This document shows, piece by piece, positions 1 to 64,000 of a DNA stretch of 64,000 nt; positions within the stretch are counted from its first letter, which is position 1; each line of letters starts with the position of its first letter. The notes below the pieces were generated by a model. That model saw nothing but the letters and a program-made list of their open reading frames with translations, made no database searches and was not told the origin of the DNA. This stretch comes from Dehalococcoidia bacterium (GTDB lineage: Bacteria > Chloroflexota > Dehalococcoidia > Plut-88900). The position numbers were made by a program, and so were the translations under genes. Where the stretch lies: the NCBI GenBank assembly GCA_963668115.1, contig OY764147.1:2317761-2381760 (forward strand). Direction: 5' to 3'.

Positions 1-216
1 TCTCCTTGAAAGTGGGGTTTACACTCTCTGCCCCCCATGCTAGCATGGGGGGCAAAATTCACGAAACCCCCAACGCTACCACCGCGTCGGGGGTTCCGCC
101 GAGACCTTCACGGGAGGCCACGGAAGGCTCCAGAGCATCGGGAGTATACCCCCGATTCTGGGCCTAGCACAACCGAAAGGCAAACCCCCTTGTCGAGTCT
201 CGGCAAGGGGGTTAAT

Positions 217-480
217 TTGGATTCGGTAAGTTACCTAGTAGCGGGAGTGTTTCTCAGCCTGTTTGGACTGGTGGGGTTAGTGATAGGTTTGATTGGCTTA
301 GTAAGACTTCTCAAGCGGATGGGATGCGTTGATGAGTCGCCGCGTCACGGTAGGCGGATGGTGATTGCGCATAAACCTTTGTATGACAACGCGGGCATTG
401 ACTTACTAATTCTCTTATTTGGCTCAGGGATGTTGTACGTTGCCATAGAATTGCTAAAAGAGATAGCACAAGAACTATAG
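217..480 (+). CDS. small two-TM membrane protein (passenger ORF inside the IS). Probable TTG start at 217; the annotated ORF 37-480 has an implausible GC-rich N-terminal extension.
   Basis: Hydrophobic helices (LVAGVFLSLFGLVGLVIGLIGLV; IDLLILLFGSGMLYVAI). An AGGGGG Shine-Dalgarno-like motif lies upstream of the TTG. The ORF is AT-richer than its flanks. Confidence 0.3.
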   Translation: MDSVSYLVAGVFLSLFGLVGLVIGLIGLVRLLKRMGCVDESPRHGRRMVIAHKPLYDNAGIDLLILLFGSGMLYVAIELLKEIAQEL

Positions 481-590
481 CAATTCCGAGTGTGCCAATT
501 ATCGCCCAAATTACGTGCATGGATAAGGTAATCTCGCCCATGCCAACATCCTACATTAGCAAGCGGCCCGCAGGCAAATAAGGAGAGTCA

Positions 591-860
591 ATGGAGTACC
601 TGAAGACAAAACATCCGTGCCTAGTAGTGCTAGTCCTGTTCCTGATATCGGTTCCATTTCGATTCGCGGCCATGACGTCGGGTGTCCTTCCCCTTGCCAT
701 CATTGGCGATGGTATATTTATCATCGCAATCGTCTTGGGAATCGTCCTGATAGCCTTGAGGCTCAAGGCGCGGCGTCAAATCATCGGCTACTGTGAGACT
801 TGCGGCAAGCCATACATGAATGACAAAGAGCAAACCGAGCACGCCTTTAGCCATAGGTAG
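591..860 (+). CDS. small two-TM membrane protein with a C-terminal CxxC (CETCGKPY), passenger ORF inside the IS
   Basis: Strong RBS AAGGAGAGTCA precedes the ATG. Two hydrophobic helices. The stop lies 2 bp before the transposase start, suggesting an operon. Confidence 0.5.
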   Translation: MEYLKTKHPCLVVLVLFLISVPFRFAAMTSGVLPLAIIGDGIFIIAIVLGIVLIALRLKARRQIIGYCETCGKPYMNDKEQTEHAFSHR

Positions 861-862
861 CA

Positions 863-1948
863 ATGACGCAATTCACCGAGACCATAACCTACAACATCGA
901 ATGCCCGAATAAGGACGGGGGGAAGGTAATCAAGGTCGGGGTGAGAAACGGGCATCAGCGTTACCAGTGCAAGAAATGCGGGTCGAAATTCCGAGACCCT
1001 AGCATCGCCAAAGGAAAGCAGTATCCCATCAAGCAGGTGGGTGCGGCTTTGGCGTGGTACTTCGACGGACTCTCATACCGCGAAGTCGCAAGGCAGTTGA
1101 AGAATACCTTTGACATTCCCGAACCGACCGACAACACCATCTACCAGTGGGTACAAGCGTATTCCGACGAAGCCGTAAGGGAGGCAAAGGACGTAAAGGC
1201 TCACACCGGCCCCGTATGGTCGGCTGACGAAACCGACGTGACGATAGACGGCGAGCATTACTGGCTATGGTTCGTCATGGACGATGAAACCCGATACGTT
1301 CTCGCGGCCCTACTCACGCATCGGAGAGACGCCAAAGAGGCCGCTAAGGTCATGCGAATCGCAAAGGACGCCGCCGTTAATCTCCCCATGAGCATCCGCA
1401 CCGACCGGATGAAGTCCTACCCGTCGGCAATCAAGAACGTCTTTGACGGCAAGGTTAAACACGTACAGACGGACGGACTCGCCGCCGTTATCAACAACAA
1501 CCTTGTCGAGCGGCTGAATGGCACGATGAAGGAACGGGACAAGGTTTTCAGGGGATTCAAGCGGCTGGACTCGGCCCAGCAGTACGTTAACGGGTGGGTG
1601 CTGGACTACAACTTTTTCAGGCCGCACATGGCCCTATCGGACGGCAAGGCAACCCCCGCAACTCTCGCCAATGCCAAACCCCCATTCCACAGTTGGGAGG
1701 ATGTGGCCCGGACTGTAGAGGCTGTCGGGAGAGTGCCAAAGGCCACGCGGCCAAAGGAAACGCCGGGCTTCAAGCCGAAGAAGAAGCTAGGGAGACGGCG
1801 CACCAAACCACGCGGGCGGGCGGCTTTGGAACTGGAAAAGCTAGGGCGGCCCATAGGCGACCGCGCACCTAAGAAACGCGAGCGTCGGCCCGTCGCTCAC
1901 TCGGAGCGGCCCACAACCCAAAAGAGCCTAGACACGGGGAAGCGGTAG
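863..1948 (+). CDS. IS6-family DDE transposase with an N-terminal zinc-ribbon
   Basis: N-terminal CPNKDGG...RYQCKKCGSKF zinc ribbon. DDE region WSADETDVTIDGEHYWLWFVMDDETRYVLAALL...TDRMKSYPSAI resembles the IS26/IS240-type motifs DETYVK...YLYRAVD...TDKLxSY. Basic C-terminal tail. Confidence 0.8.
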   Translation: MTQFTETITYNIECPNKDGGKVIKVGVRNGHQRYQCKKCGSKFRDPSIAKGKQYPIKQVGAALAWYFDGLSYREVARQLKNTFDIPEPTDNTIYQWVQAYSDEAVREAKDVKAHTGPVWSADETDVTIDGEHYWLWFVMDDETRYVLAALLTHRRDAKEAAKVMRIAKDAAVNLPMSIRTDRMKSYPSAIKNVFDGKVKHVQTDGLAAVINNNLVERLNGTMKERDKVFRGFKRLDSAQQYVNGWVLDYNFFRPHMALSDGKATPATLANAKPPFHSWEDVARTVEAVGRVPKATRPKETPGFKPKKKLGRRRTKPRGRAALELEKLGRPIGDRAPKKRERRPVAHSERPTTQKSLDTGKR

Positions 1949-2265
1949 AATGTTCCGTCGGGAACATAGGGATTTTCGCGTAGGGGGGTCAAACCCCACT
2001 TTCAAGAAGAACCCATAGTTGTTATAGAAGCGGGCAAGTTGAAAGTCGTCCAGCAGAATGACCTGGTACAGGAAGACCAGGATACACAGGGCCATGATGG
2101 CCACGTTTACGTAGGGGATGCCGTGTCGGGGGTGTTCGGGGTCGGAGATGGGAAACATGGGTCAAGCAGGTGTGAGTAGAAGTGCTATCGACAACATTAG
2201 AGAGTCGGGTTTGGGCTGTCAATCGAGGCGCACGTCCCCCGACCGGTGCTAAAATATCCGCCGCT

Positions 2266-2919
2266 ATGCCTATCCAACCCATCGAGGCCGTCATATTCGA
2301 CATGGATGGCGTACTGGCAGACAGCGAACCCCTCTACCACCTCTCCCTGAACCAGGTGCTCCAGGCCCACGGACATTCCCTGACCGACGAGGACAACCGC
2401 ATCATCCTGGGCACGACTGTCGAGTTCACCTGGAAAACGCTCAAGGAACGATTCAACCTCGACGGGGACCTCCAGGACTGGATCGGCGTCTACGACGAGG
2501 TATTGTTGAAGAACCTCAAGGCGAATATCGAGCCCTCGCCAAGTCTCTACGACCTCCTGGATTCCCTGCAAGCCCGAGGCCTCCCCTTCGGGCTGGCCTC
2601 CTCATCTCAAGGCAACTGGGTCGACGTCATCCTCACTATTCTTGGCGTGAAGGAACGCTTCCGGGTGGTGATGTCAGGAGACATGGTGACCAACGGCAAG
2701 CCCGCCCCCGAGATCTACCTCACCGCCGCCTGCAAGCTGGACGTGGACCCAACGCGGTGTCTCGTGTTCGAGGACTCGCCCCACGGGATTCAGGCCGGCA
2801 AAGCTGCGGGGATGACGGTCGTAGCAGTGCTTACGGACATGACCCGGGGCATGGACCTGTCCCACGCAGACCACCACATCGAGTCCCTGGCGGACTTTGA
2901 TTTGACCCTGCTGGGCTAG
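2266..2919 (+). CDS. HAD-IA family hydrolase, probably a phosphoglycolate phosphatase. True start is likely the ATG at 2266 (MPIQPIEAVIFDMDG...).
   Basis: HAD motifs: FDMDGVL (motif I), GLASSS, GKPAPEIYL, VFEDSPHGIQAGKAAGM. It sits next to the glycolate-oxidation genes. Confidence 0.7.
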   Translation: MPIQPIEAVIFDMDGVLADSEPLYHLSLNQVLQAHGHSLTDEDNRIILGTTVEFTWKTLKERFNLDGDLQDWIGVYDEVLLKNLKANIEPSPSLYDLLDSLQARGLPFGLASSSQGNWVDVILTILGVKERFRVVMSGDMVTNGKPAPEIYLTAACKLDVDPTRCLVFEDSPHGIQAGKAAGMTVVAVLTDMTRGMDLSHADHHIESLADFDLTLLG

Positions 2920-2937
2920 TCCCTCGCTCGGGCAAAA

Positions 2938-2967
2938 TTGACGCTCCCCAACCCCGACCGCTACACT
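2938..2967 (+). promoter_or_regulatory. candidate sigma70-like promoter upstream of the aminotransferase gene: TTGACG, 18-bp spacer, TACACT
   Basis: The -35 and -10 hexamers are seen directly in the sequence, about 30 bp upstream of the ATG at 2997. Confidence 0.3.
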
Positions 2968-2996
2968 ACGACCACTTTCCCCGCGAGGACATAACC

Positions 2997-4166
2997 ATGA
3001 CTGAACCCACCCCCAAGACCCTTCTGGGCCCCGGCCCGAGCAACGTCCACCCCCGAGTCTACGCCTCAATGTCGGGACCCGTGCTTTCCCACATGGACCC
3101 CGACTTCTGGGCCATCATGGACGAGACCGTAGAACTCCTGCGGGAGGTGTTCCAAACGGGCAACGGGCTCACCCTGCCCATCTCGGGGACCGGCTCTGCG
3201 GGGATGGAAGCCGCCCTCTACAACTCCCTGGAGCCCGGCGACACGATCATTGTGGGGGTAGCCGGTTTCTTCGCCTCACGCATCGCCGAAATTGCCGCCC
3301 GGTGCGACGCTAACGTCGTCACCGTTGAGGCCGAATGGGGCAAAGCCGTGACCCCCGCCGCGGTCGAGGAAGCCCTTGCCGCCAACCCCAACACCAAGGT
3401 CGTAGCCTTCGTACACTGCGAAACCTCCACGGGCGTCCTTCAGCCCCTTGGGGAGATTGGGCAACTGGCCCGGTCCCACGGGGCCATGTTCCTGGTTGAT
3501 AGCGTCGCCTCCCTCGGGGGTCAACGGTTGCCCGTGGATGACTTGGGCATCGACATCTGCTACAGCGGGAGCCAGAAGAGCCTCAGTTGCCCGCCGGGCC
3601 TCGCGCCCATCACCATGAGCCCTCAGGCCGTGGAGGCCATGAAGTCCCGCCAGTCCCCATCCCGGAGCTGGTACCTGGACCTTTCCATGCTTGACGAGTA
3701 TTGGATCAGCGCCCGGAAATACCACCACACCGCCCCCGCATCAATGATCTACGCCCTGCGGGAGTCGTTACGCATCCTGGTTGAAGAGGGGCTGGAAAAC
3801 AGCTTCGCCCGACACCAGCTAAACGCCGACGCCCTCCGCGCGGGTGTCGACGCCATGGGCCTGTCCATCGTCGCCGACGAAGATGTCCGCTCCAACACCG
3901 TGAACGGCGTCCGAATGCCCGAAGGCGTCGACGCCAACGCTGTCCGCATGGCCCTGCTCAACGACTACAACATCGAGACGGGTGGAGGGCTCGGGCCCTT
4001 TGCGGGAAAGGTGGTCAGGGTCGGGCTGATGGGCTACTCGTCGCAGGAGACCAACGTGTTGCTGATACTCTCCGCCCTGGGTAGGGTGCTGAACGGGCTG
4101 GAATACGAGGTTGCCGTCTCAGCGGGTGTAGCCGCGGCGAGTCGGGTGTACGCGGGAGCGTCCTAG
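2997..4166 (+). CDS. class-V aminotransferase (serine--glyoxylate / alanine--glyoxylate aminotransferase type)
   Basis: Class-V PLP-enzyme length (389 aa). The lysine motif SGSQKSLSCPPGLAPI is typical of AGXT/SGAT. Confidence 0.8.
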   Translation: MTEPTPKTLLGPGPSNVHPRVYASMSGPVLSHMDPDFWAIMDETVELLREVFQTGNGLTLPISGTGSAGMEAALYNSLEPGDTIIVGVAGFFASRIAEIAARCDANVVTVEAEWGKAVTPAAVEEALAANPNTKVVAFVHCETSTGVLQPLGEIGQLARSHGAMFLVDSVASLGGQRLPVDDLGIDICYSGSQKSLSCPPGLAPITMSPQAVEAMKSRQSPSRSWYLDLSMLDEYWISARKYHHTAPASMIYALRESLRILVEEGLENSFARHQLNADALRAGVDAMGLSIVADEDVRSNTVNGVRMPEGVDANAVRMALLNDYNIETGGGLGPFAGKVVRVGLMGYSSQETNVLLILSALGRVLNGLEYEVAVSAGVAAASRVYAGAS

Positions 4167-5485
4167 CCGGAATCCTCCTCCTGCCTATAGGCCTGGTCCA
4201 GCAGCTCCACTACGTGGTAAGAGCGCGTCGTTTGTCCCTGCTTGCGCAGACCCATATCAAGCTGGAGCATGCACCCGGGGTTGGCCGTGGTCACGACGTC
4301 GGCTTCCGCCGCCGACACATCCCGCATCTTGCTGTCCAGCAACTGCGATGAAAGCTCCGGGTTGACGATGTTGTAGACCCCCGCCGCACCGCAGCACTTG
4401 TCCGAGTTGGGCATTTCGCAGAGCTCCACGCCAGGGATCGAGGTCAAGACCTGGCGCGGCGCCTCCCTGATCCTCTGGGCGTGTACCAGGTGACATGAGT
4501 CCTGGTACGTGACCCGCTTGCTGAACCCCGACTTGGGCGGCGCGAATGGTAGGTCGGCGAGGAATTCGTGAACATCTTTGACTTTGGCGACGAAAGTCTC
4601 TGCTTTGCCTGAGTAACCGGGGTCCTCCGCAAGCAGCTCTTCGTACTCCTTCAGCATTGCCCCACACCCTGCGGCGTTGACGACCACTGTGTCGGCTTCC
4701 GCAAAAGCGTCGATATTCTTACGGGCCATCTCTCGGGCCGAGTCTCGCTCGCCGCTATGCACGTTCAGCGCACCGCAGCAACCCTGCCCACCCGGGATGT
4801 CCACCCGACAGCCGTTCTTGGACAGCACGTTTACCGTCGCCCGGTTCACGGGCCCAAACACTAGGGGCATGATGCACCCGGAAAAAAGGGCCACCGTCTT
4901 CTTTTCAGCCCCCTTTGCCGGTACGCTCTTCGCCTTGCCCCGGGGGTAGGGGCTGAAGGCCAGCTTGGGAAGCATCGACTCCATGTGGGACAGGCGAGTC
5001 GGGAGCAGCTTCAGCACGCGGGACTTCCTCACAAGCCACTGAATACCCGAGGCCTGGTAAAGGGAAAGCATACGGGAAGCCAGACCTAACCTGCCCTGGT
5101 GAGGGAACAGGTGCCTGAAGGCAATGTTCCTGGCCGTCCTTTCGATGAAGGGCCGAGAGGTCTGCGCCTCGATTCTGGCTCGGGTCTCCGTCATCAGGCT
5201 CCCGAAGGGCACCCCCGAGGGACAAGCGGCCTCGCAGGCCCGACATAGCAGGCAAAGCTCCATGTGCTCGACCAGCCGGTCCGTGTACCCGAACCGGCCC
5301 TCCGCTACGGCCTTCATCAGGGCCAGCCGGCCCCGGGGGGACTCGGTCTCCAGGCCCAGCTCCAGGTAGGTCGGGCACTGGTTGAGGCACAGGCCGCAGT
5401 GGACACAGCGGTAGAGTTCCTCCGCCGTGACGCCACCCACCGAAAGGTCCAGCAGGTCCATCACTGACTTTTCAGCTCTCACCAC
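4163..5485 (-). CDS. glcF: glycolate oxidase iron-sulfur subunit GlcF-like (Fe-S oxidoreductase with CCG domains)
   Basis: Two ferredoxin-type motifs (CVHCGLCLNQCP; CLLCRACEAACP) and two cysteine-rich CCG-type repeats (CCGAL..., CCGAAGVYN). Confidence 0.75.
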   Translation of the reverse strand: MVRAEKSVMDLLDLSVGGVTAEELYRCVHCGLCLNQCPTYLELGLETESPRGRLALMKAVAEGRFGYTDRLVEHMELCLLCRACEAACPSGVPFGSLMTETRARIEAQTSRPFIERTARNIAFRHLFPHQGRLGLASRMLSLYQASGIQWLVRKSRVLKLLPTRLSHMESMLPKLAFSPYPRGKAKSVPAKGAEKKTVALFSGCIMPLVFGPVNRATVNVLSKNGCRVDIPGGQGCCGALNVHSGERDSAREMARKNIDAFAEADTVVVNAAGCGAMLKEYEELLAEDPGYSGKAETFVAKVKDVHEFLADLPFAPPKSGFSKRVTYQDSCHLVHAQRIREAPRQVLTSIPGVELCEMPNSDKCCGAAGVYNIVNPELSSQLLDSKMRDVSAAEADVVTTANPGCMLQLDMGLRKQGQTTRSYHVVELLDQAYRQEEDSG

Positions 5486-5489
5486 TGCC

Positions 5490-6875
5490 CTATATCCCCT
5501 TCACGAACCGGCCCGGGTTCAGCGTGCCGTTGGGGTCAAACTGCTCTTTGATCCGTTTCATCAGGGCAACTTGGGGCCCATCGAATCCCCACACGTCGAT
5601 ACGTTCCTTCAATTCTGGGGGGCAGGCCTCGATGACGCAATGGCCGTTCATCTCTGTTGCCACATCTCTAATGGCCGTTACAAGGGCTTCTAATGTGTCA
5701 GTAGGGGTTTCCCTGTCCATCCAGTAGCCGTAGATGACCCCATTGACCATGTTACAGGAAACGCTAAGTCCTTCTCCGCCGACTTGTCGAATACGCTCCA
5801 CCAGGGACGCGGAGTCGGAAGGGAGGCAGGTGGCCTTGACGATCATAGTCGCCGGCGAGTTGGATCCCCGCCCCGCATCACATACCAATCGCCAAAAATT
5901 CTCACCGCTATATCCCCCCTCAATGGTATATCCAGATGCCCCTTTACGCAGAATCTGCCAGAACTTCTCCCCTTCATCCGTCGCCGGCAGACCCCTGTCG
6001 TTGCAAAGATCCGTCACAACTCGGGTCTGCCGTTCAACGGCCTCCCTGACGCCGCCTATCTTCAGCGCCACGGCGTAGCCTGTCCTGACTGCGAACCCTA
6101 CACCGCCAACCAGCTGAAGGGCCACGGGATCCACTCCCGCTCCGCGTAGGTCTTTAGCAATTTCTCCTGCCTCGGAAGCGGCGTCGCAACCAATCAGCAA
6201 ACTCCTTGTCTCCTTGAACAACGGAGCCAGCTTGAATGCCGCCTCAACAATTATCCCCAATGTTCCAAGCGCTCCTGTGTAGAGCTTGTTCATGTCATAG
6301 CCCGAGACGTTCTTGACGACCTTGCCCCCACCCTTGGTCACGTCACCGTTCGGATTCACGACTTTAACCCCGATAAGCCTGTCCCGAATCGCGCCGAACT
6401 GCGCCCGGATCGGCCCGCTGGAGTTGGCGGAGAGTATGCCCCCAATCGTCGCTTTCTCGGGAAGGGGAGGGTCCAGGGGCAGGAACTGTCCCTTTTCGCC
6501 AAGCTCTTCCTGCACGGCCCCGAGAGTAATCCCCGCTTCCACCACCACCGTCAGGTCCGAGGGTTCGTATTCGAGGACCCGGTTGAGCCTGGACGTGCCG
6601 ATCACAAGGTCGCAGGCTCTGGGCAGGTTTCCCAGGCCCATCGCAGTACCTCCGCCCCAGGGCACGACCCCCTTGCCATCCCGGTCCGCCGCCGAGAGCA
6701 CATGGCTCACCTCCTCGATTGTGTTTGGAAAGACTGCGGCCCCCGGCTCGACGCCATCGACTGCATACTGCCTGAGGCCCGGCCCGTGAGTGATCTTACG
6801 GTTGCGGGGTATCCGGTCGATCTCCCATTGCAGGGAGTGGGGAATGGCCATGACGATGCGGCTCGGTTGCGCCAA
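5490..6875 (-). CDS. glcE: FAD-binding oxidase, glycolate oxidase GlcE-like subunit
   Basis: PCMH-type FAD-binding domain (VPWGGGTAMGLGN). Located between glcD and glcF. Confidence 0.7.
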   Translation of the reverse strand: MAQPSRIVMAIPHSLQWEIDRIPRNRKITHGPGLRQYAVDGVEPGAAVFPNTIEEVSHVLSAADRDGKGVVPWGGGTAMGLGNLPRACDLVIGTSRLNRVLEYEPSDLTVVVEAGITLGAVQEELGEKGQFLPLDPPLPEKATIGGILSANSSGPIRAQFGAIRDRLIGVKVVNPNGDVTKGGGKVVKNVSGYDMNKLYTGALGTLGIIVEAAFKLAPLFKETRSLLIGCDAASEAGEIAKDLRGAGVDPVALQLVGGVGFAVRTGYAVALKIGGVREAVERQTRVVTDLCNDRGLPATDEGEKFWQILRKGASGYTIEGGYSGENFWRLVCDAGRGSNSPATMIVKATCLPSDSASLVERIRQVGGEGLSVSCNMVNGVIYGYWMDRETPTDTLEALVTAIRDVATEMNGHCVIEACPPELKERIDVWGFDGPQVALMKRIKEQFDPNGTLNPGRFVKGI

Positions 6876-6881
6876 CCCCGA

Positions 6882-7811
6882 CTAGGAGCCGGAGAGCCAC
6901 CCCTTCAGGGCTTGGATATGGTCGGGCTTCGTGCCGCAGCACCCGCCTATGATGCGGGCGCCTTGCTCCTGCCAACCCTTGGCGTGTTCCAGGTACTGCT
7001 GCGGGTCTAGGGCATTCCGCAGTGGCCTGTCGGTGTTGTGGCCCGGGAAGTGAGCATAGGCGCCAAAGGTCCCCGACCAGCTCTTCTTGACTATCTCCAG
7101 CGCGGGCGCCGTGTCCCCTACCGGCGTGTGCATAACAAACACCGCGTCGATGTCCCTGTCCTTGATGGCGTCCATAGCGTCCTGGAGGGACTCACCGCCG
7201 TGCCTGTCATCAATACCGAGATATAGATCGTTCCCATCAGGGATTACCGACAGTCCAACCCACGCCGGGAGCCCCAGCTGTCCGGCGGCGTCGATTATGG
7301 CGAGGGTGTCCGAAATTCGCACTAACATTTCCCCGACCGCCACGTCGGGGCCGCCCTTGGCCAGCTCTCCGAACTGCTCCAGGTAAGTTTCCAGGGCTTT
7401 TTCGTAGGCAACGGGAACTTCGGCATGGGCCTTGGGCTTCATGGTGGAGGCGGAGGCTGCAATCACAACCGAGTCCTCCGTTCCCGTGTTCTTCCTTGCC
7501 TTAACCGCCGCTTCGATTCCGTTCCTGTTGGCCTCGGCTACTTTGTCCTCGAGTCCACCCTCCTCCAGCATGTCTCGGCCGGTGCCGAAGGTATTCGTGA
7601 TGATGATCTCTGCGCCTGACCTGATGTAGTCCTCGTGGATCTCCCTCACCAGTTCCGGGTCGGTGAGCATCGGGCCGCCCGACCAGGTCGTGGGGCTGAT
7701 AAGCCCTCGCCTCTCGAACTCCGAGCCCATGCCCCCATCCATCAGGATAGTCTCACCCGCGGCGATTCGCGCCTGCATCTTTTCGTAGTTGTTCATCCGT
7801 TTTCTCCGCAA
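6882..7811 (-). CDS. homocysteine S-methyltransferase family protein (MmuM/BHMT-like)
   Basis: Motifs ILMDGGMGSEF, IITNTF, and the zinc-ligand motif GGCCGTKPDHI near the C-terminus. Confidence 0.75.
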   Translation of the reverse strand: MRRKRMNNYEKMQARIAAGETILMDGGMGSEFERRGLISPTTWSGGPMLTDPELVREIHEDYIRSGAEIIITNTFGTGRDMLEEGGLEDKVAEANRNGIEAAVKARKNTGTEDSVVIAASASTMKPKAHAEVPVAYEKALETYLEQFGELAKGGPDVAVGEMLVRISDTLAIIDAAGQLGLPAWVGLSVIPDGNDLYLGIDDRHGGESLQDAMDAIKDRDIDAVFVMHTPVGDTAPALEIVKKSWSGTFGAYAHFPGHNTDRPLRNALDPQQYLEHAKGWQEQGARIIGGCCGTKPDHIQALKGWLSGS

Positions 7812-7843
7812 TCAAGTCCGATTTGGCAGTCCTGCGTAGGGCC

Positions 7844-9286
7844 TTATACGTACATACCTGAAGCCTGTGGCACGGGCCTGTGCAGATCCGATTCCCGGTT
7901 TGGCGGAGCCTCGTCTGGGAATATCTTACCGGGATTGAAAGTTGCCTTGGGGCAGAAGGCCGCGCGCAGGCGCTTCATCGCCGCCATGTCTTCAAGGGTG
8001 AAGGCCCAGGGCATGTACATCTGCTTCTCGACACCAATGCCGTGTTCGCCGGTCAAGGCTCCTCCAACGTCGATGCAGGCCCGCAGCATCTCGGCGCCGG
8101 CCTGAAGGACGTTCTCTTTTGCACCCTCATTGCGGTCATCGAACAGGATTATCGGGTGCAGGTTGCCATCCCCGGCATGGAAGACATTGCCTGCCACGAC
8201 ATCGTATCGTTCACAAATCTCTTCTACTTTCTCCATTATCTCGGGGAGTCGAGTACGGGGCACGACGCCGTCAACTATGTAGTAGTTGGGAGCCACGCTC
8301 CCCAGGGCCCCGAATGCGCTCTTGCGGCCCGCCCAGAGCCGTTCTCGTTCAGCGGGGTCATTCGCCGAACGGACGAGGGTGGCATTGTGGGCCTTGCAGA
8401 TCTCTTCAATGGCCGCGGTCTCCTGCCGCGTCGACTCTTCCAGACCCTCGACCTCGATAAGCAGGACGGCCCCCGCATCCTCCGGAAATCCGGCCTTTAT
8501 CACCTTTTCCACCGCTCGTATTACCACGTTGTCTATCATCTCCAGGGCTGCGGGCACTATCCCCGCCCCGATCACCGACGAAACCGTGTTGGTGGCGTCA
8601 ATCGGGCTATCGTAAACGGCGAGGAGAGTTTCTACGGACTCGGGCTTCGGCGTGAGTCGGACCAGGATCTTCGTCACCACCACAAACGTCCCCTCCGACC
8701 CGACGATTGCCCCCGTAAGGTCGTAGCCCGGCACGTCCCTGACCCTGCTCCCGACCCACATCAGGTCGCCGTTGTGCAAGACCACTTCCAGCCCGAGAAC
8801 ATGGTTGGTTGTGACACCGTAGGAAAGACAGTGAGGCCCGCCCGCATTCTCGGCCACGTTTCCGCCGATGGTGCAGGCCTTCTGGCTGGAGGGGTCGGGG
8901 GCGTAGTAGAGCCCGAACTTGCTTACGGCGGCGCTCAGGTCCAGGTTTACCAGGCCCGGCTCCACTACCGCTATCAGGTTGTCCGTATCGACCTCCAGGA
9001 CCCTCTTCAGCCGAGTCATGGCGAGAAGTATGCCGCCTGTCGAGGCCAAAGCCCCGCCGCTGATGCTGGTGCCCGCGCCCCGGGGCACGACCGGCAGCCC
9101 TTCCCGGTACGCTATCTTCACCGTCTCAGCGACTTCCTCAGCGGAGCCGGGAACAACCACAACCTCGGGATAGCCCGTGGCCTGAGACCCGTCATATTCG
9201 AAGACTATCAGGTCCTCAGGGGCGTACAGAACGTACCGCTCCCCGACGACCCCTACCAGTTCTTCGATTACCTTCTGAGGGATCAT
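7844..9286 (-). CDS. glcD: FAD-linked oxidase, glycolate oxidase subunit GlcD
   Basis: 480 aa. FAD-binding PCMH domain (PEVVVVPGSAEEVAETVKIAYREGLPVVPRGAGTSISGG) and a C-terminal FAD-oxidase domain. Confidence 0.8.
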   Translation of the reverse strand: MIPQKVIEELVGVVGERYVLYAPEDLIVFEYDGSQATGYPEVVVVPGSAEEVAETVKIAYREGLPVVPRGAGTSISGGALASTGGILLAMTRLKRVLEVDTDNLIAVVEPGLVNLDLSAAVSKFGLYYAPDPSSQKACTIGGNVAENAGGPHCLSYGVTTNHVLGLEVVLHNGDLMWVGSRVRDVPGYDLTGAIVGSEGTFVVVTKILVRLTPKPESVETLLAVYDSPIDATNTVSSVIGAGIVPAALEMIDNVVIRAVEKVIKAGFPEDAGAVLLIEVEGLEESTRQETAAIEEICKAHNATLVRSANDPAERERLWAGRKSAFGALGSVAPNYYIVDGVVPRTRLPEIMEKVEEICERYDVVAGNVFHAGDGNLHPIILFDDRNEGAKENVLQAGAEMLRACIDVGGALTGEHGIGVEKQMYMPWAFTLEDMAAMKRLRAAFCPKATFNPGKIFPDEAPPNRESDLHRPVPQASGMYV

Positions 9287-9450
9287 TCCTTGTTCAACTC
9301 AACCGGCATTTGCGCGCCCAAAAGCTTCAAAACGGGCGTCGCTTCTAAACATCCTACCACCTACTAACCCATCTAGCACAAGCTACGGGGTATAGCGCGG
9401 GGCCGAGCGCCCAGAGCATCCGCCATGTTTTCGCGGGTATAATCCTCCCC

Positions 9451-10590
9451 ATGAAAATCGTTGTCGCGCCCCAGGCGTTCAAGGGGAGCCTGGGCGTGTT
9501 CCAGGTCTCCGACGCCATCGTCGCCGGCATCCGGCGCGTCTTCCCCGACGCCCAGGTCCTAATTTCCGCCATGGCTGACGGCGGCGACGGCACCCTTGAA
9601 GTTCTGATGCGGAGCACGGGGGGCCGCACCCACGAGGACGCGGTTACCGGGCCCCTGGGCGAGCCCGTCCAGGCTCACTGGGGAGTGCTCGGCAACAGTG
9701 ACACCGCCGTCGTGGAGATGGCTAGTGCCTCGGGTTTGGCCCTCGTCCCGAGCGACAGGCGAGACCCCCTGATAACCACTACCTACGGCACCGGAGAGCT
9801 GATCCGCCACGCCCTGGACAAGGGGCACCGCAAGTTCATCCTGGGTGTAGGGGGGAGTGCAACGTGCGACGGAGGCACAGGTGTGGCCCAGGCCCTTGGC
9901 GTGAAATTCCTTGACGAAACCGGCGCCGAGCTGCCCTTCGGCGGGGGCCCCCTTGCCCGGCTGGCGAAGATCGACACCTCGGGCATTGACCCTCGGGCCA
10001 CGGAGTCAACGTTCCAGGTCGCCACCGACGTAACCAACCCCCTCTGCGGCCCCGAAGGCACCGCTGCCATCTACGGCCCACAGAAGGGCGCCACCCCGCC
10101 CATCATCGCCCAGCTTGACGCAGCCATGGGCAAATTTGCCGACGTGGTACAGAGAGACCTCGGCATCGATCAGAGGGACGACCCCGGGGCTGGGGCGGCG
10201 GGCGGTCTCGCCTACGGCATGAAGGTGTTCTTCCCCACGGAATTGAAGCCCGGCGTTGAGGTCGTGGCGGATGCTGTTAACTTTGTGGAACAGTTGAACG
10301 GTGCTGACCTCGTCATCACCGGCGAGGGACAGATAGACGGACAGTCGTCGTATGGCAAGACGATCATGGGCGTGGCATCTCGGGCTAAAGGACGCAACAT
10401 CCCGGTCATTGCCCTGGCCGGAGGCCTGGCCCCCGAGTACCGCTCCATCTATGAGCAGGGCGTGACCTCCGTGATGAGCATAGCCCCGGGCCCCATCGCC
10501 CTGGACGCCGCCATCCACGACGCGGACTCCCTCCTCACCGAGGCCACCGAACGCGCCCTCCGCATGGTCTCTCTCGGTATGGGCATCTGA
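9451..10590 (+). CDS. glxK: glycerate kinase
   Basis: N-terminus MKIVVAPQAFKGSL; GVGGSATCDGGTG; ITGEGQIDGQSSYGK. These are glycerate kinase family hallmarks. Confidence 0.85.
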   Translation: MKIVVAPQAFKGSLGVFQVSDAIVAGIRRVFPDAQVLISAMADGGDGTLEVLMRSTGGRTHEDAVTGPLGEPVQAHWGVLGNSDTAVVEMASASGLALVPSDRRDPLITTTYGTGELIRHALDKGHRKFILGVGGSATCDGGTGVAQALGVKFLDETGAELPFGGGPLARLAKIDTSGIDPRATESTFQVATDVTNPLCGPEGTAAIYGPQKGATPPIIAQLDAAMGKFADVVQRDLGIDQRDDPGAGAAGGLAYGMKVFFPTELKPGVEVVADAVNFVEQLNGADLVITGEGQIDGQSSYGKTIMGVASRAKGRNIPVIALAGGLAPEYRSIYEQGVTSVMSIAPGPIALDAAIHDADSLLTEATERALRMVSLGMGI

Positions 10591-10631
10591 GTCGCGGGCA
10601 AAGCATCATCTCTATCGAAACCGGAGGCCTC

Positions 10632-11333
10632 TTGGAAAACGTCAACGGCCCGGGCCCCGACCTCAGAGGCCGCAAAATCCCTGTCCTGGACAAGGGATAC
10701 GTCCATCTCCTCGACTACATAGGCGACGACGACAGGATCCTGTCCGCTGCCCGAGTCTCTACGGGCGCCAAGTCGGACCCCGAGCGCGACCGCAAACTCA
10801 TCTTCTTCCTGATGGAGAACAAGCACCACACCCCCTTCGAGCACGTCGTCTTCCAGTTCGTCATCAAGTGTCCGATCTTCGTGGCCCGGCAGTGGCTCAG
10901 GCACCGCATCGCCAGCTACAACGAACGTTCCGCCCGCTACCGGGTCTTCCAGGAGGAGTTCTACGTCCCCTCCCTCGACGATATTCCCAACATCTTCGAC
11001 GAGGATGACATCAGGGAATACGAGGAGATGATGCACCGGGAGCACGACTTCTACGAGCGCATGATAGAGAAGGCCAAGCCCTATCGGGAGCACCGCAAGC
11101 GCACAAGGGAGGTGTTCCGAGGCGTGCTGGGGACGGCCTACTACACCGAGTTCTACTGGACGCTTAACTTCCGGGCCCTTATGAACTTCCTGGAACTGAG
11201 ATTAGGCGAAGGTGCGCAACCCGAGATCCGTGCCTACGCCCTCGCCATCGAGAAAATCGCTCAAGAGGTTGCTCCCTTAGCCTTCGAAGCCTTCGACGAG
11301 TTCTTCCTGAAGCCCGCCCGGGCCCATGGCTAG
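10632..11333 (+). CDS. thyX: FAD-dependent thymidylate synthase ThyX
   Basis: ThyX signature RHRIASYNERSARY (RHRxxSxNxxSxR) and HHTPFEHVVFQF. Confidence 0.9.
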   Translation: MENVNGPGPDLRGRKIPVLDKGYVHLLDYIGDDDRILSAARVSTGAKSDPERDRKLIFFLMENKHHTPFEHVVFQFVIKCPIFVARQWLRHRIASYNERSARYRVFQEEFYVPSLDDIPNIFDEDDIREYEEMMHREHDFYERMIEKAKPYREHRKRTREVFRGVLGTAYYTEFYWTLNFRALMNFLELRLGEGAQPEIRAYALAIEKIAQEVAPLAFEAFDEFFLKPARAHG

Positions 11334-11958
11334 TCCCGTCCCACTCCCCAGGCTCTGTCTGGTCACAGACTCCACTGTGAAGATGCACGTGCCCCTTGAA
11401 GAAGTGGTAACTGAGGCAGTGTCGGGTGGTGTGGGGATGGTGCAGATCAGGGAGAAGACAATGCCTTCGGGGGAGCTATATGAGCTGGCGAAGAAGCTGC
11501 GGCTCGTGACACAGGGCAAGGCTCTGCTCATCATCAACGATAGGGTTGACGTAGCGCTCGCCATAGATGCCGACGGCCTTCACCTCCCCTCCCACTCCAT
11601 GCCCGTCTGTGTGGCCAAGAAGCTCGGTGGAGAGGGGATGCTGGTTGGCAAGTCAGTGCATAGCGTCGAGGAGGCCGTGGCCGCAGAGCAGGAAGGCGCA
11701 GACTATTTGATACTCGGAACGATATATGGGACTGCATCCCACCCGGGGCGCGAGGGTTCGGGGCCTGGGTTGGTTGCACAGGTGAAGGCCCGGGTCCAAG
11801 CGCCCGTCTACGCCATCGGGGGAATAAATGCCTCCAACGCCGCAGAGGTCATGCAGGCCGGCGCCGACGGCATAGCCGTCATCCGCTCCATCCTCGCGTC
11901 CCTGGACCCTCGGGAAGCGGCCCGTGAGCTTAGAGAGCTTGCAGACTTCAACCGATAG
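11326..11958 (+). CDS. thiE: thiamine-phosphate synthase ThiE
   Basis: LCLVTD...VQIREK...LIINDRVDVALAIDADGLHL...GGINASNA. The start overlaps the thyX end. Confidence 0.85.
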   Translation: MASPVPLPRLCLVTDSTVKMHVPLEEVVTEAVSGGVGMVQIREKTMPSGELYELAKKLRLVTQGKALLIINDRVDVALAIDADGLHLPSHSMPVCVAKKLGGEGMLVGKSVHSVEEAVAAEQEGADYLILGTIYGTASHPGREGSGPGLVAQVKARVQAPVYAIGGINASNAAEVMQAGADGIAVIRSILASLDPREAARELRELADFNR

Positions 11959-11990
11959 ATTGTCGGATAGCAGAAGAAGGACAGAATAAG

Positions 11991-13073
11991 ATGTCGATAG
12001 AAGTGAAGATTTGGCGAATCGGCGAAGAATTTGCTCCAATATCACTCGGCGGGATGGATTATGAACACCGGCTCCAGGACGTCATAGCCTCCGATATCTC
12101 TATGATTGATCCCGGTCTTATAGTAATCGGCCGGGAAGTAGCTACCGCTTTTGGTGGCCGTATCGACATCCTGGCCGTTGATGCAGAAGGCAACTTGGTA
12201 GTAATTGAATTGAAACGTGCGCGTACACCCAGGGATATAGTGGCACAAGTGCTTGATTACGGTTCCTGCATGCTCCACATGGACTCCGAGGTGATTGCTA
12301 AGACTTTTATTGACTACCAGCAACGGTTTCTCAACGAGGCTAACCCCAAAGGAATCAATGACGCATTGCAAGAAAAATTCAACAGTGTTCCTGATGAACT
12401 CAATGCCTCCCACCGACTGCTCATCGTCGCCGAAGAACTCGATCCTTCTACTGAGCGCATAGTCCACTATCTACAAGACAAACACGAGGTTGACATCAAT
12501 GTCGTATTCTTCCGTGCGTTTCAGGATGAAGGACGTCTATATTTGACTCGTACCTGGCTAAATGACCCATTCGTCCTTTCTTCCGAACCTTCTTCCGACA
12601 AACGGCAGAAACGAGAGTGGAATGGTGAATTCTACGTTTCCTTCGGAGAAGGAGAAAGCCGAACTTGGAGCGATGCTAAGAAATACGGCTACGTGAGTGG
12701 AGGAGGAGGAGAGTGGTACGTGAGGACGCTGAGGATGCTTGAACCCGGCAACCGGATATGGGTCTCAGTCCCCGGTAAAGGATACGTAGGCGTTGGGAGA
12801 GTTATCACCCCGGCCATGCGCTTCGATGAGTTCCAAGTCCAACAAAACGGCTCTCTCGTTCCCATCACAACGGTCGGCCTTCAAGCGCCAAAGGCACTCC
12901 AGAAAGAGCAGGCTGAACATTTCGTAGGGGTTGAGTGGATCAAGACTGTCGACCTACAGGATGCAGTGAGAGAACGCGGTTTCTTCGGCAACCAGAACAC
13001 CGTGGCCCAGCCCCGAGACCCCAAGTGGAACTTCACGGTCGAACGCCTGCAATCCATCTGGGGAATAGATTAG
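11991..13073 (+). CDS. uncharacterised protein with an N-terminal PD-(D/E)xK (NucS/DUF91-like) nuclease motif and an about 230-aa C-terminal domain of unknown function
   Basis: GRIDILAVDAEGNLVVIELKRAR matches the RecB/NucS-type D...D/E-x-K core. The rest has no motif I recognise. Confidence 0.5.
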   Translation: MSIEVKIWRIGEEFAPISLGGMDYEHRLQDVIASDISMIDPGLIVIGREVATAFGGRIDILAVDAEGNLVVIELKRARTPRDIVAQVLDYGSCMLHMDSEVIAKTFIDYQQRFLNEANPKGINDALQEKFNSVPDELNASHRLLIVAEELDPSTERIVHYLQDKHEVDINVVFFRAFQDEGRLYLTRTWLNDPFVLSSEPSSDKRQKREWNGEFYVSFGEGESRTWSDAKKYGYVSGGGGEWYVRTLRMLEPGNRIWVSVPGKGYVGVGRVITPAMRFDEFQVQQNGSLVPITTVGLQAPKALQKEQAEHFVGVEWIKTVDLQDAVRERGFFGNQNTVAQPRDPKWNFTVERLQSIWGID

Positions 13074-13109
13074 GGAATTTTGCCGACCGGTTAGTGAGAG
13101 AGGCCCCCC

Positions 13110-13877
13110 ATGCTAGACCTATCTGATAGCCACACCCATCTCGAAGACTACGGAGACCAGCTCCCGGATGTCGTCCAGCGCGCCCGGGACGTCGGTGTCA
13201 GGCGCATCATCACCGCAGGCAGCTCCCTCGAATCTTCCAGGGCCGCCGTCCGCATCGCCGACGAGTACCCCGACATCTACGCGGGCGTCGGCATCCACCC
13301 CCACGCCGCCCACCTCAACATCACCGAGGAAACCTTCGAGGAGCTTGCCGGTCTGGCTCAGTCCAGCGAGAAGGTCCTGATGATCTGTGAACCGGGCCTC
13401 GACTACTTCAAAAGCAAGGCCCCGCGAGAGCTCCAGCAGGACGTCTTCCGCCGACACCTCTGCCTTGCCCGGGAGCTGCAACTGCCCGTGGTATTCCACA
13501 GTAGAGAGGCCTACTGGGACTGCCTGCGCATCCTCAAGGAGGAACGAGTCTACGAGGTCGGGGCCATCATGCACTACTTCGTCGCCGACCAGCGTATCGC
13601 CGAGGAGTGCATCGACATGGGAATCTACGTCTCCTTCTCCAAGACCCTGCTCGCCCTCCCCCACCTCCACCCGATAGCCGCGTCCCTGCCCATGGAGTAC
13701 ATGGTCATAGAGACCGATTCCTTCCCCCAGCCCTGGAAAAAGAAGAACCCCCTGGAACCCGCCCAGCTAATCCGCGTCGCTGAAAAAGTCGCGGAGCTAC
13801 GCGGCATCACCGTCGAGGAAGTCGCCGCTCAGACCACGGCCAACCTGAAGTACGTGTTGGGGCCTAAGCTACTATAG
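13110..13877 (+). CDS. tatD: TatD family metal-dependent hydrolase/DNase
   Basis: N-terminal SDSHTHLED; GIHPH; full-length TatD architecture. Confidence 0.85.
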   Translation: MLDLSDSHTHLEDYGDQLPDVVQRARDVGVRRIITAGSSLESSRAAVRIADEYPDIYAGVGIHPHAAHLNITEETFEELAGLAQSSEKVLMICEPGLDYFKSKAPRELQQDVFRRHLCLARELQLPVVFHSREAYWDCLRILKEERVYEVGAIMHYFVADQRIAEECIDMGIYVSFSKTLLALPHLHPIAASLPMEYMVIETDSFPQPWKKKNPLEPAQLIRVAEKVAELRGITVEEVAAQTTANLKYVLGPKLL

Positions 13878-14721
13878 GGGTGTCGTCCCGGTTGGCCCAC
13901 TCACCCATCGAGCCGTCGTAGTTGCTGACGTTTTCGTATCCCAGGAGCCTGAGGGCAAACATCACGTGTGCCGCGCGAATTCCGCCCTGTCAGTAGGTGA
14001 CTACCTTCTTCTCCGGCGTGATCCCCGCCGACGCATAGAGCTCCCTTAGCTCGTCGGGCGGCAGGAAGGTCCTGAACTCGTCGTCGGTGACCGCTTTCGT
14101 CCACTCGATGTGCACGGTGTCCGGCAGGTGCCCGCCCCGCTTGTTCCCCCGGGTCTGCACCCCCGTGTACTCGTCGTCCGTCCGAACGTCCAGCGTGACC
14201 CATCCCGGCTCGTTCAGCCGCTCCTTCAGTTGGTCGAGGGTGCAGTTGTATTCCGGGTGCATGGTCGGGGTGAAGGTGGCTGGCGGGTACGGCGACATCG
14301 GCCTGCCGCTGTGGTACGTCGCCAGGGGTGCAGGCTCCACCGCCCGACCCTCCGCTATCCACTTGTTCCACCCGCCGTTGAGCACCCGAACCTTCTCATG
14401 GCCGTGCATCCGCAGGAGCCACCACAGCCGACCCGCGTACAGCCCGCCCCAGTCGTCGTAGGCTATTACGTCGTGCTGGTCGCCGATGCCTACCTGCCCC
14501 ATCTCCTCGGCGAACTGGTCGGGGCCCATGACCAGCGCCCGGTTGTCGGGGTCCTTGAAGTAGTTGCGGTTCAGTCCCATCGCCCCCGGAATATGCCCCC
14601 TCTTGTACCCGTCGATGGGCCCCATATCCACGATCCTCAGGTTGGGGTCATCTAGGTGCTCTGCCAGCCATTCCGTCTCGACGATGAGGTCCGGTCTGTT
14701 GTGAGTGTTTTGGTTAGCCAT
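13864..14721 (-). CDS. two-domain rhodanese / 3-mercaptopyruvate-type sulfurtransferase. Candidate selenoprotein: the in-frame TGA at + coordinates 13990-13992 coincides with the catalytic Cys position (…EKKVVTY-U-QGGIRAAHVMFALRLLGYENVSNYDGSMGEWANRDDTPIVA).
   Basis: The annotated ORF 13990-14721 stops at TGA immediately before the conserved active-site loop. Reading through in the same frame gives the canonical rhodanese C-terminus (CxGGxRA...LGY.NV.NYDGS..EW) and ends at TAG 13864-13866. An SD (AGGAGAGGAG) precedes the ATG at 14721. Confidence 0.65.
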
Positions 14722-14740
14722 ATCTTGTCCTGCTCCTCTC

Positions 14741-15097
14741 CTAACTCCCCACCGCCCCCTCCAACGCCTCCACGTTGTACCCCAACACCGGCGCCGACCC
14801 CCCGACCACTATCGGTCTCTTCAGTAGCGCCGGCTCCTGCGTCATCAGGTCCAGCTTTTCATCGTCGGAAAGGGCGTCGACATCCAAACCCAGCTTCTTC
14901 ACCGCCCGACTCTTCCGTGAGAATAGCTGCTCCATGGGTATGATCTCCAGCAGACCCTCGATCTCTTCACGGGACAGGGGCTCCTTGAATATATCCCGCT
15001 CTATGTGGTCGATTTCTTTCTGCGAAAGAAACTCCTTCGCCCTTCTGCAGGAAGTTCAGGAGCGTTTCGTGTACAGCGTTATCCCGGTTGCAGCCAT
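14741..15097 (-). CDS. Spx/ArsC-family thiol-redox protein. Candidate selenoprotein (UxxC): the in-frame TGA at + coordinates 15056-15058 replaces the first Cys of the CxxC motif (MAATGITLYTKRS-U-TSCRRAKEFL...).
   Basis: Strong RBS CGAGGAGGAAATC precedes the ATG at 15097. The translation aligns along its whole length with Bacillus Spx (VTLYTSPSCTSCRKA...ERNIFSEPLS...LLRRPII...VGYNEDE), with the TGA at the Cys10 position. The downstream ORF 14741-14935 is the C-terminal remainder in the same frame. Confidence 0.65.
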
Positions 15098-15270
15098 GAT
15101 TTCCTCCTCGCGATTGCGGTAAAGCTTATGGGGCCATTCTACGCGCCGACCCCCTCCCAGTCCACTGTATGTACTGGGATTTGTTTGATTTGATGATGGG
15201 TTTTGACTTTGCAAGGGTGATGTTCATGTCTGATTCGCGATGGGAAGGTGGGATATGATAGGAATGGGCG

Positions 15271-15690
15271 ATGATCAATAGGTACTACAAATATTCGGAG
15301 TTGACCGGAAGGGTTATCGGGTGCGCGATGACGGTGCACTCGGCCTTGGGCAACGGCTTCCAGGAGGTGATCTACCAGCGGGCATTGGAGATCGAGATGG
15401 CCGACCAAGGGCTTTCCTTCAGCCGGGAACATGAAATGCCTATCTACTACAAAGAGCAGCAGATCGGTGCCAGAAGAGTGGATTTTCTGGTCGATGGCCT
15501 GGTCTCCGTTGAGCTGAAGGCTGTCATAAACCTCGAAGATGTTCACCTTGCGCAGGCCATCAACTACTTGGAGGCCTATGACCTTGAGGTAGGACTGCTA
15601 ATCAACTTCGGTGCCAGAAGCCTCCAATTCAAAAGGGTCGCTAACGGCAAATTCAAACAGAAGAACCAGGTAAACCCGGCAATCCCATAA
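15271..15690 (+). CDS. GxxExxY family protein (PD-(D/E)xK-like)
   Basis: Motif GNGFQEVIY (G-x-x-E-x-x-Y) and overall length match the GxxExxY family. Confidence 0.65.
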   Translation: MINRYYKYSELTGRVIGCAMTVHSALGNGFQEVIYQRALEIEMADQGLSFSREHEMPIYYKEQQIGARRVDFLVDGLVSVELKAVINLEDVHLAQAINYLEAYDLEVGLLINFGARSLQFKRVANGKFKQKNQVNPAIP

Positions 15691-15777
15691 ATCCCGCTAC
15701 ACATAAAGGTGGCTTCCACTCACCCATGAACCACACCCTCAATCCAAGAAATCAAGGTAATCCCTTAATCCCAAGAA

Positions 15778-17637
15778 TCACGGTTCAGACGTTAATTCCG
15801 GGTCCCCCCCATACACCCCCGAGAACCTACCCGAAATTTTCGCACCCGACCCCGTCCCCGCCTCCAATAGTTCCAGCGTCCCCGATGTAAAGGGAGTATA
15901 GCTGTCCGGTGCGACCGCCCCCGCCGGTATGGACCACGTACCCCCGGCTATCGGGTCCCGACCAATGACCAGCGTTGCACCGTCGGCCACCCGTGACACG
16001 GGCAGCACAACGGTCATTCCCGTTATGGAGCCGTCAGCCTCGACGCTGAAGCCGGCTATGGAAGCCAGCTCCCCGACCCCCGGCAGGATAGCCTGCTCAT
16101 CCGGGCTTGCGTGACCGGCGGTTATGGCCACCCCCTCCGTAGACTCTTCGTTTCCGTTCAGCAGAAGCCGCGTAACCGTCCCCTCTTCCCACGGATCGAC
16201 GTTGCGGTTGCTTCCCCAAACGGTCTCGAAGCTCACTTCCAGGGAACCCGACTCCCCCGCCACTTGCCCATAGTCGGGCTCAGGCCAGTCCGGGGGTTCC
16301 GGCGTGATGTCGGCCAGGATCTCCCCCCGACGCTTCAGTATGAACTTTCTCACCCGCTCCGTGTCCTTGGCCGCCGCCTCCCGTGCCCCGGGCTCGGCGT
16401 GCCTCTGGACTATGGCCGCCATCCGGTCGACACTCGCCATCAACTCATCCTCGTCCCAGATCGTCTCCAGCAGTTCCTTCATCCGGGCCGCGTATTTCGC
16501 CCGCCAGTCGGGGGTGTTGTAAAGGCGGTTGGGAATGGCCGTAAGTGCCAGCACCGAGGGGGGCGGGTCGCTAATGTTGTCGAACGGGTTGGGGTCCTCC
16601 TTCAGGTGGAAGGTGTCGTCCACCCCCCAGGGTATGAACACGAAGGGGCCGTCGGGCTCCCGGTAGAAGTGGTAGTTGTTGCGGTTGCCGGCATATCCGT
16701 CCCAGTGGCCCACCAAAACCTCCGTGGCCCAGAAGGACAGGAACCTGTCCAGGTCGACGACCTCGCCCAGCGCTTCCACCCCGCCCCCCGACCCATCCCG
16801 AAGGGCGGCCACCACCGCGTCGATATCCGACCAATCGTCTTCATCCTCGTTGGTCTTCTTCTCAATCGTGCCCCGGTAGTCGGGCGTGAAATCGCTCACC
16901 GTACCCTCGTACAGGTTCCCGTCTGCGCTGTCGAAATGGCGGGCCAGGAACGGCTTCTTGATCTCCTCCACGTGGACGTACAGCCCCAGTTCCTTGCCGT
17001 TCACCGTAACCGTGGCGAAATTGCACCGCGACGCAGGCAACCCCGCGGCCGCGAAGACCTGGTACGTCAAACAGGTGTTTATCATCGATGGGTCTTGGAC
17101 GCTGTTGTTCAACGTCATGCGCTCGATGACGCCTCCAAGGGTCTGGCCGTCCACGTACTTGTCGAACCGGAGCTTCAGCGCCGGCTTCGTGTCGCTCTGT
17201 GACCCGAGAAATCCCTTCTTCCGCACCCCGACCTCCGAGTGCGTCTCCCCATCCACCGTCACCGTCCCGGGGAACCACGTGTAGATGTCCGAAAAGGGAC
17301 GCGACAGCCCGAACTCCTCTATCTCCGCCATCACGTCCTCGAAGGTTCGCGTCTGGTGGCGCAGCGTGTCCCAGTCCTCGCGCGCAATCTCGATTTCTAT
17401 GTCCAGCACCCGACCCAGGTTGAAATATGTGGCGCTTGGGTCGACGACAGCGGTGTCAGGTGCAGATGTAGGAGATGTAGGGGTGGGTGTGCTGGTAGGA
17501 GGGGGCGCGGGTGTGGGAGTGGGCGTAGGAGTCGGGTCTGGGGAGGAACATCCCGCCAGGACCAGGATGGCAAGGGAGATGGCGACCAGAGCCAGGGCCG
17601 CCCGTCTACTGCTTCGCAAAGCTCGATTCATGTCCAA
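15778..17637 (-). CDS. CotH-like (kinase-fold) lipoprotein with an N-terminal Pro/Thr-rich linker
   Basis: Lipobox LVLAGCSS, then a PTPTPTPTPAPPPTSTPTPT stalk. A CotH-like core (NRNNYHFYREPDGPFVFIPWGVDDTF; GNLYEG) follows. Confidence 0.6.
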   Translation of the reverse strand: MDMNRALRSSRRAALALVAISLAILVLAGCSSPDPTPTPTPTPAPPPTSTPTPTSPTSAPDTAVVDPSATYFNLGRVLDIEIEIAREDWDTLRHQTRTFEDVMAEIEEFGLSRPFSDIYTWFPGTVTVDGETHSEVGVRKKGFLGSQSDTKPALKLRFDKYVDGQTLGGVIERMTLNNSVQDPSMINTCLTYQVFAAAGLPASRCNFATVTVNGKELGLYVHVEEIKKPFLARHFDSADGNLYEGTVSDFTPDYRGTIEKKTNEDEDDWSDIDAVVAALRDGSGGGVEALGEVVDLDRFLSFWATEVLVGHWDGYAGNRNNYHFYREPDGPFVFIPWGVDDTFHLKEDPNPFDNISDPPPSVLALTAIPNRLYNTPDWRAKYAARMKELLETIWDEDELMASVDRMAAIVQRHAEPGAREAAAKDTERVRKFILKRRGEILADITPEPPDWPEPDYGQVAGESGSLEVSFETVWGSNRNVDPWEEGTVTRLLLNGNEESTEGVAITAGHASPDEQAILPGVGELASIAGFSVEADGSITGMTVVLPVSRVADGATLVIGRDPIAGGTWSIPAGAVAPDSYTPFTSGTLELLEAGTGSGAKISGRFSGVYGGDPELTSEP

Positions 17638-17883
17638 AAAGCTTCCCCACCCCTTCCTATCCGATTGCCGGATACTTTAGCAACCGACAGCGCCGGTAAA
17701 CAAGCCAACAACAGCTTTTCACATGTCGCAACCGAGGTCACTCCCACCCTCCCCACCCACTCTTTGCCGTCATTCCCGTGCCCCGACACGGGAATCCAGA
17801 ATCAGACGCCTACTTTTTTAATTGGAGACGAGACCCACCCCCGCCCCTTGCCCTCAAGTCATAGGGTTGCCTATAGACTACTA

Positions 17884-19230
17884 TCAATAGTCCGCTAGGA
17901 ATACCTCCATCCTCTCGGCCAGGGCATCCAGTTTGAGGCCCAGCCACTTCTCATCAACCAACACTGCCTTTTCCAGCGCAACAGGAGAGGTGGGGAGGTC
18001 GGCTAGGACCTCTGGTGCTACGCGCTCAGGCCCCAATGGTAGCGCATGGAGATTCAAGGGTCCGTAGGGAATGTAGTTTGAAATCTCTACGTTAATCTCG
18101 GGGTGCCCCGTCCAAGCAATGAATAGTTCGGCCAGAGTCTTGTTCGGAGACCCTTTCGGGATATAGAACACATTGGCCTGGGTAACGTGTCCACATTCGT
18201 AGCAGTAGTGGATGTTGTTTCCGCCCGGTTCCCTCTGAATATTCCGTATCCGGTAGTTCCATGCCGTGCACATGTCAACTTCATCGTTCATCAGGCCTGA
18301 CGGGCAGTCGGTGCCCCCCGACCACCAGAACTGGATGTGGGGCTTGATCTGTTCCAGCTTTTCGAAAGATTGGTGTATCTGTTCAGGGGTGAGCTTGGCT
18401 GTAGATGTCCGACCATCGACAGTGTTCAGAATATCCGGCCTTCGGGCGAAGTGGGCAAAGAATATGTTTTCGTTCACCCTTCTACCCATCCACCTGGTGC
18501 CCGGAAAGTTCTCAACGTCCCAGAAAGCAGTCCAGTCGTTCGGCTTCTTGCCATCCCACAAAGTGTCGATCTTATCCTTTCTATAGGCGAGACCTGTGGA
18601 CCAGACCATCCCTCCACCACCACTCCACGGTGATATAGTCACTTCAGGATAACCGGTCAAGTATCCGTAGTGGATCGCCGGTGTTAGTTCTTCCAGATCC
18701 CCTGTAGGGCCGAGTTGCCATACAGCCCTCATGCCAGAGTCTCCGATGTCCCAGTTCATGTTTCCGGTTTCCAACCTCAAGCGGACCTTGGAGTCCTCAA
18801 CGGGGCTGTCTTCAATTATCTCAATCCCGAACTTCTCTTGGAAGGGCAGGAAGTAAGCCTGTCGCTGGGCTGCTTGATAAGAACCACCCCAGGAGACCAC
18901 AGTCAGACTCCGGCCCCTGTAGTTGGCCAGTTCCGCCTCAATATCCTGGAGGGTGGCGGGATTTTCCGCCGTCCATTGATGCCGAGGCTGAGGCTCGCTA
19001 GTGGGTGGTGGCGTCGGAGTGGGAATTGGCGTAACAGTCGGGGGTGGGATGGGCGTAGGTGTTTGAACAGGCGTCGAAATACTTATAGGCGGGGTGGCAG
19101 TCAGCAAGGCTTGCTCCACGGCAGTCTGGACGGCAGAGCCTGCGTCCTGGGTAGGGGGTGGAGCTTCCACAGTGCCGGAGCACGCGGCAAACGCGACCAG
19201 CAGGGCTATCGCCGCAGCCACAAATTTCAT
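17884..19230 (-). CDS. extracellular solute-binding lipoprotein (ABC transporter substrate-binding protein, family-1 like) with a Pro/Thr-rich stalk
   Basis: Signal sequence plus AFAACSG lipobox and a PTPIPPPTVTPIPTPTPPPT linker. The mature domain resembles PotD/iron-type periplasmic-binding proteins (LTVVSWGGSYQAAQ...). Confidence 0.6.
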   Translation of the reverse strand: MKFVAAAIALLVAFAACSGTVEAPPPTQDAGSAVQTAVEQALLTATPPISISTPVQTPTPIPPPTVTPIPTPTPPPTSEPQPRHQWTAENPATLQDIEAELANYRGRSLTVVSWGGSYQAAQRQAYFLPFQEKFGIEIIEDSPVEDSKVRLRLETGNMNWDIGDSGMRAVWQLGPTGDLEELTPAIHYGYLTGYPEVTISPWSGGGGMVWSTGLAYRKDKIDTLWDGKKPNDWTAFWDVENFPGTRWMGRRVNENIFFAHFARRPDILNTVDGRTSTAKLTPEQIHQSFEKLEQIKPHIQFWWSGGTDCPSGLMNDEVDMCTAWNYRIRNIQREPGGNNIHYCYECGHVTQANVFYIPKGSPNKTLAELFIAWTGHPEINVEISNYIPYGPLNLHALPLGPERVAPEVLADLPTSPVALEKAVLVDEKWLGLKLDALAERMEVFLADY

Positions 19231-19862
19231 CGGCCCACCCTACCCCCGCCCCCCACACCCGTCAACCAATCCCCAAAAACCCGCCCCCAAAAACCCTTGC
19301 TTTCTATTATATTCGTGCTAAACTGTCTGCGGTTCGAACTACTATTCATAATCAAAGGAGGTACACCAACACCCAGGGAAGCCCACCCGACCCCACACGG
19401 GTTCCGTGCCCCTTCCCTAACCCCCAGGCGATGGAAGGTCCATCGACTCTATGCGGCATCAGGCCTCTATATCGACGCCCTTGCCGATACGACGCCCCTC
19501 ACCCGGGCGTATACGCCTCGCCGACTTAACCCCCGCCGAGGAATTCCGCGAGTCTTTCACTCGTTATGCAGGGCCTTAGCGCCCTTATGCGGCTCCACCC
19601 GCCCACGGCGGCTTCGAGCCGATATGCCGTCCCGTTCAGCGGTCGAGCGCTGATGCGGAGGACGGATGTCCCCACGCAGAGACGCCCTCGACACCGGCAA
19701 GTCTCCCAAGGCATGCGTGAAGGGAAAGGCAGGACAACCGCCGATGCTGCCAGCGTCGGCGTAGGTGCCATCGAGATCCTGCATCCGAGTCCCGGACCTC
19801 CATCGCCTACCCAAACCCCACAACCAAACAACCTCTCCCCCACCCTCATCCCCTCCCCTCTC

Positions 19863-20086
19863 CGTAGGGGCGACCGGCTGGGCGCCCTCCCCGGTGTGGG
19901 GTGGGGGGTTCCTTCCCCGTTCCTTAAACAATCAAAGCCGTGCCTGAAATTGCAAAACAATCAAAAACCCACCCCTCGCGCCACGCGAATTCCCCAGAAA
20001 TCCCTTTCAGGCGTCATTCAATCAAAACAGCTACGAGTTCAATCAATCTTCAATCAACGTTCAATCAATGTTCAATCAAAACCCCA
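19863..20086. repeat. left arm of a long imperfect inverted repeat (core about 225 bp at about 90% identity with 25436-25642; weaker similarity extends to about 19700). Contains 5 tandem TTCAATCAA motifs.
   Basis: The reverse complement of 25436-25642 aligns base by base (…ggtgtggggtggggggttccttccccgttccttaaacaatcaaagccgtgcctgaaat…ttcaatcaa…). The shadow ORFs here are shared with those of the right arm. Confidence 0.85.
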
Positions 20087-20233
20087 CCCGAACAAGCGCA
20101 CCAAATTGACACCTCCACCTCCCCACTATAGAATAAAGGCCGCTTTTGGGAGGAATCACCATCAGTCTTGTGCCTTTACGCGCGGCGTCGCGCCCCGCCA
20201 ACGGCACGCCCCCATAGCTACAGGAGGTCGATA

Positions 20234-21379
20234 ATGGCAGATCTGTCCCGTATGGCCGCTATCGTCGGCGTCGACGAGTCCGACGAAATAGGCAAGGTAC
20301 CCAACAAGTCCCGCCTCCAGCTAGGCTCGGAGGCCGCATTCAACGCCCTCGACGACGCCGGCCTATCGCTATCGGACGTCGACGGGCTCTTCGTCGCAGG
20401 CCCGTCTCCCTATAACATGGCCGAATACCTGGGCATCACCCCCAGGTACACCGACGGCACCAACGTCGGCGGCTCTTCCTTCGTCATATACGTTGAGCAC
20501 GCCCTCGCCGCCATCAGCGCCGGCCTCATCGACGTTGCCCTCATCGTTCACGGCGAAGCGGGGCGAAGCTCTCGGGCCTACGCCGGCGACGACCCCAACA
20601 TGCCCATCGCCCAGTACGAGCACCCCTACGGCCTCGTCATCGAGCCCCACCCCTACGCCCTTGCCGCCACCCGCTACATGCACGAGTTCGGCCAGGAACG
20701 CACCCAGAACGCCTTGGGCGAGATCGCCGTTTCGACCCGAAAGTGGGCCCAGCTCAACCCCAAGTCCTTCATCAAGGACGACATGTCCATGGAGGACTAC
20801 CACGAGTCCCGGTGGATATCCTGGCCCTTCCACCTCTTCGACTGCTGCCTGGTTACCGACGGCGGCGGCGCCACGGTAATCACCTCCGCGGCGGTGGCCA
20901 AGAACACCAAGAAGAAGCCCGTCTGGGTCCTGGGTACCGCCGAGGGCCACGATCACGGCGAGGGAATCCTCCAGCAGGCCGACCTCTGCTCCACCATCGC
21001 CAGGGAGACCGGGCCCCGGGCCCTCGAAATGGCAGGGCTCAAGCACTCCGACATAGACCTCGCCATGATCTACGACTCCTTCACCTACACCGTCCTCATC
21101 ACCCTGGAGTCCCTCGGATTCTGCGGCCGCGGTGAAGGCCCCGATTTCGTCGCCAACCAGCGCACCGCCCCCGGCGGCGACTTCCCGATGAACACCAACG
21201 GTGGCGGCCTCTCCTACTGCCACACCGGCATGTACGGCATGTTCCTTCTCCTGGAAGCCACCCGACAGTTGAGAGGCGAGTGCGGAGACCGTCAGGTCGC
21301 CGGCGCCAAGACCTCCCTGGTCAACGGTACCGGAGGCACCCTCTCCTCCACAGGCACCATAGTCCTCGCCGCCGATTAG
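20234..21379 (+). CDS. thiolase-like protein (SCP-x/lipid-transfer-protein-type thiolase), paralogue 1. The true start is the ATG at 20234, preceded by CAGGAGG.
   Basis: N-terminus MADLSRMAAIVGVDESDEIGKV. Thiolase-like architecture, paired with a downstream DUF35 gene. Confidence 0.8.
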   Translation: MADLSRMAAIVGVDESDEIGKVPNKSRLQLGSEAAFNALDDAGLSLSDVDGLFVAGPSPYNMAEYLGITPRYTDGTNVGGSSFVIYVEHALAAISAGLIDVALIVHGEAGRSSRAYAGDDPNMPIAQYEHPYGLVIEPHPYALAATRYMHEFGQERTQNALGEIAVSTRKWAQLNPKSFIKDDMSMEDYHESRWISWPFHLFDCCLVTDGGGATVITSAAVAKNTKKKPVWVLGTAEGHDHGEGILQQADLCSTIARETGPRALEMAGLKHSDIDLAMIYDSFTYTVLITLESLGFCGRGEGPDFVANQRTAPGGDFPMNTNGGGLSYCHTGMYGMFLLLEATRQLRGECGDRQVAGAKTSLVNGTGGTLSSTGTIVLAAD

Positions 21380-21413
21380 TAACCAGTGAGCTACTTCGAA
21401 AGAGGTGATTGAT

Positions 21414-21824
21414 ATGGCAGACTACAACCTTCCCGTCCCCGTACCCCAGCCCGAGTCCGACTTCTACTGGGAAAAAGCCAAGGCCCACGAACTCTGGTTT
21501 CGCAAGTGCAACGAATGCGATAAGGTCTTCTTCTACCCCAGAGACTTCTGCCCCGGCTACCACTGCAAGGACGTTACCTGGGTCCAGAGCAGCGGCAAGG
21601 GCACCATCTACGCCTTCACCATAGTCCACCGCTCCCCGCCTCCCTTCCGTGAGGTGTGCCCTTACGTGGCAGCCGTCGTGGAACTCGAAGAAGGCCCCAG
21701 GATGCCCACCAACATCGTCATCGACGACCCGACTCCCGAGAACGTCTCCATCGGCATGCCCGTCGAGGTCATCTTCGACGACATAACCGACGAAATTTCC
21801 CTGCCCAAGTTCAAACCCGTCTAG
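21414..21824 (+). CDS. DUF35 family protein (Zn-ribbon + OB-fold), the usual partner of SCP-x-type thiolases
   Basis: CNECDKVFFYPRDFCPGYHC rubredoxin-like zinc ribbon followed by an OB-fold region. RBS AGAGGTGATTGAT upstream. Confidence 0.8.
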   Translation: MADYNLPVPVPQPESDFYWEKAKAHELWFRKCNECDKVFFYPRDFCPGYHCKDVTWVQSSGKGTIYAFTIVHRSPPPFREVCPYVAAVVELEEGPRMPTNIVIDDPTPENVSIGMPVEVIFDDITDEISLPKFKPV

Positions 21825-21856
21825 CTCCCGGGCCGGTGCAACTGAGGAGGTCCCTA

Positions 21857-23002
21857 ATGGCTGACCTTTCGCGAAAAGCCGCCATCGTCGGCGTCGACGA
21901 GTCTAACGAGATAGGCAAGGTACCCAACAAGTCCCGCCTCCAGTTGGGCTCGGAGGCCGCTTTCAACGCCCTCGATGATGCCGGCCTCTCCCTCTCTGAC
22001 GTCGACGGGCTATTCGTCGCAGGCCCTTCCCCCTATAACATGGCCGAATATCTGGGCATCACCCCTAGGTACACCGACGGCACCAACGTCGGCGGCTCTT
22101 CCTTCGTCATCTACGTGGAGCACGCCCTGGCAGCCATCAGCGCCGGCCTCATCGACGTGGCCCTGATAGTCCACGGCGAGGCCGGTCGCAGCTCTCGGGC
22201 CTACGCAGGGGACGACCCCAACATGCCCGGCGCCCAGTACGAGGACCCCTACGGCCTCGTCATCGCTCCCCACGGTTACGCCTTGGCTTGCAGCCGTTAC
22301 ATGCACGAGTTCGGCGAAGAGCGTACCCGTGACGCCCTCGCCGAAATAGCCGTCGCCACCCGCAAGTGGGCCCAACTCAACCCCAAGGCCTTCATGCAGG
22401 ATGACATGACCATCCAGGACTACCACGAGTCCCGGTGGATATCCTGGCCCTTCCACCTCTTCGACTGCTGTCTCGTCACCGACGGCGGCGGCGCCACCGT
22501 CGTCACCTCAGCCGCCGTGGCCAAGAACACCAGGAAGAAGCCGGTCTGGATTCTAGGCTCCGCCGAAGGCCACGACCACGGAGACGGCATCCTCCAGCAG
22601 GCGGACCTCTGCTCCACCATCGCCCGGGAGACCGGGCCCCGAGCCTTGGGCATGGCCGGCCTCACCCACGACGACATCGACCTCGCCATGATCTACGACT
22701 CCTTCACCTACACCGTCCTCATCACCCTGGAATCCCTCGGCTTCTGTGGCCGCGGCGAGGGGCCGGAGTTCGTGGCCAACCAGCGCACCGCCCCCGGCGG
22801 CGACTTCCCGATGAACACCAACGGCGGAGGTCTCTCCTACTGCCACACCGGCATGTACGGCATGTTCCTCCTCCTCGAAGCCGCCCGGCAGCTTAGAGGC
22901 GAGGGTGGAGACCGCCAGGTGAAGGACGCCAAGACCTGCCTGGTCAACGGCACCGGCGGCACCCTGTCCTCCACCGGCACCCTCGTCCTGGCCTCGGACT
23001 AG
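21857..23002 (+). CDS. thiolase-like protein, paralogue 2. Start is the ATG at 21857, preceded by GAGGAGG; the annotated ORF 21656-23002 carries a spurious N-terminal extension.
   Basis: Its first 130 aa or more are nearly identical to paralogue 1 (MADLSRKAAIVGVDESNEIGKVPNKSRLQLGSEAAFNALDDAGLSLSDVDGLFVAGPSPYNMAEYLGITPRYTDGTNVGGSSFVIYVEHALAAISAGLIDVALIVHGEAGRSSRAYAGDDPNMP). Confidence 0.8.
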   Translation: MADLSRKAAIVGVDESNEIGKVPNKSRLQLGSEAAFNALDDAGLSLSDVDGLFVAGPSPYNMAEYLGITPRYTDGTNVGGSSFVIYVEHALAAISAGLIDVALIVHGEAGRSSRAYAGDDPNMPGAQYEDPYGLVIAPHGYALACSRYMHEFGEERTRDALAEIAVATRKWAQLNPKAFMQDDMTIQDYHESRWISWPFHLFDCCLVTDGGGATVVTSAAVAKNTRKKPVWILGSAEGHDHGDGILQQADLCSTIARETGPRALGMAGLTHDDIDLAMIYDSFTYTVLITLESLGFCGRGEGPEFVANQRTAPGGDFPMNTNGGGLSYCHTGMYGMFLLLEAARQLRGEGGDRQVKDAKTCLVNGTGGTLSSTGTLVLASD

Positions 23003-23020
23003 CCTTTCAGCCAGGAAACG

Positions 23021-23056
23021 AAAGAGGGGGAGTGCGCTTTCGCACCCCTTCTTTGT
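23021..23056. terminator. bidirectional rho-independent terminator between the convergent thiolase and LON-N genes
   Basis: aaagagGGGGGaGTGCGctttCGCACCCCttcttt: a GC-rich hairpin flanked by an A-tract and a T-tract. Confidence 0.5.
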
Positions 23057-23084
23057 TACGTGCTGGATTTCGTTGGGAGCCGGG

Positions 23085-23777
23085 TCAGTTCAGGGAGAAC
23101 CGGGGCCGGTCAGAGGAGTCGTCCTTCTTGCCGCCCCGGGCTTCTTTCTTTCGCTTCTCTGCAAGGAAGAGCTCCAGGCTCAGATTGGTGGATTGGAGGA
23201 GTTTCAGTTCTTCTTCGAGGCGCACCTTTGCCGTAGGAGCTTCCAGGAGACCCTGCTTCTCCCGTGGCCCGGCCATGAGCTCGGCGGCCACGGTGTATGA
23301 CAGCCTCTCGGGGTCCCGGTCAAGCTCCACCGTCCCGTCTCCGCCACCACGCAGGGACGTCAATAGCGACATGTAGGTGCGGAAGTGGCGGACAACTCTG
23401 CTGGTTAGCTCGCCGGGGGTTGGCTCTTCGGTCCTTTCGAGCAGCTCAACCCGGCCTACCATGTAGGGCGTTATCTGCTGGACATCGACTATACGGAACA
23501 CGTCCTGGCCTATGGCGCTCAGGTGCATCCTTCCCTGGCCCTGGGGCACGACGTCGGTGATCCGCGCCAAGGTTCCCACCTCGAAGGGGATGGCCGATCC
23601 GCCCACCTCTTTCCCCTCCCTGATCAGCGCCACCCCGAAGGTCTTGTCTCCCTCCAGGCATTTTTGCATCATCAGCTTGTACCGCTCTTCGAATATGCGA
23701 AGAGGAAGGGCCATGCCGGGATAGAGGACAACGTTGAGCGGGAACAGGGGAAGGTCTATGGGCTCGCCGTCCGGCAT
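23085..23777 (-). CDS. LON N-terminal (substrate-binding) domain-containing protein
   Basis: N-terminus LPLFPLNVVLYPGMALPLRIFEERYK is the hallmark LON-N motif. There is no ATPase or protease domain. Confidence 0.7.
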   Translation of the reverse strand: MPDGEPIDLPLFPLNVVLYPGMALPLRIFEERYKLMMQKCLEGDKTFGVALIREGKEVGGSAIPFEVGTLARITDVVPQGQGRMHLSAIGQDVFRIVDVQQITPYMVGRVELLERTEEPTPGELTSRVVRHFRTYMSLLTSLRGGGDGTVELDRDPERLSYTVAAELMAGPREKQGLLEAPTAKVRLEEELKLLQSTNLSLELFLAEKRKKEARGGKKDDSSDRPRFSLN

Positions 23778-23780
23778 GGG

Positions 23781-24257
23781 TTAACCCTGCGCCGCCGACC
23801 CCGACGCCTCACGCTCCGGCATCCGCTTGCCGATTTCCCCCTCTATGAAGGAGAAGTCCTCTTCCGAAAACAGGTGGACGTTGCCCTGGAAGGCCAGGTG
23901 CCAGTGCTGGGGTGGCCACCTCTTGACGTACTCAAGGTGCGGGACTATGGACTTGGCGTCCACGTAGGTCCCGGGCTCCAGGATGAGGTCGGGCTTGATT
24001 CCGAAGCGGAAGGGGTATTCCTCGCCCTTCTTCTTGCTGTTCCAGATCGGGGCGCGGTCTTCGTAGTAGGGGGAGGTTATGGTCGCCGTGCCGCCGAACT
24101 GCTGAACGCCGGTCAGGTAGTAGAGGACCCGATCCCCGGGCTCCATGCGCTCGGCCTTCTTCCGGTGCCGGCTCTTGATTCCCTGCAACTCGAACCCGAG
24201 CTCCCGAGAAATCTCGAAGTTCTCTGCAGAGCTTACGATCATCCAGTAATTGGGCAT
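23781..24257 (-). CDS. EVE/PUA-like domain protein (tentative)
   Basis: The N-terminal NYWM... opening and GDRVLYY pattern are reminiscent of EVE domains. This is a weak call. Confidence 0.4.
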   Translation of the reverse strand: MPNYWMIVSSAENFEISRELGFELQGIKSRHRKKAERMEPGDRVLYYLTGVQQFGGTATITSPYYEDRAPIWNSKKKGEEYPFRFGIKPDLILEPGTYVDAKSIVPHLEYVKRWPPQHWHLAFQGNVHLFSEEDFSFIEGEIGKRMPEREASGSAAQG

Positions 24258-24296
24258 AGCTGATAAATCTCCTTCTTCGAGGTTGTCCCGGCCCTG

Positions 24297-25337
24297 CTAG
24301 CCGCCGATGTGGTACATCTCCACCTTCCTGGCCCGGCTCCCGGCTAACGACGCCCGCTCCTCCGAATAGCGGTCGGCCCTGCGGGCCCAGATACCCTTGA
24401 TAATGTCGGTGAGGTCATCGTCGGTGGCGCCGGCGCGGAGGGGGCCCCGGAGGTCCTGGCCTTTGGAGGCGAAGAGGCAGGTGTAGACCTTCCCCTCCGC
24501 CGAGATGCGGGCACGAGTGCAGTCACCGCAGAAGGGGTTGCTCACCGAGGATATGACACCGATCTCGCCTTCGCCGTCGGCGTAGCGGTAGCGGTCTGCG
24601 ACTTCGCCGCGGTAGCTCTTGTCGACGGGCTCGAGGGGCATCTCCCGGCCAATGAGGTCGATCACCTGCTGCGAGGTGACCACCTGGTCGGACTCCCACT
24701 GATTCAGGTTGCCTACGTCCATGAACTCGATGAAGCGGAGGATGTGACCCATCTCCTTGACCCGACGGGTGAGGTCGACGATGGTGTGCTCGTTGACGCC
24801 CTTCTGGACGACTACGTTGATCTTGATGGGCGTCAGGCCGGCTTCCTCGGCGGCGCGGATGCCTTCCAGCACCCGTCCCGTCCCGAAACCCCGACCGTTC
24901 ATGTGCCCGAATACCTGGTCGTCCAGGGTATGGAGGCTTACCGTGACCCGCTTCAGGCCGGCATCCCGGAGGGTTTGCGCCTTCCTGGCTAGCAGGTAGC
25001 CGTTGGTGGTCAGGGCCAAGTCCTCCAGCCCTTCGATGGAGGCAAGCTGGCCGACCAGGACTTCCAACTGGTCGCGGAGGAGGGGTTCGCCGCCGGTGAG
25101 GCGTATCTTGCGCACGCCGAGGCCGACGAAGAGCCGGGCAACGCGGCTTATCTCCTCGAAGGTGAGGATGTCGTCTTTGGGCAGGAAGCGGTAGCGCTCG
25201 CCGAATATCTCCGCGGGCATGCAGAAGGTGCATCGGAAGTTGCACCTGTCGGTGACGGATATGCGCAGGTCCCTGAGGGGCCTCCCGAAGAGGTCGAGAA
25301 TGGTGTCGGGCCGGTTTGTGGAAGCGTTGGTACTCAT
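24297..25337 (-). CDS. moaA: GTP 3',8-cyclase MoaA (radical SAM molybdenum cofactor biosynthesis)
   Basis: Radical-SAM motif CNFRCTFCMP. C-terminal MoaA cysteines (CGDCTRARISAEGKVYTCLF). Full length. Confidence 0.9.
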   Translation of the reverse strand: MSTNASTNRPDTILDLFGRPLRDLRISVTDRCNFRCTFCMPAEIFGERYRFLPKDDILTFEEISRVARLFVGLGVRKIRLTGGEPLLRDQLEVLVGQLASIEGLEDLALTTNGYLLARKAQTLRDAGLKRVTVSLHTLDDQVFGHMNGRGFGTGRVLEGIRAAEEAGLTPIKINVVVQKGVNEHTIVDLTRRVKEMGHILRFIEFMDVGNLNQWESDQVVTSQQVIDLIGREMPLEPVDKSYRGEVADRYRYADGEGEIGVISSVSNPFCGDCTRARISAEGKVYTCLFASKGQDLRGPLRAGATDDDLTDIIKGIWARRADRYSEERASLAGSRARKVEMYHIGG

Positions 25338-25435
25338 GCGCCGCAGATGGATAGGCCACCCCTCCCGACTTCCATTCTACCCGCGACCCTCGGGGGTGTA
25401 CAAACGAGGGCACCGGTAGGGCCGGTTAGAGGTGC

Positions 25436-25642
25436 AGGGGGTTTTGATTGAACATTGATTGAACTCGTAGCTGTTTTGATTGAACGACGCCTGAAAGGGA
25501 TTTCCGGGGAATTCGCGTGGTGCAGGGGTGTGGGTTTTTGATTGTTTTGCGATTTCAGGCACGGCTTTGATTGTTTAAGGAACGGGGAAGGAACCCCCCA
25601 CCCCACACCGGGGAGGGCGCCCACGAGGGACGCCCCTACGGG
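25436..25642. repeat. right arm of the long inverted repeat (partner of 19863-20086); contains 3 TTCAATCAA motifs (reverse complement). Weaker similarity extends to about 25830.
   Basis: Direct base-by-base match to the reverse complement of the left arm. Confidence 0.85.
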
Positions 25643-26338
25643 GGAGGAAGAGAGAGGGGCCGGGTTGTTGGGTTGGGGGGTTTGGGTTTGCATTTTGTCT
25701 GTCGGGTTTTGGGTTGGCGATGGAAGACGCTTCCGGGACGCTGCCCCGTTCCTGTGCTTCGGGTTATTCGACGCCCCGGGGCAGGGGCGCCGGCCCGCTT
25801 TTGCCGCTGTGCGGCCTCTGGCCCTAAATACGCTGGACTTGGGCAAGGACCGTAAGGGCCAGCAGGTCCGAGCCATACTCCCTGGGGGGTTGGCTGCACC
25901 GCAGAAGGGCGGTATGGAGGCTCTTCCAGCGTCCGATGCAGAGCCTCTCGCAGGCGTAAAGGTTTCCAAGTTTGCCGGTGCGACCCGGGAGTGCGGGGGA
26001 CCACCGGCACCCGGCCTGATTGAGCGGTCGGGTTACCGAGAAGTCCTCGGCGCCGGGTCTATCCGACCGCACTTCCGCTGCAAAGAGCGGCTTCCTCCCG
26101 AGGGAGGCTTCCCCTGAAAGAGGCCGAGAGGGCGTCTTAGAGGGGCTTCACAATGGAACGTAGCGTCCAGGGCGTCTATCCATCGCCTGGGGGTCAGGGA
26201 AGGGGCACGGGACCCGTGTGGGGTCGGGTGGGCTTCCCTGGGTTTTTGGTGTTCCTCCTTAGGTCAGTGAGAATATCTGGTCGACCGTAGGGTATGATAA
26301 CGCCTTTGCTCAGATGTGTCAAGCAAATGTACGGGTTG

Positions 26339-26387
26339 GGAAGGAATTCCCCCGATTCCTCGCGGGGCATAGGGATGACATGGGGGT
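26339..26387. repeat. partial copy of the hairpin-repeat family (shares gattcctcgcggggcat with the copy at 28330-28346)
   Basis: Sequence identity to part of the 28258-28356 element. Confidence 0.5.
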
Positions 26388-26440
26388 TGGGGGTGGGGCT
26401 AGGGAAGGGGGTGTAGTGCTAGGATGCAGGTGATTATTCA

Positions 26441-26510
26441 GGAGGGATGGATTACCACCTCCGTGGGAATGATCCGCCATAGGCGGACAGGCTCCCCTCG
26501 GGGGTGGGGA
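26441..26510. repeat. hairpin-repeat family copy: GGAGGGATGGATTaCCAC-CTCC-GTGGGAAT palindrome, plus CCGCCataGGCGG and CCCCtcGGGG hairpins
   Basis: Three consecutive short palindromes. The same unit recurs at 26564-26724 and 28258-28356. Confidence 0.6.
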
Positions 26511-26563
26511 GGGGGGACGGGGTTGGAGTGACGGAAGATGGGAAGGGTGGGTTGCGGGGTTGT

Positions 26564-26724
26564 GGGTGAGTGTTTCGGAGGGATGGATTCCCACCTCCGT
26601 GGGAATGACGGATTAAAGGGGCGGGAATGATCCGCCATAGGCGGACAGGCTACCCTCGAGGGTGGGGGCCGCCCTGCCCCGCCCCGCGGGATGGATTCCC
26701 GACTACTCGGGAATGACGGAGGGG
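26564..26724. repeat. hairpin-repeat family, compound copy (two GGATGGATTCC-N-GGAATGAC units, with stems CCCAC/GTGGG and CCCGA/TCGGG)
   Basis: The GGGTGAGTGTTTCGGAGGGATGGATTCCCACCTCCGTGGGAATGACGGA core matches 28258-28304 except for compensatory stem changes. Confidence 0.6.
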
Positions 26725-26820
26725 AGGGGATTTTTGGTTGTATGGTGCGTTTAGAATGTACGGGAGGGGGTGATATGGAAATCAGGGGGAGGGAGAGAAG
26801 TGAAGACGGTTATCAGAGAA

Positions 26821-28233
26821 ATGGGGTGGTTGGCCTTGGTGGTGGGGTTGCTGATTGGGGTTGCGGCCTGCGCCTCTGACTTGGAAACACTCGTCTCCGA
26901 TGTCACGCCTAGCCCTTCTACTAGGGATTCGGAGACCGTCACAGCCCACATCACACCCACAATCCATGCCCTGCCGCAGCCTCCATTCTACGGTGCCGGC
27001 ACCCCATCATTGGATGAGCGCATATACGAATCGGATATCGTAGTCAGAGTTTCCTTATCATCCGTCACCGATGATCTATTGAAATTTAAGGCCATTGAAT
27101 ACCTAAAGGGCTCTGGAGCATCCGAGATCAGCGTCCATGCCTCCACCACTGGACGAAATACCTCCTGGGACGGACGGGAAGCGATACTCTTCCTCACCCT
27201 ACCGAAGAGTCAAGGGACAACAGGTTCCTCAGACAGTTCCTCATCACAGTTCATATTCACAGAATCCCAAGCCGTCAAGCACTATAGTGGTAACCTGTCC
27301 GATGGTTATACCATAGATACCCGGAACCCTGCGTGGCTACCTGCGGAATCTGCCTCTGGTACAACAGGGACTAGCGGTGGTAGTCAGACATTTATTACGG
27401 ATACCCAATCTCCCACCGGTGCTCTGTCTCCAGTGATTTCTCTGACGGATCTTCGTTCCAAGATAGCGTGGCAGGAAGTGAAAGAAGGTGTAGCAGGATA
27501 CGAGGATTGCATCTTGGCGCGCCTAGATCACGAGCAATGGTTCCGAAACTGGGAGACCCATTATGGGCGCGCATGGCCTCTTCATCAATTCAATGCGCGA
27601 GTGAATTCAGGAACGGGCAAGGGAGCAGTTATTAAGGCTTCCGGCAATTACAACTTGAATAAGTACTGGAAAGAGTGGTTAACCGGTATGGATGCAGAAC
27701 TCTTCAGCACTCAGGTCGTCGATAACGATGAGAAGCCCGGCAACGGCTTCAGCAGCAATATTACAACCGCCCGTCCTCTGATTGGCGGAACATACAATTA
27801 TATGTTCCACAGACAATGGCCCGAATACATGCCATGCAACTTTGTCTCTCCTCGTCATCGTCTAGCGTTAATAGTCACCGTCACTGCTCCGACGGGGACT
27901 GTTCACGAAGCCTTCTTCGATCCTGCCTCCACCTCCCTAGGGGTGGGTTTCCGGGGAAGTCAAGGCACACTCTCTCCCGCCTCCTTCACTCACGGGGACG
28001 TCTCATCCTCCATCGTCGGACTCGGGTGGGAGAATGGCAAGGTCATGCTTGCCCTTTCGCCCTACGTGTCCCTTGCGGGCAAGACCTTGGACTTCATCGA
28101 ACTGGATGGGACGGTGGGCCTTAGCCTGAGGTTCGACGATGGTGTGTCGGATGGGGAGTCGGGGACGGTTGTGTGGAAGGTGGATGAGCGGCCGTGGGAG
28201 TCGGGGGATGAGTTGATGATTCGGATTAGGTAG
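26821..28233 (+). CDS. hypothetical lipoprotein. Probable start at M18 of ORF 26770-28233; the gene is AT-richer than its surroundings.
   Basis: Signal peptide with LIGVAAC lipobox. The composition is Ser/Thr/Gly-rich and protein-like. I recognise no functional motif. Confidence 0.5.
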   Translation: MGWLALVVGLLIGVAACASDLETLVSDVTPSPSTRDSETVTAHITPTIHALPQPPFYGAGTPSLDERIYESDIVVRVSLSSVTDDLLKFKAIEYLKGSGASEISVHASTTGRNTSWDGREAILFLTLPKSQGTTGSSDSSSSQFIFTESQAVKHYSGNLSDGYTIDTRNPAWLPAESASGTTGTSGGSQTFITDTQSPTGALSPVISLTDLRSKIAWQEVKEGVAGYEDCILARLDHEQWFRNWETHYGRAWPLHQFNARVNSGTGKGAVIKASGNYNLNKYWKEWLTGMDAELFSTQVVDNDEKPGNGFSSNITTARPLIGGTYNYMFHRQWPEYMPCNFVSPRHRLALIVTVTAPTGTVHEAFFDPASTSLGVGFRGSQGTLSPASFTHGDVSSSIVGLGWENGKVMLALSPYVSLAGKTLDFIELDGTVGLSLRFDDGVSDGESGTVVWKVDERPWESGDELMIRIR

Positions 28234-28257
28234 GGGGAGAGGTGAGTTGTGGGGATG

Positions 28258-28356
28258 GGGGTGAGTGTTTCGGAAGGATGGATTCCTGCCTCCGCAGGAA
28301 TGACGGAGTGGTCGGGGGTGGGGCGCTGGAGATTCCTCGCGGGGCATCGGAACGGG
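28258..28356. repeat. hairpin-repeat family copy immediately downstream of the lipoprotein gene (stem variant CCTGC/GCAGG)
   Basis: GGTGAGTGTTTCGGAAGGATGGATTCCTGCCTCCGCAGGAATGACGGAG. Both stem arms changed together relative to the 26580 copy. Confidence 0.6.
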
Positions 28357-28520
28357 AAGAGAGGGGCGTCGGGAAGGGGAGGAAGGAGTGGAGGGATGTC
28401 ATGCTTGCATGTGAGCGAAGTCTGTGGGGCTGTGTGTCAATGGGAGGAAGTGAAGCAGGGCCGTTCGGAAGGCATTTGACAGGGTCAAGCCGGTAAAATT
28501 ATATTGGGCATACATCTCTC

Positions 28521-29075
28521 TTGGAGAGTGCCGAACTGCGCCTCCTCCTCGTCTCGTTAGCTCTTGCCTTCATCCTGGCTTGCCTCGGTTGCCGCGACGC
28601 GGGCTCTTTGGAGATATCTCTGCCTTCACCCACTGCGCCTTCGGAGATAGTCGTTTACGTTACGGGGGAGGTGGTCAGCCCGGGGCTGTACACCCTTCCC
28701 CCGGGTCAGAGACGCCTTATAGAAGCGGTTGATACGGCGGGCGGCTTTACGGAAAATGCCGACCGGGCCAGCGTGAACGGCGCCCTGGTCATCTACGACC
28801 AGGAACATATCCACGTCCTCCCCCTGCCCCTTGCGCCCGACTCGTCCTCGGCCGGTTCGCAGCTGGGAACTACCTCCGGCGGGCTTATCGACCTTAACTC
28901 CGCCTCTTTCGAGGAGCTTCAGACGTTGCCGGGCGTAGGGCCGACAACGGCGGAGTCGATCATAGAGCACCGGCTGGCCAACGGCCCCTTCACGCGAGTC
29001 GAAGACCTAGTCGAGGTCGCAGGGATAGGGGAGAAGACTTTCGAATCGCTCCAGCACCTGATAACGGTGCGTTGA
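28521..29075 (+). CDS. comEA: competence protein ComEA (helix-hairpin-helix DNA-binding), TTG start
   Basis: C-terminal LIDLNSASFEELQTLPGVGPTTAESIIEHRLANGPFTRVEDLVEVAGIGEKTFESL HhH tandem motif. N-terminal membrane anchor. Confidence 0.8.
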   Translation: MESAELRLLLVSLALAFILACLGCRDAGSLEISLPSPTAPSEIVVYVTGEVVSPGLYTLPPGQRRLIEAVDTAGGFTENADRASVNGALVIYDQEHIHVLPLPLAPDSSSAGSQLGTTSGGLIDLNSASFEELQTLPGVGPTTAESIIEHRLANGPFTRVEDLVEVAGIGEKTFESLQHLITVR

Positions 29076-29103
29076 GCCTCGCCAAGAGGGGGCCGAGCTC
29101 TCC

Positions 29104-31572
29104 ATGACCCTCGTCTACATCAGCGGGGCCCTGGTCGTCGGCATATTCGCCGGCGTGGAGCTGGACCTGCTCGCCTGGCCCTTCTTCCTTACGGCGGCCC
29201 TGATCGTTGCCGGCGGCCTCTTGCTGAGAAAGCACCCGAGAGTGATCTACGTGCTCATGCTGGCTGCGTTGCTGGCGGGGGTGGGGAGGGGGGCGGTGTC
29301 TCCGGTTTCGGGGCCGCCGGATGAACTCCAGGGCCTCGCCCGGTTAGACACCTTGGAGATTGCCGGAGTCATAGAAGACTACCCGGAGCCTCGGGGCGGG
29401 CTGACCCGATTCCGCTTCGACATTCACGGCTACCGAAGTGGTGAATCGTGGGTGGAGTCCTCCGGGCTGTTACTGGTCAAGGCCCGGCCCTCGGCGGATG
29501 TGATCGGGGGGCGGGCCCCGCCCTTCTTCCGTTACGGCGACTCCCTTGTCCTCACCGGCGCCCTCACGGAACCCCCCGTCCTAGAAGATTTCGACTGGCG
29601 GGAACACCTGGCGCGAGAGGGTGTCCACTACCTGATGGATCAACCGGAAGTGCGGCTGGTCGGGAGTGGGCACGGGTCACCGCCAATGCAATTGCTCTAC
29701 CGGTTCCGGTCGGAGATGGCCGCATCCCTCGGCAGGTCTCTCCCCGAGCCCCATGCCTCGCTGACACAAGCGCTTCTGCTGGGCATACGGAGCGGCCTCC
29801 CTTCCGACCTGAGGGATGACCTGGCGCACACCGGCACCACGCACCTGGTGGCAATCTCGGGTCTGCACGTGGGGATCCTGGTGGGGCTGGTCAGTCTCGG
29901 GAGTGCGGCGGCCCTCGGGAGGAGGGGGCAGTTGTACGTCGTTGTTCCTCTCTTGTTCGTGTGGGCATACGCGTTGCTTACGGGGTTCTCGCCACCCGTG
30001 GCTCGGGCGGCGATCATGGCCAGCCTGTACCTGTGGGCCATCTACCTAGGCAGGCAGCGGAGCGGCCTCACCGCCCTTTCCGCCGCCGCGGCCGTCATGG
30101 TAGCGGTCGATCCCGAAATTCTGGCAGAGCTTTCATTCCAGCTCAGCTTCCTGGCCATGGCAGGACTGCTTCTTCTCGGGCCCTGGTTTCGGGCCGGGGG
30201 CCTTAGGCTGGTGGCCCGGTACTGGGAGCCCGAGGGTGTACCGGGCACAGTGGTCAAGTTCTTCGTCGAGGCCACAGCCATCTCCCTCGCCGCGATCCTT
30301 GCGACATTGCCGATCGTAGCCGTCAACTTCCATTTCCTGTCACCCGTGGGCCTGCCGGCGACCCTGCTTATCCTGCCGGTAATGCCCCCGGCCCTGGTAT
30401 CCGCCTTTGTAGTCGGGGTGGGGGGTGTGGTGTCGGAGGCTGCGGGACAGGTCCTATCATGGGCAGCGTGGCCCTGGCTTGCGTGGATGACGGGCGTCGT
30501 GGAGATATTCGCTCGGGTTCCGGGGCTGACCGTCGACGCCGGGCCCGCCGCGCCGTACCTGTCTATGCTCTACTACGCTTTCTGGCTCGGGCTGCTTTGG
30601 TGGGCGCGCAGACGGTGGCCCAAGGCGCTTTTGCGCTCCGAGCTTCCGGAGTTCCCCACTCTTCGCTCGCTACCTAAGCCCCGGGTCTCGGCCCTGCTAA
30701 GCCTCAACGCGGCGCTGTTGATAACGGGGTCAGTGCTGCTGGCCGCCATATTCACCTTCTCGGCGGTTTCCTCGGGTGAAAGGCTCAGGGTGACCGCCCT
30801 GAACGTGGGCCAGGGCGACTCATTCCTCATCCAGGCCCCGGGACCCGCGACCATTTTAGTGGACGGGGGCCCCGACCCTGACAAGCTGGTTCTTGAACTG
30901 GGGCAACGCCTTCCCCAGTGGCAGCGAACCATCGACCTGGTTGTTCTCACCCACCCGGACACCGATCATCTGTCGGGGCTGATGGGGCTGCTGGAAAGAT
31001 ATGAGGTCGGGGGCGTCATCCAGTGTGGCGTGAATTGCGTCACGCCGGGCAACGAGGCCGACTACCTGGCGTGGGAGGCACTGCTGACCAGGGAGGGAAT
31101 TACGCCATTGGAGGCGCAGGTCGGGACCCGGGTGCTAATCAGCGGAGACCTTGTATTGCAGGTCCTCCACCCCCCACCCCGACCTCTCCTCGGGACGGAC
31201 GCCCACGCCAATAACAATTCGGTGGTGTTGAGGCTGGAGTACGGAGAGACGAGCTTCCTGTTCACCGGCGATGTCGAGGCGTTCGCGGAGGGCTATCTGC
31301 TGAGACAGGGTGTGCATCTGGATAGCGCCGTGATGACGACGCCCCATCATGGGAGCAACTCCTCATCCAGCCCCGAGTTTGTAGACGCGGTGGACCCGGG
31401 GCTGGTGCTAATCTCTTCGGGTGTCGACAACCGCTACGGCCACCCCCACCCGGAGACGCTAGCCACCCTGACCCGTCGGCTCCCACCCGAACGCATTTTG
31501 AACACGGCGGAGGTCGGGGCTATCCAGGTGGAGACGGATGGGGAAGGGATTTGGGTGACCACCGAGGAGTAG
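29104..31572 (+). CDS. comEC: DNA internalisation competence protein ComEC/Rec2 (polytopic channel + C-terminal MBL domain)
   Basis: Multi-TM core (LVAISGLHVGIL) and a C-terminal metallo-beta-lactamase domain (VLTHPDTDHLSGL…TTPHHGSNSS). Confidence 0.85.
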   Translation: MTLVYISGALVVGIFAGVELDLLAWPFFLTAALIVAGGLLLRKHPRVIYVLMLAALLAGVGRGAVSPVSGPPDELQGLARLDTLEIAGVIEDYPEPRGGLTRFRFDIHGYRSGESWVESSGLLLVKARPSADVIGGRAPPFFRYGDSLVLTGALTEPPVLEDFDWREHLAREGVHYLMDQPEVRLVGSGHGSPPMQLLYRFRSEMAASLGRSLPEPHASLTQALLLGIRSGLPSDLRDDLAHTGTTHLVAISGLHVGILVGLVSLGSAAALGRRGQLYVVVPLLFVWAYALLTGFSPPVARAAIMASLYLWAIYLGRQRSGLTALSAAAAVMVAVDPEILAELSFQLSFLAMAGLLLLGPWFRAGGLRLVARYWEPEGVPGTVVKFFVEATAISLAAILATLPIVAVNFHFLSPVGLPATLLILPVMPPALVSAFVVGVGGVVSEAAGQVLSWAAWPWLAWMTGVVEIFARVPGLTVDAGPAAPYLSMLYYAFWLGLLWWARRRWPKALLRSELPEFPTLRSLPKPRVSALLSLNAALLITGSVLLAAIFTFSAVSSGERLRVTALNVGQGDSFLIQAPGPATILVDGGPDPDKLVLELGQRLPQWQRTIDLVVLTHPDTDHLSGLMGLLERYEVGGVIQCGVNCVTPGNEADYLAWEALLTREGITPLEAQVGTRVLISGDLVLQVLHPPPRPLLGTDAHANNNSVVLRLEYGETSFLFTGDVEAFAEGYLLRQGVHLDSAVMTTPHHGSNSSSSPEFVDAVDPGLVLISSGVDNRYGHPHPETLATLTRRLPPERILNTAEVGAIQVETDGEGIWVTTEE

Positions 31573-31575
31573 AAC

Positions 31576-32508
31576 TTACTTGAATCGGGGCAAGACCGTC
31601 TCGGCGAAGCGTTCGTAGTCTCCCTTGACCTCGGGGAGGGGTCTTGCGCAGTTCAGGACGAAGTGGGTGACGCCGATCTTCATGTGGTCTTCGATGGTCT
31701 GGGCGCAGTCGTCGGGGGTGCCTATGAGGATGGCACGGAGGTCGGGTAGGTACGGCTCGTAGCCATATCGCTTAGCTAGTGTAGCCCGCACCGTCTCCCG
31801 CGCTTCCTCTCGACTCTCACCCATGGCGAAGTAGAGGTGCACGGCCCGGGTTATCTTCGAAGCGTCCGTACCGTATCTGTCGGCGTAGCCTTCTATACGA
31901 CCCCAGAGTCGAAGGTACTCCTCAACGCCCGGGTTGCTGGGGACGAAGCCCTGGCACCACCGCGCCGCCCGACGCAACACACCCTCGGCCTCTCCTCCGG
32001 CCCACAGGGGAGGGTGGGGCTTCTGGACGGGCGCAGGACCCATCTCTATGTTTTCGAAGGAGTGGAAACGGCCCTGATGGCTGACTGGTCGGGCTGTCCA
32101 GAGCTTCGTCATGATCTCCAGCATCTCGTCGGTGATGGCGCCGCGCTGACGGGGGTCGACGCCGCAGACGTCAAAGGCATCGGAGCGGGAATTGGAAGAG
32201 CCTCCGACACCCACCCCCAGCACGACCCGACCCCCGGAGAGGAAGTCCAGGGTTGCCGTCTCCTTGGCAAGGATGGCGGGGTTCCTAAGCGGAGCGATGA
32301 CCACGCAGGTTCCGACGGTAATGCGCTGGGTATGCTGTACGAACGCGCCCAGGGCCAAGATGATGTCCAGAGCGGGCATCTCGTTGACGAGGCCCTCGGT
32401 GACCCACAGAGAGTCGTAGCCGGAGTCTTCGATCGTCGTTGCGAACTCGGGGATGGGGACAACGGGGTGCAGCCTGCTGTATATGACGCCGAATTTGGGG
32501 TCGGGCAT
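31576..32508 (-). CDS. LLM-class (luciferase-like) flavin/F420-dependent oxidoreductase
   Basis: TIM-barrel LLM family features (…LWVTEG…, GGRVVLGVGVG, C-terminal helix). About 310 aa. Confidence 0.75.
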   Translation of the reverse strand: MPDPKFGVIYSRLHPVVPIPEFATTIEDSGYDSLWVTEGLVNEMPALDIILALGAFVQHTQRITVGTCVVIAPLRNPAILAKETATLDFLSGGRVVLGVGVGGSSNSRSDAFDVCGVDPRQRGAITDEMLEIMTKLWTARPVSHQGRFHSFENIEMGPAPVQKPHPPLWAGGEAEGVLRRAARWCQGFVPSNPGVEEYLRLWGRIEGYADRYGTDASKITRAVHLYFAMGESREEARETVRATLAKRYGYEPYLPDLRAILIGTPDDCAQTIEDHMKIGVTHFVLNCARPLPEVKGDYERFAETVLPRFK

Positions 32509-32541
32509 TTGATTGCTCCTGGTGTGTTATTTCGAGGCTGA

Positions 32542-33462
32542 TTACCGGAACTGGGGCATGATTTGGGTGGCGAATAGCTCCATCTGGCCCATGAACTCCG
32601 GCCTCTTGCATATCGGGTTCACTATCAAGTGCTCAATGCCGCAGGATAAGAATCGTTCGATAGACCTTAGGCAGTCATCCACCGTTCCGACGGCACTATC
32701 CTGGGGCCGTATCTTCACCCTTCTGCCCATACGGTTGGTCATGTCCTCGGAAGCCTGGGCCGATGCCTCTTCCTCGCTGTTCCCCATTCTGAAGGAGAGG
32801 TGGAGGGCGCGGGTGATGCTTCTCGGGTCCCGGCCGAACTCTTCGGCGTAGCGCTCTATCTTGACCACGGCGCGTGCGTAAGTGGCGGCGGTGAGGGACG
32901 TGGGCATGAACCCGTCCCCGAAGCGCGCCGTCCTTTTCAAGGCCCCCTCCGAATGTCCGCCGACCCAAATGGGGGGGCCCGGTCGCTGCACGGGCTTGGG
33001 CTCCATGAACATGTCTTCGAACTGGTAGAACCGGCCATTGTGGGTTAAGGGTTTATCGGACCAGAGGCCCTTCAATATCTCCAGAGCCTCGTCTGTGCGG
33101 GCGCCCCGTTCCCGAGGGTCGACACCCGTGGCCTCGAGATTGCGGTTGGCCCTCGGGCCTGCGCCGACACCGAGCACGAACCTTCCGCCGGACATGTAGT
33201 CGATAGTTGCGACCTGCTTGGCAAGGATAGCGGGATACCTGAGGGGTACGACGACAACGCATGTGCCCAGCATGATGTCTTTGGTGTGCTCGGCGAATGC
33301 CCCGACTACGGGAGTCCAGTCCAGGGCATGCTCCCGGGTGATTAGGGTGTCGGGGACCCAGATGGCGTCGAAGTCCATCTGCACCGTAGTATCTGCGAAC
33401 TCCTTGATGCCAACCAGTTCATGTATCCGGCTGTACAGGGGGCCGAATTTAATGTTTGCCAT
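32542..33462 (-). CDS. LLM-class flavin/F420-dependent oxidoreductase (tandem paralogue)
   Basis: Same family signature (GGRFVLGVGAG). Adjacent to a paralogue on the same strand. Confidence 0.75.
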   Translation of the reverse strand: MANIKFGPLYSRIHELVGIKEFADTTVQMDFDAIWVPDTLITREHALDWTPVVGAFAEHTKDIMLGTCVVVVPLRYPAILAKQVATIDYMSGGRFVLGVGAGPRANRNLEATGVDPRERGARTDEALEILKGLWSDKPLTHNGRFYQFEDMFMEPKPVQRPGPPIWVGGHSEGALKRTARFGDGFMPTSLTAATYARAVVKIERYAEEFGRDPRSITRALHLSFRMGNSEEEASAQASEDMTNRMGRRVKIRPQDSAVGTVDDCLRSIERFLSCGIEHLIVNPICKRPEFMGQMELFATQIMPQFR

Positions 33463-33507
33463 TACTTAGACGGTTCCTTTCGGGTTTGGGACGCGCCCAG
33501 TCCCCAA

Positions 33508-34635
33508 TCAGACGTGATGATACCCGAACACCTCTTTCTTCACCTCTTCAACACTGCGTCGGGCGAACTCCCGGATCTTGGCACGGTCACCCTCCTCCAG
33601 CCTGGGCCCCGAGGCATCTCTCAACGTCTCGATCCCCGACCTCTCTTTGTAAGACTCGGGCGTCTCATTGGGCCATTCGTGCTCCAGCATCACCCCGTAG
33701 GCCAGGGCCCAGCATCGGGCCACGGCCTCCACATCATATCCCCCTCCCCCGAGGGCCAGCCACCGATCAGCCATTCCCGACAGCTTCCGAACAGCAGTAG
33801 TGAAGCCCTCCGTGGTTATGTACAGGTGGCCGAGGATGTCGGAGTGATAGGTGTCGATGCCTAGTTGGGTGACTATCACATCGGGGGAAAAGGCTCGCAC
33901 CAGGGGCGGGACTATTTCTTCGAAGGCCTCATGGTAAATCTCGTCATCGGTGTAGGGGCCAAGGGGGAGGTTGACGGCGTGACCGGTCCCCGACCCCGTT
34001 CCAATCTCGTTGGGGTAGCCGGTGCCGGGGAAGATGAACCGCCCCGATTCGTGGACGGAAATGGTGAGGACGGAGTCGGTGTCGTAAAAGGCGTTCTGGA
34101 CGCCGTCGCCGTGATGGACGTCGATGTCGACGTAGGCCACCTTCATGCCCCTATCCACCATCCGCTTGATGGCTATCACGGCGTCGTTGAAGACGCAGAA
34201 GCCAGACGTGAAGCCGGCGGCGGCGTGGTGCAGGCCACCGCCGGGGTTGAAGGCGGCATCCACCTCGCCGTCGACAATCATGTCCGCCGCCAGCAGGGAC
34301 CCGCCGACCACCAAGGTCGCTGCATCGTACATTCCGGGATAGGTGGGGTTGTCGCCGTACTGGCTGAAGTTGTATCGGCCTGGGTCAACGAGCATACGGC
34401 CTTCGCCGAAGGACTTGACTGCTGCGGCGTAGTCGGGGGTATGGAAGGTCTGGACTTCTTCGTCTGTCGCGTGCCGGGGGTCGACAAGCCGGCCGTTTTC
34501 CACCTCGAAAGCCCCGAAATCATCCAGCAGCTCGTAGGTGTAGCGGAGGCGAACGGGTTTGAAGACGTGGTCGTCCCGGAGCACGTGCCTCGACATTGCA
34601 TCCCGGTAGACGAATGCGCCCTTTCTATTTGCCAT
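33508..34635 (-). CDS. histone deacetylase superfamily protein (AcuC / acetylpolyamine aminohydrolase-like)
   Basis: Catalytic region DIDVHHGDGVQNAFYDTDSVLTISVHE. An HHAAAGFTSGFCVFND motif upstream. Confidence 0.8.
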   Translation of the reverse strand: MANRKGAFVYRDAMSRHVLRDDHVFKPVRLRYTYELLDDFGAFEVENGRLVDPRHATDEEVQTFHTPDYAAAVKSFGEGRMLVDPGRYNFSQYGDNPTYPGMYDAATLVVGGSLLAADMIVDGEVDAAFNPGGGLHHAAAGFTSGFCVFNDAVIAIKRMVDRGMKVAYVDIDVHHGDGVQNAFYDTDSVLTISVHESGRFIFPGTGYPNEIGTGSGTGHAVNLPLGPYTDDEIYHEAFEEIVPPLVRAFSPDVIVTQLGIDTYHSDILGHLYITTEGFTTAVRKLSGMADRWLALGGGGYDVEAVARCWALAYGVMLEHEWPNETPESYKERSGIETLRDASGPRLEEGDRAKIREFARRSVEEVKKEVFGYHHV

Positions 34636-35400
34636 CTAGACCTCCAACTCCAACCCTTCGAAGGCGGCCTTTATCTCGATTCCCAACTCCCGAGACGCAG
34701 CCGCGAGGTCTTCCTTGATCTCTTCTTCGTGGCGGGGGTTGAGGTGTACGGCCCAGACCGTGGGGAGTCCGCCACACTCTCGCCTGATTGTATCCAAGTC
34801 GGCGGCGAGGAGGGATGGGGTCAGGTGGCCCCGAGAGCGGGTGTCGGCTTCCATGCGGTCCGGGTAGGACGTCTCGATGAAAGCCACGTCCGGTGAGAGC
34901 ACCCCCCACCCCTCCCCGAACCCCGGCCCCGTATCCCCGCTGTAGAAAAATCTCCGGCCGTCGGGGCCCGTGACTTGGAAGCCGTAGGTCGGGGGGCCGT
35001 GGAGTACCCTAATTGGCAGGACGAAATAGTCTCCGACACTGTTTTCCTTGCCGGGATCAAGGGGGTTGAACCGTAGGGAAGGGCACTCAGCCGGTGAGCG
35101 TGTGTGGTCAGGATAGAGGGTCCCGTTTACCAAGTTGGTCGAGAGGCTTTCCAATACCTCGGGGCAGGCGTAAACATCGGTGGTACTACTACGGGTGTTC
35201 AGGCCGAAGGTAAGGAGATCCCGGCAGTGGTCGAAGTGGTGGTGGGTAATGAGGATTGCTTCGATTGCATCCTGTTCCTCCAGCGTCAGCTCCGAGGTCA
35301 GGCTCCCGGCTTCCACGGCCAGAACATCGTCAATAAGAAATGACGTGAGCCTGGTGTCCCGGGTCTCGAGCTGGTGAGCTCCGAGAACCCTAATTCTCAT
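34636..35400 (-). CDS. MBL-fold metallo-hydrolase
   Basis: HxHxDH motif (ITHHHFDHCRDL). About 250 aa. Lies 3 bp downstream of the helicase gene. Confidence 0.6.
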   Translation of the reverse strand: MRIRVLGAHQLETRDTRLTSFLIDDVLAVEAGSLTSELTLEEQDAIEAILITHHHFDHCRDLLTFGLNTRSSTTDVYACPEVLESLSTNLVNGTLYPDHTRSPAECPSLRFNPLDPGKENSVGDYFVLPIRVLHGPPTYGFQVTGPDGRRFFYSGDTGPGFGEGWGVLSPDVAFIETSYPDRMEADTRSRGHLTPSLLAADLDTIRRECGGLPTVWAVHLNPRHEEEIKEDLAAASRELGIEIKAAFEGLELEV

Positions 35401-35403
35401 GTC

Positions 35404-37692
35404 TCATTCCGCCAGCAGGGCCTCCAGTATGTAGCGGGCCGCGGTCTTGTCCAGGGGCTCGTTGTTGTTGCCGCACTTGGGAGATTGGATGCAGCTGGGG
35501 CAGCCGTATTCACAGGGGCATCCTTCCAGGGTATCTAGGGTGGCCCGCCAGAGCTCCCGTATCAACTCAAAGCCCTTCTCCGTGATGCCGACTCCGCCCG
35601 GGTGGCCGTCGTAGATGAATATCTGGGGTCGAGCAGTGTCCATGTGCATGGGAGTCGAGAGCCCGCCGATGTCGGCGCGGTCGCACATGGCGAACATGGG
35701 GAGCAGGCCGATGGCTGCGTGCTCGGCGGCGTGGAGTCCGCCGGGTAAGTCCACGTGGTCGTCCATAATGCGGTTTTGGGCAGACTGCGGGATGTCGAAC
35801 CACAGGGCCTGCGTATGGTACACCTGCGACGGCAGGTCCAGTATCTCCTCTCCCAAAAACTCATCGGTAATCCGCTTCTTTTTCTTGAAGCCCCAGATGG
35901 TATTGGAGACCTCCACCCATCCCCGATACACCCCCACCCCCGCCGCCCGCTTCTCCTCTTCGACCTGGACTATTCGGATGTCGGTGTTGTGGTTTGTCTG
36001 GGTGTAGTAGTCGACGTCCGTGGGTCGGGCGAAGGCTAATCCCGCTTCCAAGTTAAGGTCGGTCACGAGGAAGGACTCTCCCTGGTGAAGGTAGACGGCC
36101 CCCGGGTGGACCTGAGAGAAGGCGGTGGCTTCGTCTACGGTCTCGATGACCCGGCCCGTACCCTCGACCACCACCTGATAGTTGCTCCTGGACGCCGAGC
36201 GGATGTTGACTTCCTCGGCGGGATAGTCGATCTCCGGGGATACGTGCCACCGACCCCTCATCTCCCTCAGCGCACCCTCGGTCTCCAGGCGCTTTACAAT
36301 CTCTTTTATCCCCTCCCCGAACAGCTTGTGGTCAAGGTTAGCCAGCGGCCATTCGTAGGCGGCGCAAAGCAGGTGCGGCTCCAGGATGTAGGGGTTGGAC
36401 GGAGAAACCAGGGCATGCTCGTGCGCCTTGTCGAAGAAGTCCGACGGGTTGCGCATGAAATACTGGTCCAGCGGGTTGGCCTGCCCGATCATCACCGTCA
36501 AAGACCCATCGCCCCTACGCCCGCTTCGTCCGGCCTGCTGCCACGCGCTGGCGATGGTGCCCGGGTAGCCCGTCAGGATAGTTGCGTCCAGGTCTCCGAT
36601 GTCGACGCCCAACTCCAGGGCGTTGGTGGCGCAGACCCCGAGAAGGTCGCCGTCTATCAGGCCTCGCTCTATCCTGCGCCGGTCCTCGGCCAGGTAGCCC
36701 GCGCGGTAGGGGCTGATGCGCCGGCTCAGCTCGGGGATGGTCAGGTCAAAACTCTCCCGGGAGTACATGTAGATAAGCTCGGCCACGCGTCGGGTGCGGG
36801 CGAAGGCCAGGGTCCTGACCCCTCGGGCCACGAGTTTCGTGAAGAGGAACGTGGCCTCGGTGGTGGCGCTGCGGCGGATACTGCGGGCCTCGTCGATGAT
36901 CGGGGGGTTCCAGAAAGTGAAGGTCTTGTGTCCGCTGGGCGACCCGTCTTCCGACACAACCTCAAAAGGCCGCCCGACCAGGGTCTCGGCATGCTGTTTA
37001 GGGTTCGCAATGGTCGCCGAGCAGAGGATGAACTGGGGAGAAGAGCCGTACAGTTTGCAGACCCTCCGCAGTCGGCGCAGGATGTTGGCCACGTGAGACC
37101 CGAAGACGCCCCTGTAGACGTGGGCCTCGTCGATCACCACGTACTTCAGCTTGCTAAGAAGCCGACTCCAGTTCTTGTGGTTGGGGAGGATGCCAAAGTG
37201 GAGCATGTCCGGGTTGGTCAGCACTATCTGTGCCAACCTCCTGATGCGGCCGCGTTCCTCCCTAGGCGTGTCTCCGTCGAAGGTGCTGACGTTGATCTTT
37301 CCCAAGCCTTTGTCGGCGTCAAGGAGCTCCTTCAATGCCCGCCACTGGTCCTGGGCGAGGGCCTTGGTAGGGAACATGTAGAGCGCCGCCGAAGCGCGCT
37401 CCTCCAGGATACGAGTCAGCACGGCAGCGTTATAGACCAAGCTCTTGCCGCTGGCCGCGGGCGTTGCAACCATTACGTTGGAGCCTTCGGACAGGAATTC
37501 AAGGGCCTGGGCCTGGTGGGAGAAGAGCCTGTCCAGCCCCAACTCTTCAAGAGCCCTTTCCAACGCAGGCTTGAATTTTGTCCGCCCGATGCTGAAAGAG
37601 GGCTGCTTCCTCGCTATGGACTGGACGTGGACTATCTGCCCGTCGTAGTCGGGGTGGCGCCTGATTGTGGATAAAACGTCCTTGGAGTCCAA
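35404..37692 (-). CDS. DEAD/DEAH-box helicase with a C-terminal DUF1998 zinc-binding domain (MrfA/YprA-like)
   Basis: Walker A (TPAASGKS), DEAH box (VIDEAHVYRG), a helicase C domain, and a C-terminal CPCEYGCPSCIQSPKCGNNN cysteine cluster typical of DUF1998. Confidence 0.8.
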   Translation of the reverse strand: MDSKDVLSTIRRHPDYDGQIVHVQSIARKQPSFSIGRTKFKPALERALEELGLDRLFSHQAQALEFLSEGSNVMVATPAASGKSLVYNAAVLTRILEERASAALYMFPTKALAQDQWRALKELLDADKGLGKINVSTFDGDTPREERGRIRRLAQIVLTNPDMLHFGILPNHKNWSRLLSKLKYVVIDEAHVYRGVFGSHVANILRRLRRVCKLYGSSPQFILCSATIANPKQHAETLVGRPFEVVSEDGSPSGHKTFTFWNPPIIDEARSIRRSATTEATFLFTKLVARGVRTLAFARTRRVAELIYMYSRESFDLTIPELSRRISPYRAGYLAEDRRRIERGLIDGDLLGVCATNALELGVDIGDLDATILTGYPGTIASAWQQAGRSGRRGDGSLTVMIGQANPLDQYFMRNPSDFFDKAHEHALVSPSNPYILEPHLLCAAYEWPLANLDHKLFGEGIKEIVKRLETEGALREMRGRWHVSPEIDYPAEEVNIRSASRSNYQVVVEGTGRVIETVDEATAFSQVHPGAVYLHQGESFLVTDLNLEAGLAFARPTDVDYYTQTNHNTDIRIVQVEEEKRAAGVGVYRGWVEVSNTIWGFKKKKRITDEFLGEEILDLPSQVYHTQALWFDIPQSAQNRIMDDHVDLPGGLHAAEHAAIGLLPMFAMCDRADIGGLSTPMHMDTARPQIFIYDGHPGGVGITEKGFELIRELWRATLDTLEGCPCEYGCPSCIQSPKCGNNNEPLDKTAARYILEALLAE

Positions 37693-37715
37693 GTGCAGTC
37701 ACCGGTGCCGGGTCT

Positions 37716-38009
37716 CTAGAAGACCTCCAGAAGCTCGGTCTGGTAGTCGAGCACCTCGGAGTCCTGGGCGGTGGCCTCTATGAAGCTCAGGACCCGGTAG
37801 AGGACGTCGTTTACGAAGGTGGCGTCGTTGCCCACGCAGCTGAACCCGATGGTCGCGGCTTGCCAGAGGTCCAGGTCGTCCACCTCGGCGATGGAGATGT
37901 TGAATTTGTTCTGCGCCCGAGTCATCAGGGACTTGATTATCCGCCGCTTCCCCTTGAGGGACCCGTTCTCCGGCAACCGGAGCCTTATCACGCAAACGCC
38001 AGTCTTCAT
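37716..38009 (-). CDS. DUF503 (YlxP-like) family protein
   Basis: 97 aa. The pattern VCVIRLRLPENGSLKGKRRIIKSL…FNISIAEVDDLDLWQAATIGFSCVGND matches DUF503. Confidence 0.5.
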   Translation of the reverse strand: MKTGVCVIRLRLPENGSLKGKRRIIKSLMTRAQNKFNISIAEVDDLDLWQAATIGFSCVGNDATFVNDVLYRVLSFIEATAQDSEVLDYQTELLEVF

Positions 38010-38045
38010 AGCTGAAAGGTGAGTCGGAATGAGGGTGAAAGTCCC

Positions 38046-39071
38046 TCACAACATCACGATTATGATACCACCCATGGTGATCAGGATTCCCACCCCCGCC
38101 CGAATGTTCAACCTCTCCCTAAGCACGATCATCGACAGGGGGGCGAGTATAAGAAGCTGGGCGTTGAATATCACCATGGTCACCGCGGCTCCAGCCTCTT
38201 TCAGGGCTACGAACATGAAGGTAGTCCCGAGTCCCAGGCTCAGGCTTCCCGACAGCACACCCAACCCCACATTCAACCGGTTCAACCTGGGGCCGCGGGG
38301 GTGGAGAGCACGGGTGTGGATGCTATTGTCACCGCTTCTAGTCGGATGGGGGTGATGGGTCTCGGGGGTGGGGTGGTAGGCGACGTTGGGCTGGGCGATC
38401 CTACGCTCTCGCCTGTGCCCCGACGCCTCGGCCGTCAGCCTCATCCCCTGCTGCATCCCCAGTGCCGTGATCAAAAATGCCGATATCACCACCATCCTGG
38501 CAGCGTTGCCGGTGAAGGGGTCGACCTCCCGCAATCCTTCCCGCATGAAACCCACTCCCGTCACCCAAAGCGTCACTATGAACAAGAGCGTCAGGAACTT
38601 CCTGGGATTCAGCAGGCTCTTCTCGGGCTCCGTAGAAGAAGACCCCGTCTGGCCCAGCAGGTAAATCCCGCCGATTACTAGGGCGGTTCCCAAGAGAGTC
38701 AGAAGGGTCACGTCCTCATCGAGGAGGAGGGCTCCCGCCCCGACCATGAGCAGCGTGTTCAGGGCCTGGGCCATGGTGCTGGTCTTGGCCACGTCCACCG
38801 TGCGGATAAACCTGAGGAAGATCGTGTCCCCAACAAGGGTGGTTATCAGGCCTCCGCCTACTATCAAAGCCAGGCTGTCGTAGGCGACAGAGGGGAGGTC
38901 GTCAGCAGCGCCGGCGGCGAAATAGAGGATGAGAAGGAAGGTGGCTGCACCGGTGGTCCGTGTGGCGTTCAGCGACACCACGTCCATCCGTCGGGTGAGG
39001 TACTTGTTCAGGACGCTGCTGCAGGCGACTGTCGCCGCAGCAAGCAGGGCCATCAGCTCACCGATGCCCAA
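38046..39071 (-). CDS. DMT-superfamily (EamA-like) transporter
   Basis: Two blocks of about 5 TM helices each, with an unusually hydrophilic central loop. Confidence 0.6.
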   Translation of the reverse strand: MGIGELMALLAAATVACSSVLNKYLTRRMDVVSLNATRTTGAATFLLILYFAAGAADDLPSVAYDSLALIVGGGLITTLVGDTIFLRFIRTVDVAKTSTMAQALNTLLMVGAGALLLDEDVTLLTLLGTALVIGGIYLLGQTGSSSTEPEKSLLNPRKFLTLLFIVTLWVTGVGFMREGLREVDPFTGNAARMVVISAFLITALGMQQGMRLTAEASGHRRERRIAQPNVAYHPTPETHHPHPTRSGDNSIHTRALHPRGPRLNRLNVGLGVLSGSLSLGLGTTFMFVALKEAGAAVTMVIFNAQLLILAPLSMIVLRERLNIRAGVGILITMGGIIIVML

Positions 39072-39092
39072 ATCACGCGCCCTTTCATGTCC

Positions 39093-40490
39093 TCATAGTA
39101 CCACCAGCACGACTCCCACCACCGTTGCCCCTATCCCGGCCAGTGTCTTCCAGCTTAACCTCTCTCGCAATACAAATGCCGACATCAGGGCTATCCAGAC
39201 CAGCTGGGTGCTCATGAGGACCTGGGTCACGGCAAGCCCGACTTTTTGCAGAGCCACGAGCATCAGGAAGCTGGCCAGCCCCATGGAAAGCGCTCCACTG
39301 ACCACTGGGAACAGAACGGGGAGGAAACTCCTGCGCCCCATCTTCATCACCCTGACTCTTCCAGTCCCGATGAGCGGACCCCCACCCCCGAGGGGTGGCC
39401 CTAACCCGACGCGCACCTTTTCATCGGGAGGATGCAGCGCGATTTCGACCCGCTGGGTCCTGGCCCAGTGACCCGTCCATCGTGCCGACGCCACCTCCGG
39501 CATGGCGGTGAGGGTGGCCTCCGGGGCGTACACGCCGGGCAGGTCTATCCGGAAACGGAGCCCTCCCCTCCCCCTTCCCTTCTCAACCTGCACGAGATCG
39601 CCGCCCAGTGCCCGGATACCTTCGCCAAGCCTGTCCAACTGCTCCCAGTAGACCGGCGGCCGGATGCGCGCCGGTATGTGCCGCACCGACGGCTGACGCG
39701 GCGCCCGGGGCTTGGCCCAGTAGGGAATATGCAGCATCCTGGGCCTGTAGAAAAGGTGAGCCAGAGGTCCCGGGCCATGCAACCGCGATGTTCTTCTCTG
39801 ACGCCGGGCAAGGCTCTTGGGCGAGGGGGTGGGGGCGCGGGTGTCGCTGCCGAGCAAAAAGTCCATGTTGGTTGTCGCCATCATCGAAAGGACCAGAACC
39901 ACCGGGACCAGTCTGACGGCGTTTACCAGGACTGCTCCCGCTTCATCCACCGCGAACTTCTGCAGGAGTGTTCCACCCGTCCAGGTCGCCACAATAAACA
40001 GCAGGACCAGCATTCCCTTCAGTCCCAGCCATTTGGCCTGGGATGCCTCCACCTGCCTCCTCTGTGAGAAGGTCAGCACGTACATCCCGACGACTATAGC
40101 CGCTATACCAACCAATCTGAGGGGGGAGGAGTCCTCCTTGAGGAGTACGAGCCCGATGAACACTGCGAGCAATGCCTGCAGGCCGCTCATGATTGGCGAG
40201 GCCTTACTGACGTCCACGGAGGTCAGAAACCGGAAGTAGAGGGGCATCCCGATGCACAGTGCAAGCACCGACCCTGCAGCGCTCAGCGCGAGGTAGGCCG
40301 TCGGGGTGTTTGGAAGCTTGGAAGCCTCGCCGGTGATGAACGTCAGCACTAGGGCAAACAGCGCGCCGCCCGTCACCCCCAGCGCCGACATGGGCAGGGG
40401 AAGGAACCTGCGCGTCATTAGCTTGTCGATAACCGCCGTTACGGCAAAGATGAAGGCGGCCAGCAGCATCGCCAGCTCTCCGACAGGCAT
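39093..40490 (-). CDS. DMT-superfamily (EamA-like) transporter with an Arg/Pro-rich cytoplasmic insertion of about 170 aa between TM7 and TM8
   Basis: 7 N-terminal and 3 C-terminal hydrophobic helices. The central region is hydrophilic and low-complexity, and a long shadow ORF lies on the opposite strand. Confidence 0.55.
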   Translation of the reverse strand: MPVGELAMLLAAFIFAVTAVIDKLMTRRFLPLPMSALGVTGGALFALVLTFITGEASKLPNTPTAYLALSAAGSVLALCIGMPLYFRFLTSVDVSKASPIMSGLQALLAVFIGLVLLKEDSSPLRLVGIAAIVVGMYVLTFSQRRQVEASQAKWLGLKGMLVLLFIVATWTGGTLLQKFAVDEAGAVLVNAVRLVPVVLVLSMMATTNMDFLLGSDTRAPTPSPKSLARRQRRTSRLHGPGPLAHLFYRPRMLHIPYWAKPRAPRQPSVRHIPARIRPPVYWEQLDRLGEGIRALGGDLVQVEKGRGRGGLRFRIDLPGVYAPEATLTAMPEVASARWTGHWARTQRVEIALHPPDEKVRVGLGPPLGGGGPLIGTGRVRVMKMGRRSFLPVLFPVVSGALSMGLASFLMLVALQKVGLAVTQVLMSTQLVWIALMSAFVLRERLSWKTLAGIGATVVGVVLVVL

Positions 40491-40737
40491 CCAGGTCAGC
40501 CTTTCTCCTGCTCTCTGGCGCCCACCTCGCCTCCCCTTACCTTCATTCTGCTCATCTCATCCTTTCGATATCCGGTGGCGGAGGACGGTCACTACATTCC
40601 CATCGAGTCCCGGTTTTGAGCGCGTGAAACAATAGTCCCGAAGTGACCCGTTTACAATAGCAATTACGGTGAGTTTGGGAAGGGAAATCGGACTGAAATG
40701 ACGGTGCACGGGACGCGGGAACCGGGCGGGGAAAGCC

Positions 40738-40766
40738 TTGACAGCCCTAGGGTGGCGTCATATACT
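40738..40766 (+). promoter_or_regulatory. consensus sigma70-like promoter (TTGACA, 17-bp spacer, TATACT) about 190 bp upstream of the 23S rRNA gene
   Basis: cTTGACAgccctagggtggcgtcaTATACTtcc is seen directly. The spacer length is optimal. Confidence 0.5.
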
Positions 40767-40952
40767 TCCCGTTACACCTCAGACAGACAGGTATCGCCGG
40801 GACTTCCGGCTCAACACCCAATTGACGTACTGACAATCCACAACAACCTGATGAGTACTCGGTAGCGGCTCGAGGAACATCGGGCCGCTTGTTTGTCTAA
40901 GGAGCACATTAACAACCGAATAGAGAAGAACGTTCTGTCCGGGTCTTAATGT

Positions 40953-44090
<3,138 letters not shown>

Positions 44091-44138
44091 TGCATTAAGA
44101 CACGCACAGAACGTTCAACTTCTCTATTCGGCACATGG

Positions 44139-44301
44139 CGCGGGGTGGAGCAGTGGTCCGCCACGGGCGGATCGGGCTGGAGCAGTGGTCCGCCGAGGGC
44201 GGATCGGTCTCGTAACCCGCCGCACCCGCGGATCGCAGACATCGCGGGGTGGAGCAGTGGTCCGCCGAGGGCGGATCGGGCTCATAACCCGCCGCAGACA
44301 T
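44139..44301 (+). repeat. three degenerate tandem partial copies of the 5' half of the initiator tRNA-Met (each begins CGCGGGGTGGAGCAGTGG then TCCGCC(G/A)(A/C)GGGCGGATCGG; the third retains the CTCATAA anticodon loop)
   Basis: 18-nt identity to the tRNA 5' end at 44139, about 44183 (partial) and 44243. Each copy carries an inserted palindrome TCCGCCgagGGCGGA. Confidence 0.7.
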
Positions 44302-44376
44302 CGCGGGGTGGAGCAGTGGCAGCTCGTCGGGCTCATAACCCGAAGGTCGTTGGTTCGAATCCAACCCCCGCTACCA
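44302..44376 (+). tRNA. initiator tRNA-Met (CAU anticodon)
   Basis: CGCGGGGTGGAGCAG…TCGGGCTCATAACCCGAAGG…GGTTCGAATCCAACCCCCGCTACCA. Matches the E. coli tRNA-fMet layout, including the three G:C pairs in the anticodon stem and an encoded CCA. Confidence 0.85.
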
Positions 44377-44381
44377 AGACA
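44358..44381 (+). repeat. 24-bp direct repeat, copy 1 (AATCCAACCCCCGCTACCAAGACA, the 3' end of the tRNA-Met); the second copy is at 45208-45231
   Basis: Exact 24-bp identity between the two loci, about 830 bp apart and bracketing the vapBC cassette. This is the att-like signature of an integration at the tRNA 3' end. Confidence 0.8.
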
Positions 44382-44387
44382 GAAAAA

Positions 44388-44420
44388 GGCCCCCGAGATT
44401 TCTCGGGGGCCTTGTCTTTG
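44388..44420 (+). terminator. rho-independent terminator after the tRNA
   Basis: aaaaaGGCCCCCGAGatttCTCGGGGGCCttgtcttt. Confidence 0.6.
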
Positions 44421-44495
44421 CGGCCGGGCAATGTGGTTGCGGGGCCGACCGGATATTGCTTGACCATAAGCTGACGTATGGGTAGTATGGGATAC

Positions 44496-44744
44496 ATGAA
44501 GACCACTATTGACATACACGACGAATTGCTTGCGCGCGCAAAGCGACATGCGCGCAATACAGGCCGACCACTTCGCGCAGTGGTTGAAGACGGTCTTCGG
44601 CGGGCGCTTTCGGCGGGGGATAATCACGAAGGGTACATTCTGCCCGACCATAGCATGGGTCAATCCGGGGGGAGAGACCCCCTGGAAGCGTACTCCTGGC
44701 AGGACCTCCGGGAGATCATCTACGGAGACCTTGAAGGCCGATGA
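44496..44744 (+). CDS. vapB: type II antitoxin, VapB-like (ribbon-helix-helix/CopG type)
   Basis: 82 aa, basic/acidic ([38 protein letters not shown]). Overlaps the downstream PIN gene by 4 bp (ATGA). Confidence 0.65.
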
Positions 44745-45181
44745 TCGCTCTGGATACAAACCTGCTTGTGTATGCGCACCGGCGTGAATCCAGACACCAT
44801 CAGGCCGCCTTTTCGCTGTTACGGAGCCTAGCGGAAGGCAACCATGCGTGGGCCATTCCCTGGCCTTGTTGCTACGAATTTCTCAGCGTTGTCACCAATC
44901 CTCGCATCTGGAGGGACAGCGCCACGAGTCCCGAGCAATCGTGGCGTCAGCTGGCGGCCTGGATGGATTCCCCCTCAATCCGCCTGATAGGGGAGACGGG
45001 GGACTTTCCTGCGATATTGGAGAGCTTTATACGACGCCCCCGCGTTATAGGAGGAGTTGTCCACGATGCGAGGATAGCTGCAATATGCGTGGCCCACGGT
45101 GCGGAAGCTCTGTTGACAAGAGATCGTGACTTCTCACTGTTTCCCGAACTCAAGACCCGGGACCCGATTGCGGAGGGCTAG
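44741..45181 (+). CDS. vapC: type II toxin VapC (PIN-domain ribonuclease)
   Basis: N-terminal [11 protein letters not shown] (first PIN Asp), C-terminal TRDRDF acidic residues. 146 aa. Confidence 0.8.
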
Positions 45182-45207
45182 CGTAAGCGCACCGCATAGA
45201 ACGGTCT

Positions 45208-45231
45208 AATCCAACCCCCGCTACCAAGACA
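45208..45231 (+). repeat. 24-bp direct repeat, copy 2 (duplicate of the tRNA-Met 3' end)
   Basis: Identical to 44358-44381. Confidence 0.8.
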
Positions 45232-45236
45232 TAAAA

Positions 45237-45461
45237 ATGACCAGCCAGTTGGGGGCTTTTGATAAGAGGAGGCAATCTATGTTTAGAATCATTACCGAAA
45301 GCAGTGAAAACCACGACATTTCCATGATCGTATGTAAGACTCCCTCCTTAGACGAGGCTTACCGGGCTTTTAAGGACGCATGCAAGAATCAAAGGGAAGG
45401 GGTAACCGTCATACTGTGTGCCACAATAGCAAGCGATGGCCCAGACGCTCCCAACGCCTAG
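45237..45461 (+). CDS. hypothetical small protein (lower-GC ORF)
   Basis: 74-aa ORF with protein-like composition, followed by a palindromic terminator-like sequence at about 45480-45515. No recognisable motif. Confidence 0.3.
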   Translation: MTSQLGAFDKRRQSMFRIITESSENHDISMIVCKTPSLDEAYRAFKDACKNQREGVTVILCATIASDGPDAPNA

Positions 45462-45557
45462 CTATCAATGCCACGCGGAAAGGCCCCCGACGGCAGGCTG
45501 GTCGCGGGCCTTTTTCTGTCTATTTGTGAGGGATACCGAACCCGCGAGAGGGAATTT

Positions 45558-46838
45558 CTAATCCGTTAGCCAGAGGAAGCGGCGATCCTCCGCACCGTAT
45601 CCGGGCTGGTGTATCAGGAGTAGACCCCGTTCATCCTCTGGTATCTCGAAGCAAACGCTGCCCTCTACCCGGCCTCCAGGGAAGATTTCACGATTGAGCT
45701 CGTCCGGAATGAGACCGCAATCCTCACTAAATGAGGTGTATACCACCCTATTATTTCCAATGAGTTCGAAGTCATAGGCAGAGGATTCGACAGATTGCAA
45801 GGCATCCGAAGGGTTTGTAATTTCTAGCCGAATCATGAAGAAGCGGTTGCCCTCTCCAGGAGGATCGTTGTACCGATTTTCTGCATACACAAGCGACCAT
45901 GCATCCGCTATTGTGCTGACAACACGAATCTGCGTACCATCAGACCCCGTCATGACCTCGCCTTGCGCATATGCGTCGTCCAATGTACCTCCTGGCGGAG
46001 GAACCGGGTCACCAACACTATAGCCGATAAACGAGTCCCCATCACGGTCAATTTCGTAGTGATAGGTCAAGAATACGTCTCCGCCCTGACTCATCTTAGC
46101 CTCGGCCTTGCAACGCAAGAGTTTAGCTGTTCGCTCTACTTCCTCAATCTTGTCGGTATACAATTTCAGGATGCGAGGTGAAAATGAACTCTCATTGTCT
46201 TCTGACAATTCGATTATTTCATCGATGAACCACTCATCATTGCATGTTTGGGAGGAGGCTATCGTTAGCTTCACGGTGATGGTGAAGGTAGCGCGGACTG
46301 TGGGGTTTGAGTCGTCGTTGGCGGATATGGTAACCCTATAATCCTTGGCAGAGGCTTGTGAGCTTATTGTGCCGACCACTTGGCCTGACTGGTATGAGAG
46401 GCCAGGGGGTAGGCCGGAAAGTCTCACGGCTGGAGTGTCCTCTGCATCGGTAACCGTTATATCAAAGGCTGTGATCGTCTCGCCCTGATCGTAGCTCTTG
46501 TTGCCAGGGTTAGTGATTATCGGTCGAGAGTTTGGTATTGGCGTAGGCGTAGGTACAGGTGTTGGGCGGGGTGTAGCAGTGGGTTCGGGGGTAGCAGTAG
46601 GCACGGGTGTAGAGGTAGGGCGTGGCGTTGCAGTGGGATCAGGAGTCTCAGTCGGAGCTAGCGTTGGAGTGGGCGTCTGGGTCGGAGTAGGTACAGCAGC
46701 TTCCGTGGGCGCGGCAGTAGCCACCGAACCAGGCGTTTCAGACGCACACCCGAACACCATTACCAGAATGGCAATCAGCGTTGCCGAGATGCAAAAGAGC
46801 TTGATGGTGGAGCGGAACGGGATTCCGGCTGTGTGCAT
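45558..46838 (-). CDS. lipoprotein with a long Pro/Thr-rich repetitive linker and a C-terminal DUF4352-like beta domain
   Basis: Lipobox MVFGCAS. TPTPT/ATPEPTATPRPT repeats. C-terminal region with the RFFMIRLEITN…GSVCFEIPED pattern. Confidence 0.55.
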   Translation of the reverse strand: MHTAGIPFRSTIKLFCISATLIAILVMVFGCASETPGSVATAAPTEAAVPTPTQTPTPTLAPTETPDPTATPRPTSTPVPTATPEPTATPRPTPVPTPTPIPNSRPIITNPGNKSYDQGETITAFDITVTDAEDTPAVRLSGLPPGLSYQSGQVVGTISSQASAKDYRVTISANDDSNPTVRATFTITVKLTIASSQTCNDEWFIDEIIELSEDNESSFSPRILKLYTDKIEEVERTAKLLRCKAEAKMSQGGDVFLTYHYEIDRDGDSFIGYSVGDPVPPPGGTLDDAYAQGEVMTGSDGTQIRVVSTIADAWSLVYAENRYNDPPGEGNRFFMIRLEITNPSDALQSVESSAYDFELIGNNRVVYTSFSEDCGLIPDELNREIFPGGRVEGSVCFEIPEDERGLLLIHQPGYGAEDRRFLWLTD

Positions 46839-47107
46839 GGCAGGCCGCCTTTGCAGGACAGGTTATTGTCCGGCCCGCTAAAGGGGATGGCCTGTCGGAA
46901 ACGCAGTGTCCCAACAAGGTGCCCCCTCGCGACGGGCAGGGTTTCCTGCTAGAGACACCGTTGCCAGCACTGGGGTCACAAGGGGGCATGGGAGAAGCCC
47001 ATGCCTATACACCCTGGCACGGACGGTGCCCGGTGTCTGTCGCAGGGCGGAATCTAGCACAAACGCCTTTGCGTGTCGATACCCGGCAACCTCCCACCTG
47101 TCCAATA

Positions 47108-47160
47108 CAAAAAGCGAGGAGCGGACGCCTTGGACGTCCGCTCCTCGCCTACTTTTTTCT
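47108..47160. terminator. bidirectional rho-independent terminator downstream of marR
   Basis: aaaaaGCGAGGAGCGGACGccttggaCGTCCGCTCCTCGCctactttttt. Confidence 0.55.
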
Positions 47161-47200
47161 TGTGGGGGTGGGTGACTGTTACGCCGTCAATGCGCCCGCA

Positions 47201-47662
47201 TTACTCGCTCTCCGTCTCCTCCCCGGCCTCCGCATTCGCAGCTATCTTCTGTATCGTGCGCATGAATACCAGCTTTTCCTTCTCGGACACTCCCCTCAGG
47301 AGCAGGGCGTTGACGGCCTGCAACCGCCGGCCCAGCTCGGGCATGAGGTCAAGCCCTTCCTTGGTCAGGCTCAGCCTCACCACCCGCCGGTCGCTCCGCA
47401 GTCGCCGCCTTCGGATCAGGCCCTTTTTAACCAGCTCGTCTACGTTTCTGCTTATGGAAGCGGAGTCGATAGGTACAATCTGCATCAACCCCGTAACGGT
47501 GTTGGCCTGTTGTTGAAAGCAGGCCTCCAGGATGCTCCATTGCAGGGCCGTCAACTCGAAGGGCGCCAGTCTCTCCTCCACCAGCTTGGAATACGCGGAT
47601 ACCACCGTGGCCGCCAGGGGACCCAGGGGTGCGAAGGGAATCGGGATCGAGCCGGGATTCAT
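47201..47662 (-). CDS. MarR-family transcriptional regulator
   Basis: wHTH region TALQWSILEACFQQQANTVTGLMQIVPIDSASISRNVDELVKKGLIRRRRLRSDRRVVRLSLTKEG. Confidence 0.8.
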   Translation of the reverse strand: MNPGSIPIPFAPLGPLAATVVSAYSKLVEERLAPFELTALQWSILEACFQQQANTVTGLMQIVPIDSASISRNVDELVKKGLIRRRRLRSDRRVVRLSLTKEGLDLMPELGRRLQAVNALLLRGVSEKEKLVFMRTIQKIAANAEAGEETESE

Positions 47663-47821
47663 GAGTGGCGCAGCAACCTATGTTAAATCGATGTCCATCA
47701 CCCGAACGTAGACTGTGCCATTATATTCGAGCCAATAAAGGTGACAAGGGAAGAAGGTGTATAGGCCATTTATTCTCCCGAGATTTTCCTCTTTTAGCGG
47801 CGAGGCTCTATAATCCCCCCC

Positions 47822-48475
47822 ATGACCACCCCCGACACCCGAGACGTCGAAGAACGCTACCAGCGCTTCGCCGCCACCTACGACAACGCCATGAGCTGGC
47901 TGGACGGCGTCCGGGACGCCTCCTTCGAACACCTCGCCCTTAAGCCTGGGGAATCGGTGCTCGACCTCGGGTGCGGCACCGGCATCAGCTTCGAACGGCT
48001 TCACCGGGACGTGGGCCCGGAGGGTCGCATCATCGGCTTGGAGCTAAGCTCCGAGATGCTGGAGTTAGCCCGGCAAAGGGTCGAGCTCAACGGCTGGGAC
48101 AACGTTACCCTCATCGAGGGTGATGCCAGCACCGTCGACATCCCCGGCCCCGTCGACGCCGTACTTGCCTTCTTCGTGCCCGAGATTCTCTATTTGCCCC
48201 CCGCCGTTCGCCGCGCCCTGGACTCGCTATCGCCCGGCGGCAGACTTGTGGCCTCCGGCGTGAAGCACGCCCGCGGGCCTTTGGGCCCCATCTTCAATAT
48301 CTATTTTCAAGCGAGATGGAGGACCTGGCGATGGGTGGGCATGAAGCGCGTCGTCAAGAGGATGTTCGGCAGGGGCCAGCCGTATGACACCCTGCAAGCC
48401 GCCGCCTCCAACCTGGAGCTATGGGACTATTTTTACGGCTGTGTCTACGTAGCACGGGCAACGAGGGACGGCTAG
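47822..48475 (+). CDS. class I SAM-dependent methyltransferase
   Basis: Motif I VLDLGCGTG, with the acidic and post-II motifs. Confidence 0.8.
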   Translation: MTTPDTRDVEERYQRFAATYDNAMSWLDGVRDASFEHLALKPGESVLDLGCGTGISFERLHRDVGPEGRIIGLELSSEMLELARQRVELNGWDNVTLIEGDASTVDIPGPVDAVLAFFVPEILYLPPAVRRALDSLSPGGRLVASGVKHARGPLGPIFNIYFQARWRTWRWVGMKRVVKRMFGRGQPYDTLQAAASNLELWDYFYGCVYVARATRDG

Positions 48476-48482
48476 CCTACCC

Positions 48483-49136
48483 ATGAACGCCTACGACCCC
48501 CAGGTCCAAAGGGACCGTTACCGACTCCACGCCGCCGACTACGACAAGGGCAAGCGCTTCTCCGACCGCATCCGACCCCACGCCATCCGACGTCTGGACC
48601 TGAAACCCGGAGAGACGGTCCTTGACCTGGGCTGCGGCACGGGCCTCAGCTTCGACATGCTCCAGCAGGGTGTCGGGCCTGAGGGCCGGATCATCGGCGT
48701 GGAGCTCAGCCCGGACATGCTGGACATCGCCCGTCAGAAAGTCGAGCGCAACGGCTGGGATAACGTCACCCTGATACAGGGCGACGCCCGGGAGGTGGAT
48801 ATCCCCGGTCCCCTGGATGCCGTCCTGGCCTACTTCGTGCCCGAAGTCCTAATCTCGCCGCCCGCCGTGACCCGGGTGATCGACGCTATGGCGCCCGGGG
48901 GCCGGCTGGTCAACGGGGGAGTCAAGCATGCCCAAGGTCTCCTCGGCCCGCTCTTCAACCTCTTTTTCCAGGTGCGGTTCAGGACGTGGCGATGGGTCGG
49001 GGTGAGGGGCTCGATGAGCAGGGTATTCGCCAAGGGCCAGCCCTATGATGAGCTGGAAAGGGCAGTCCCCGGACTGGAGCGAGAGGACTACATGCTCGGG
49101 TGTGCGTACATAGCTCGGGCGGAGAAGGTCGGGTAG
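48483..49136 (+). CDS. class I SAM-dependent methyltransferase (tandem paralogue, about 60% identical by eye)
   Basis: Same motifs. Nearly collinear with the upstream gene. Confidence 0.8.
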   Translation: MNAYDPQVQRDRYRLHAADYDKGKRFSDRIRPHAIRRLDLKPGETVLDLGCGTGLSFDMLQQGVGPEGRIIGVELSPDMLDIARQKVERNGWDNVTLIQGDAREVDIPGPLDAVLAYFVPEVLISPPAVTRVIDAMAPGGRLVNGGVKHAQGLLGPLFNLFFQVRFRTWRWVGVRGSMSRVFAKGQPYDELERAVPGLEREDYMLGCAYIARAEKVG

Positions 49137-49141
49137 AGGGT

Positions 49142-49525
49142 CTACACCCGGAACCCGAGCGCCCTCGCAACCTCTCCCTGCCGACGGTCCAGGGTTACGA
49201 ATGTCAACTCTTCGGGAAACGGCGTCAAATACAGAGCTGTAGCCAGGTGCCATAAGTCAGCGCCCTTTACGTAGCCAGCTTCTACCACCTTTGAGATTTC
49301 CAGGGTTAACGGACGGTCAGGGAACAGCCAACTGATATCGGTCAGGAGGTCGGGATCAAAGGCTTCAGCATTCCTTGAATATGCAGCTCGTACTTCTGCT
49401 TCCAATAGGTTCGAAGACCAGACCTCTGAAAACTCGGACAGGCGACGTGATAATCCCAGAGCTCCAAATTCGTCAAATGCGATCGCTATGATCGCAGACG
49501 AGTCGACGTAGGCAATGGCCATCAA
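49142..49525 (-). CDS. vapC: type II toxin, PIN-domain VapC
   Basis: N-terminal AYVDSSAIIAIA (Asp). 127 aa. Overlaps the upstream antitoxin by 4 bp. Confidence 0.75.
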   Translation of the reverse strand: MMAIAYVDSSAIIAIAFDEFGALGLSRRLSEFSEVWSSNLLEAEVRAAYSRNAEAFDPDLLTDISWLFPDRPLTLEISKVVEAGYVKGADLWHLATALYLTPFPEELTFVTLDRRQGEVARALGFRV

Positions 49526-49794
49526 TCACGCTCAGCCAGAAACCTCTCTAAAGCGCCGGGCACAGGCTTCCCTACCTTAAACGTTTTCCACGGTCCCTTC
49601 GCGCGGACGACGACCCCTCGCAACTCTAAATCGCGAATCCTCTCTTCCAAGGTCTGTGCCGGCGTTTCAACCGGCCGGATCTCCGCAACCGGCTCTCCTC
49701 GGTAAGACACAGTTACCGTTTTCCCCTCCCTTACTTGGCGCAGCACCTCGGAGAATTTGGCTTTGGCTTCGTAGGTTGTATATGTGATTCCCAT
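49522..49794 (-). CDS. type II antitoxin, Phd/YefM family
   Basis: 90 aa. N-terminal ITYTTYEAKAKFSEVLRQVREGKTVTVSYRGEPVAEI is the Phd/YefM fold signature. Confidence 0.7.
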   Translation of the reverse strand: MGITYTTYEAKAKFSEVLRQVREGKTVTVSYRGEPVAEIRPVETPAQTLEERIRDLELRGVVVRAKGPWKTFKVGKPVPGALERFLAERD

Positions 49795-49833
49795 AAGAAG
49801 AGTATAACTGGTCAGACTAGTCTATTCAATCGA

Positions 49834-51045
49834 CTATTGGGGCTGGCTCCCCCGCACCACCACCCCACCCCCCTCCAACTCCCCTATCTGCTTCTCCGAA
49901 TACCCTATTTCCTTCAACACCTGCTCCGTGTGCTCCCCCAGCCCCGGGGCCCGGGCGCCGATCTCTCCAGGTCTTCCACTCAACCTGACGGGGGCGTTTA
50001 TCATCCGCGTCCGTCCGACTCCCGGATAATCGACCTCAGCCAGAAACTCGTTTGCCTGAATCTGCGGACTATCGAATACGTCGTTGGCGCCCAAGACAGG
50101 CGCACATGGAACATCGTGCTCCTCCAGGACTTTCAGCCATTCGCTCAGCGGTCTCGTCGAAAACACCCCCGACAGTACCTGGAATAGCACCTCTCCGTGT
50201 TGAATGCGGCCCAGGGGCGTCGCAAAACGGCTGTCTTCAAGCACATCCAATATTTCCAGCGCTTCGCAGAGGCCCTGGAACTCCTTGTCGCTGATGACTA
50301 CGATGTTGACCCATTCGCCGTCCGAGCACCGGTAGGGTAGATAGAGTGGCTGGTTGGCGTAGTCCTCCCCCGACTCCCCACCCGACCCCACCTCCGAATC
50401 CGCCCTTACCAGGTCAACTGCTTGCATGGCCATGGACATCTGCAAAAGCGACGTGCCCACCTCCTGCCCCTCACCCGTCTTATCTCTGTGCATTAACGCC
50501 AGTGCAATCCCGTAGCACATCGCCCATGGCGCCGACATGTCCGCCGCCCAGATTCCTGCATTCCGCGGTATACCCTCGGGCCCCGACTTTCTCATCATCC
50601 CCGAAAGCGCCTGGAATATCCGGTCGTAGCCCCGCTTTTCGGCGTAGGGGCCCTTCTCACCGTACGCCCCGACCCTTGCGTAGACCAGCCCTTTGTTGAC
50701 CGCCCGCAGGCTCTCGTAGTCGTAGCCGAGACGTCGGGCTACGGGAGGGCGGAAGTTTGTTATCAATACGTCCGACCGTTCGACCAGGGCATAGACTATC
50801 TCCTTGCCCTCAGTCTTGGCGATGTCGACTGCCATCCCCTTCTTTCCCCGCGATGCGACCAGCCACGACCTGCTCAAGCCGTTGGGCAACGGCGGGCTGC
50901 TGAAGGTGCGTCGGGCCTGGTCTCCCCATGGAGGCTCGACCTTTATCACGTCAGCGCCTTGGTCGGCCAGATACGCCCCGATGAGGGGCGCCGCCCACAT
51001 CGAGGCGATGTCCAGGACCTTAATTCCTTCTAAGACGCCTGGCAT
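49834..51045 (-). CDS. CoA-transferase family III (CaiB/BaiF) protein
   Basis: N-terminal LEGIKVLDIASMWAAPLIGAYLADQGADVIKVEPPWGD. About 400 aa. Confidence 0.85.
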   Translation of the reverse strand: MPGVLEGIKVLDIASMWAAPLIGAYLADQGADVIKVEPPWGDQARRTFSSPPLPNGLSRSWLVASRGKKGMAVDIAKTEGKEIVYALVERSDVLITNFRPPVARRLGYDYESLRAVNKGLVYARVGAYGEKGPYAEKRGYDRIFQALSGMMRKSGPEGIPRNAGIWAADMSAPWAMCYGIALALMHRDKTGEGQEVGTSLLQMSMAMQAVDLVRADSEVGSGGESGEDYANQPLYLPYRCSDGEWVNIVVISDKEFQGLCEALEILDVLEDSRFATPLGRIQHGEVLFQVLSGVFSTRPLSEWLKVLEEHDVPCAPVLGANDVFDSPQIQANEFLAEVDYPGVGRTRMINAPVRLSGRPGEIGARAPGLGEHTEQVLKEIGYSEKQIGELEGGGVVVRGSQPQ

Positions 51046-51048
51046 AGG

Positions 51049-52623
51049 TTACTCCATGTTGTTGTACACGTAGAACGGTTTGTCCTGCCCCGGGTCCCAG
51101 GCCTCGTAGAAGCGCTGGATGTAAGGCTTCAACTCCTCCGCCGTCCGACGCCGCGCCCGGCTCTCTTCCGACAACGGCTGGGCAAGTTCCGCCTTCAGGT
51201 TCTCAAGCATCCGCTCTTCGTCCACACTAGCCACCCGACCCCCCTCCACCATCACCCGGCCTCCAATCATCACCGTATCTACATCCGTGGCCCTGGCCTT
51301 GTAGATCAGGGCGTCCACTATAGGCGCCTCGGGGTCCAGGTAGGGTTCGGTAATGGCATCCAGCTTGATAGTTATCAGGTCGGCCTTCTTGCCCGGTTCC
51401 AGCGACCCAACGTCCCCAAACATCGTAGCTTTCGCGCCACCGACAGTAGCCATGCTGACTATCTTGTCGGCGGTCAGGGTGGGGGAGTTGACCCCGGGGT
51501 TCCTGTGCAGCCGGTGGGCCAGCCTCATCTCCTGCAAAAAGTCCTCGTCCTCGTTGATCGACGTGCTGTCCGTGCCCAGGGCCAGGTTTAGCCCCCGAGC
51601 CGCCATCTCCGCCACTGGGGCGATGCCAGTTCTCAGCCTCAGATTGGAGCTCGGGTTCGTGCAGACGTGGACGCCCCGCTGCTTGACCAGGTCCATGTCC
51701 GCTGCCGTCAGCCACACAGCGTGGGCCAGCGACACGTCGGGCCCGAGGAAGCCCAGGTCGTCCAGGTGGGCCAACGCCGTCTTCCCGTACAGCTTCAGCC
51801 CTATGAGCTTTTCATAGACGCTTTCCACTAAGTGAATGTGCAGCCCCGTGCCTAACTTGGATGCCGATGCCCTCATCCTCTCCAGCAATGCATCCGAGCA
51901 CCAGTGGGCATTGGCGGGCGAGAGCATCACCTTAACGAATTCACCGTCGTGGTCCGATGCATGTAGAGATTCGGAAAGGGCTATGTAGTCATCGTCGCTG
52001 ATATATTCGTCGTCCAATACCTCCTTGGCCCGGGCCGCGAGGTCTGACGGCAGCCGGCCCAGGAACACCGATTCATCCTCGGCGACGATCCGGTACTGGG
52101 TCTCCGCGTAGACCGAGAAATTAACCCTCATTCCCGCATCCGCGAAGGCGGTCAGCGCTTTCTTGCAGTCCTCGGATAGGTCCGCCGCCGACCCTGGGCT
52201 CAGGTTGAACATCACCGTGGTCACCCCCGACCGCAGCATCTTTATGCAGGCGTAAAGCGTGTCCAGGTACATGTCCACGGGTTTGCGGCCCCAGGAGTCG
52301 GCCATCCAGTACTCCAGGTGGTCGTCCAGGCTGCCCTTCATCAGGGGGCTGACACCCTTGCCGTGATGGTGGGCGTTCACCAGCCCCGGCATGACCAGGA
52401 AGTCATCTCCGCCAAGCACGGGGACTTCCGGGTGCCGATCCTTTATCTCTCCGACCGGCCCCACATCCACCACCACCCCATCCCGCTCGTAGACAGCCCC
52501 ATTTTCCAGCACGTGCGTCTCGGTGCCCGAGGCCCTGGTTATGAGATACCTGCCGTGGACTATCGAAGAAGTCATGGAAGTTCCTCCTCCCGGTTCCCAC
52601 AAGGTGAGGGAAGCATAGCACAC
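51049..52623 (-). CDS. amidohydrolase-family protein (cytosine-deaminase/chlorohydrolase-like metal-dependent hydrolase)
   Basis: GLVNAHHHG metal-binding motif. 524 aa, with TIM-barrel amidohydrolase features. Confidence 0.7.
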   Translation of the reverse strand: MCYASLTLWEPGGGTSMTSSIVHGRYLITRASGTETHVLENGAVYERDGVVVDVGPVGEIKDRHPEVPVLGGDDFLVMPGLVNAHHHGKGVSPLMKGSLDDHLEYWMADSWGRKPVDMYLDTLYACIKMLRSGVTTVMFNLSPGSAADLSEDCKKALTAFADAGMRVNFSVYAETQYRIVAEDESVFLGRLPSDLAARAKEVLDDEYISDDDYIALSESLHASDHDGEFVKVMLSPANAHWCSDALLERMRASASKLGTGLHIHLVESVYEKLIGLKLYGKTALAHLDDLGFLGPDVSLAHAVWLTAADMDLVKQRGVHVCTNPSSNLRLRTGIAPVAEMAARGLNLALGTDSTSINEDEDFLQEMRLAHRLHRNPGVNSPTLTADKIVSMATVGGAKATMFGDVGSLEPGKKADLITIKLDAITEPYLDPEAPIVDALIYKARATDVDTVMIGGRVMVEGGRVASVDEERMLENLKAELAQPLSEESRARRRTAEELKPYIQRFYEAWDPGQDKPFYVYNNME

Positions 52624-52749
52624 GCTCCTCCGACTCTTTCTTCTTATCTTTCACAAACTTGACACCCTATCAACACCATACTTACCATTTCCTCCGGCGG
52701 ACTCGACTCTTACGTGTCGTAGGTCCGCTTTGTTAAAGGAGAACGTATC

Positions 52750-54384
52750 GTGGTTATTGCCACCGACGAACGAAAATTCAACGTCATACGCAGCTATGTC
52801 GATACCGAATCACCGGAGTTCCAGGAGAATAGGGCCCACCAGATCGGCTTGCTGGAACAGTTGAGGGATCGGCTGGAGATCGTAAAACAGGGCGGTCCCG
52901 AGGCCTCCGTCGCCCGGCATAAGGCCCGGGGCAAGATGACCGCCCGCGAGCGCATCGACAAGCTGTTGGACCATGACCGGCCCTTCTTGGAGCTCAGCGC
53001 ACTAGCTGCCTGGGAAATGTACGACGGACAGGCCCATTCCGCAGGCATCGTCACGGGCATAGGCGTGGTCAGCGGCCGCGAGTGCATGATTATGGCCAAC
53101 GACGCCACGGTGAAGGCCGGCGCCTACTACCCTCTCACCGTCAAGAAGCACCTCCGTGCCCAGGAAATCGCCCAGCAGAACCGGCTCCCGTGCATCTACC
53201 TCGTGGATTCCGCCGGCGCATTCCTTCCCCTTCAAGCCGACGTCTTCCCCGACAAGGAGCATTTCGGCCGGGTCTTCTACAACGAGTCGGTAATGTCGGC
53301 ACAGGGGATTGCCCAGATCGCAGTCGTGATGGGCTTCTGCACCGCCGGGGGTGCTTATGTACCTGCCATCGCCGATGAGTCGATTATCGTCAAGGGAACG
53401 GGGTCGATCTTCATCGGGGGCCCGGCTCTCGTGAAGGCTGCTACCGGTGAGGAAGTCACCGTTGAGGAACTCGGCGGCGCTGACGTTCACACCCGCATCT
53501 CCGGCGTCTCCGACCACTACGCCGCCAATGACGAGGAAGCCATCGCCATCACCCGCGAGATAGTCTCCGGCATCCCTATGAAGAAGGAACTCCCGTGGGA
53601 GCTCACCCCACCCCGCCCCCCGGCCTACGACCCCGAGGAGATATACGGACTCCTCCCGAAAGACCTCCGCACCATCATCGACACCCGGGAGGTCATCGCC
53701 CGCCTCGTCGACGGCTCCGAGTTTCAGGAGTTCAAAGCCCTCTACGGCGATTCGCTGGTCTGCGGATTTGGCCGGGTCATGGGCTACCCTATCGGCATCG
53801 TGGCCAACAACGGCATCCTCTTCTCGGAGTCCTCCCAGAAGGGCGCCCACTTCGTGGAGCTGTGCTGCCAGCGAAAGGTGCCCCTGCTCTTCATGCAGAA
53901 CATCACCGGTTTCATGGTGGGTAAGGAGTACGAGAACCGCGGCCTGGCCAAGGACGGGGCGAAGCTGGTCATGGCTGTGTCCAACGCCCAGGTACCCAAA
54001 TTCACCCTGATTTTCGGCGGGTCCTTCGGGGCTGGAAACTTCGGGATGTGCGGCCGGGCCTACAACTCCCGCCAACTCTGGATGTGGCCCAACGCCCGGA
54101 TCTCCGTGATGGGGGGTCGGGAGGCGGCAAACACCCTCCTTACCCTCCGCATGGACAACCTGAAGGTCAAGGGCGAGTCCATGACCGAGCAGGAGCAGGA
54201 CGACTTCAAGAACCCGATCCTGGAGCGCTACGAGACCGAGGGCAGCCCCTACTATTCGACGGCCCGACTCTGGGACGACGGCATCATCGACCCCGCCGAC
54301 ACCCGCATGGTTCTGGCTCTGGGCATCTCCGCTGCCCTCAATGCCCCCGTACCCGACACCCGCTTCGGCGTATTCCGAATGTGA
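52750..54384 (+). CDS. acyl-CoA carboxylase carboxyltransferase (beta) subunit, methylcrotonyl-CoA-carboxylase type; GTG start
   Basis: Carboxyltransferase domains (…GGAYVPA…; [19 protein letters not shown]). About 540 aa, typical of MccB/PccB. Confidence 0.8.
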
Positions 54385-54407
54385 CCCCCTACCAGAAAGC
54401 AACTCCC

Positions 54408-56435
54408 ATGTTTGACAAGGTCCTCATAGCCAACCGGGGCGAGATTGCAGTCCGGGTGATGCGCACCTGCCGGGACATGGGCATCTCCACCGTCGCCGTT
54501 TATTCCGACGCCGACCGAGATGCCCTCCACGTCCGCTTCGCAGACGAGGCTGTCCACGTAGGCCCGGGGCCCGCCACCGACAGCTATCTCAACATCGATG
54601 CCGTGGTTTCGGCTGCCTTGAGCGTTGGGGCACAGGCCGTTCATCCGGGCTACGGGTTCCTATCCGAGAACCCCAATTTCGCCGAGGCCTGCGCCTCCGC
54701 CGGCATAGTCTTCATCGGCCCCTCCCCCAACATCCTTAGGTTGCTGGGTGACAAATCGGAGGCCAAGAAGCGCGCCCAGCAAGCGGGCGTTCCCGTGGTC
54801 CCCGGCTACTACGTCGAGGGCCTCAGCCCCGAGAAAGTCACCCAGAAGGCCGAGGAGATAGGCTATCCCGTCCTCATCAAGGCCGCTTTCGGTGGTGGAG
54901 GCCGCGGCATGCGTACAGTCTCCGAACCGGGGGAGCTGGAAGAGGCGATGGCCGGCGCCCGACGCGAGGCCCTCTCCTCCTTCGGCAACGACACCGTTAT
55001 CTTAGAGAAGCATGTCGTGCGGCCACGGCATATCGAGGTGCAGATTATCGGCGACACTCATGGCAACTTGCTGAGCCTCGGGGAGCGGGAGTGCTCCGTG
55101 CAGCGACGCTTCCAGAAGGTCATCGAGGAGACGCCTTCCGTGGCCGTGACGCCGAAGATCCGGAAGGGCCTGGAAAGCTCGGCTCTGGCCCTTGCCGCTG
55201 CCGTCAGCTACACCAACGCAGGCACCGTCGAGTTCCTGCTGGATGCCGACGGCAACTTCTACTTCCTTGAAGTCAACCCCCGACTCCAGGTGGAGCACCC
55301 GGTGACCGAGTGGGTCACGGGTCTAGACCTCGTAAGGCTCCAGCTTATAGCCGCCTCCGGGGAGAAACTGCCCATCAGCAAGTCGGATGTGAAGGCCCGA
55401 GGCCACTCCATCGAGGCACGGGTCTATGCCGAAGACCCTGGGGCGGGATATATGCCCGGCGCGGGTCCTCTTGTCCGATTCTCTCCGCCATCGCTGCCGT
55501 GGGTGCGCCACGACGTGGGCGTCTACGAGGGGTTCGAAGTGCCAGTCTTCTATGACTCCCTTCTCGCCAAGATCGCCGTCTATGGCGAGGACCGCCAACA
55601 GGCTGTCCGTCGCCTAAGGGACACCCTAGACGCATATGTGGTATCCGGGGTCCCGACCAACCTCCAGATGCTTCGAGTCATCGCCCAGGACCCGGACTTC
55701 GAGTCGGGCGCCATAGACACGGAGTACGTCGGGCGCAGTATCGAACCCGCCCTGGCCCCTGCGGGCGAGCTTCCCGTTCAGGCCCTGGCCTCGGCCATAG
55801 CCCACCGGTTGGTCACCTCGGGGCTGGCCGGTTACGAATCGATGCAGGACAATCGGGTGGCCGGCGATGTCTGGAGCAGAGCCGGGGCCTGGCGCATGGG
55901 TAGACAGGACATGCTGTACGCCTTCAGGCACTCCGGTGGAAACGTGACCGCCAACGTCTCCAGCAGGCCCGGCGCCCTCGCTTGGAAGGTACAGACCCCC
56001 GACACCTCCTTCGATCTCTCCCTCTCCCTCACCCCCGACGGGCGCACCATCGCCACCGTGGACGAGGAAACATGGGCCGTCGAGGTTGCTGCGACCGACG
56101 ATGGACTGCTAGTCCACTACAACAACGCCGACTATCTGCTGGCCACGCCCGACCAGATCTACACCGGGTCAGGGGGCGGACAGGCCGTGGGCCCCGGCGC
56201 GGAGACCGAGATCACCGCTCACCTGCCCGGAGTGGTCGCGCAGGTGAGGGTCAAGGAGGGCGACGAGGTGTCGGCGAGGCAGACCCTGGTGGTGCTGGAA
56301 GCCATGAAAATGGAGCACCACATCACCGCCCCTTACGACGGCGTCGTGGCCCGGGTCTCCTGCGAGGCCGGGATGCAGGTGATGAAGGGCGCATCCCTGC
56401 TGGAACTGGAGCCCGCCGGGGCTAGTGGGTCATAA
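54408..56435 (+). CDS. acyl-CoA carboxylase biotin-carboxylase/BCCP (alpha) subunit. Start is the ATG at 54408; the annotated ORF 54048 has a spurious N-terminal extension.
   Basis: MFDKVLIANRGEIAVRVMRTC biotin-carboxylase N-terminus, an ATP-grasp domain, and a C-terminal biotinyl motif EAMKMEH. Confidence 0.85.
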   Translation: MFDKVLIANRGEIAVRVMRTCRDMGISTVAVYSDADRDALHVRFADEAVHVGPGPATDSYLNIDAVVSAALSVGAQAVHPGYGFLSENPNFAEACASAGIVFIGPSPNILRLLGDKSEAKKRAQQAGVPVVPGYYVEGLSPEKVTQKAEEIGYPVLIKAAFGGGGRGMRTVSEPGELEEAMAGARREALSSFGNDTVILEKHVVRPRHIEVQIIGDTHGNLLSLGERECSVQRRFQKVIEETPSVAVTPKIRKGLESSALALAAAVSYTNAGTVEFLLDADGNFYFLEVNPRLQVEHPVTEWVTGLDLVRLQLIAASGEKLPISKSDVKARGHSIEARVYAEDPGAGYMPGAGPLVRFSPPSLPWVRHDVGVYEGFEVPVFYDSLLAKIAVYGEDRQQAVRRLRDTLDAYVVSGVPTNLQMLRVIAQDPDFESGAIDTEYVGRSIEPALAPAGELPVQALASAIAHRLVTSGLAGYESMQDNRVAGDVWSRAGAWRMGRQDMLYAFRHSGGNVTANVSSRPGALAWKVQTPDTSFDLSLSLTPDGRTIATVDEETWAVEVAATDDGLLVHYNNADYLLATPDQIYTGSGGGQAVGPGAETEITAHLPGVVAQVRVKEGDEVSARQTLVVLEAMKMEHHITAPYDGVVARVSCEAGMQVMKGASLLELEPAGASGS

Positions 56436-57234
56436 ATCCGCCGCCGTCCATGTTGATGGACTGGCCGTGGATCCAGGAAGCCGCCTTCGTGCACAGGTAG
56501 GCCACGAACTCTCCAACCTCTTCATCAGTACCGTTGCGGCGGATGGGTGTTTCCATGGCCATCCTGTCGAACCAGTCCCCGACCTTCAGGTGGTCCAGCC
56601 TTGAGGTGTCAACCCAGCCGGGGCAAACGCAGTTAACGTTGATGTTGAACTGGCCCAGCTCCCGGGCCAGCGTTTGAGTCATCCCCACCTGCGCGAAGTT
56701 TGCCGCACAGTAGGCCAGCGTGTCCTCCGACCCCGACTTCCCCGCCACCGACGCCACGTTGACCACCTTCCCGCCCTGGCCCTGGGCAATCAGCACCTTG
56801 GCTACGGCCTTCGTGCACAGGTAGGTGCCCCGGATCTTGATGTCCACCACCTTCTGGAAGATATCATCGTCCAGCTCGATGGTAGGGACGCGGTCCGGGC
56901 CCCGGGCGAAGGCTGCGTTGTTAATCAGGATGTCGACGCGGCCCAGTTCCCTGACGGTCTTCTCGATCATCTCCGCCACGTCGTCGGTGCTGGCCACGTC
57001 CACCACTAGGGGCAGAGCCCTCCGCCCGAGGGCGCGCACCTGTTCCGCCGTGCTCTCGATATCCTTCCACCCGACGGCCTTCTCCGAGTCAGGGTAACGG
57101 GACGGGTCCCGGCCTGTGCCCGTGGGCACCACGTCGGCACCCAATTCTGCAAGGGCCACGGCAGCCGCCCGACCTATGCCCCGCAGTCTCCCGGCCCCCG
57201 TGACTATCGCTACCTTGCCGTCAAGCTCACCCAC
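56422..57234 (-). CDS. SDR-family oxidoreductase
   Basis: TGAGRLRGIG Rossmann motif, the NNAA motif and YxxxK (YCAAK). Confidence 0.8.
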   Translation of the reverse strand: MGELDGKVAIVTGAGRLRGIGRAAAVALAELGADVVPTGTGRDPSRYPDSEKAVGWKDIESTAEQVRALGRRALPLVVDVASTDDVAEMIEKTVRELGRVDILINNAAFARGPDRVPTIELDDDIFQKVVDIKIRGTYLCTKAVAKVLIAQGQGGKVVNVASVAGKSGSEDTLAYCAANFAQVGMTQTLARELGQFNINVNCVCPGWVDTSRLDHLKVGDWFDRMAMETPIRRNGTDEEVGEFVAYLCTKAASWIHGQSINMDGGGFMTH

Positions 57235-57332
57235 TGTTTGCTCCTTCCATTGCCTGCATTGTTGCGGACCGTACCCTGCCTTGTCGCAATTCTACTACAT
57301 CACTTTTCAACCCCCGTGATAAGCTTGGCGCC

Positions 57333-58538
57333 ATGTTTGATGCTAGGGGCAGGCATTACGGATGGACGTTGGTCGGCATGTTTGCCGTCAATTACTCGAT
57401 GATAGTCATCGCCTTCGAGACCCTCGGGTTCCTGCTCCCAGGCATGGCCGAAGACCTGGACCTCTCCCTCACCGAGCAGGGCTGGCTCAGCGCCTCCATC
57501 ATGTTCACGAACCTCATCTTCGAGGTGCCCTCCAACTGGTTCTTCTCTCGCTTCCGGCCTTGGCGCTCCTCGGTTATCTCATTTGCCGCAGCGGCCATCT
57601 TCGTCGCTCTGAAGGGCTTCGCTCCAACTCTCCTTGTCCTGTTCGTAGCACGCATTGGCCTGGGGTTCATCTACCTGAGCACGCAGGCTTCCCGCACCAT
57701 ACTCCTGATCCACTGGATCCCGGGCCGGCAGGTCGGCAAGGCAAACGGGATCATGTTCAGCATCTTGGAGACCACTATCGGCTTCGGGTTTATGCTGATT
57801 CCCGCCATCCTCTGGCTCGCCGACGGCGACTGGCGAAGGACCCTCTACATCTGGGCCATAGTCAGCGCAGCCGGAGCATTCGTCTGGCTCCTCTGGGGCC
57901 GGGACAGGCCCAAAGAGGATCTGCCCCAATCCACTGAGACCTCGGGCGGCACGCCCATACGCGTCCTGTGGCGCTACAAGGTGCCCTGGATTCTAGGGTT
58001 CGGGGTGTCAGGCATCACCGGGGCCCGGTCGGCCTACGCAACCTTCTGGCCTCAATACCTGGACGACACCTATGGCACGGCCCTGGTTACCGTCGGCCTG
58101 ATTCTTGGCATAGCGGGCATGACCAAGGGCCCGATGATCCTCGGGGTCACACTGACATCCGCCATCGCCAACCGGACGCCATTCCTCCTGATGGCCTGCG
58201 GGGTCCTGATGTCGATCACGTCTTTCGGGATGATATTCACCGGGTCTGTGCCATTGCTGTTCCTGTTCGGCATCGTTAACGGTATGTGCATGTGCTTTAT
58301 ACCCGCCATGCTGACGATGATCTACAGGCTGCCCGGCATCCGGGAAAGGGAGGTGGCCGTAGCCGTGGCCGTTTACTTCAGCTGCCTTTGGACGGGCTCG
58401 GCCATGGGACCGATGGTCACCGGCTACATCGGAGACATTGCCGACCTGCGCACGGGCCTCTCGGTCGCCGCCTTCACCCCCCTGACCCTTTCTACGGCAG
58501 GGATTGTTCTGGCGTTGATTGGCCGGAAGGAACCTTAA
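57333..58538 (+). CDS. MFS transporter (paralogue 1 of 3)
   Basis: 12 predicted TM helices. About 400 aa. Confidence 0.65.
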   Translation: MFDARGRHYGWTLVGMFAVNYSMIVIAFETLGFLLPGMAEDLDLSLTEQGWLSASIMFTNLIFEVPSNWFFSRFRPWRSSVISFAAAAIFVALKGFAPTLLVLFVARIGLGFIYLSTQASRTILLIHWIPGRQVGKANGIMFSILETTIGFGFMLIPAILWLADGDWRRTLYIWAIVSAAGAFVWLLWGRDRPKEDLPQSTETSGGTPIRVLWRYKVPWILGFGVSGITGARSAYATFWPQYLDDTYGTALVTVGLILGIAGMTKGPMILGVTLTSAIANRTPFLLMACGVLMSITSFGMIFTGSVPLLFLFGIVNGMCMCFIPAMLTMIYRLPGIREREVAVAVAVYFSCLWTGSAMGPMVTGYIGDIADLRTGLSVAAFTPLTLSTAGIVLALIGRKEP

Positions 58539-58547
58539 CACTCTCCC

Positions 58548-59774
58548 ATGATGCGTCTACTCTCCAGGCCCACCGACTCCCCAACCTACGGCTGGGTGGT
58601 CATCGGCACCTTCATCATTAACTACTCCCTGGTGGATATAGCGGCCCTGACTATAGGGCTGCTTCTGCCCTCCATATCACGGGAGATGGGCCTGAGCGGT
58701 ACACAGCAGGGGCTGCTCTCCTCCGCCGTGGTGGTGGGCAACCTGGTCTTTGAAATCCCCGCAAACGCTTGGCTCTCCCGATACCGGCCCTGGCGCATCG
58801 CAAGTGTTGCCTTTATCGCCTCCGCCCTGCTTACCCTTCTCAACGGCTGGTCGCCCAACTTCGTCATCTTCCTGGTCATGCGTCTGCTTCTCGGGTTTGC
58901 CTACGTGGTCTGCAAGGTACCTCGGACCCTCGTCCTCCTGCAATGGGTCTCCCGACGCCGCATTCCCCTGGCCAATGGGATCATCTTCAGTGTCATCGAC
59001 AGCATGAGCGGGATAGGCTTCATGGTGATCCCAGTCGTCCTCGGTTTGCTGGACGACTGGAGGCTCACCCTCTACGCCTGGGCGGCGGTGATATTCGGTG
59101 CGGCCGTGGTCTGGCTGGTCGTGGGGAAGGACCGCTACACCCCCGAGTACAGCGCCGGCATCCAGTCCCAGGTCGGGACTCCGTTGAGGGCGATCTTCAA
59201 GTACAGGGAGCCCTGGATAATGGGGTTCGGCACCGGAGGCGCCATAGCAGCTCGTATCGGTTTCATGACCTTCTGGCCCACCTTCACCCTTGACGCCTTC
59301 GACGTGACCCTGACATTCAGCGGCATCGTAATTGGCATGGTCTCCATCGCCAGCACCCCCGGCAAGCTGGCCGTCTCCATCATCCCCTCCCTGGTCAAAC
59401 ACCCGTCCATGGTGCTATTCGCCAGCGGACTCCTCACCTTTGGCTCCTTCGTGGGAATGCTGTACACCGACTCCGCTGCCCTACTCCTGCTCCTCGGCTT
59501 TGTGAACGGGATAGGGTTCTGCTACTTCCCCCTCATGGTGACCGAAATCTACGAACTTCCAGATATTCGACCTAGGGAGCTCACTGTGGCGGTATCCGTG
59601 ATGTTCACCCTGTTGTGGATCGGCGGTTTCCTTGGCCCCCTTATCGTCGGCATCATCGACGATGCTACTCAGGACCTGCAGTTCGCCCTCCTTGTCATCT
59701 CCTTCTGCAGCTTCAGCCTCAGCGTTGCGGCGCTTCTACTCTCGGCCTTCAGGAGGCGCACGCCAATTGACTAG
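58548..59774 (+). CDS. MFS transporter (paralogue 2 of 3)
   Basis: N-terminus MMRLLSRPTDSPTYGWVVIGTFIINYSLVDIAALTIGLLLP is highly similar to paralogue 3. Confidence 0.7.
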   Translation: MMRLLSRPTDSPTYGWVVIGTFIINYSLVDIAALTIGLLLPSISREMGLSGTQQGLLSSAVVVGNLVFEIPANAWLSRYRPWRIASVAFIASALLTLLNGWSPNFVIFLVMRLLLGFAYVVCKVPRTLVLLQWVSRRRIPLANGIIFSVIDSMSGIGFMVIPVVLGLLDDWRLTLYAWAAVIFGAAVVWLVVGKDRYTPEYSAGIQSQVGTPLRAIFKYREPWIMGFGTGGAIAARIGFMTFWPTFTLDAFDVTLTFSGIVIGMVSIASTPGKLAVSIIPSLVKHPSMVLFASGLLTFGSFVGMLYTDSAALLLLLGFVNGIGFCYFPLMVTEIYELPDIRPRELTVAVSVMFTLLWIGGFLGPLIVGIIDDATQDLQFALLVISFCSFSLSVAALLLSAFRRRTPID

Positions 59775-59870
59775 CACCCTCCTCCCACTCCAGAGCAGGG
59801 AACATCCTGATCTTGATGGGCCGATGCTCCCCCAACCCCGCCTTCACTGCTGTATGAACTGCACCGGAAT

Positions 59871-61100
59871 TTGCCGATGATGCGCCTCATCCGTCGGCCC
59901 ACCGACTCCCCCACCTACGCCTGGGTCGTCGTAGGCACCTTTATTACGAACTATTCCCTCATCGACATCTCCGCCCTCACCATCGGCCTCCTCCTCCCCG
60001 ATATTCGTGATGAGATGGGCCTTACAGCCACCCAGCTTGGACTCATCTCCTCCGCAGTCATTTTCGGCAACCTCGCCTTCGAAATTCCCGCCAATTTATG
60101 GCTCTCCCGGTACAGGCCCTGGCGCGTTGCGAGTATCGCCTTTATCGCTTCCGCGCTCTTCACTGCGCTCAACGGCTGGGCTCCGACCTTCATCATCCTT
60201 CTCAGCACCCGGCTTCTTCTCGGCGTTGCCTACATAGTCTGCAAGGTTCCCAGGACCCTGGTCATACTGCAGTGGGTCCCGAGGCGGCGCATCCCCCTTG
60301 CCAACGGCCTGATCTTCAGTTTCATCGACAGTATGGGAGGCGTAGGATTCCTGCTCATCCCCGTAATTCTTGGCATTCTGGACAACTGGAGGCACACCCT
60401 CTTCGCATGGTCCGCCATCACCCTCTTGGCCACCTTGACCTGGCTGGTGCTGGGCAAGGACCGCTATACACCCGAGTTCCGCGCCGGAATGCAGTCCCAG
60501 GTCGGCTCTCCCATCAGGGCCTTGCTTATGTACAAAGAACCCTGGGTCCTCGGTTTCGGTATCAGCGGCGCCATAGCCGCCCGCTTCGGATTCAACTCCT
60601 TCTGGCCAATTTACGCCCGCGACGAATATCAACTCACCATCTTCCTGAGCGGGCTGGTCATTAGTATGATTTCGCTGGCCAGCACTCCAGGCAAAATTGC
60701 CGTTTCCGTGGTGCCTGCCCTCGTGAACCGACCCTCTCTGGTCCTCACCGTTTGCGGTGCAGCAATGTGGGCCACCTTTGCAGGGCTCCTGTTCACCGAC
60801 TCCCTCCTGTATCTTATCCTGCTTGGCTGCATAAACGGGCTCTCTTTCTGCTTCATACCACTGATGATGACCCAGCTATACGAACTCCCGGGCATCCGAC
60901 CCCGGGAGCTGACCGTTGCCGTTTCCGTCATGTTCACCATCCTTTGGGCGGGTGGATTCCTCGGCCCCCTCGTTGTGGGAATTATCGACGACGCCACTCA
61001 AGACCTCCGGCTGGCCTTGTTCGTAATCTCCTTCGGCAGCCTTGCCCTTGCCGTGTCGGGACTCCTTCTGCCCGCGCTGGGAAAGCGTACTCCCAATTGA
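59871..61100 (+). CDS. MFS transporter (paralogue 3 of 3)
   Basis: Collinear with 58548-59774 throughout. Confidence 0.7.
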   Translation: MPMMRLIRRPTDSPTYAWVVVGTFITNYSLIDISALTIGLLLPDIRDEMGLTATQLGLISSAVIFGNLAFEIPANLWLSRYRPWRVASIAFIASALFTALNGWAPTFIILLSTRLLLGVAYIVCKVPRTLVILQWVPRRRIPLANGLIFSFIDSMGGVGFLLIPVILGILDNWRHTLFAWSAITLLATLTWLVLGKDRYTPEFRAGMQSQVGSPIRALLMYKEPWVLGFGISGAIAARFGFNSFWPIYARDEYQLTIFLSGLVISMISLASTPGKIAVSVVPALVNRPSLVLTVCGAAMWATFAGLLFTDSLLYLILLGCINGLSFCFIPLMMTQLYELPGIRPRELTVAVSVMFTILWAGGFLGPLVVGIIDDATQDLRLALFVISFGSLALAVSGLLLPALGKRTPN

Positions 61101-61170
61101 CTTAGCTCCCTCCCCTCCATAGGATAAGCCGAGAATTTGGCCCCGACTCCCGGGGCACGGGGGGTGCTTA

Positions 61171-62118
61171 ATGTCCACGTCGGTTTCTCTTGGCAGCGGA
61201 GAGTTCACCTACGTTCCCCAGGAAGACTGGGCGCAGCTGCCCGACGGCTGGTCTTTCCACGAATGCGCCGACGTCGCGGTGGACGCTAACGACCGCGTCT
61301 ACGTCTTCAACCGCGGCGATCACCCGGTCATCATGTTCGAGGCGGACGGGACGTTTGTCGGGTCCTGGGGGGAGGGTGTCTTCACCACCGCCCACGGCAT
61401 CACCTACGCCCCCAACGACACCATGTATCTCGCCGACCAGAAGGACCACTCCGTCAGGCGGTGCACCCTGGATGGTCGTGTCGTCTCGACCATCGGACAA
61501 CCCCATCACCCCCCGACGCGCTGGAGCGGCTTGGCCTTCAACGAGCCGACCAAGGTCGCTGTCTCCCCCAGGAACGGAGACCTGTTCGTCTCCGACGGCT
61601 ACGGCAACTCCCGGGTACACAAGTACACCCCCGACGGTCGGTACCTCTTCTCATGGGGTGCCCCGGGCATCGATCCCGGAGAGTTCGTCATCCCCCACAC
61701 GATCCTCGTCGACAACAATGACAACGTAATTGTCGGGGACCGGGAGTGTAACCGGGTGCAGATATTCGACACCAACGGCAAGCTCCAGCACATCTGGCAG
61801 AACATCTGGAAGCCCGCAGGCATGGCCCTGGGCCCCGACGGCAACATCTACATCGCCGAGCTCTGCGGCGACACCTACTTCGCAGATGCCCCCAACGTCG
61901 GCAACCGGGTCAGCGTCTACAACGTGGACGGCAAGCTGCTGGCAAGGGCCGGAATGCCCACCCAGGGCGATGGCCCCGGCCAGTTCCTCGCCGCTCACGG
62001 CATCACCGTCGACTCCCGGGGAGACATCTACGTCGCCGAAGTGTCCTGGACCATGTACGCCAGGCACCAGGGGCACCCCAAAGAGATGCGGAGCCTGGTC
62101 AAGCTGGTAAGGCAGTGA
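61171..62118 (+). CDS. NHL-repeat (six-bladed beta-propeller) protein
   Basis: Repeated …DG.L.VSD..N.RV..Y/F… blades (DLFVSDGYGNSRVHKYTPDG; NVIVGDRECNRVQIFDTNG; DIYVAEVS). Confidence 0.65.
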   Translation: MSTSVSLGSGEFTYVPQEDWAQLPDGWSFHECADVAVDANDRVYVFNRGDHPVIMFEADGTFVGSWGEGVFTTAHGITYAPNDTMYLADQKDHSVRRCTLDGRVVSTIGQPHHPPTRWSGLAFNEPTKVAVSPRNGDLFVSDGYGNSRVHKYTPDGRYLFSWGAPGIDPGEFVIPHTILVDNNDNVIVGDRECNRVQIFDTNGKLQHIWQNIWKPAGMALGPDGNIYIAELCGDTYFADAPNVGNRVSVYNVDGKLLARAGMPTQGDGPGQFLAAHGITVDSRGDIYVAEVSWTMYARHQGHPKEMRSLVKLVRQ

Positions 62119-62175
62119 CAAGCAGGCCGAAATGAACGCCCGCATACCCAAACATCGAAGGAAAGAGGGACCGAC

Positions 62176-62925
62176 TTGGGACTCGTAATCATCGCGGTCA
62201 TAGTCATCCTGCTCATCATGATCGTAATTGTGGCGAGGCGTCAGGCCGGTAGACCCGCTGTCCCCGGTTCCGGCAACGTCGTCTCCCAGATCAAGCCGCT
62301 GGAAGGCTTTGCCCGGGTCAACATCGGCAACGCCTTTCACGTCGAAATCAAGGAGTCCCCCCAGTTCAGCGTCTCCATCTCCGCCGACGACAACGTAATC
62401 GACCTGGTCGAAGCCGAGAAGGAGGGAGACACCCTGCGCATAGGCCTTGAGGCCGGTGACTACAGCGAGGTCACCCTTCGCGCTCGAATCACCATGCCAG
62501 AGCTTTTGGGCGTCATGCTCACGGGCGCCAGCCGAGCGACTCTTGAAGGTTTTTCTTCAGCCAACGACCTCAGTATCAGCCTGTCCGGCTCCAGTGTCCT
62601 TGAAGGCTACGTAGAAGCCCGGGAGGCCGACCTCCGCATAAACGGCGCCAGCAAGCTCACCCTCGCCGGTTCCGCCGACAACCTGTCGGTCAGGGCGTCG
62701 GGGGCCAGCGTCCTGACGCTGCAGCACTTCTCGGTTGATCGCTCTTCCGTAGTGCTCGACGGTGCAAGTCAAGCCACTGTAAATGTACGCAGGGACATCG
62801 AATACGCTCGCCTCACCGGTGCTTCCATTCTTCTATATGATGGAGAACCGGATTTAGGGGATATCCAGACTTTAGGCGCATCCAGGATCGAGTCCCGTCC
62901 CAGTGAGGAGATTCCCCACTCCTAG
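62176..62925 (+). CDS. DUF2807/'head GIN' beta-helix domain protein with an N-terminal TM anchor (TTG start)
   Basis: N-terminal hydrophobic helix, then repetitive β-strand units (…LSISLSGSSVLEGYVEA…LRINGASKLTLAGSADNLSVRASGASVLTL…). Confidence 0.5.
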   Translation: MGLVIIAVIVILLIMIVIVARRQAGRPAVPGSGNVVSQIKPLEGFARVNIGNAFHVEIKESPQFSVSISADDNVIDLVEAEKEGDTLRIGLEAGDYSEVTLRARITMPELLGVMLTGASRATLEGFSSANDLSISLSGSSVLEGYVEAREADLRINGASKLTLAGSADNLSVRASGASVLTLQHFSVDRSSVVLDGASQATVNVRRDIEYARLTGASILLYDGEPDLGDIQTLGASRIESRPSEEIPHS

Positions 62926-62941
62926 CCCCGACCCGACAGCC

Positions 62942-63175
62942 ATGCTCTACAGAAGCCGAACAAACCGCAGGATATGGGGCGTCGCCGGGGGTCTCGGCGA
63001 GCACTTCGGCACCGATCCCGCGATAGTCCGCACCATTTTCATCGTCTTCCTGTTCTTTGCTGGCTTCTCCGCCTTCCTCTACCTCTTCCTTGCCGTCATG
63101 ATGCCCCTCGCCCCCGAACCCACCCCCCAGCCCCCCGACCCCGAAGAAAGCGGACCCCAACCCGATGATGGGTAG
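62942..63175 (+). CDS. PspC-domain protein
   Basis: RRIWGVAGGLGEHFGTDPAIVRTIFIVF is the PspC domain signature. Followed by a TM helix and a Pro-rich tail. Confidence 0.7.
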   Translation: MLYRSRTNRRIWGVAGGLGEHFGTDPAIVRTIFIVFLFFAGFSAFLYLFLAVMMPLAPEPTPQPPDPEESGPQPDDG

Positions 63176-63187
63176 CCCGCGCTCCGC

Positions 63188-64000
63188 ATGTTCTCGCTAG
63201 CCCTTCCCGGCCCCGCCAGGGCCGTAGTCGATAGCCCAAACTACAAGTGGTGGGTCTACGCCGCGGTTGCCGTCGGGACTTATCCGACCGTTGTAGACCA
63301 GGCGGGAGTCGGCATCGCCCTTCCCAAGATATCCGAGGAGTTCGGCCTCGATATCCCGACCGTCCAGTGGATATACCTCGCCTACGTGCTGACCACCGCC
63401 ATCATGTTTATGCCCGTAGGCCGCCTCGCCGATATCATCGGGCGGAAGAAGGTCTTTCTGCTGGGGTGGGGCGTCAACTTCGTTGGGGCGGTGGTGGGGG
63501 GCACAGCGACGGAGTTCCCGGTAATCCTGGTGGGGAAGGTGATACAAGGCCTGGGCGTCGCCGGGATCCAGGGCAACGGCATGGCCATCATCTCCTCCAA
63601 CTTCCCGGACCGCGAGCGCGGCAAGTCCATCGGCCTGTACACGGCCGTAATAGGCTCGGGGCTGACTTCCGGCCCGACCATCGGGGGTGTTCTGGTGGAC
63701 TGGCTAAGCTGGAGGGCCGTCTTCTTTGCCAACCTACCCTTCGGTGTAGTTGCCCTCTTCCTGGCGCTCCTCGCCTTCAAGCCCATGGTTACCAGTACCG
63801 GGCCTGCGGCCGGATGGCGCACCTTCGATTGGGTCGGGGCGGGGCTGTCCGCCGGCGCATTTGTTAGCTTCCTGATGGGGATGAGCAACGGCCACCGGTT
63901 CGGATGGGGCTCGGCGCCCATCTTGGCCAGCTTTGGGGCAGCCGCAGTCCTGTTTTCCCTCTTCATCGGATGGCAGCTCAGGACCCGCCACCCGATGCTC
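63188..64000 (+). CDS. MFS transporter, DHA2 (EmrB/QacA-like) family. 5' partial; runs off the window end; not in the supplied ORF track.
   Basis: Hand translation from the ATG at 63188 gives MFSLALPGP…VGRLADIIGRKKVFLLGWGVNFVGAVVGG…GKVIQGLGVAGIQGNGMAIISSNFPDRERGKSIGLY…. These are typical DHA2 motifs, open to the window end. Confidence 0.65.
   Translation, partial: MFSLALPGPARAVVDSPNYKWWVYAAVAVGTYPTVVDQAGVGIALPKISEEFGLDIPTVQWIYLAYVLTTAIMFMPVGRLADIIGRKKVFLLGWGVNFVGAVVGGTATEFPVILVGKVIQGLGVAGIQGNGMAIISSNFPDRERGKSIGLYTAVIGSGLTSGPTIGGVLVDWLSWRAVFFANLPFGVVALFLALLAFKPMVTSTGPAAGWRTFDWVGAGLSAGAFVSFLMGMSNGHRFGWGSAPILASFGAAAVLFSLFIGWQLRTRHPML

Follow-up and report, generated by a model that had tools for sequence, protein, structure and literature searches.

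Adjacent genes for a predicted selenocysteine-containing rhodanese and a candidate Spx/ArsC-like selenoprotein in a Dehalococcoidia bacterium

The DNA analysed here, a 64-kb stretch of the contig OY764147.1 from a Dehalococcoidia bacterium (henceforth the window), carries on its minus strand a gene for a small Spx/ArsC-like protein and, downstream of it, a gene for a two-domain rhodanese, each containing an in-frame TGA codon. The features on which the analysis bears are the following.

15136..15164, minus strand: candidate promoter of sigma-70 type (TGGACT-17-TAGAAT; consensus scan only), some 40 nt before the ATG of the Spx-like gene
14741..15097, minus strand: gene for a Spx/ArsC-family thioredoxin-fold protein, 118 codons, UxxC motif U14-T-S-C17
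15056..15058, minus strand: in-frame TGA of the Spx-like gene, codon 14 (predicted Sec14), context ...ITLYTKRS-U-TSCRRAKEFL...
15022..15040, minus strand: SECIS candidate of the Spx-like gene, 8-bp stem GCGAAGGA/UCUUUCGC with loop GUU (RNAalifold consensus)
13864..14721, minus strand: gene of 285 codons for a two-domain rhodanese of the thiosulfate-sulfurtransferase type with the active-site loop U-QGGIRA
14242..14244, minus strand: codon for Cys160 of the rhodanese
13990..13992, minus strand: in-frame TGA of the rhodanese gene, codon 244 (predicted Sec244), context ...EKKVVTY-U-QGGIRAAH..., at the catalytic Cys position
13951..13989, minus strand: predicted SECIS stem-loop of the rhodanese gene, lower stem AGGGCGGA/UUUGCCCU plus upper hairpin

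The Spx-like gene begins with the ATG at 15097, preceded at a distance of 7 nt by AGGAGG, and ends with TAG (14743..14741); after a gap of 19 nt (14740..14722) the rhodanese gene starts with the ATG at 14721 and runs to its stop codon at 13866..13864. The positions that the first-pass annotation had assigned to both genes, both TGA codons and the gap all hold, as does its description of Shine-Dalgarno sequences and ATG codons at the gene starts. The pair is flanked upstream by a divergent PD-(D/E)XK gene and downstream by a convergent TatD gene. Judged from the sequence, these orientations, the narrow gap, the Shine-Dalgarno sequences and the promoter-like site (the consensus scan returned two sites in the region versus 0.7 expected) fit an operon-like anatomy.

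Pfam recognized two Rhodanese stretches in the downstream product (PF00581, 130 bits), i.e. the tandem arrangement of a two-domain rhodanese; a loop of six residues in the C-terminal domain (U-QGGIR-A) holds the catalytic residue. With the TGA entered as X, this residue aligned with the catalytic Cys of T. thermophilus 1UAR and of M. tuberculosis CysA (3HWI/3AAX). These structures and A. vinelandii RhdA (1E0C) align over their full length with the window's protein at E values of 1e-44 to 1e-35 and share with it an inactive N-terminal domain, a catalytic C-terminal domain and an Arg at +5 of the loop, whereas the predicted Sec as catalytic residue and the loop QGGIRA, instead of RIGERS or QTHHRS, set it apart from these two-domain thiosulfate sulfurtransferases. 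The loop also departs from the CG[ST]GVT of 3-mercaptopyruvate sulfurtransferases, and the corresponding model NF008557, whose cutoff is 250 bits, scored 128.8; the rhodanese_LYCAU (seleno)protein model NF041203 reached 37.9 bits against 115.

The upstream product was assigned to ArsC by Pfam (PF03960, 4.8e-19), a family in which cd03032 is the Spx subfamily, and it passed the Spx/MgsR family model TIGR01617 (arsC_related) with 90.4 bits against a cutoff of 75.05. Its TGA, likewise entered as X, fell on Cys10 (SPSCTSCRKA) in the alignment with B. subtilis Spx (6GHB); this protein provides the closest solved structures (1Z3E, 6GHB), in a register that places C10 at U14 and C13 at C17 and with the RPI motif in common. 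The model for the glutaredoxin-dependent arsenate reductase ArsC, TIGR00014, gave 44.3 bits against a cutoff of 106, and since the score with the ArsC family (seleno)protein model NF041106 was 34.1 bits against 85, the protein falls outside that curated family. The alignments with structural homologues thus agree with the first-pass annotation that the TGA sits at the catalytic-Cys position in both genes.

In the rhodanese gene, a TGA at the same codon was found in 80/80 of the best relatives among at least 572 genomic matches (44-92% identity), which belong to Dehalococcoidia, other Chloroflexota, Binatia, Entotheonella and Thermodesulfobacteriota; as these best 80 are all Sec forms, the Sec-rhodanese family is large. 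The alignments of the same 80 loci extend to residues 283-285 throughout, and in the family alignment TGA is present in 81/81 genes, as well as in a second copy in locus L079 and in L086 and L087. Codons 245-285 show a dN of 0.011 and a dS of 0.5-0.8, corresponding to a dN/dS of about 0.02 after the TGA compared with 0.05-0.09 for the whole gene, and point to strong purifying selection beyond the UGA. A Cys occupies the position of Sec244 in 105 of 106 full-length homologues, 85 of them with the loop CQGGIRAA, and Cys and Sec homologue pairs have an identical active-site loop (CQGGIRAA versus UQGGIRAA); both forms coexist in Dehalococcoidia. At position 160, Cys was found in 76/81 Sec forms versus 26/106 Cys forms, with Ala in 68 of the latter (counts that ignore phylogeny); Cys160 might, speculatively, possibly act as a resolving Cys.

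For the Spx-like gene, the first position of the UxxC motif is encoded by TGA in 13/13 further loci examined (L001-L008, L081-L085), and L087 also has this TGA. Together with the rhodanese TGA in 80/80 loci, this recurrence is far beyond chance. A metagenome scan with the Spx-like alignment yielded two loci only. The dN/dS of the Spx-like gene relative to relatives is about 0.04-0.06, and codons 6-13, just before the TGA, vary only synonymously in nine sequences. In relatives of both genes, precisely these codons are either TGA or codons for Cys; frameshifts or extra stops were encountered in none of them, two results for which the first-pass annotation had asked.

Downstream of the rhodanese UGA, the predicted SECIS stem-loop folds at -18.1 kcal/mol. 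Across the family, the consensus hairpin begins at a distance of 11 nt from the UGA, 88.8% of the cells pair compared with at most 57% in slid controls, and one compensatory pair (CG<->AU) was found. Synonymous entropy drops to about 0 at codons 249-252 versus 1.3 bits elsewhere, the usage being CGT in 80/81, GCG in 81/81, GCG in 80/81 and CAC in 81/81 genes. Among 83 genes examined, that of the window is the sole outlier in the SECIS core, in which four synonymous substitutions distinguish its variant AUUCGCGCGGCACACGUG from the canonical AUACGUGCGGCGCACGUA; its upper hairpin is register-shifted, with a 5-bp stem (13978..13962) and a 7-nt loop, CGGCACA.

Taken by itself, this departure from a near-invariant consensus counts against the Sec reading. 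It may represent natural SECIS turnover by synonymous substitutions that kept the GG of the loop, an idea that we put forward jointly with the relay discussed below and, in this combination, with considerable reservation.

In the Spx-like gene, the consensus hairpin starts 15 nt after the UGA and pairs in 98.9% of the cells versus at most 74% in slid controls. Its two compensatory pairs (CG<->UA, AU<->GC) stem from one related pair of loci, L083 and L085, and hence probably represent one evolutionary event. An alternative hairpin, GUUUCUUUC/GAAAGAAAU, is the single-sequence minimum-free-energy structure; it was rejected because it has no compensatory changes and is broken in distant homologues. 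An apparent compensatory change in L081, in a small hairpin directly after the Spx UGA, fails in the aligned register. L086 and L087 carry the conserved SECIS sequences of both genes. The apical loops across the two hairpins are GGC, GUU or CGGCACA, and recognition by SelB is predicted. Single-sequence folding of the whole hairpins gave unremarkable z-scores (0 to -1.3), and a search of Rfam returned no match to a SECIS family at gathering thresholds.

Both genes thus combine a UGA at the Cys position of their homologues, coding conservation beyond it and a 3' hairpin with a G in the apical loop; the conserved SECIS-like hairpins that the first-pass annotation had proposed to look for are present after each UGA. 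Translation of both genes through the UGA is strongly supported by these comparative data. SelB-GTP-Sec-tRNASec would recode the UGA as selenocysteine, and the arrangement of the hairpins after each UGA matches bacterial usage. We are therefore confident, short of certainty, that the two genes form a bicistronic unit and that their products are genuine selenoproteins of kinds already catalogued. ARAGORN detected no tRNA-Sec in the window and the fetched flanks of 60 loci, and no selA, selB or selD turned up in the window and the flanks of 80 loci when these were searched by tblastn with the E. coli proteins. A read-through ORF scan of the window for further selenoproteins delivered 135 mechanical candidates, none with a redox motif or convincing support. 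MAGs of Dehalococcoidia rank with the bacteria richest in selenoproteins, at 46-49 genes (PMC13326102), and sponge-symbiont bins show an enrichment of SelA and SelB (PMC5649159).

What the two UGA codons do could be read in other ways. If they acted as stops, the genes would be decaying or would give rise to truncated products, namely a rhodanese of 243 aa devoid of the catalytic loop and an ArsC fragment of 64-104 aa that lacks its N-terminus, and public gene calls indeed record exactly such shortened products. Yet the rhodanese TGA recurs in all of the best 80 of at least 572 relatives and is followed by a region under a dN/dS of about 0.02, the Spx codons before the TGA vary only synonymously, the reading frames of the relatives are intact and the SECIS hairpins are conserved, so that this explanation is effectively refuted and the preference of the first-pass annotation for Sec decoding over pseudogenes is borne out. 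Read-through without selenocysteine, be it by near-cognate insertion of Trp or Cys or by reassignment of UGA, is a highly improbable explanation: TGA is the ordinary terminator of 12/44 long ORFs in the window, from which it follows that the codon is not reassigned, each UGA coincides exactly with a catalytic Cys, a conserved hairpin lies downstream of it at a spacing like that of SECIS elements, and richness in selenoproteins has been reported for relatives of this lineage (PMC13326102).

A different question is posed by the small protein, which might be a true Spx-type regulator that binds the C-terminal domain of the RNA polymerase alpha subunit and senses oxidative or persulfide stress through its U-x-x-C switch; it would then activate this operon and others, and the rhodanese would be a member of its regulon rather than a redox partner. 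In line with this, Spx proteins come out as the best matches among solved structures (E of about 1e-18), the score exceeds the TIGR01617 cutoff, and the protein keeps both the CxxC position and the RPI motif. However, the Spx-specific models remained well below their cutoffs (NF002459, 88.3 versus 123; NF009885, 67.3 versus 152; NF009210, 57.5 versus 159), and the loop bearing Gly52 (EDGTDE), a residue that B. subtilis Spx requires to bind the alpha-CTD, falls in a 2-residue deletion. Moreover, the protein ends at residue 118 as opposed to 131-132 in Spx and is thereby devoid of the C-terminal degradation tail of about 14 residues, and it is in Firmicutes rather than Chloroflexota that Spx biology has been established. 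We consider a regulator of this type quite unlikely.

Returning to two selenoproteins of catalogued kinds as the preferred reading, we note that the 2008 GOS survey (PMC2398784) already counted both families among predicted selenoproteins, as does a 2026 review (PMC13188914). The catalogued Sec rhodanese, predicted from marine metagenomes (reference accessions MCY3690685.1 and MBM9537886.1), resembles the window's gene in its PF00581 domain, in Sec at the catalytic Cys and in the motif U-x-x-G (here UQGG); the window's rhodanese differs in that no dedicated NCBIfam model fits, in belonging to a large family and in the almost invariant SECIS core of the latter. The catalogued ArsC-family selenoprotein shares the ArsC/Spx fold and likewise carries UxxC at its N-terminal redox motif, and the window's protein departs from it in matching the Spx/MgsR model instead of NF041106. 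Adjacent selenoprotein genes on the same strand are likewise found in multi-selenoprotein operons (grdAB, prdBC, frhA-frhD-hdrA, Prx with SelW-like, Prx-like with AhpD-like, SAO and Tso), of which the Tso operon includes a rhodanese-fusion selenoprotein; a combination of rhodanese and ArsC/Spx-like protein is absent from those compiled in the 2026 review (PMC13188914). Only the side-by-side arrangement of the two genes seems undescribed, and to this extent the novelty claimed by the first-pass annotation stands; it was overstated insofar as both families had been catalogued earlier and the pairing occurs in one syntenic clade.

The pairing recurs in L001-L008, L081, L086 and L087, and it is confined to a narrow Dehalococcoidia clade within which synteny extends over the whole neighbourhood; L004 has a two-gene insertion between the rhodanese and Spx-like genes. 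No ArsC-family neighbour is present in 72/80 Sec-rhodanese loci (the best 80 of at least 572), and in L082, L083 and L085 the Sec-Spx-like gene stands without a paired rhodanese gene. None of three neighbourhoods of Cys-form rhodaneses examined contained an adjacent ArsC gene, and clustering of neighbouring ORFs across 80 loci brought up no widespread partner of the Sec-rhodanese, most large clusters being spurious high-GC ORFs. There is no evidence for functional coupling of the two proteins beyond adjacency, and the first-pass idea of a selenium-based persulfide or redox relay found no further backing; such a relay remains speculative, as the pairing is limited to a narrow syntenic clade and both genes occur unpaired elsewhere. 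The lineage-specific adjacency could just as well reflect synteny inherited in a genome rich in selenoproteins.

From what is known of the family, the rhodanese, with its loop U-QGGIRA, would be a thiosulfate-sulfurtransferase-type enzyme; sulfane sulfur would be bound by the Sec244 selenolate in a Se-S(H) adduct, to be handed on to a thiol or a cyanide-type acceptor. By the same token, the U14xxC17 selenol/thiol pair of the Spx/ArsC-fold protein would act as a redox-active selenenylsulfide switch, and it is plausible, yet unproven, that this protein is the acceptor or reductant of the rhodanese. The stronger version, a dedicated selenium-based sulfane-sulfur relay in which the U14xxC17 protein is the obligate acceptor or reductant of the Sec244 adduct, perhaps with Cys160 as resolving residue, strikes us as unlikely; if true, it would constitute a two-selenoprotein pathway not yet described.

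Current understanding is not overturned by these findings. In public collections, both genes appear solely in truncated form, with products of 243 aa and 64 aa (64-104-aa ArsC fragments), and are thus mis-annotated. The Sec and Cys forms with the loop (U/C)QGGIRAA provide a clean natural pair for the contribution of Sec to persulfide chemistry, and a SECIS core that is near-invariant across phyla, together with the single variant in the window, could serve the analysis of SelB-SECIS recognition beyond model organisms.

The first-pass annotation had described two adjacent, co-oriented reading frames, each with an in-frame TGA at the catalytic Cys of its family, and this description proved accurate throughout, in agreement with the coordinates and the structure alignments. 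The genes and the elements around them are as follows.

15097..14741, minus strand: gene 1, Spx/ArsC-like, 118 codons, one in-frame TGA
14721..13864, minus strand: gene 2, tandem rhodanese, 285 codons, one in-frame TGA
15271-15690, divergent from the pair: PD-(D/E)XK gene, bounding the gene pair
13110-13877, convergent with the pair: TatD gene, bounding the gene pair downstream
15164-15136, minus strand: candidate promoter-like site upstream of gene 1

Gene 1 is preceded by the Shine-Dalgarno sequence AGGAGG and translates as MAATGITLYTKRS-TGA-TSCRRAKEFL...; its stop lies 19 nt before the start of gene 2, which reads ...EKKVVTY-TGA-QGGIRAAHVMF.... Gene 1 was assigned to the ArsC family (Pfam PF03960, 4.8e-19) and passes the NCBIfam Spx/MgsR subfamily model TIGR01617 (90.4 bits versus a cutoff of 75), and the two PF00581 domains of gene 2 (Pfam/NCBIfam) identify a tandem rhodanese. 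When solved structures were queried with an X placed at each TGA, the X of gene 1 aligned to Cys10 of B. subtilis Spx and that of gene 2 to the catalytic Cys of T. thermophilus rhodanese 1UAR and of M. tuberculosis CysA.

The argument that these codons are decoded as selenocysteine was right, considering the conservation of TGA, selection past the UGA and the SECIS hairpins. Scanning one genome per species yielded at least 572 rhodanese relatives, and in the best 80, which were examined (44-92% identity; Dehalococcoidia, other Chloroflexota, Binatia, Entotheonella and Thermodesulfobacteriota), the codon is TGA in 80/80, with alignments extending past it to the C-terminus. The proposed comparison with homologues bore this out on the Cys side as well: the aligned column holds Cys in 105 of 106 full-length homologues, 85 of which share an identical CQGGIRAA loop. 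In the protein search, all rhodanese matches of at least 58% identity were gene calls truncated at ...TY, and full-length homologues appeared only at 54% identity or below. Relative to its eight closest relatives, the window rhodanese has an overall dN/dS of 0.05-0.09; in the 41 codons 3' of the UGA, dN is 0.011 versus a dS of 0.5-0.8, so that this region must be translated. Codons 6-13 of the Spx-like gene (ITLYTKRS, 5' of the UGA) vary only synonymously among nine sequences. Since TGA terminates 12 of the 44 long ORFs in the window, UGA is not reassigned. Neither the window nor the fetched flanks of the relatives' loci contained tRNA-Sec, selA, selB or selD. Published surveys lend indirect support: Dehalococcoidia MAGs with 46-49 selenoprotein genes rank among the ten richest bacteria in BSepDB (PMC13326102), and bins from sponge symbionts are enriched in SelA and SelB (PMC5649159). 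Public records hold only 243 aa and 64 aa of the two window genes (entries P0024 and P0075); the 90%-identity cluster with the truncated rhodanese has 177 members. One relative's locus, L079, carries tandem Sec-rhodanese paralogues (4482-5306 and 5448-6245), both of which have the TGA and keep the conserved SECIS core.

A conserved hairpin 3' of the UGA, with compensatory pairs, was found in both genes, as the first-pass annotation had suggested looking for. The rhodanese family element, UCCGUGC-GGC-GCACGGA, begins after 11 nt 3' of the UGA and sits on a lower stem that varies more. Synonymous entropy at codons 249-252 is about zero versus a gene-wide mean of 1.3 bits (CGT 80/81, GCG 81/81, GCG 80/81, CAC 81/81); 88.8% of cells pair, whereas sliding the partners gives 57% at most, and one pair is C-G in 51 sequences and A-U in 10. 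For the Spx-like gene, thirteen Sec forms, including the distant L082, L083 and L085 (44-52% identity), define a candidate 8-bp hairpin, GCGAARGA-GUU-UCUUUCGC, that begins 15 nt 3' of the UGA and pairs in 98.9% of cells. Its two compensatory pairs (CG<->UA and AU<->GC) both come from L083 and L085 and, as these are related, probably represent one evolutionary event. A competing hairpin preferred by single-sequence folding was rejected for want of compensatory support.

The SECIS core of the window rhodanese (13951-13989, minus strand) is the sole departure from the invariant CGUGCGGCGCACG among 83 genes (81 in the alignment, the second copy at L079, and two more close relatives; or the 82 sequences in alignment A2 together with L086 and L087, the L086 overlap being subtracted). 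Four synonymous substitutions (ATA->ATT, CGT->CGC, GCG->GCA, GTA->GTG) leave 3 of 6 canonical upper-stem pairs and give rise to a 5-bp stem in a shifted register, whose 7-nt loop is CGGCACA; the distance of G18 and G19 from the UGA is unchanged, and the whole hairpin folds at -18.1 kcal/mol. These four sites changed at about the neutral rate, whereas only one amino acid differs across the 41 codons that follow; we infer from this that the UGA is still read through in this lineage and that the altered hairpin would be functional.

With Gln at +1 and Arg at +5 of the active-site loop and without a CG[ST]GVT motif, the rhodanese resembles the thiosulfate sulfurtransferases RhdA and CysA rather than 3-mercaptopyruvate sulfurtransferases; it misses NF008557 (128.8 versus a cutoff of 250). 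Its residue 160 (14242-14244, minus strand) is Cys in 76/81 Sec forms versus 26/106 Cys forms, where Ala dominates; these counts, which ignore kinship, hint at a resolving role for Cys160. The small protein scores above the cutoff of the broad Spx/MgsR model and below that of every Spx-specific NCBIfam model and, unlike B. subtilis Spx, has neither the Gly52 loop nor the C-terminal tail. We therefore treat it as a predicted selenol/thiol redox protein of the ArsC/Spx fold rather than as an established transcription factor.

The divergent PD-(D/E)XK gene, the convergent TatD gene and the promoter-like site make a two-gene transcription unit plausible. The same arrangement occurs at relatives' loci L001-L008, L081, L086 and L087, where the Spx-like protein shares 66-94% identity with that of the window; these loci also keep the downstream TatD gene, and L086 and L087 a NucS-like gene too, so that the conserved adjacency there tells us little more than that these loci share an ancestor. 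Rhodaneses such as E. coli GlpE pass sulfur on to thioredoxin-fold proteins, and a dedicated relay from the rhodanese to the Spx-like protein is possible and chemically sensible. The selenium-based relay put forward in the first-pass annotation nevertheless drew no support from the comparative evidence. Among the best 80, the other 72 Sec-rhodanese loci lack an ArsC-family neighbour, and at L004 the pair is split by a same-strand two-gene insertion (4187-5979). The Sec-Spx-like genes of L082, L083 and L085 adjoin unrelated genes, and three Cys-form rhodanese neighbourhoods contain no ArsC gene. With about 50 selenoprotein genes in a genome, chance alone should place roughly one pair side by side (our own estimate, the count being assumed from the BSepDB MAGs). 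Together, these observations weaken a functional link. The L004 insertion, which encodes a 394-aa AAA-ATPase-like protein together with one of 214 aa, resembles a mobile or defence-type cassette.

Elsewhere in the window, in the region 40954-44376, the immediate upstream neighbour of a 23S rRNA gene is not 16S but a protein-coding ORF (39093-40490, minus strand). Downstream, Rfam detected no 5S gene; a tRNA-Met (44302-44376) lies there instead, along with three direct repeats that resemble tRNA fragments (44141-44296). The rRNA operon appears to be unlinked. Inverted repeats (19368-20057 and 25444-26246; up to 98% identity over 97 nt) flank about 5.4 kb with two paralogous thiolase-like genes sharing a 300-nt direct repeat of 90% identity (20222 and 21845), and direct repeats of 45-73 nt form short families at 26404-26667 and 28235-28307.

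We take cd03032 to be the Spx subfamily of ArsC. Both families have precedents: the GOS selenoproteome of 2008 listed 'Arsenate reductase 2, cd03032, UxxC' (42 sequences), 'Rhodanase-related sulfurtransferase, cd01449' (8 sequences) and 'Sulfurtransferase COG2897' (1 sequence) (PMC2398784). A 2026 review catalogues the ArsC-like UxxC family and rhodanese-like selenoprotein forms 1-5, with a UxxG motif in forms 2 and 4; a rhodanese and ArsC/Spx pair is absent from its section on selenoprotein operons (PMC13188914). The gene pair is real, and it adds a new member, and a new arrangement of genes, to kinds already known rather than founding a new kind; both of its Sec genes are truncated in public annotation.

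Follow-up and report, generated by a model that had tools for sequence, protein, structure and literature searches.

A predicted selenocysteine-containing rhodanese and its neighbouring Spx/ArsC-like gene in a Dehalococcoidia bacterium

The rhodanese gene and its upstream neighbour

The window, that is, the whole 64,000-nucleotide (64-kb) stretch of Dehalococcoidia DNA that was analysed, contains two adjacent minus-strand genes, each of which is interrupted by an in-frame TGA, followed by a convergent gene of the tatD family. The features of the locus are as follows.

13110..13877, plus strand: convergent tatD-family gene (PF01026 TatD_DNase, E 6e-63; ORF list)
13864..14721, minus strand: full-length coding sequence of a two-domain rhodanese (sulfurtransferase), 285 codons including the predicted Sec244, then TAG (from translation, Pfam and PDB alignment)
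13864..13989, minus strand: post-UGA tail of 41 sense codons, which encode the remainder of the active-site loop together with the C-terminal helices of the catalytic rhodanese domain, and the TAG stop
13952..13988, minus strand: putative bacterial SECIS with an 8-bp lower stem, a 5-bp upper stem and a 7-nt loop
13990..13992, minus strand: in-frame UGA (codon 244) in place of the catalytic cysteine codon, with selenocysteine as the predicted residue (U-Q-G-G-I-R)
14741..15097, minus strand: Spx/ArsC-family thioredoxin-fold gene, 118 codons including the predicted Sec14, motif U-T-S-C (from translation, PF03960 and TIGR01617)
15022..15040, minus strand: conserved 8-bp hairpin GCGAAGGA-GUU-UCUUUCGC, putative SECIS of the Spx/ArsC-like gene
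15056..15058, minus strand: codon 14 of the Spx/ArsC-like gene, an in-frame UGA for which selenocysteine is predicted, at the first position of a CxxC-type redox motif

The rhodanese gene starts at an ATG (14721-14719) and the open reading frame as called (14721..13990) is terminated by TGA at 13992-13990, in the context …VVTY-U-QGGIRAA…. Beyond this codon the frame continues through 41 sense codons, QGGIRAAHVMFALRLLGYENVSNYDGSMGEWANRDDTPIVA, which include the C-terminal peptides LLGYENVSNYDGSMGEWANR, to a TAG at 13866-13864, such that the extended tail and tatD overlap by 14 bp (13864-13877). An earlier note on this DNA had described the gene as mis-called at 13990, with 41 conserved codons running from the TGA into the convergent gene, and both its coordinates and its view of a wrongly shortened call are borne out. 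The Pfam Rhodanese family (PF00581) matches in two stretches (E 5e-38), and the profile runs straight across the TGA, which lies inside the second domain (residues 161-277). The 41-residue tail alone is 73% identical (E 4e-20) to a full-length cysteine-containing homologue (P0014), with the match beginning exactly one residue past the cysteine of that protein. An exact database look-up of the 243-residue product returned no identical record.

The protein shares its two-domain architecture with solved cysteine-containing tandem rhodaneses, namely the Thermus thermophilus rhodanese (1UAR), the Mycobacterium thiosulfate sulfurtransferases (3HWI and 3AAX), Azotobacter RhdA (1E0C), bovine rhodanese (1RHD) and E. 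coli SseA (1URH), to which it aligns end to end over residues 9-283 with E values from 4e-46 to 2e-32. In these proteins the active-site loop, six residues long, belongs to the C-terminal domain and opens with the nucleophile. Codon 244 aligns to the active-site cysteine of 1UAR, 3HWI and 3AAX, and the codon found there is TGA rather than one for cysteine. The earlier note had placed the entire active site beyond the TGA; the remainder of the loop and the C-terminal helices do lie downstream, but the TGA is itself the catalytic position. As in 1UAR, six residues run from the nucleophile with an arginine at +5 (C-R-I-A-E-R in 1UAR, U-Q-G-G-I-R here), although the predicted nucleophile is selenocysteine and not cysteine. 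The classical thiosulfate sulfurtransferase (TST) motif is reportedly CRKGVT and that of the mercaptopyruvate enzymes (MST) CG(S/T)GVT, as summarised by Bordo and Bork in 2002, and the QGGIR of the present loop matches neither of these motifs. The score against the 3-mercaptopyruvate sulfurtransferase SseA equivalog model (NCBIfam NF008557) is 128.8 bits, under the cut-off of 250. On its sequence, the protein is thus assigned to the rhodanese superfamily with the tandem-domain architecture (PF00581; COG2897/SseA type), and not to the SseA equivalog.

The upstream gene has a Shine-Dalgarno sequence (GAGGAGG) ahead of its ATG and its stop codon is separated from the rhodanese ATG by 19 nt. The two genes probably form one operon. 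Its product matches the ArsC family (PF03960, E 5e-19) over residues 9-113, a span that again includes the TGA, and scores 90.4 bits against TIGR01617 (Spx/MgsR subfamily), over the cut-off of 75.05. It scores 34.1 bits against the selenoprotein model NF041106 (ArsC_rel_Se_1) and, as this is under the cut-off of 85, the protein is not a member of that curated family. The TGA is present in all 11 syntenic loci (L001-L011), at 58-95% identity. The loop of the putative SECIS lies 23 nt after this UGA, and RNAalifold on 12 loci retains eight pairs in 11-12 of the 12 sequences, the sole variation being GU/AU at one pair; no compensatory double change occurs among these loci and the support for the hairpin is that of conservation. 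A fold of this site with long flanks gives a z score of -0.69.

Conservation of the UGA codon, the tail and the downstream hairpin

The TGA is kept at the catalytic column of 29 fetched related loci, which are 42-91% identical to the rhodanese and derive mostly from Dehalococcoidia/Chloroflexota metagenome-assembled genomes (MAGs), and in these loci the frame downstream of the TGA is open and conserved. At least 14 sister loci have TGC or TGT at the same column, giving the Sec/Cys pairing. Each of the 13 closest proteins in the databases stops at precisely the TGA residue. A protein that genuinely ends before the active-site loop, or a frameshift between the TGA and the conserved block, would have spoken against the earlier note, but neither was found among the orthologues or in the window, the 'short' database proteins all being truncations at the TGA. 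Across the 39 codons that follow the TGA, comparison of the window with 18 loci gives a dN/dS of 0-0.17, and the tail differs from that of L002 by 14 synonymous and no non-synonymous changes. This pattern of substitution indicates that the tail is translated and is under strong purifying selection. To judge from the alignments, the selenocysteine type of rhodanese is a large subfamily within Dehalococcoidia/Chloroflexota MAGs, with 30 loci when the window is counted.

A hairpin follows the TGA in these loci. The consensus for the clade is a 17-nt element with a 7-bp stem and a 3-nt loop, GGC, which begins 10 nt after the UGA and places its loop 17 nt after it. Pairing of the consensus stands at 95% and its covariation at 0.22, compared with 0.054 for shuffled alignments, none of 500 of which reaches 0.22. 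Compensatory changes are seen at two pairs (CG14/AU10/GC3 and GC26/UA3), all slid registers collapse, and RNAalifold recovers both stems, adding a lower stem to the consensus. Synonymous codon identity among the Sec loci is 0.75-0.81 in the six-codon windows that start three and six codons after the UGA, against 0.49 gene-wide; in the Cys loci the same region gives 0.32-0.40, so that the constraint is confined to the Sec loci.

In the window itself, and in L003, three pairs of the consensus register are broken and the hairpin is drawn in a shifted register, with a lower stem (13988-13981 / 13959-13952), a 5-bp upper stem (13978-13974 / 13966-13962) and a 7-nt loop, CGGCACA (13973-13967), located 16 nt after the UGA. 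This 43-nt element alone folds with -18.1 kcal/mol (z -2.74; 3 of 200 shuffles equally good), whilst the site with long flanks gives an unimpressive z of -1.18. Folding energy is a weak discriminator between Sec and Cys loci (Mann-Whitney p = 0.04): the (V/I)RAAH stretch is encoded by GC-rich codons that are self-complementary, and this holds for certain Cys genes as well (L028, L037 and L038). As energy discriminates poorly, the covariation and synonymous-site tests were used in its place.

Searches with Rfam, of the whole window at the gathering threshold and of 13800-15200 at E <= 10, returned no SECIS or other family near either TGA. Criteria of the bSECISearch type, attributed to Zhang and Gladyshev, place the apical loop at a distance of 16-37 nt from the UGA and ask for a G in it, and the consensus loop (17 nt) and the window loop (16 nt) both agree with them. 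In E. coli the spacing between UGA and hairpin is reportedly 11 nt, according to Liu and colleagues in 1998. The present hairpin resembles the fdhF-type SECIS of E. coli in lying inside the open reading frame directly 3' of the UGA. In E. coli, SelB binds a minimal SECIS that consists of an upper stem-loop of 17 nt (PMC11431864). The consensus element is likewise of 17 nt; it begins some 10-11 nt past the UGA and has a G in its apical loop. Unlike the fdhF SECIS, it is of unrelated sequence and has no bulged U, its loop being GGC, or CGGCACA in the window variant, and its binding of SelB is predicted.

Decoding of the UGA codon

No selA, selB, selD or tRNA-Sec was detected in the 64-kb window, either by Pfam on approximately 45 genes or by tRNA scans, which found tRNA-Met only. 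Since the genes for the selenocysteine machinery would lie outside the window, we infer the selenocysteine trait of the organism, and selA, selB, selC and selD are expected in the source genome. One TGA-type orthologue (L014) has a tRNA-Sec 1.2 kb upstream (ARAGORN; Rfam RF01852, 73.8 bits), with no sel genes among the neighbours of that tRNA. Dehalococcoidia MAGs with 46-49 selenoproteins are recorded in BSepDB (PMC13326102).

A brute-force scan of TGA-joined open reading frames in the window was noisy, and the rhodanese and ArsC-like sites are the only ones in it at which GC3 is coding-like to either side of the TGA and a domain continues across it. The other TGA-joined frames of high GC3 were set aside as ordinary same-frame gene boundaries or antisense frames.

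It is highly probable, from the comparative sequence evidence, that the gene encodes a SelB/SECIS-decoded selenocysteine rhodanese of 285 residues in which selenocysteine takes the place of the catalytic cysteine. The mRNA stem-loop just 3' of the UGA (approximately 13988-13952) would bring SelB·GTP·Sec-tRNASec to the ribosome so that the UGA at 13992-13990 is decoded as selenocysteine. Translation would then continue through the remaining 41 codons, from which the C-terminal helices and the other residues of the active-site loop derive. The transferred sulfur may be held as a selenopersulfide (Se-S) on Sec244, replacing the usual cysteine persulfide. The earlier note had suggested that the TGA be read as U, which gains support from the same codon in 29 related loci, the cysteine codons of the sister loci and the covarying hairpin. 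It had also invoked readthrough; translation of the tail stands, but the process is better described as SECIS-directed insertion of selenocysteine than as generic readthrough.

The inserted residue is in all likelihood selenium-containing, and it is quite improbable that the UGA is recoded to yield the full-length enzyme with some other residue. Such a residue could be cysteine, carried by a tRNA-Sec-like tRNA through the SelB route, or tryptophan, cysteine or glycine arising from near-cognate readthrough, and the conserved TGA, translated tail and hairpin speak for recoding rather than for the identity of the residue. There is also a precedent, in that SelB-dependent recoding of UGA to cysteine reportedly occurs in some bacteria (Mukai and colleagues). 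However, a TGA at the position of a redox-active cysteine, cysteine codons in homologues and a hairpin of the SECIS type are together the usual mark of a genuine selenoprotein, both the rhodanese and the ArsC-like families are catalogued as selenoproteins, and a bona fide tRNA-Sec adjoins the TGA-type orthologue in L014. Moreover, TGA offers no obvious gain over TGC as a means of encoding cysteine, yet it has been held across deep divergence.

A pseudogene, or a genuine 243-residue protein that lost its active site through a TGC-to-TGA nonsense mutation, would fit with the 242-243-residue products given by gene callers and public records and with the absence of selenocysteine machinery from the window. 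Such a truncation is nevertheless highly improbable and is effectively refuted by the comparative data: 29 independent loci, some as distant as 42% identity, have the same TGA, the 41 codons past it stay open at the low dN/dS given above, the product would be left without its catalytic residue, active-site loop and C-terminal helices, and the adjacent Spx/ArsC-like gene displays the same pattern. Given that one base separates TGC from TGA, a sequencing or assembly error for TGC or TGT might be imagined, as might the use of TGA as a sense codon throughout (code 4 or 25), but the chance of either is practically negligible. Twenty-nine independent assemblies, among them many long-read chromosomes, carry this TGA. 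In the window, TGA is also the stop codon of 13 of the 49 likely, well-supported genes, where its position agrees with the ends of Pfam domains, which argues against any genome-wide reassignment, and the genome has a GC content of 60%, unlike those that use codes 4 or 25.

Relation to known selenoproteins and significance

In 2005 the rhodanese-related sulfurtransferases of COG2897 were first recognised as a family of selenoproteins, in sequences from the Sargasso Sea (PMC1088965). The selenocysteine-containing rhodanese ('form 4') is defined in PMC13188914 and PMC1088965 by PF00581 with selenocysteine in a U-x-x-G motif, and the window rhodanese has PF00581 with U-Q-G-G at its active site. 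It is similar to the published proteins in being a tandem-domain PF00581 protein (SseA/COG2897) with a UGA-encoded selenocysteine predicted at the catalytic cysteine, a putative SECIS just downstream and widespread cysteine homologues. Published numbers are tiny, with three sequences from the Sargasso Sea (PMC1088965) and one from GOS (PMC2398784). Here, in contrast, there are 30 loci including the window, together with a paired second predicted selenoprotein gene, the likeness to the published proteins (AACY01016424 and MCY3690685.1) being one of description. The Spx/ArsC-like protein has U-T-S-C where Spx-type proteins have CxxC, in the manner of the UxxC ArsC-like selenoproteins that were reported from GOS in 2008 (PMC2398784). 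No mention of an ArsC-like protein paired with a selenocysteine rhodanese is found in the available text of PMC13188914 and PMC2398784.

It is possible, though on balance unlikely, that the Spx/ArsC-like UxxC protein and the selenocysteine rhodanese form a dedicated, co-transcribed, all-selenium persulfide relay in one Dehalococcoidia clade (L001-L011 plus the window), with SECIS elements that are still evolving. In such a relay Sec244 of the rhodanese would hold sulfur (or selenium) in an Se-S or Se-Se adduct, to be taken over or reductively released by the UxxC partner with its thioredoxin fold. Continuing evolution of the SECIS elements is suggested by the shift of register in the hairpin that the window shares with L003.

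Overall, the rhodanese appears to be a known kind of selenoprotein and no new mechanism is revealed, the mild novelty being the conserved operon of two predicted selenoproteins. Gene callers routinely truncate the selenocysteine rhodanese family at the TGA. This gene and its neighbour, and with them dozens of orthologues in public databases (e.g. MEE9249358.1 and MFQ5873823.1), are misrecorded, with the rhodaneses entered as proteins of 242-243 residues without a catalytic residue and the Spx/ArsC-like neighbour split or missed altogether. Re-annotation would restore a functional sulfurtransferase and a redox protein, both as predictions, and would mark the organism as a user of selenocysteine. 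The locus is further evidence that selenoproteins abound in marine and host-associated Dehalococcoidia. Previously only a few metagenomic reads had represented the COG2897 rhodanese with selenocysteine, which is seen here to be a sizeable subfamily with a well-defined predicted SECIS, and the conserved pair of predicted selenoprotein genes points to a possible partnership between the two proteins.

The rhodanese gene and its in-frame TGA

The earlier note had held that a rhodanese gene of the window is mis-called as truncated, with conserved codons following a TGA. On re-reading, all of its coordinates and sequence statements proved right, from the ATG, TGA, 41-codon tail and TAG to the overlap of 14 bp between the end of tatD and the extended rhodanese tail.

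Genes of the rhodanese locus
14721 (ATG) to 13992-13990 (TGA), minus strand: rhodanese reading frame up to the TGA, with 243 codons before it
To 13866-13864 (TAG), minus strand: rhodanese tail QGGIRAAHVMFALRLLGYENVSNYDGSMGEWANRDDTPIVA, 41 sense codons after the TGA in the same frame
13110-13877, plus strand, convergent: TatD-family hydrolase gene (PF01026, E 6e-63)
15097-14741, minus strand: Spx/ArsC-family gene with Shine-Dalgarno GAGGAGG, ending 19 nt before the rhodanese ATG

A bare open frame of 41 codons is unremarkable, and it is the homology across the TGA that stands out. The Pfam Rhodanese model continues through the TGA, spanning residues 161-277 of the joined protein, which is the translation read across it (E 5e-38). 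Solved two-domain rhodaneses align with this protein end to end over residues 9-283 (1uar, E 4e-46; 3hwi, 3aax, 1e0c, 1rhd and 1urh), and the 41-residue tail by itself is 73% identical (E 4e-20) to the C-terminus of a full-length homologue. Codon 244 falls in the catalytic cysteine column of the PDB alignments (1uar …vvyCRiaeRs… against …vtyUqggiRa… in the window), so the TGA does not simply precede the active site but stands where the six-residue active-site loop has its nucleophile. The claim that the active site lies beyond the TGA holds, with the refinement that the TGA is itself the nucleophile's codon. The loop, U-Q-G-G-I-R, has an Arg at +5, as in thiosulfate sulfurtransferases, and agrees with neither classical motif. 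The substrate is left unassigned because the protein scores 128.8 with the NCBIfam 3-mercaptopyruvate sulfurtransferase model, under the cut-off of 250.

Sec-type relatives and the hairpin beyond the UGA

A protein search returned 1099 rhodanese homologues. Each of the 13 closest (58-93% identity) terminates in …(V/A)(T/V)Y and has either a called length of 242-243 aa or a break caused by a contig end or frameshift; those with identities of ≤54% have 270-280 aa and read …TYCQGG(I/V)RAAH…. MEE9249358.1 and MFQ5873823.1 are public records with the truncated form. Genomic DNA was compared for 80 related loci, with one representative genome per species. A TGA at the codon 244 column, followed by an open conserved frame, is found in 29 of these, whose proteins are 42-91% identical to the one from the window (Sec-type loci L001-L014, L017-L019, L023, L026, L027, L029, L032-L034, L039, L041, L043, L056 and L067). 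Nearly all come from Dehalococcoidia/Chloroflexota MAGs, together with one Binatia MAG and one labelled Aquabacterium; at least 14 other loci have TGC or TGT in this column (Cys-type). Neighbour-joining groups the TGA forms into a single large subfamily, apart from an all-Cys clade. Two Cys-type genes (L031 and L035, both TGC) are nested within the otherwise all-Sec subfamily, a placement that suggests Sec-to-Cys reversions. A gammaproteobacterial MAG rhodanese (L073, ~600-700) also has a TGA within its active-site loop, CGG*VAAS, where relatives read CGGG(I/V)AAS; this TGA takes the place of Gly rather than of the Cys, and is probably an error or the mark of a pseudogene.

A fixed-register hairpin of 7 bp with a 3-nt loop (17 nt) starts 10 nt past the UGA in the 30 Sec-type sequences (window and 29 loci). 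Its loop is GGC, or GUC in one clade, and 95.1% of cells are paired, dropping to 15-68% when the 3' arm is slid by 1-3 columns. Compensatory double changes occur at two stem positions (CG 14, AU 10, GC 3; and GC 26, UA 3), and the covariation score of 0.22 compares with 0.054 in shuffles, 0 of 500 being as high. One covarying pair couples the synonymous third base of an Ile/Val codon with the second base of a Val/Gly/Ala codon five codons on, and a lower stem is additionally found by RNAalifold. Synonymous-codon identity in the non-redundant Sec set is 0.49 gene-wide and is highest, at 0.75-0.81, over the 6-codon stretches beginning 3 and 6 codons past the UGA; for the same codons in Cys-type genes it is 0.32-0.40. 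Folding energy alone barely tells Sec from Cys loci apart (p = 0.04), because certain Cys genes, too, have (V/I)RAAH codons that are GC-rich and pair with one another. At three Cys-type loci (L028, L037 and L038) the VRAAH codons form a hairpin of 6 bp, GUGCGC/GCGCAC; this intrinsic self-complementarity might make a switch from Cys to Sec easier, or be left over from one.

The window (13952-13988, minus strand) and the Sec-type locus L003 (3727-3780) have in common three substitutions (CGU>CGC, GCG>GCA and GUA>GUG) that disrupt pairing in the consensus register. Jointly these give rise to a one-register-shifted upper stem of 5 bp, closed by the 7-nt loop CGGCACA and standing on a lower stem of 8 bp; the 43-nt element has a folding energy of -18.1 kcal/mol (z -2.74). 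The changes look as if they had compensated for one another in a move to a new register. The E. coli SECIS is spaced 11 nt from the UGA. Reduced to its minimum, it is an upper stem-loop of 17 nt to which SelB binds (PMC11431864), and the Sec-type hairpin agrees with bacterial SECIS elements in size and placement. No Rfam model matched the rhodanese hairpin.

The upstream gene and other features of the window

The Spx/ArsC-like gene reads MAATGITLYTKRS-TGA-TSCRRAKEFL…, with the TGA at 15058-15056, and ORF callers break it into pieces of 52 and 64 aa. The joined protein of 118 residues matches PF03960 across the TGA (residues 9-113, E 5e-19) and TIGR01617 at 90.4 bits (cut-off 75), which places it, by sequence, in the ArsC family as an Spx/MgsR-subfamily thioredoxin-fold protein. 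Where a CxxC-type motif has its first Cys, this gene has the TGA, giving U-T-S-C. In L001-L011 the gene also lies directly 5' of the Sec-rhodanese with its TGA kept (58-95% identity). An 8-bp hairpin, GCGAAGGA-GUU-UCUUUCGC (15040-15022), has its loop 23 nt past this second UGA and is kept in 12 of 12 sequences, the support being conservation only, without compensatory double changes. The gene is hence a second predicted selenoprotein gene.

Elsewhere in the window, inverted repeats of ~700 bp (19368-20057 and 25444-26246; 89-98% complementary) flank a 5.4-kb segment that could be invertible or mobile. It contains two paralogous thiolase-like genes, which have in common a 300-nt direct repeat (90%), together with genes for LON substrate-binding-domain and EVE-domain proteins and moaA. 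About 3 kb without a confident gene (25337-28521) contains, chiefly at 26404-26729 and 28235-28316, a repeat of 40-70 nt in several copies; the palindrome inside it, GGATTCCCACCTCCGTGGGAATGA, makes it similar to REP or MITE elements. An IS-type transposase gene with DDE_Tnp_IS240/rve domains lies near the window start (863-1948, plus strand). The 23S rRNA gene (40954-44092, plus strand) is preceded by EamA transporter genes instead of 16S; no 5S gene was detected 3' of it, and a tRNA-Met lies at 44302-44376. This arrangement looks like an unlinked one.

Probable selenocysteine insertion, its alternatives and known families

The best-supported explanation, and a highly probable one, is SelB/SECIS-directed selenocysteine insertion at codon 244, yielding a 285-residue rhodanese with Sec as nucleophile. 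SelB and the SECIS hairpin would place selenocysteine at the UGA and translation would run on through the tail; by analogy with Cys rhodaneses, the transferred sulfur would be held as a selenopersulfide on Sec. All three alternatives are unlikely. TGA ends 13 of the 49 confident genes in the window (GC 60.4%), and their Pfam domains end where expected, which shows TGA at work as an ordinary stop codon in the window; that the sequence is in error, or that another genetic code is used, is extremely improbable. A pseudogene or genuine truncation is very improbable: over the 39 codons 3' of the TGA dN/dS is 0-0.17 (window against 18 loci), and the tail is therefore translated. Window and L002 tails differ by 14 synonymous and 0 non-synonymous changes. 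Together with the Pfam domain, the homologous tail and the TGA kept in 29 loci, these values support the reading of the gene as mis-called.

Recoding of the UGA as a residue other than Sec is improbable. No selA, selB, selD or tRNA-Sec was found within the 64-kb window. Locus L014 has the consensus hairpin in its TGA-type orthologue, and 1.2 kb upstream of this gene ARAGORN finds a tRNA-Sec (1725-1816, plus strand; anticodon TCA; Rfam RF01852 73.8 bits, gathering score 47). Its neighbours on this Binatia MAG contig are MaoC-like, SPOR, PAC2 and MoxR AAA genes, not sel genes. The bacteria that BSepDB lists as richest in selenoproteins include Dehalococcoidia MAGs with 46-49 of them, one such MAG having the UUID-style naming of L001-L011 (PMC13326102). 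The L014 tRNA-Sec and these MAGs lend indirect support to the Sec trait.

In 2005 Sargasso Sea data added 'Rhodanese-related sulfurtransferase, COG2897' to the reported selenoprotein families (3 sequences, with a predicted SECIS; PMC1088965), and 1 sequence was reported from GOS in 2008 (PMC2398784). Compared by defining features rather than alignment, the window gene fits in PF00581, tandem architecture and U-x-x-G, and belongs to this known family. For the upstream gene, 'Arsenate reductase 2, cd03032, UxxC' had 42 GOS sequences (PMC2398784); the window protein scores 34 bits with NF041106, a model of known UxxC ArsC-like selenoproteins, under its cut-off of 85, yet still lies within the Spx/ArsC subfamily.

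The truncated-gene finding is thus real and the earlier interpretation supported; gene callers are well known to cut selenoprotein genes short, and this is one such case. Three points are modestly new: how broad the Sec-rhodanese subfamily is in Dehalococcoidia, the clear covariation in its SECIS, which has a register-shifted variant in the window's lineage, and the conserved operon-like pairing of the Sec-rhodanese with a second, UxxC selenoprotein.

Follow-up and report, generated by a model that had tools for sequence, protein, structure and literature searches.

A covariation-supported candidate bSECIS hairpin behind the in-frame UGA of an ArsC/Spx-family gene in a Dehalococcoidia bacterium

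In E. coli fdhF, the SECIS is a minimal hairpin that begins 11 nt past the UGA; its 5' arm has a bulged U, and its 6-nt loop contains G23 and U24. The consensus for bacterial SECIS elements (bSECIS) in bSECISearch (Zhang & Gladyshev 2005, as summarised in PMC13188914 Fig. 2) describes an apical loop of 3-9 nt on an upper stem of 4-16 bp, a G within the first two loop positions, typically in the arrangement N1-G-[G|U]-N-N2, a UGA-to-loop distance of 16-37 nt and a folding energy of -7.5 kcal/mol or lower (PMC13188914). 'ArsC-like' selenoproteins were already listed in 2006 (PMC1794560), and the selenoproteome of the Global Ocean Sampling (GOS) lists Sec-rhodanese families as well as a family termed 'Arsenate reductase 2' (cd03032, UxxC), represented by 42 Sec and 238 Cys sequences (PMC2398784). 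In BSepDB, MAGs of Dehalococcoidia carry 46-49 selenoprotein genes per genome, which puts them among the bacteria richest in selenoproteins (PMC13326102).

Here we analyse a stretch of 64 kb from a Dehalococcoidia bacterium, referred to below as the window, in which a gene of the ArsC/Spx family is interrupted by an in-frame UGA. We conclude that a hairpin within the coding sequence, at 15040-15022 of the minus strand and termed hairpin A, is very probably the bSECIS of this gene, and that the gene very probably encodes a selenoprotein with a UxxC redox motif. The features of the locus are collected in Table 1; RNA positions are numbered with the U of the UGA as 1.

Table 1. Positions in the window of the Spx-like gene, the hairpins downstream of its UGA, and the adjacent rhodanese gene
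Feature	Coordinates	Strand	Remarks
Predicted selenoprotein gene, ArsC/Spx family, 118 aa	14741..15097	-	Read-through translation, profile matches
Start codon ATG of the ArsC/Spx-family gene	15097-15095	-	
Stop codon TAG of the ArsC/Spx-family gene	14743-14741	-	
Shine-Dalgarno-like GAGGAGG	15103..15109	-	5 nt before ATG; read from sequence
In-frame UGA, putative Sec codon, codon 14	15056..15058	-	Same codon in 38 Sec-form loci
Hairpin A, 5' arm GCGAAGGA	15033..15040	-	RNA 19-26
Hairpin A, apical loop GUU	15030..15032	-	RNA 27-29
Hairpin A, 3' arm UCUUUCGC	15022..15029	-	RNA 30-37
Hairpin B, UUUCUUUC-GCA-GAAAGAAA	15013..15031	-	RNA 28-35/39-46; MFE choice in some frames
Tandem-rhodanese gene, 285 aa when read through	13864-14721	-	ATG 14721; own GGAG
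In-frame TGA of the rhodanese gene	13992-13990	-	At catalytic Cys position, VVTY-U-QGGIRAAH

When the UGA is read through, the predicted protein starts with MAATGITLYTKRS-U-TSC-RRAKEF..., also written MAATGITLYTKRS-U-TSCRRAKEFLSQ..., and a single Pfam ArsC domain (PF03960, E=4.8e-19, residues 9-113) spans the UGA. The protein also passes TIGR01617 (Spx/MgsR/ArsC-related), where it scores 90.4 bits and the cutoff is 75. Among solved structures, its best relatives are those of Spx (PDB 1Z3E and 6GHB, E=4e-20), the redox-sensing, RNA-polymerase-binding regulator of Bacillota. The likeness to Spx extends over residues 6-111, includes the RPI motif and places the U on Cys10 of the CxxC motif (C10-T-S-C13) of B. 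subtilis Spx, so that the redox motif of the window protein reads U-T-S-C, a UxxC in which Sec replaces the first Cys. Spx proteins, however, have 131-132 residues compared with 118 here, which means that the Spx C-terminal tail is absent from the window protein, and the loop aligned to Spx 'TEDGTDE' is shortened by two residues. A bona fide Spx regulator was rejected on the scores of the dedicated profiles (NF002459, 88.3 vs 123; NF009885, 67.3 vs 152; NF009210, 57.5 vs 159), and a regulatory role for the protein is not supported.

The profile NF041106, 'ArsC family (seleno)protein' (ArsC_rel_Se_1), likewise describes an ArsC-family selenoprotein, but the window protein reaches only 34.1 bits against its cutoff of 85; this identity was therefore rejected, and the protein is better placed in a different ArsC-family clade. 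Judged by its matches to PF03960, TIGR01617 and the Spx structures and by the U-T-S-C motif, it fits the definition of 'Arsenate reductase 2' (cd03032 ArsC_Spx). The thioredoxin-like fold, the UxxC motif, the existence of Cys forms and the marine or environmental origin are common to both. What sets the window gene apart is its occurrence in Dehalococcoidia and, within the close clade, its position directly upstream of a Sec-rhodanese gene. On its other side, across an intergenic region of 173 bp, lies a divergent gene for a 139-aa PD-(D/E)XK_3 protein (15271-15690 of the plus strand; PF13366, E=9.6e-38).

Homologues were collected from several sources. A genome scan yielded 10 loci, all in Dehalococcoidia MAGs, with 48-94% protein identity to the Spx-like protein; seven look-ups of N-terminally truncated database proteins provided 8 further loci, and a metagenome scan another 24. 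No relatives were found in a scan of viral contigs, and the closest relatives are Dehalococcoidia MAGs. In all 38 Sec-form loci, which stem from independent assemblies and reach down to ~36% protein identity, a TGA occupies the same codon and the reading frame is kept on both sides of it. Twenty-nine of the 38 are distinct over the 55 nt that follow the UGA and make up the comparative set used below. Five more distant homologues (L035, L037, L040, L041, L042) have a Cys at the position of the UGA.

All 23 close protein-database homologues (P0001-P0023; loci L011-L018) are N-terminally truncated calls: they are 64-138 aa long, cover 44-83% of the query, start at internal Met or Val codons after the TGA and are unnamed. 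Such truncation is to be expected where gene finders stop at a Sec codon, and the 23 entries are a systematic mis-annotation of the Spx-like selenoprotein. A global reassignment of TGA was rejected as an explanation, since many other ORFs of the window terminate at TGA, which is thus a normal stop codon here. A further observation concerns the codons around the UGA: in ten relatives that vary freely elsewhere, codons 11-13 and 15 (AAA CGC UCC (UGA) ACU; 15050-15067, minus strand) show zero synonymous variation, which would point to selection on the surroundings of the UGA in addition to the hairpin.

Hairpin A has the form GCGAAGGA-GUU-UCUUUCGC (the 19-mer GCGAAGGAGUUUCUUUCGC), with 8 bp, a stem that begins 15 nt past the UGA and a loop that begins 23 nt past it. 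The comparison of homologues used a codon-anchored alignment (A2), which has neither gaps nor indels over the 55 nt next to the UGA. Across the 29 distinct Sec-form homologues, 93.5% of the 232 cells of the hairpin are standard pairs, compared with a shuffle mean of 85.9% and with 37-69% for slid registers; none of 500 shuffles reaches the observed pairing, and none reaches the observed covariation score, but the shuffle control ignores phylogeny and, because the homologues are related, overstates the significance of both. RNAalifold, run without a given structure, recovers the core of the hairpin (20-25/31-36).

Three pairs of hairpin A show double changes in the 29 homologues: pair 23-33 (AU 17, GC 12), pair 26-30 (AU 16, CG 5) and pair 20-36 (CG 23, UA 3, UG 2), these being counts of homologues and not of independent compensatory events. 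Several substitutions in the 5' arm are non-synonymous and are matched by synonymous ones in the 3' arm: Ala GCG to Val GUG goes with Ser UCG to UCA, and Lys AAG to Arg AGA or AGG goes with Leu CUU to CUC. The stem has 6-8 bp in all 29 homologues and the UGA-to-loop spacing is 20-23 nt. The loop is G[G/U]N throughout (GUU 18, GGC 3, GUG 3, GUC 3, GGU 1, GGA 1), with G27 identical in at least 90% of the sequences. In one homologue (L021) the hairpin (GGGCCAG-GGA-CUGGCUC, -10.6 kcal/mol) lies 3 nt closer to the UGA, at a spacing of 20 nt, so that the register has moved and the structure is kept. Nine distant homologues (L009, L010, L017, L023, L026, L029, L031, L033, L036) have an extra lower helix flanking hairpin A, for example CCUGCC...GGCAGG in L009 and GGGACGU...ACGUCCC in L023, the alignment position of which is not fixed; the window clade is without a convincing lower helix.

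The 18 homologues that do not belong to the clade of the window, with protein identities of 53% or less, were used alone to train a covariance model. Run against the 64-kb window, this leave-clade-out model picks out a single site, 15058-15004 of the minus strand, with 50.9 bits (E=9e-11) and all 8 pairs standard, and its runner-up in the window has 12.1 bits; a sequence-only model from the same alignment gives 35.5 bits at the locus. In Rfam, no family reaches its gathering threshold at the locus, and at E<=10 over 13800-15300 there is only a chance snoRNA match of 12.4 bits.

Compared with the bSECIS consensus, hairpin A has a loop of 3 nt with G in first position, a stem of 8 bp, a spacing of 23 nt and an energy of -9.7 kcal/mol, all within the model. 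If the A26-U30 pair is opened, the loop becomes AGUUU (5 nt) and conforms to N1-G-[G|U]-N-N2, with A-U as the N1-N2 pair. All four consensus features coincide at the same place in 28 of the 29 Sec forms (mean -9.8 kcal/mol) and in none of the five Cys forms. No feature of hairpin A lies outside the model; below its upper stem there is no convincing lower stem in the window clade, and there is one in distant homologues. The likeness to the SECIS elements of E. coli fdhF and fdnG consists of a hairpin past the UGA whose apical loop contains a G-U that is presumably offered to SelB. However, the stem of hairpin A starts 15 nt and not 11 nt past the UGA, the loop G is at 27 and not at 23, there is no bulged U, the loop has 3-5 nt instead of 6, and sequence similarity is zero, so that hairpin A falls outside the fdhF-type definition.

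The earlier note on this DNA had placed a candidate bSECIS at 14990-15058, inside the coding sequence just after the Spx-like UGA, and hairpin A indeed lies within that region with the four consensus features. The RNA that it quoted 3' of the UGA is exact (minus strand 15055 to 15016, ACUUCCUGCAGAAGGGCGAAGGAGUUUCUUUCGCAGAAAG, next to the in-frame TGA 15058-15056). Conservation in orthologues, the lack of which it named as a possible refutation, is borne out for hairpin A, kept with compensatory changes in 28 of the 29 distinct Sec-form homologues. The stem that it drew, CUGCAGAAGG paired to UUUCUUUCGCAG (RNA 9-18/30-39), is not the conserved one. The observation is thus partly confirmed: the sequence and the UGA are right and the stem is wrong.

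As hairpin A lies in coding sequence, its conservation has to be separated from that of the protein. One could suppose that the hairpin is a by-product of the ArsC/Spx peptide motif (AKEFLSQ), with the UGA being otherwise read through, a true stop or a pseudogene lesion. It speaks for this that the whole family, with its Cys forms, shares the motif R-[KR]-A-[KR]-x-[FW]-L, that the single-sequence fold statistics given below are weak, and that no Sec machinery is encoded within the 64-kb window. Nevertheless, when 2000 synonymous recodings of TSCRRAKEFLSQKEIDHIE were generated with the codon usage of the window, only 0.2% contained a model-conforming hairpin as stable as the native one at -9.7 kcal/mol, and 0.9% reached -7.5 kcal/mol; the MFE of positions 4-54 was matched by 25% of the recodings. 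Synonymous sites are frozen specifically within hairpin A: among ten close relatives with 88-94% protein identity, synonymous codons differ by a pairwise mean of 0.076 across the seven codons of the hairpin and of 0.41 across the other 80 scorable codons, and no more than 2 of 81 seven-codon windows show so low a value. The sole variable hairpin codon, AAG/AAA, toggles between G24-U32 and A24-U32. The hairpin is also absent from the Cys forms, where, in a control of five sequences only, none reaches -7.5 kcal/mol and 3-5 of the 8 pairs form at the homologous columns. Together with the matched Ala-to-Val and Lys-to-Arg substitutions, the maintenance of the UGA and its flanking frame in 38 loci, and the ordinary use of TGA as a stop elsewhere in the window, these results make the by-product explanation very unlikely. 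The protein sequence does not account for hairpin A, and the synonymous sites of the hairpin are constrained.

Alternative pairings of the same RNA must also be weighed, and here folding of the window sequence is of little help. The 69-nt stretch gives z = -2.0, with 9 of 200 shuffles folding as well, and other folding frames give z-scores of -0.7 to -1.4, so that on its own the window sequence is unremarkable. Single-sequence folding in five frames was rejected as an arbiter of the register, with its inconsistent MFE structures and weak z-scores, and the case for a bSECIS consequently rests on the comparative and codon-aware evidence. Hairpin A itself, which begins 15 nt past the UGA, has an energy of -9.7 kcal/mol in context and of -8.3 kcal/mol as the isolated 19-mer. 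The longer stem drawn in the earlier note, which closes an 11-nt loop (GCGAAGGAGUU), is extremely unlikely to serve as the functional SECIS. Nine of its 10 pairs are standard and one is an A.C mismatch, a G comes first in the loop, and the energy of the stem, -7.5 kcal/mol, falls exactly on the threshold of the model. Yet hairpin A, with 8 bp, is more stable while using the same 3' arm, the only part of the drawn register that stands, and the two structures are mutually exclusive. The drawn stem has an ensemble probability of 0.000 in a 129-nt context, and both its 11-nt loop and its 15-nt spacing are outside the published ranges (3-9 nt and 16-37 nt). Among the homologues it is paired at shuffle level (66.6% vs a mean of 66.1%, reached by 201 of 500 shuffles; slid controls 37-59%), its pair 13-35 is unpaired in 28 of 29, and the covariation check that yielded three compensated pairs for hairpin A yielded none for it. 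The example cautions that a stem found by eye need not be the conserved one and that single-sequence folding statistics can be uninformative.

A different competitor, mutually exclusive with both of these stems, is hairpin B, which overlaps the 3' arm of hairpin A. In the window clade the two hairpins have almost the same energy, and B takes up most of the predicted ensemble; owing to this competition, hairpin A accounts for only ~14% of the ensemble in a 129-nt context. The two might form a two-state element in which hairpins A (19-37) and B (28-46) alternate and tune the efficiency of Sec insertion in the window clade. The near-equality of energies, the flipping of the MFE choice with the folding frame and the fact that B can still pair in several close relatives fit such a switch. 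However, over the 29 homologues hairpin B is 75.4% paired, barely above the shuffle mean of 72.1% (slid controls 58-66%), one slid register outscores it in covariation, and distant homologues are without it. Moreover, purine-rich QKEI codons are trivially complementary to pyrimidine-rich FLS codons. Hairpin B was therefore rejected as a conserved element and is probably an incidental pairing of a pyrimidine tract with a purine tract, and we consider the two-state arrangement highly unlikely. A 5' mini-hairpin, CUUC-N5-GAAG (5-8/14-17), which appears in some close-clade folds, was also rejected: its register changes, or the hairpin is lost, in L012, L013 and the distant homologues, and it was set aside additionally because it would sit inside the ribosome with the UGA in the A site.

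With hairpin A as the bSECIS, a working model can be drawn by analogy with the mechanism in E. coli and Moorella, from which we infer SelB binding and Sec insertion via this hairpin. While the UGA occupies the A site, the ribosome would enclose the RNA to about +15, and hairpin A would be located where the mRNA enters. SelB, loaded with GTP and Sec-tRNA(Sec), would use its C-terminal winged-helix domain to bind the apical loop at G-U/G and, competing with RF2, would bring Sec-tRNA(Sec) to the UGA. The predicted product is a full-length, 118-aa thiol/selenol oxidoreductase-type protein of UxxC type, with Sec in place of the first Cys.

The window itself encodes no selA, selB, selD or tRNA-Sec: ARAGORN and Rfam detect tRNA-Met only, and Pfam scans of ~57 ORFs detect no Sel domains. 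The case for Sec decoding therefore comes from two Sec-type UGAs and from the relatives of the organism. The second of these UGAs is in the tandem-rhodanese gene, which starts 19 nt past the stop of the Spx-like gene. Its frame runs on for 41 codons past the TGA, to 13864, completing a second rhodanese domain (residues 161-277), whereas the protein given by gene callers has 243 aa and not the full 285. In L001-L008 and L013, both the TGA and a stem-loop behind it are conserved. The stem-loop consists of a lower stem, CAGGGCGG/UUUGCCCU, and an upper stem, which is UACGUGC-GGC-GCACGUA in most relatives and is weaker and different in the window and in L002. On this evidence, the second UGA would provide independent support for Sec decoding by the organism.

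The Spx-like and rhodanese genes are a probable two-selenoprotein operon; the synteny of Spx-like, rhodanese and TatD genes is found in relatives at 66% protein identity or more and not in the 48-53% clade. It could be imagined that in marine Dehalococcoidia the UxxC protein and the Sec-rhodanese form a dedicated, co-transcribed relay, with the clade-specific alternation of hairpins A and B tuning Sec insertion, but we regard this combined idea as unlikely. Within it, one possibility is that the UxxC protein would resolve a selenenyl-persulfide or selenosulfide intermediate on the Sec-rhodanese.

Some other features of the window were noted in passing. A 23S rRNA gene (40954-44092, plus strand) is followed by the tRNA-Met (CAT) gene (44302-44376, plus strand); at Rfam gathering thresholds there is no 16S rRNA upstream and no 5S rRNA downstream of the 23S rRNA gene, and the rRNA arrangement looks unlinked. 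An ORF at 863-1948 (plus strand) with DDE_Tnp_IS240/rve transposase domains probably belongs to an insertion sequence. The biotin carboxylase/biotin-carrier ORF at 54048-56435 (plus strand) overlaps the carboxyltransferase ORF at 52750-54384 (plus strand) by ~340 nt; as the first Pfam domain of the former is at residue 121, its true start is probably ~120 codons downstream.

Taken as a whole, hairpin A is an ordinary, well-behaved instance of a known element, in a selenoprotein family that was described in 2008 (PMC2398784), and biologically it adds no new principle. Automatic annotation misses both selenoproteins of the locus, the Spx-like protein and the rhodanese, and with them their redox-active residues. 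The family provides a clean, covariation-supported bSECIS at a fixed position, with a G[G/U]N loop, in homologues down to ~36% protein identity, and such a positive example is useful for SECIS models; in bacteria these are notoriously difficult to define.

Follow-up and report, generated by a model that had tools for sequence, protein, structure and literature searches.

The inverted repeat that brackets two convergent operons in the window analysed (the whole stretch of 64 kb) probably consists of two separate copies of a lineage-specific, multi-copy and modular intergenic element of soil Dehalococcoidia. Its arms, 19809–20085 and 25438–25687, are reverse complements with an identity of about 90% overall and 98% across 97 nt. 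A repeat search divides them into inverted pairs at 19879–19975/25527–25623 (97 nt, 98%), 19963–20057/25444–25538 (95 nt, 89%) and 20059–20085/25438–25464 (27 nt, 100%), and blastn merges pairs into a single alignment (19809–20057 versus 25444–25687, 89.6% over 251 nt, E 6e-90). A preliminary description of this DNA had proposed a non-coding inverted repeat of about 90% identity; both searches confirm the repeat. It had also traced a looser likeness as far out as about 19700 and 25830; we found weak similarity as far as about 19799 and 25724, and farther out the two sides do not align. Absent from that reading was a second inverted patch, 19355–19435 versus 26179–26260 (82 nt, 94%; repeat search and blastn), which lies 370–490 nt farther out and implies repeated units of about 0.75–0.9 kb with non-homologous middles.

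Layout of the two copies

Each arm is a composite element of 0.75–0.9 kb on the strand of the operon that it faces. The arms point in opposite directions because each faces the adjacent operon start and the two operons converge. Toward the operon the modules follow in the order sigma-70-type promoter, leader (palindrome and SD-like AAGGAGG), hairpin, a multi-hairpin domain of 300–475 nt across copies closed by the 14–15 bp helix P1, linker, GC hairpins, CAATCAA modules and array. The features are as follows:

19297–19324, + strand: left element promoter, −35 TTGCTT, 16-nt spacer, extended −10 TGcTAAACT (score 8)
19331–19361, + strand: predicted 5' leader with palindrome GGTTCGAAC (19331–19339) and SD-like AAGGAGG (19355–19361)
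19374–19418, + strand: conserved hairpin, CAGGGAAG...CTTCCCT around CCCGACCCCACACGGG; with the leader, patch A (19355–19435)
19427–19807, + strand: structured domain of 'type 1', 381 nt, P1 = GGCGATGGAAGGTCC / GGACCTCCATCGCC
19808–19833, + strand: C/A-rich, G-poor linker TACCCAAACCCCACAACCAAACAACC
19867–19901, + strand: two GC-rich REP-like hairpins (GGGGCG..CGCCC; CCCCGGTGTGGGG), start of patch B
19926–19970, + strand: optional module of two AAACAATCAAA units
19981–20085, + strand: array module, head CCACGCGAATTCCCCAGAAATCCCTTTCAGGCGTC, 5 x TTCAATCAA (20017–20079), then AAAACCCC
20106–20134, + strand: native promoter of the thiolase-DUF35-thiolase operon, TTGACA-17-TAGAAT, outside the repeat
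20234–25337: ancestral 5.1-kb block (Pfam), thiolase, DUF35/ChsH2-like and thiolase (+ strand), LON-N, EVE and MoaA (− strand)
25374–25402, − strand: native promoter of the moaA-EVE-LON-N operon, TGTACA-17-TAGAAT, outside the repeat
25438–25520, − strand: right array module, head and 3 x TTCAATCAA (25476–25484, 25455–25463, 25444–25452)
25532–25636, − strand: AAACAATCAAA module (25532–25576) and GC hairpins (25601–25636), where the arms are most alike (98%)
25662–25715, − strand: C/A-rich linker AACCCAAAACCCGACAGACAAAATGCAAACCCAAACCCCCCAACCCAACAACCC
25716–26187, − strand: structured domain, 472 nt, P1 = GGCGATGGATAGACGC / GCGTCTTCCATCGCC
26196–26322, − strand: hairpin (26196–26240), AAGGAGG (26254–26260) and palindrome GGTCGACC (26279–26286)
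26294–26322, − strand: right element's own promoter, TTGACA-17-TATCAT

The inverted repeat is made up of those modules of the two copies that are conserved across the family, patch A being leader and hairpin and patch B the tail; the likeness of both patches between the arms possibly reflects gene conversion. The domains enclosed by P1 (380 nt on the left, 470 nt on the right) are unrelated in sequence, and several unrelated types occur across copies.

Arrays consist of 3–8 (G)TTCAATCAA units at a spacing of mostly 11 nt, and the REP-like hairpins are optional. Five exact TTCAATCAA copies occur in the left arm, the last four at 11-nt spacing, and three in the right, with no further exact copy elsewhere in the 64-kb window. 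The preliminary description had counted 3–5 tandem units per arm, which holds together with the 11-nt phasing. Its placement of the arms just upstream of the two operon starts (20234 and 25337) in the same relative orientation also stands, as does the terminator-like hairpin at about 23021–23056, on which the two operons converge. That the arms are non-coding is borne out by open reading frames across both of them that have no Pfam match and by long frames that are not kept through related copies, being broken by indels; array units that vary among copies by whole 11-nt units point the same way.

The element family and the gene block in relatives

The array pattern occurs at no fewer than 25 loci in three Dehalococcoidia MAGs (at least 13, at least 10 and at least 2). 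Ubiquity of the repeat had been named in advance as speaking against a special role at this block, and the search for other arrays indeed returned a generic repeat family upstream of unrelated genes, including rpsO, recA, a tRNA, a peptidase, thiolase and moaA, with no common theme. The whole left spacer, including its seemingly unique middle, matches other loci at 85–94%, and its structured domain is 93–94% identical to L005, L052 and L092; blast of the right domain interior against the interiors of other copies gave no match. With nhmmer profiles of the P1 flanks 19–20 copies were retrieved. Module order is identical in all copies, and the array head with the first units is nearly invariant in 27 copies, so that family membership and layout are established at the level of sequence. 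The gene downstream of the array is co-directed in 23 of 25 cases; head-to-tail gene contexts favor the array-facing gene by 10 to 2. Hairpins related to the left GC-rich pair are present elsewhere in family loci, and the AAACAATCAAA module recurs in L005 and L084 and stands alone upstream of moaA in L101. Arrays without P1 are found in about 8–9 loci and P1 without arrays in L101 and L102, therefore the two parts may have separate functions.

BOX elements of Streptococcus pneumoniae, REP/BIME and ERIC-type elements are multi-copy, strictly intergenic and modular, have a variable number of internal subunits and lack a transposase of their own. The present element shares these traits and, like them, often lies near gene starts and is predicted to fold if transcribed. 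It differs in having no sequence similarity to them, in its much greater length (0.75–1 kb), in its own promoter and its 300–475 nt multi-hairpin domain with exchangeable types, and, from BOX, in a variable subunit that is an 11-nt AT-rich unit and not a 45-nt box.

The arms had also been suggested to be the ends of an invertible or mobilisable segment. On this reading they are recombination ends of a 5.3-kb cassette that inverts or relocates as a whole, and about 250 bp of inverted identity (90–98%) at a distance of 5.4 kb is enough for homologous recombination. The synteny comparison proposed at the time found the block with identical gene order and native promoters in L101–L105, and its moaA-side part only in L106–L108, which are shorter contigs. 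In L101 (about 86% nucleotide identity) the block is reversed relative to the rhodanese-CotH flank, and its flanks bear other inverted REP-type repeats. The far flank of L101 is non-syntenic, however, and the junction carries an IS (DDE_Tnp_1); this is therefore not a clean inversion but a complex rearrangement not bounded by the arms. Moreover, L102–L105 carry the block with the same order and neighbors (rhodanese side; ComEA/ComEC side) without both arms, and L106 holds its part of the block without them as well. None of L101–L108 has both arms together and L103–L105 have neither, their spacers being element-free at 235–380 nt. Since block and native promoters are kept, both arms never occur together and three spacers are free of the element, the arms do not appear to be cassette ends. 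Pfam detects no recombinase or transposase within the block, and every other family copy retrieved is solitary. We therefore regard a cassette as very improbable.

Homology to the relatives begins exactly at the arm ends (20083–20101 and 25404–25408). In both arms the element ends 20–35 bp upstream of the −35 box of the operon's own promoter. The native thiolase-operon promoter is conserved in relatives without the element, that of the moaA operon in L101 and L105, which shows where the element was inserted with respect to these conserved promoters. The two convergent operons are old, and the element is inserted upstream of their older promoters.

Promoter, fold and covariation of the element

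The preferred reading of the element is that of a transcription unit which would produce a structured non-coding RNA toward the operon. Conservation of its promoter is evident among the family copies, since scores of 9 or above are reached on the element strand in 16 of 18 copies and on the other strand in 1 of 18. The family consensus is TTGACT-16-TGcTAAACT, of which the left promoter is a weak form; from type to type the hexamers are not the same. Leader palindrome and AAGGAGG are conserved in copies of types 1, 2 and 5; no start codon lies near the left-leader AAGGAGG (19355–19361).

Fold z-scores are −5.5 for the left and −4.9 for the right domain. In the alignment of the left type (8 copies) the 90 pairs are 91.8% paired, and double changes occur at 17 of them compared to 6.6 ± 1.8 in shuffles (reached in 0 of 500) and 3–10 with slid partners. 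The type 3 alignment (5 copies) contains 11 compensatory pairs, and the outer stem of its conserved hairpin, AGGAAAGG/CCTTTCCT, is compensatory; these alignments are small (5–8 sequences) and also supplied the structures themselves. P1 is almost invariant, making a formal covariation test on it uninformative, yet the right arm and L101 have another pair of complementary strands in its distal half; in the right arm both strands of that half depart from the left copy and pairing is retained. The compensatory changes, taken with the conserved promoter, speak for a structured RNA, and we infer from them that the element is transcribed and from which strand. On the opposite, G-rich strand the consensus fold is equally good or better, wobble pairs do not tell the strands apart, and the conserved hairpin followed by U5 resembles an intrinsic terminator.

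Against Rfam 15 neither of the two copies in the window had a match with E allowed up to 10, and none of 18 related loci had one at gathering score. In size range, in many hairpins under a long-range helix, in covariation support and in its narrow lineage the putative RNA resembles the large non-coding RNAs of bacteria OLE, GOLLD, ROOL, HEARO and raiA (Rfam), from which it differs by its copy number (at least 10 per genome), by unrelated interiors between conserved ends and by the repeat tail.

The P1 arms might instead be terminal inverted repeats of a MITE, or invertase sites around a switch of 300–475 bp, with RNA structure being incidental. A conserved 15-bp inverted repeat around a variable interior of 300–475 bp, a large number of copies in each genome at sites upstream of genes and an interior type that differs at the orthologous loci L005 and L001 are consistent with this. 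Conservation, however, extends well beyond both P1 arms (promoter, hairpin, linker), and interior helices show compensatory changes. Within each type the interior keeps the same orientation to its flanks (inverted in 0 of 17 copies), a target-site duplication is not evident when filled and empty sites are compared, and searches of plasmid, phage and viral collections gave no matches. Both versions thus appear improbable. Correia elements (NEMIS) of Neisseria are 100–155 bp long, and their ends are marked by terminal inverted repeats and a duplicated TA. The present element is likewise dispersed just upstream of genes, with putative promoter activity and a long helix that RNase III could cut, and could affect expression of neighboring genes; unlike in Correia, the helix is internal, conservation continues beyond it and a duplication was not seen.

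The tail and the neighboring promoters

For the tail we infer a role either as a Rho loading or insulation tract or as a set of iterated protein-binding sites; either could apply. As an unstructured, G-poor stretch with phased YC dinucleotides it would end or insulate the RNA transcript by Rho loading (rut). Its composition is C 38%, G 16% on the left and C 39%, G 17% on the right; C equals or exceeds G in 94–98% of 78-nt windows, and [(YC)N9-13] chains reach 6–7. By published criteria a rut region has a C>G bubble of at least about 80 nt with at least four [(YC)N9-13] dimers (PMC6144790). The tail has both features, although a high C content is general among the coding strands of this genome, so that the C>G criterion says little here. 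With about 290 nt that are G-poor, C-rich and unstructured outside short GC hairpins, and with YC at 11-nt spacing, it resembles rut regions; these lack conserved sequence, whereas the tail carries a nearly invariant 10-mer, and Rho dependence here is putative. That the full 10-mer, G included, hardly varies suggests that a specific sequence is recognized, more than that the tail is a generic rut tract. Alternatively, then, a sequence-specific protein would read the tail, and the element would adjoin the promoter without destroying it.

On such an account the (G)TTCAATCAA arrays would be DNA sites arranged head to tail, with one site per helical turn, at which a putative regulator binds, a reading that we regard as tentative. 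Such a regulator could be a winged-helix response regulator of the OmpR/PhoB type or a nucleoid protein. OmpR/PhoB-family operators (Pho boxes etc.) are direct repeats with 11-bp periodicity. The arrays share with them direct repeats of a 6–7 bp core, this periodicity and tandem sets beside promoters, and differ in having up to 8 units, a variable distance to the −35 box, a mobile-looking module and no known cognate regulator. The 10–11 bp phasing with strict conservation of the entire 10-mer argues for binding sites, as do arrays at 9–160 nt from most downstream gene starts and facing them in 23 of 25 cases, arrays present without the RNA-like domain, an array abutting an extended −10 promoter at recA (L036), and a related GTTCGAAC palindrome at the element's own promoter. 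Against this, the distance from array to −10 varies from about 20 to more than 90 nt, relatives without arrays retain the same promoters, the downstream genes share no theme and no regulator emerged as a candidate. The non-repeat spacer AAMCAGCTACGAG does not vary either, which indicates inheritance as a repeat element and not selection on single sites.

It is conceivable, if doubtful, that spread of the repeat element brought such sites into the neighborhood of many promoters. On the operator reading the two operons would have a cis element in common and hence a regulator. A regulator common to the arrays is possible; if acting, it would belong to a genome-wide element and would not be a private link between these two operons.

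Two inverted copies of a dispersed intergenic element

A repeat search confirmed the inverted repeat reported in the preliminary description: 19879-19975 pairs with 25527-25623 (97 nt, 98% identity), 19963-20057 with 25444-25538 (89%) and 20059-20085 with 25438-25464 (100%). By blastn, 19809-20057 and 25444-25687 form one joined match of 89.6% over 251 nt (E 6e-90). More diverged similarity had been described as continuing outward to about 19700 and about 25830; the two sides cease to align beyond about 19799/25724, and past a non-homologous stretch of 370-490 nt a second inverted patch follows (19355-19435 against 26179-26260, 94%). The iterated units were also recovered, exact TTCAATCAA occurring five times in the left arm and three times in the right, with tandem units 11 nt apart and no exact occurrence elsewhere in the window. 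The spacers that hold the arms are unusually long (19231-20233 and 25338-26769). They precede two convergent operons, arranged as earlier described, between which lies a hairpin flanked by A and T runs.

Genes of the block between the arms
20234-21379, +, thiolase
21405-21824, +, DUF35/ChsH2-like
21857-23002, +, thiolase
23085-23777, -, LON-N
23781-24257, -, EVE
24297-25337, -, MoaA

A larger inverted duplication including the flanking genes was rejected, as the SBP gene (17884-19230) and the gene of a 487-aa protein (26770-28233) are unrelated. A separate REP-like family (GGGATGGATTCC..GGGAATGAC plus GC hairpins) flanks the latter, hypothetical gene with at least four copies at 26404-26729 and 28235-28316. 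Within the block, the thiolase paralogues share 90% identity across 300 nt at their beginning (20222-20521 against 21845-22144), a stretch that takes in the 12 nt before the start codon; this suggests gene conversion inside the thiolase-DUF35-thiolase operon. Elsewhere in the window, direct repeats of 74-75% identity lie 1329 nt apart (58545-58982 and 59874-60311), presumably as tandem paralogous genes.

We scanned one genome per species for TTCAATCAANNTTCAATCAA and obtained at least 99 stretches, at least 25 of them in three Dehalococcoidia MAGs: CBDBLV01 (at least 13), OZ241876.1 (at least 10) and OZ220734.1 (at least 2). The remaining stretches among the matches listed were single and unrelated. 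The whole left spacer matches loci of this family, including the portion in which it differs from the right arm: 19271-19828 is 89% identical to the family locus L005, and 19397-19808 is 93.5% identical to L052. Units related to the GGGATGGATTCC..GGGAATGAC REP-like family sit inside many family elements of the MAG loci. Searches of plasmids, phages and viral contigs recovered neither the window nor anything closely related to the element, and a viral, plasmid or phage origin was dismissed for want of matches in those collections. Among JGI metagenome contigs the closing-helix motif had no match and the array head a single one (L100). The papers searched contained nothing relevant on the motif or on repeat RNAs of Dehalococcoidia.

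The inverted repeat arises incidentally, from two family copies that each point towards the start of one of the two converging operons. With identity of up to 98% between the arms, the tail modules may have been copied recently or homogenised by gene conversion. The earlier proposal of a duplicated regulatory region survives in diluted form, as a cis element spread genome-wide; a private duplication serving these two operons does not.

Modular anatomy and the candidate RNA gene

The order of modules is fixed across the aligned copies. Those of the two window copies are as follows.

Modules of the left (+) and right (-) copies
Own promoter: left 19297-19324; right 26294-26322
Palindrome GTTCGAAC / GGTCGACC: left 19331-19339; right 26279-26286
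SD-like AAGGAGG, without a start codon: left 19355-19361; right 26254-26260
Hairpin CAGGGAAG...CTTCCCT: left 19374-19418; right 26196-26240
P1-closed domain: left 19427-19807; right 25716-26187
C/A-rich linker: left 19808-19833; right 25662-25715
REP-like GC hairpins: left 19867-19901; right 25601-25636
Optional module with two AAACAATCAAA: left 19926-19970; right 25532-25576
Head (CCACGCGAA..AGGCGTC) and array: left 19981-20085; right 25438-25520

The closing helix P1 (GGCGATGGAAGGTCC / GGACC(T)TCCATCGCC) encloses a domain of 300-475 nt. At least five interior types occur that cannot be aligned with one another: type 1 includes the left arm, L005, L052 and L092, and the interior of the right arm matched no other copy seen. 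Since about 8-9 loci carry arrays without a P1 domain, while L101 and L102, two loci orthologous to the block, carry P1 without arrays, the modules are separable. At one orthologous locus in two MAGs, with flanks about 91% identical, the interior is of type 1 in L005 (3274-4280) and of type 2 in L001 (reverse strand, 859-1890). Judged from these sequences, the difference points to exchange between copies via the conserved ends and looks like cassette-style replacement.

The fold z-scores of the window copies are -5.5 and -4.9, well under shuffled controls, and P1 closes a multi-branch domain in both. In an alignment of eight type 1-like domains, 90 consensus pairs were 91.8% paired, and 17 pairs were changed on both sides against 6.6 +/- 1.8 in shuffles (0/500 reaching this value) and 3-10 when partners were slid. 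Five type 3 copies gave 131 pairs, 11 of them compensatory. These covariation alignments are small and also served to derive the structures. P1 hardly varies, except that in the right arm (AGACGC/GCGTCT) and in L101 another complementary pair takes the place of its distal half; L101 also shows a U-A to C-G change. A fixed-column covariation test was uninformative for P1 because the variant copies pair in a +1 register.

Fold energy and wobble pairs do not tell the RNA strand, because the opposite, G-rich strand folds as well or better: its consensus fold is equal or better, and wobble counts in the shared helices are balanced. A strong sigma-70-like match within 290 nt upstream was found on the element strand in 16 of 18 copies and on the other strand in only one of 18. 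The promoter hexamers differ among types at a conserved position; of the two weak cases, one is the left window copy (score 8). This promoter conservation supports the element strand as the putative RNA strand. No intrinsic terminator was predicted on it.

Searches of Rfam 15 returned only a 23S rRNA and a tRNA for the whole window at gathering score, noise for both spacers at E up to 10, and tRNAs for 18 related loci. Within 40954-44376 the 23S gene stands alone, and after it come three partial direct repeats resembling tRNA (44141-44296) and a tRNA-Met (44302-44376); there was no 16S upstream of it, and no 5S was detected anywhere in the window.

Protein coding was rejected, since ORFs across the arms had no Pfam match and frame-breaking indels separate the copies; in the type 3 copies a long ORF stays in frame for only about 30 codons. 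Long open frames do run through whole elements and end at or overlap the downstream start codon (TAATG, ATGA), at 19566-20234 (+), 25334-25969 (-), L084 and L068. Because these frames are not conserved we put them down to composition, G-poor and GC-rich, which probably explains them, yet the pattern recurs. Taken as a whole, the element looks like a dispersed modular intergenic repeat that embeds what appears to be a large structured RNA gene without an Rfam family.

Tail, array and neighbouring promoters

Gene contexts were taken from GC3-filtered gene calls, the DNA being GC-rich. In 23 of 25 cases the gene downstream of the array is co-directional with it, and within head-to-tail contexts the ratio is 10 to 2. 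Most arrays lie 9-160 nt from the start codon of that gene. Among the genes they precede are rpsO, recA, a tRNA, an M20 peptidase, thiolase and moaA, the tRNA being confirmed by the Rfam search of related loci. At L036 (reverse strand, 1670-1800), the array upstream of recA abuts an extended -10 promoter (TGTGCTATCAT) with the ATG about 8 nt past the -10, which suggests that the predicted recA mRNA at this locus is leaderless.

Two predicted roles were considered for this part of the element. Published descriptors of Rho-loading (rut) sites define a C>G bubble, at least about 78 nt long, with (YC)N9-13 repeated four times or more inside it (PMC6144790). The tail shows these features, with 16-17% G, 38-39% C, C at or above G in 94-98% of 78-nt windows, and YC dimers 11 nt apart in chains of 6-7. 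Its composition and YC chains thus fit the published descriptors (PMC6144790), and the tail may be a Rho-loading tract which, at the RNA level, would terminate or insulate the RNA made upstream, immediately ahead of the native promoter. Two observations speak against a generic rut tract: a 10-mer that includes a G is nearly invariant, and mRNAs of the source genome are C-rich anyway. Over 17000-29000 the coding strands are C-rich, an unusual bias that matters for any Rho-based argument; GC skew lies at about -0.1 to -0.28 in the thiolase genes (+ strand) and is slightly positive, at about 0 to +0.15, in the genes of the - strand.

Alternatively, the array could provide putative head-to-tail sites, one per turn, for a DNA-binding protein. 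Tandem direct repeats at 10-11 bp periodicity recall OmpR/PhoB-type direct-repeat operators. The distance from array to -10 ranges from about 20 to more than 90 nt and the same promoters are kept in relatives without arrays, both of which argue against a classical activator site. Antitermination of the rRNA boxA type was suggested by an 11-nt match (ACAACCGAATA) to the 23S leader and discarded, as 9-12 of 200 shuffles scored as high.

History of the block and meaning of the element

Loci orthologous to the block were reached from homologues of the LON-N protein. In L101-L105 moaA-EVE-LON-N converges on thiolase-DUF35-thiolase, and the shorter contigs L106-L108 hold part of the block. Nucleotide homology between the window and these relatives extends from 20083-20101 to 25404-25408, beginning just past the left array and stopping about 30 nt before the right one. 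The native promoters are kept in relatives (TTGACA-17-TAGAAT at 20106-20134; TGTACA-17-TAGAAT at 25402-25374, - strand). The spacers vary: those of L103-L105 are short (235-380 nt) and without the element; L102 carries, before its thiolase gene, a minimal version made up of promoter, P1 domain and linker without an array; and L101 has a variant P1 element upstream of thiolase and only a AAACAATCAAA module upstream of moaA. Such element-free, minimal or variant spacers argue that the sites were remodelled over time and that the block is not cargo. In our reading the block is ancestral and the arms are later additions, at sites that have been occupied and remodelled. The long spacers of the window reflect insertion of repeat elements next to old promoters.

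These comparisons bear on the other proposal made for the arms, that they are the ends of an invertible or mobilisable segment, which is not supported. Inverted repeats do lie at both ends, as in an invertible segment. The arms are non-coding, the block encodes thiolase, DUF35, thiolase, LON-N, EVE and MoaA and no transposase, and no site-specific recombinase was found among the genes between 15.8 and 29.1 kb. The block occupies the same place in L102-L105 without both arms, and L106 has part of it without arms, which speaks against a segment moving as a unit with its arms. Homology to relatives begins and stops at the inner arm ends, which is at odds with their being cassette ends. In L101, the closest long relative, the moaA...thiolase block (6300-15600) is reversed relative to the rhodanese-CotH flank. 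The junction carries an IS (DDE_Tnp_1), the far flank is non-syntenic with different repeats, its PIN protein has no homology to the 487-aa protein of the window, and inverted REP-type repeats of 165 nt occupy 6470-6634 and 14675-14839. We treated this arrangement as a complex rearrangement and not as evidence of the arms acting as a switch.

A MITE was considered unlikely because the P1 arms are internal, conservation continuing beyond them into promoter and hairpin on the 5' side and linker on the 3' side. Comparison of the window, L101 and L102 with the empty site of L105 showed no evident target-site duplication, within the limited precision with which the outer boundary could be placed. 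A small promoter inverton of the fimS or Bacteroides type was dismissed as well, with no reverse-orientation match among 17 interiors.

For the window, two tempting misreadings are thereby removed, that of a private regulatory duplication and that of an invertible cassette. Inverted copies of 250 bp lying 5 kb apart are also likely to cause rearrangements or assembly errors in these genomes. Among bacterial dispersed repeats the element is unusual: it has the look of an entire small gene encoding a hairpin-rich, covarying RNA, with exchangeable interiors and a phased tail, facing gene starts. We propose, tentatively and with more doubt than confidence, that the arms are members of a hitherto undescribed class of large structured RNAs of about 0.4-0.5 kb, multi-copy and each with its own promoter. 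Their ends (leader, hairpin and 15-bp closing helix) would be conserved, their multi-hairpin interiors swapped between unrelated types even at orthologous loci, and their phased UUCAAUCAA tail set against a housekeeping or metabolic promoter, so that together they might form a genome-wide RNA-based system modulating or insulating neighbouring promoters in soil Dehalococcoidia. If transcribed, the element would add a multi-copy class of large RNAs from an uncultured and little-studied soil lineage, and would offer a testable case of repeats shaping promoter neighbourhoods.
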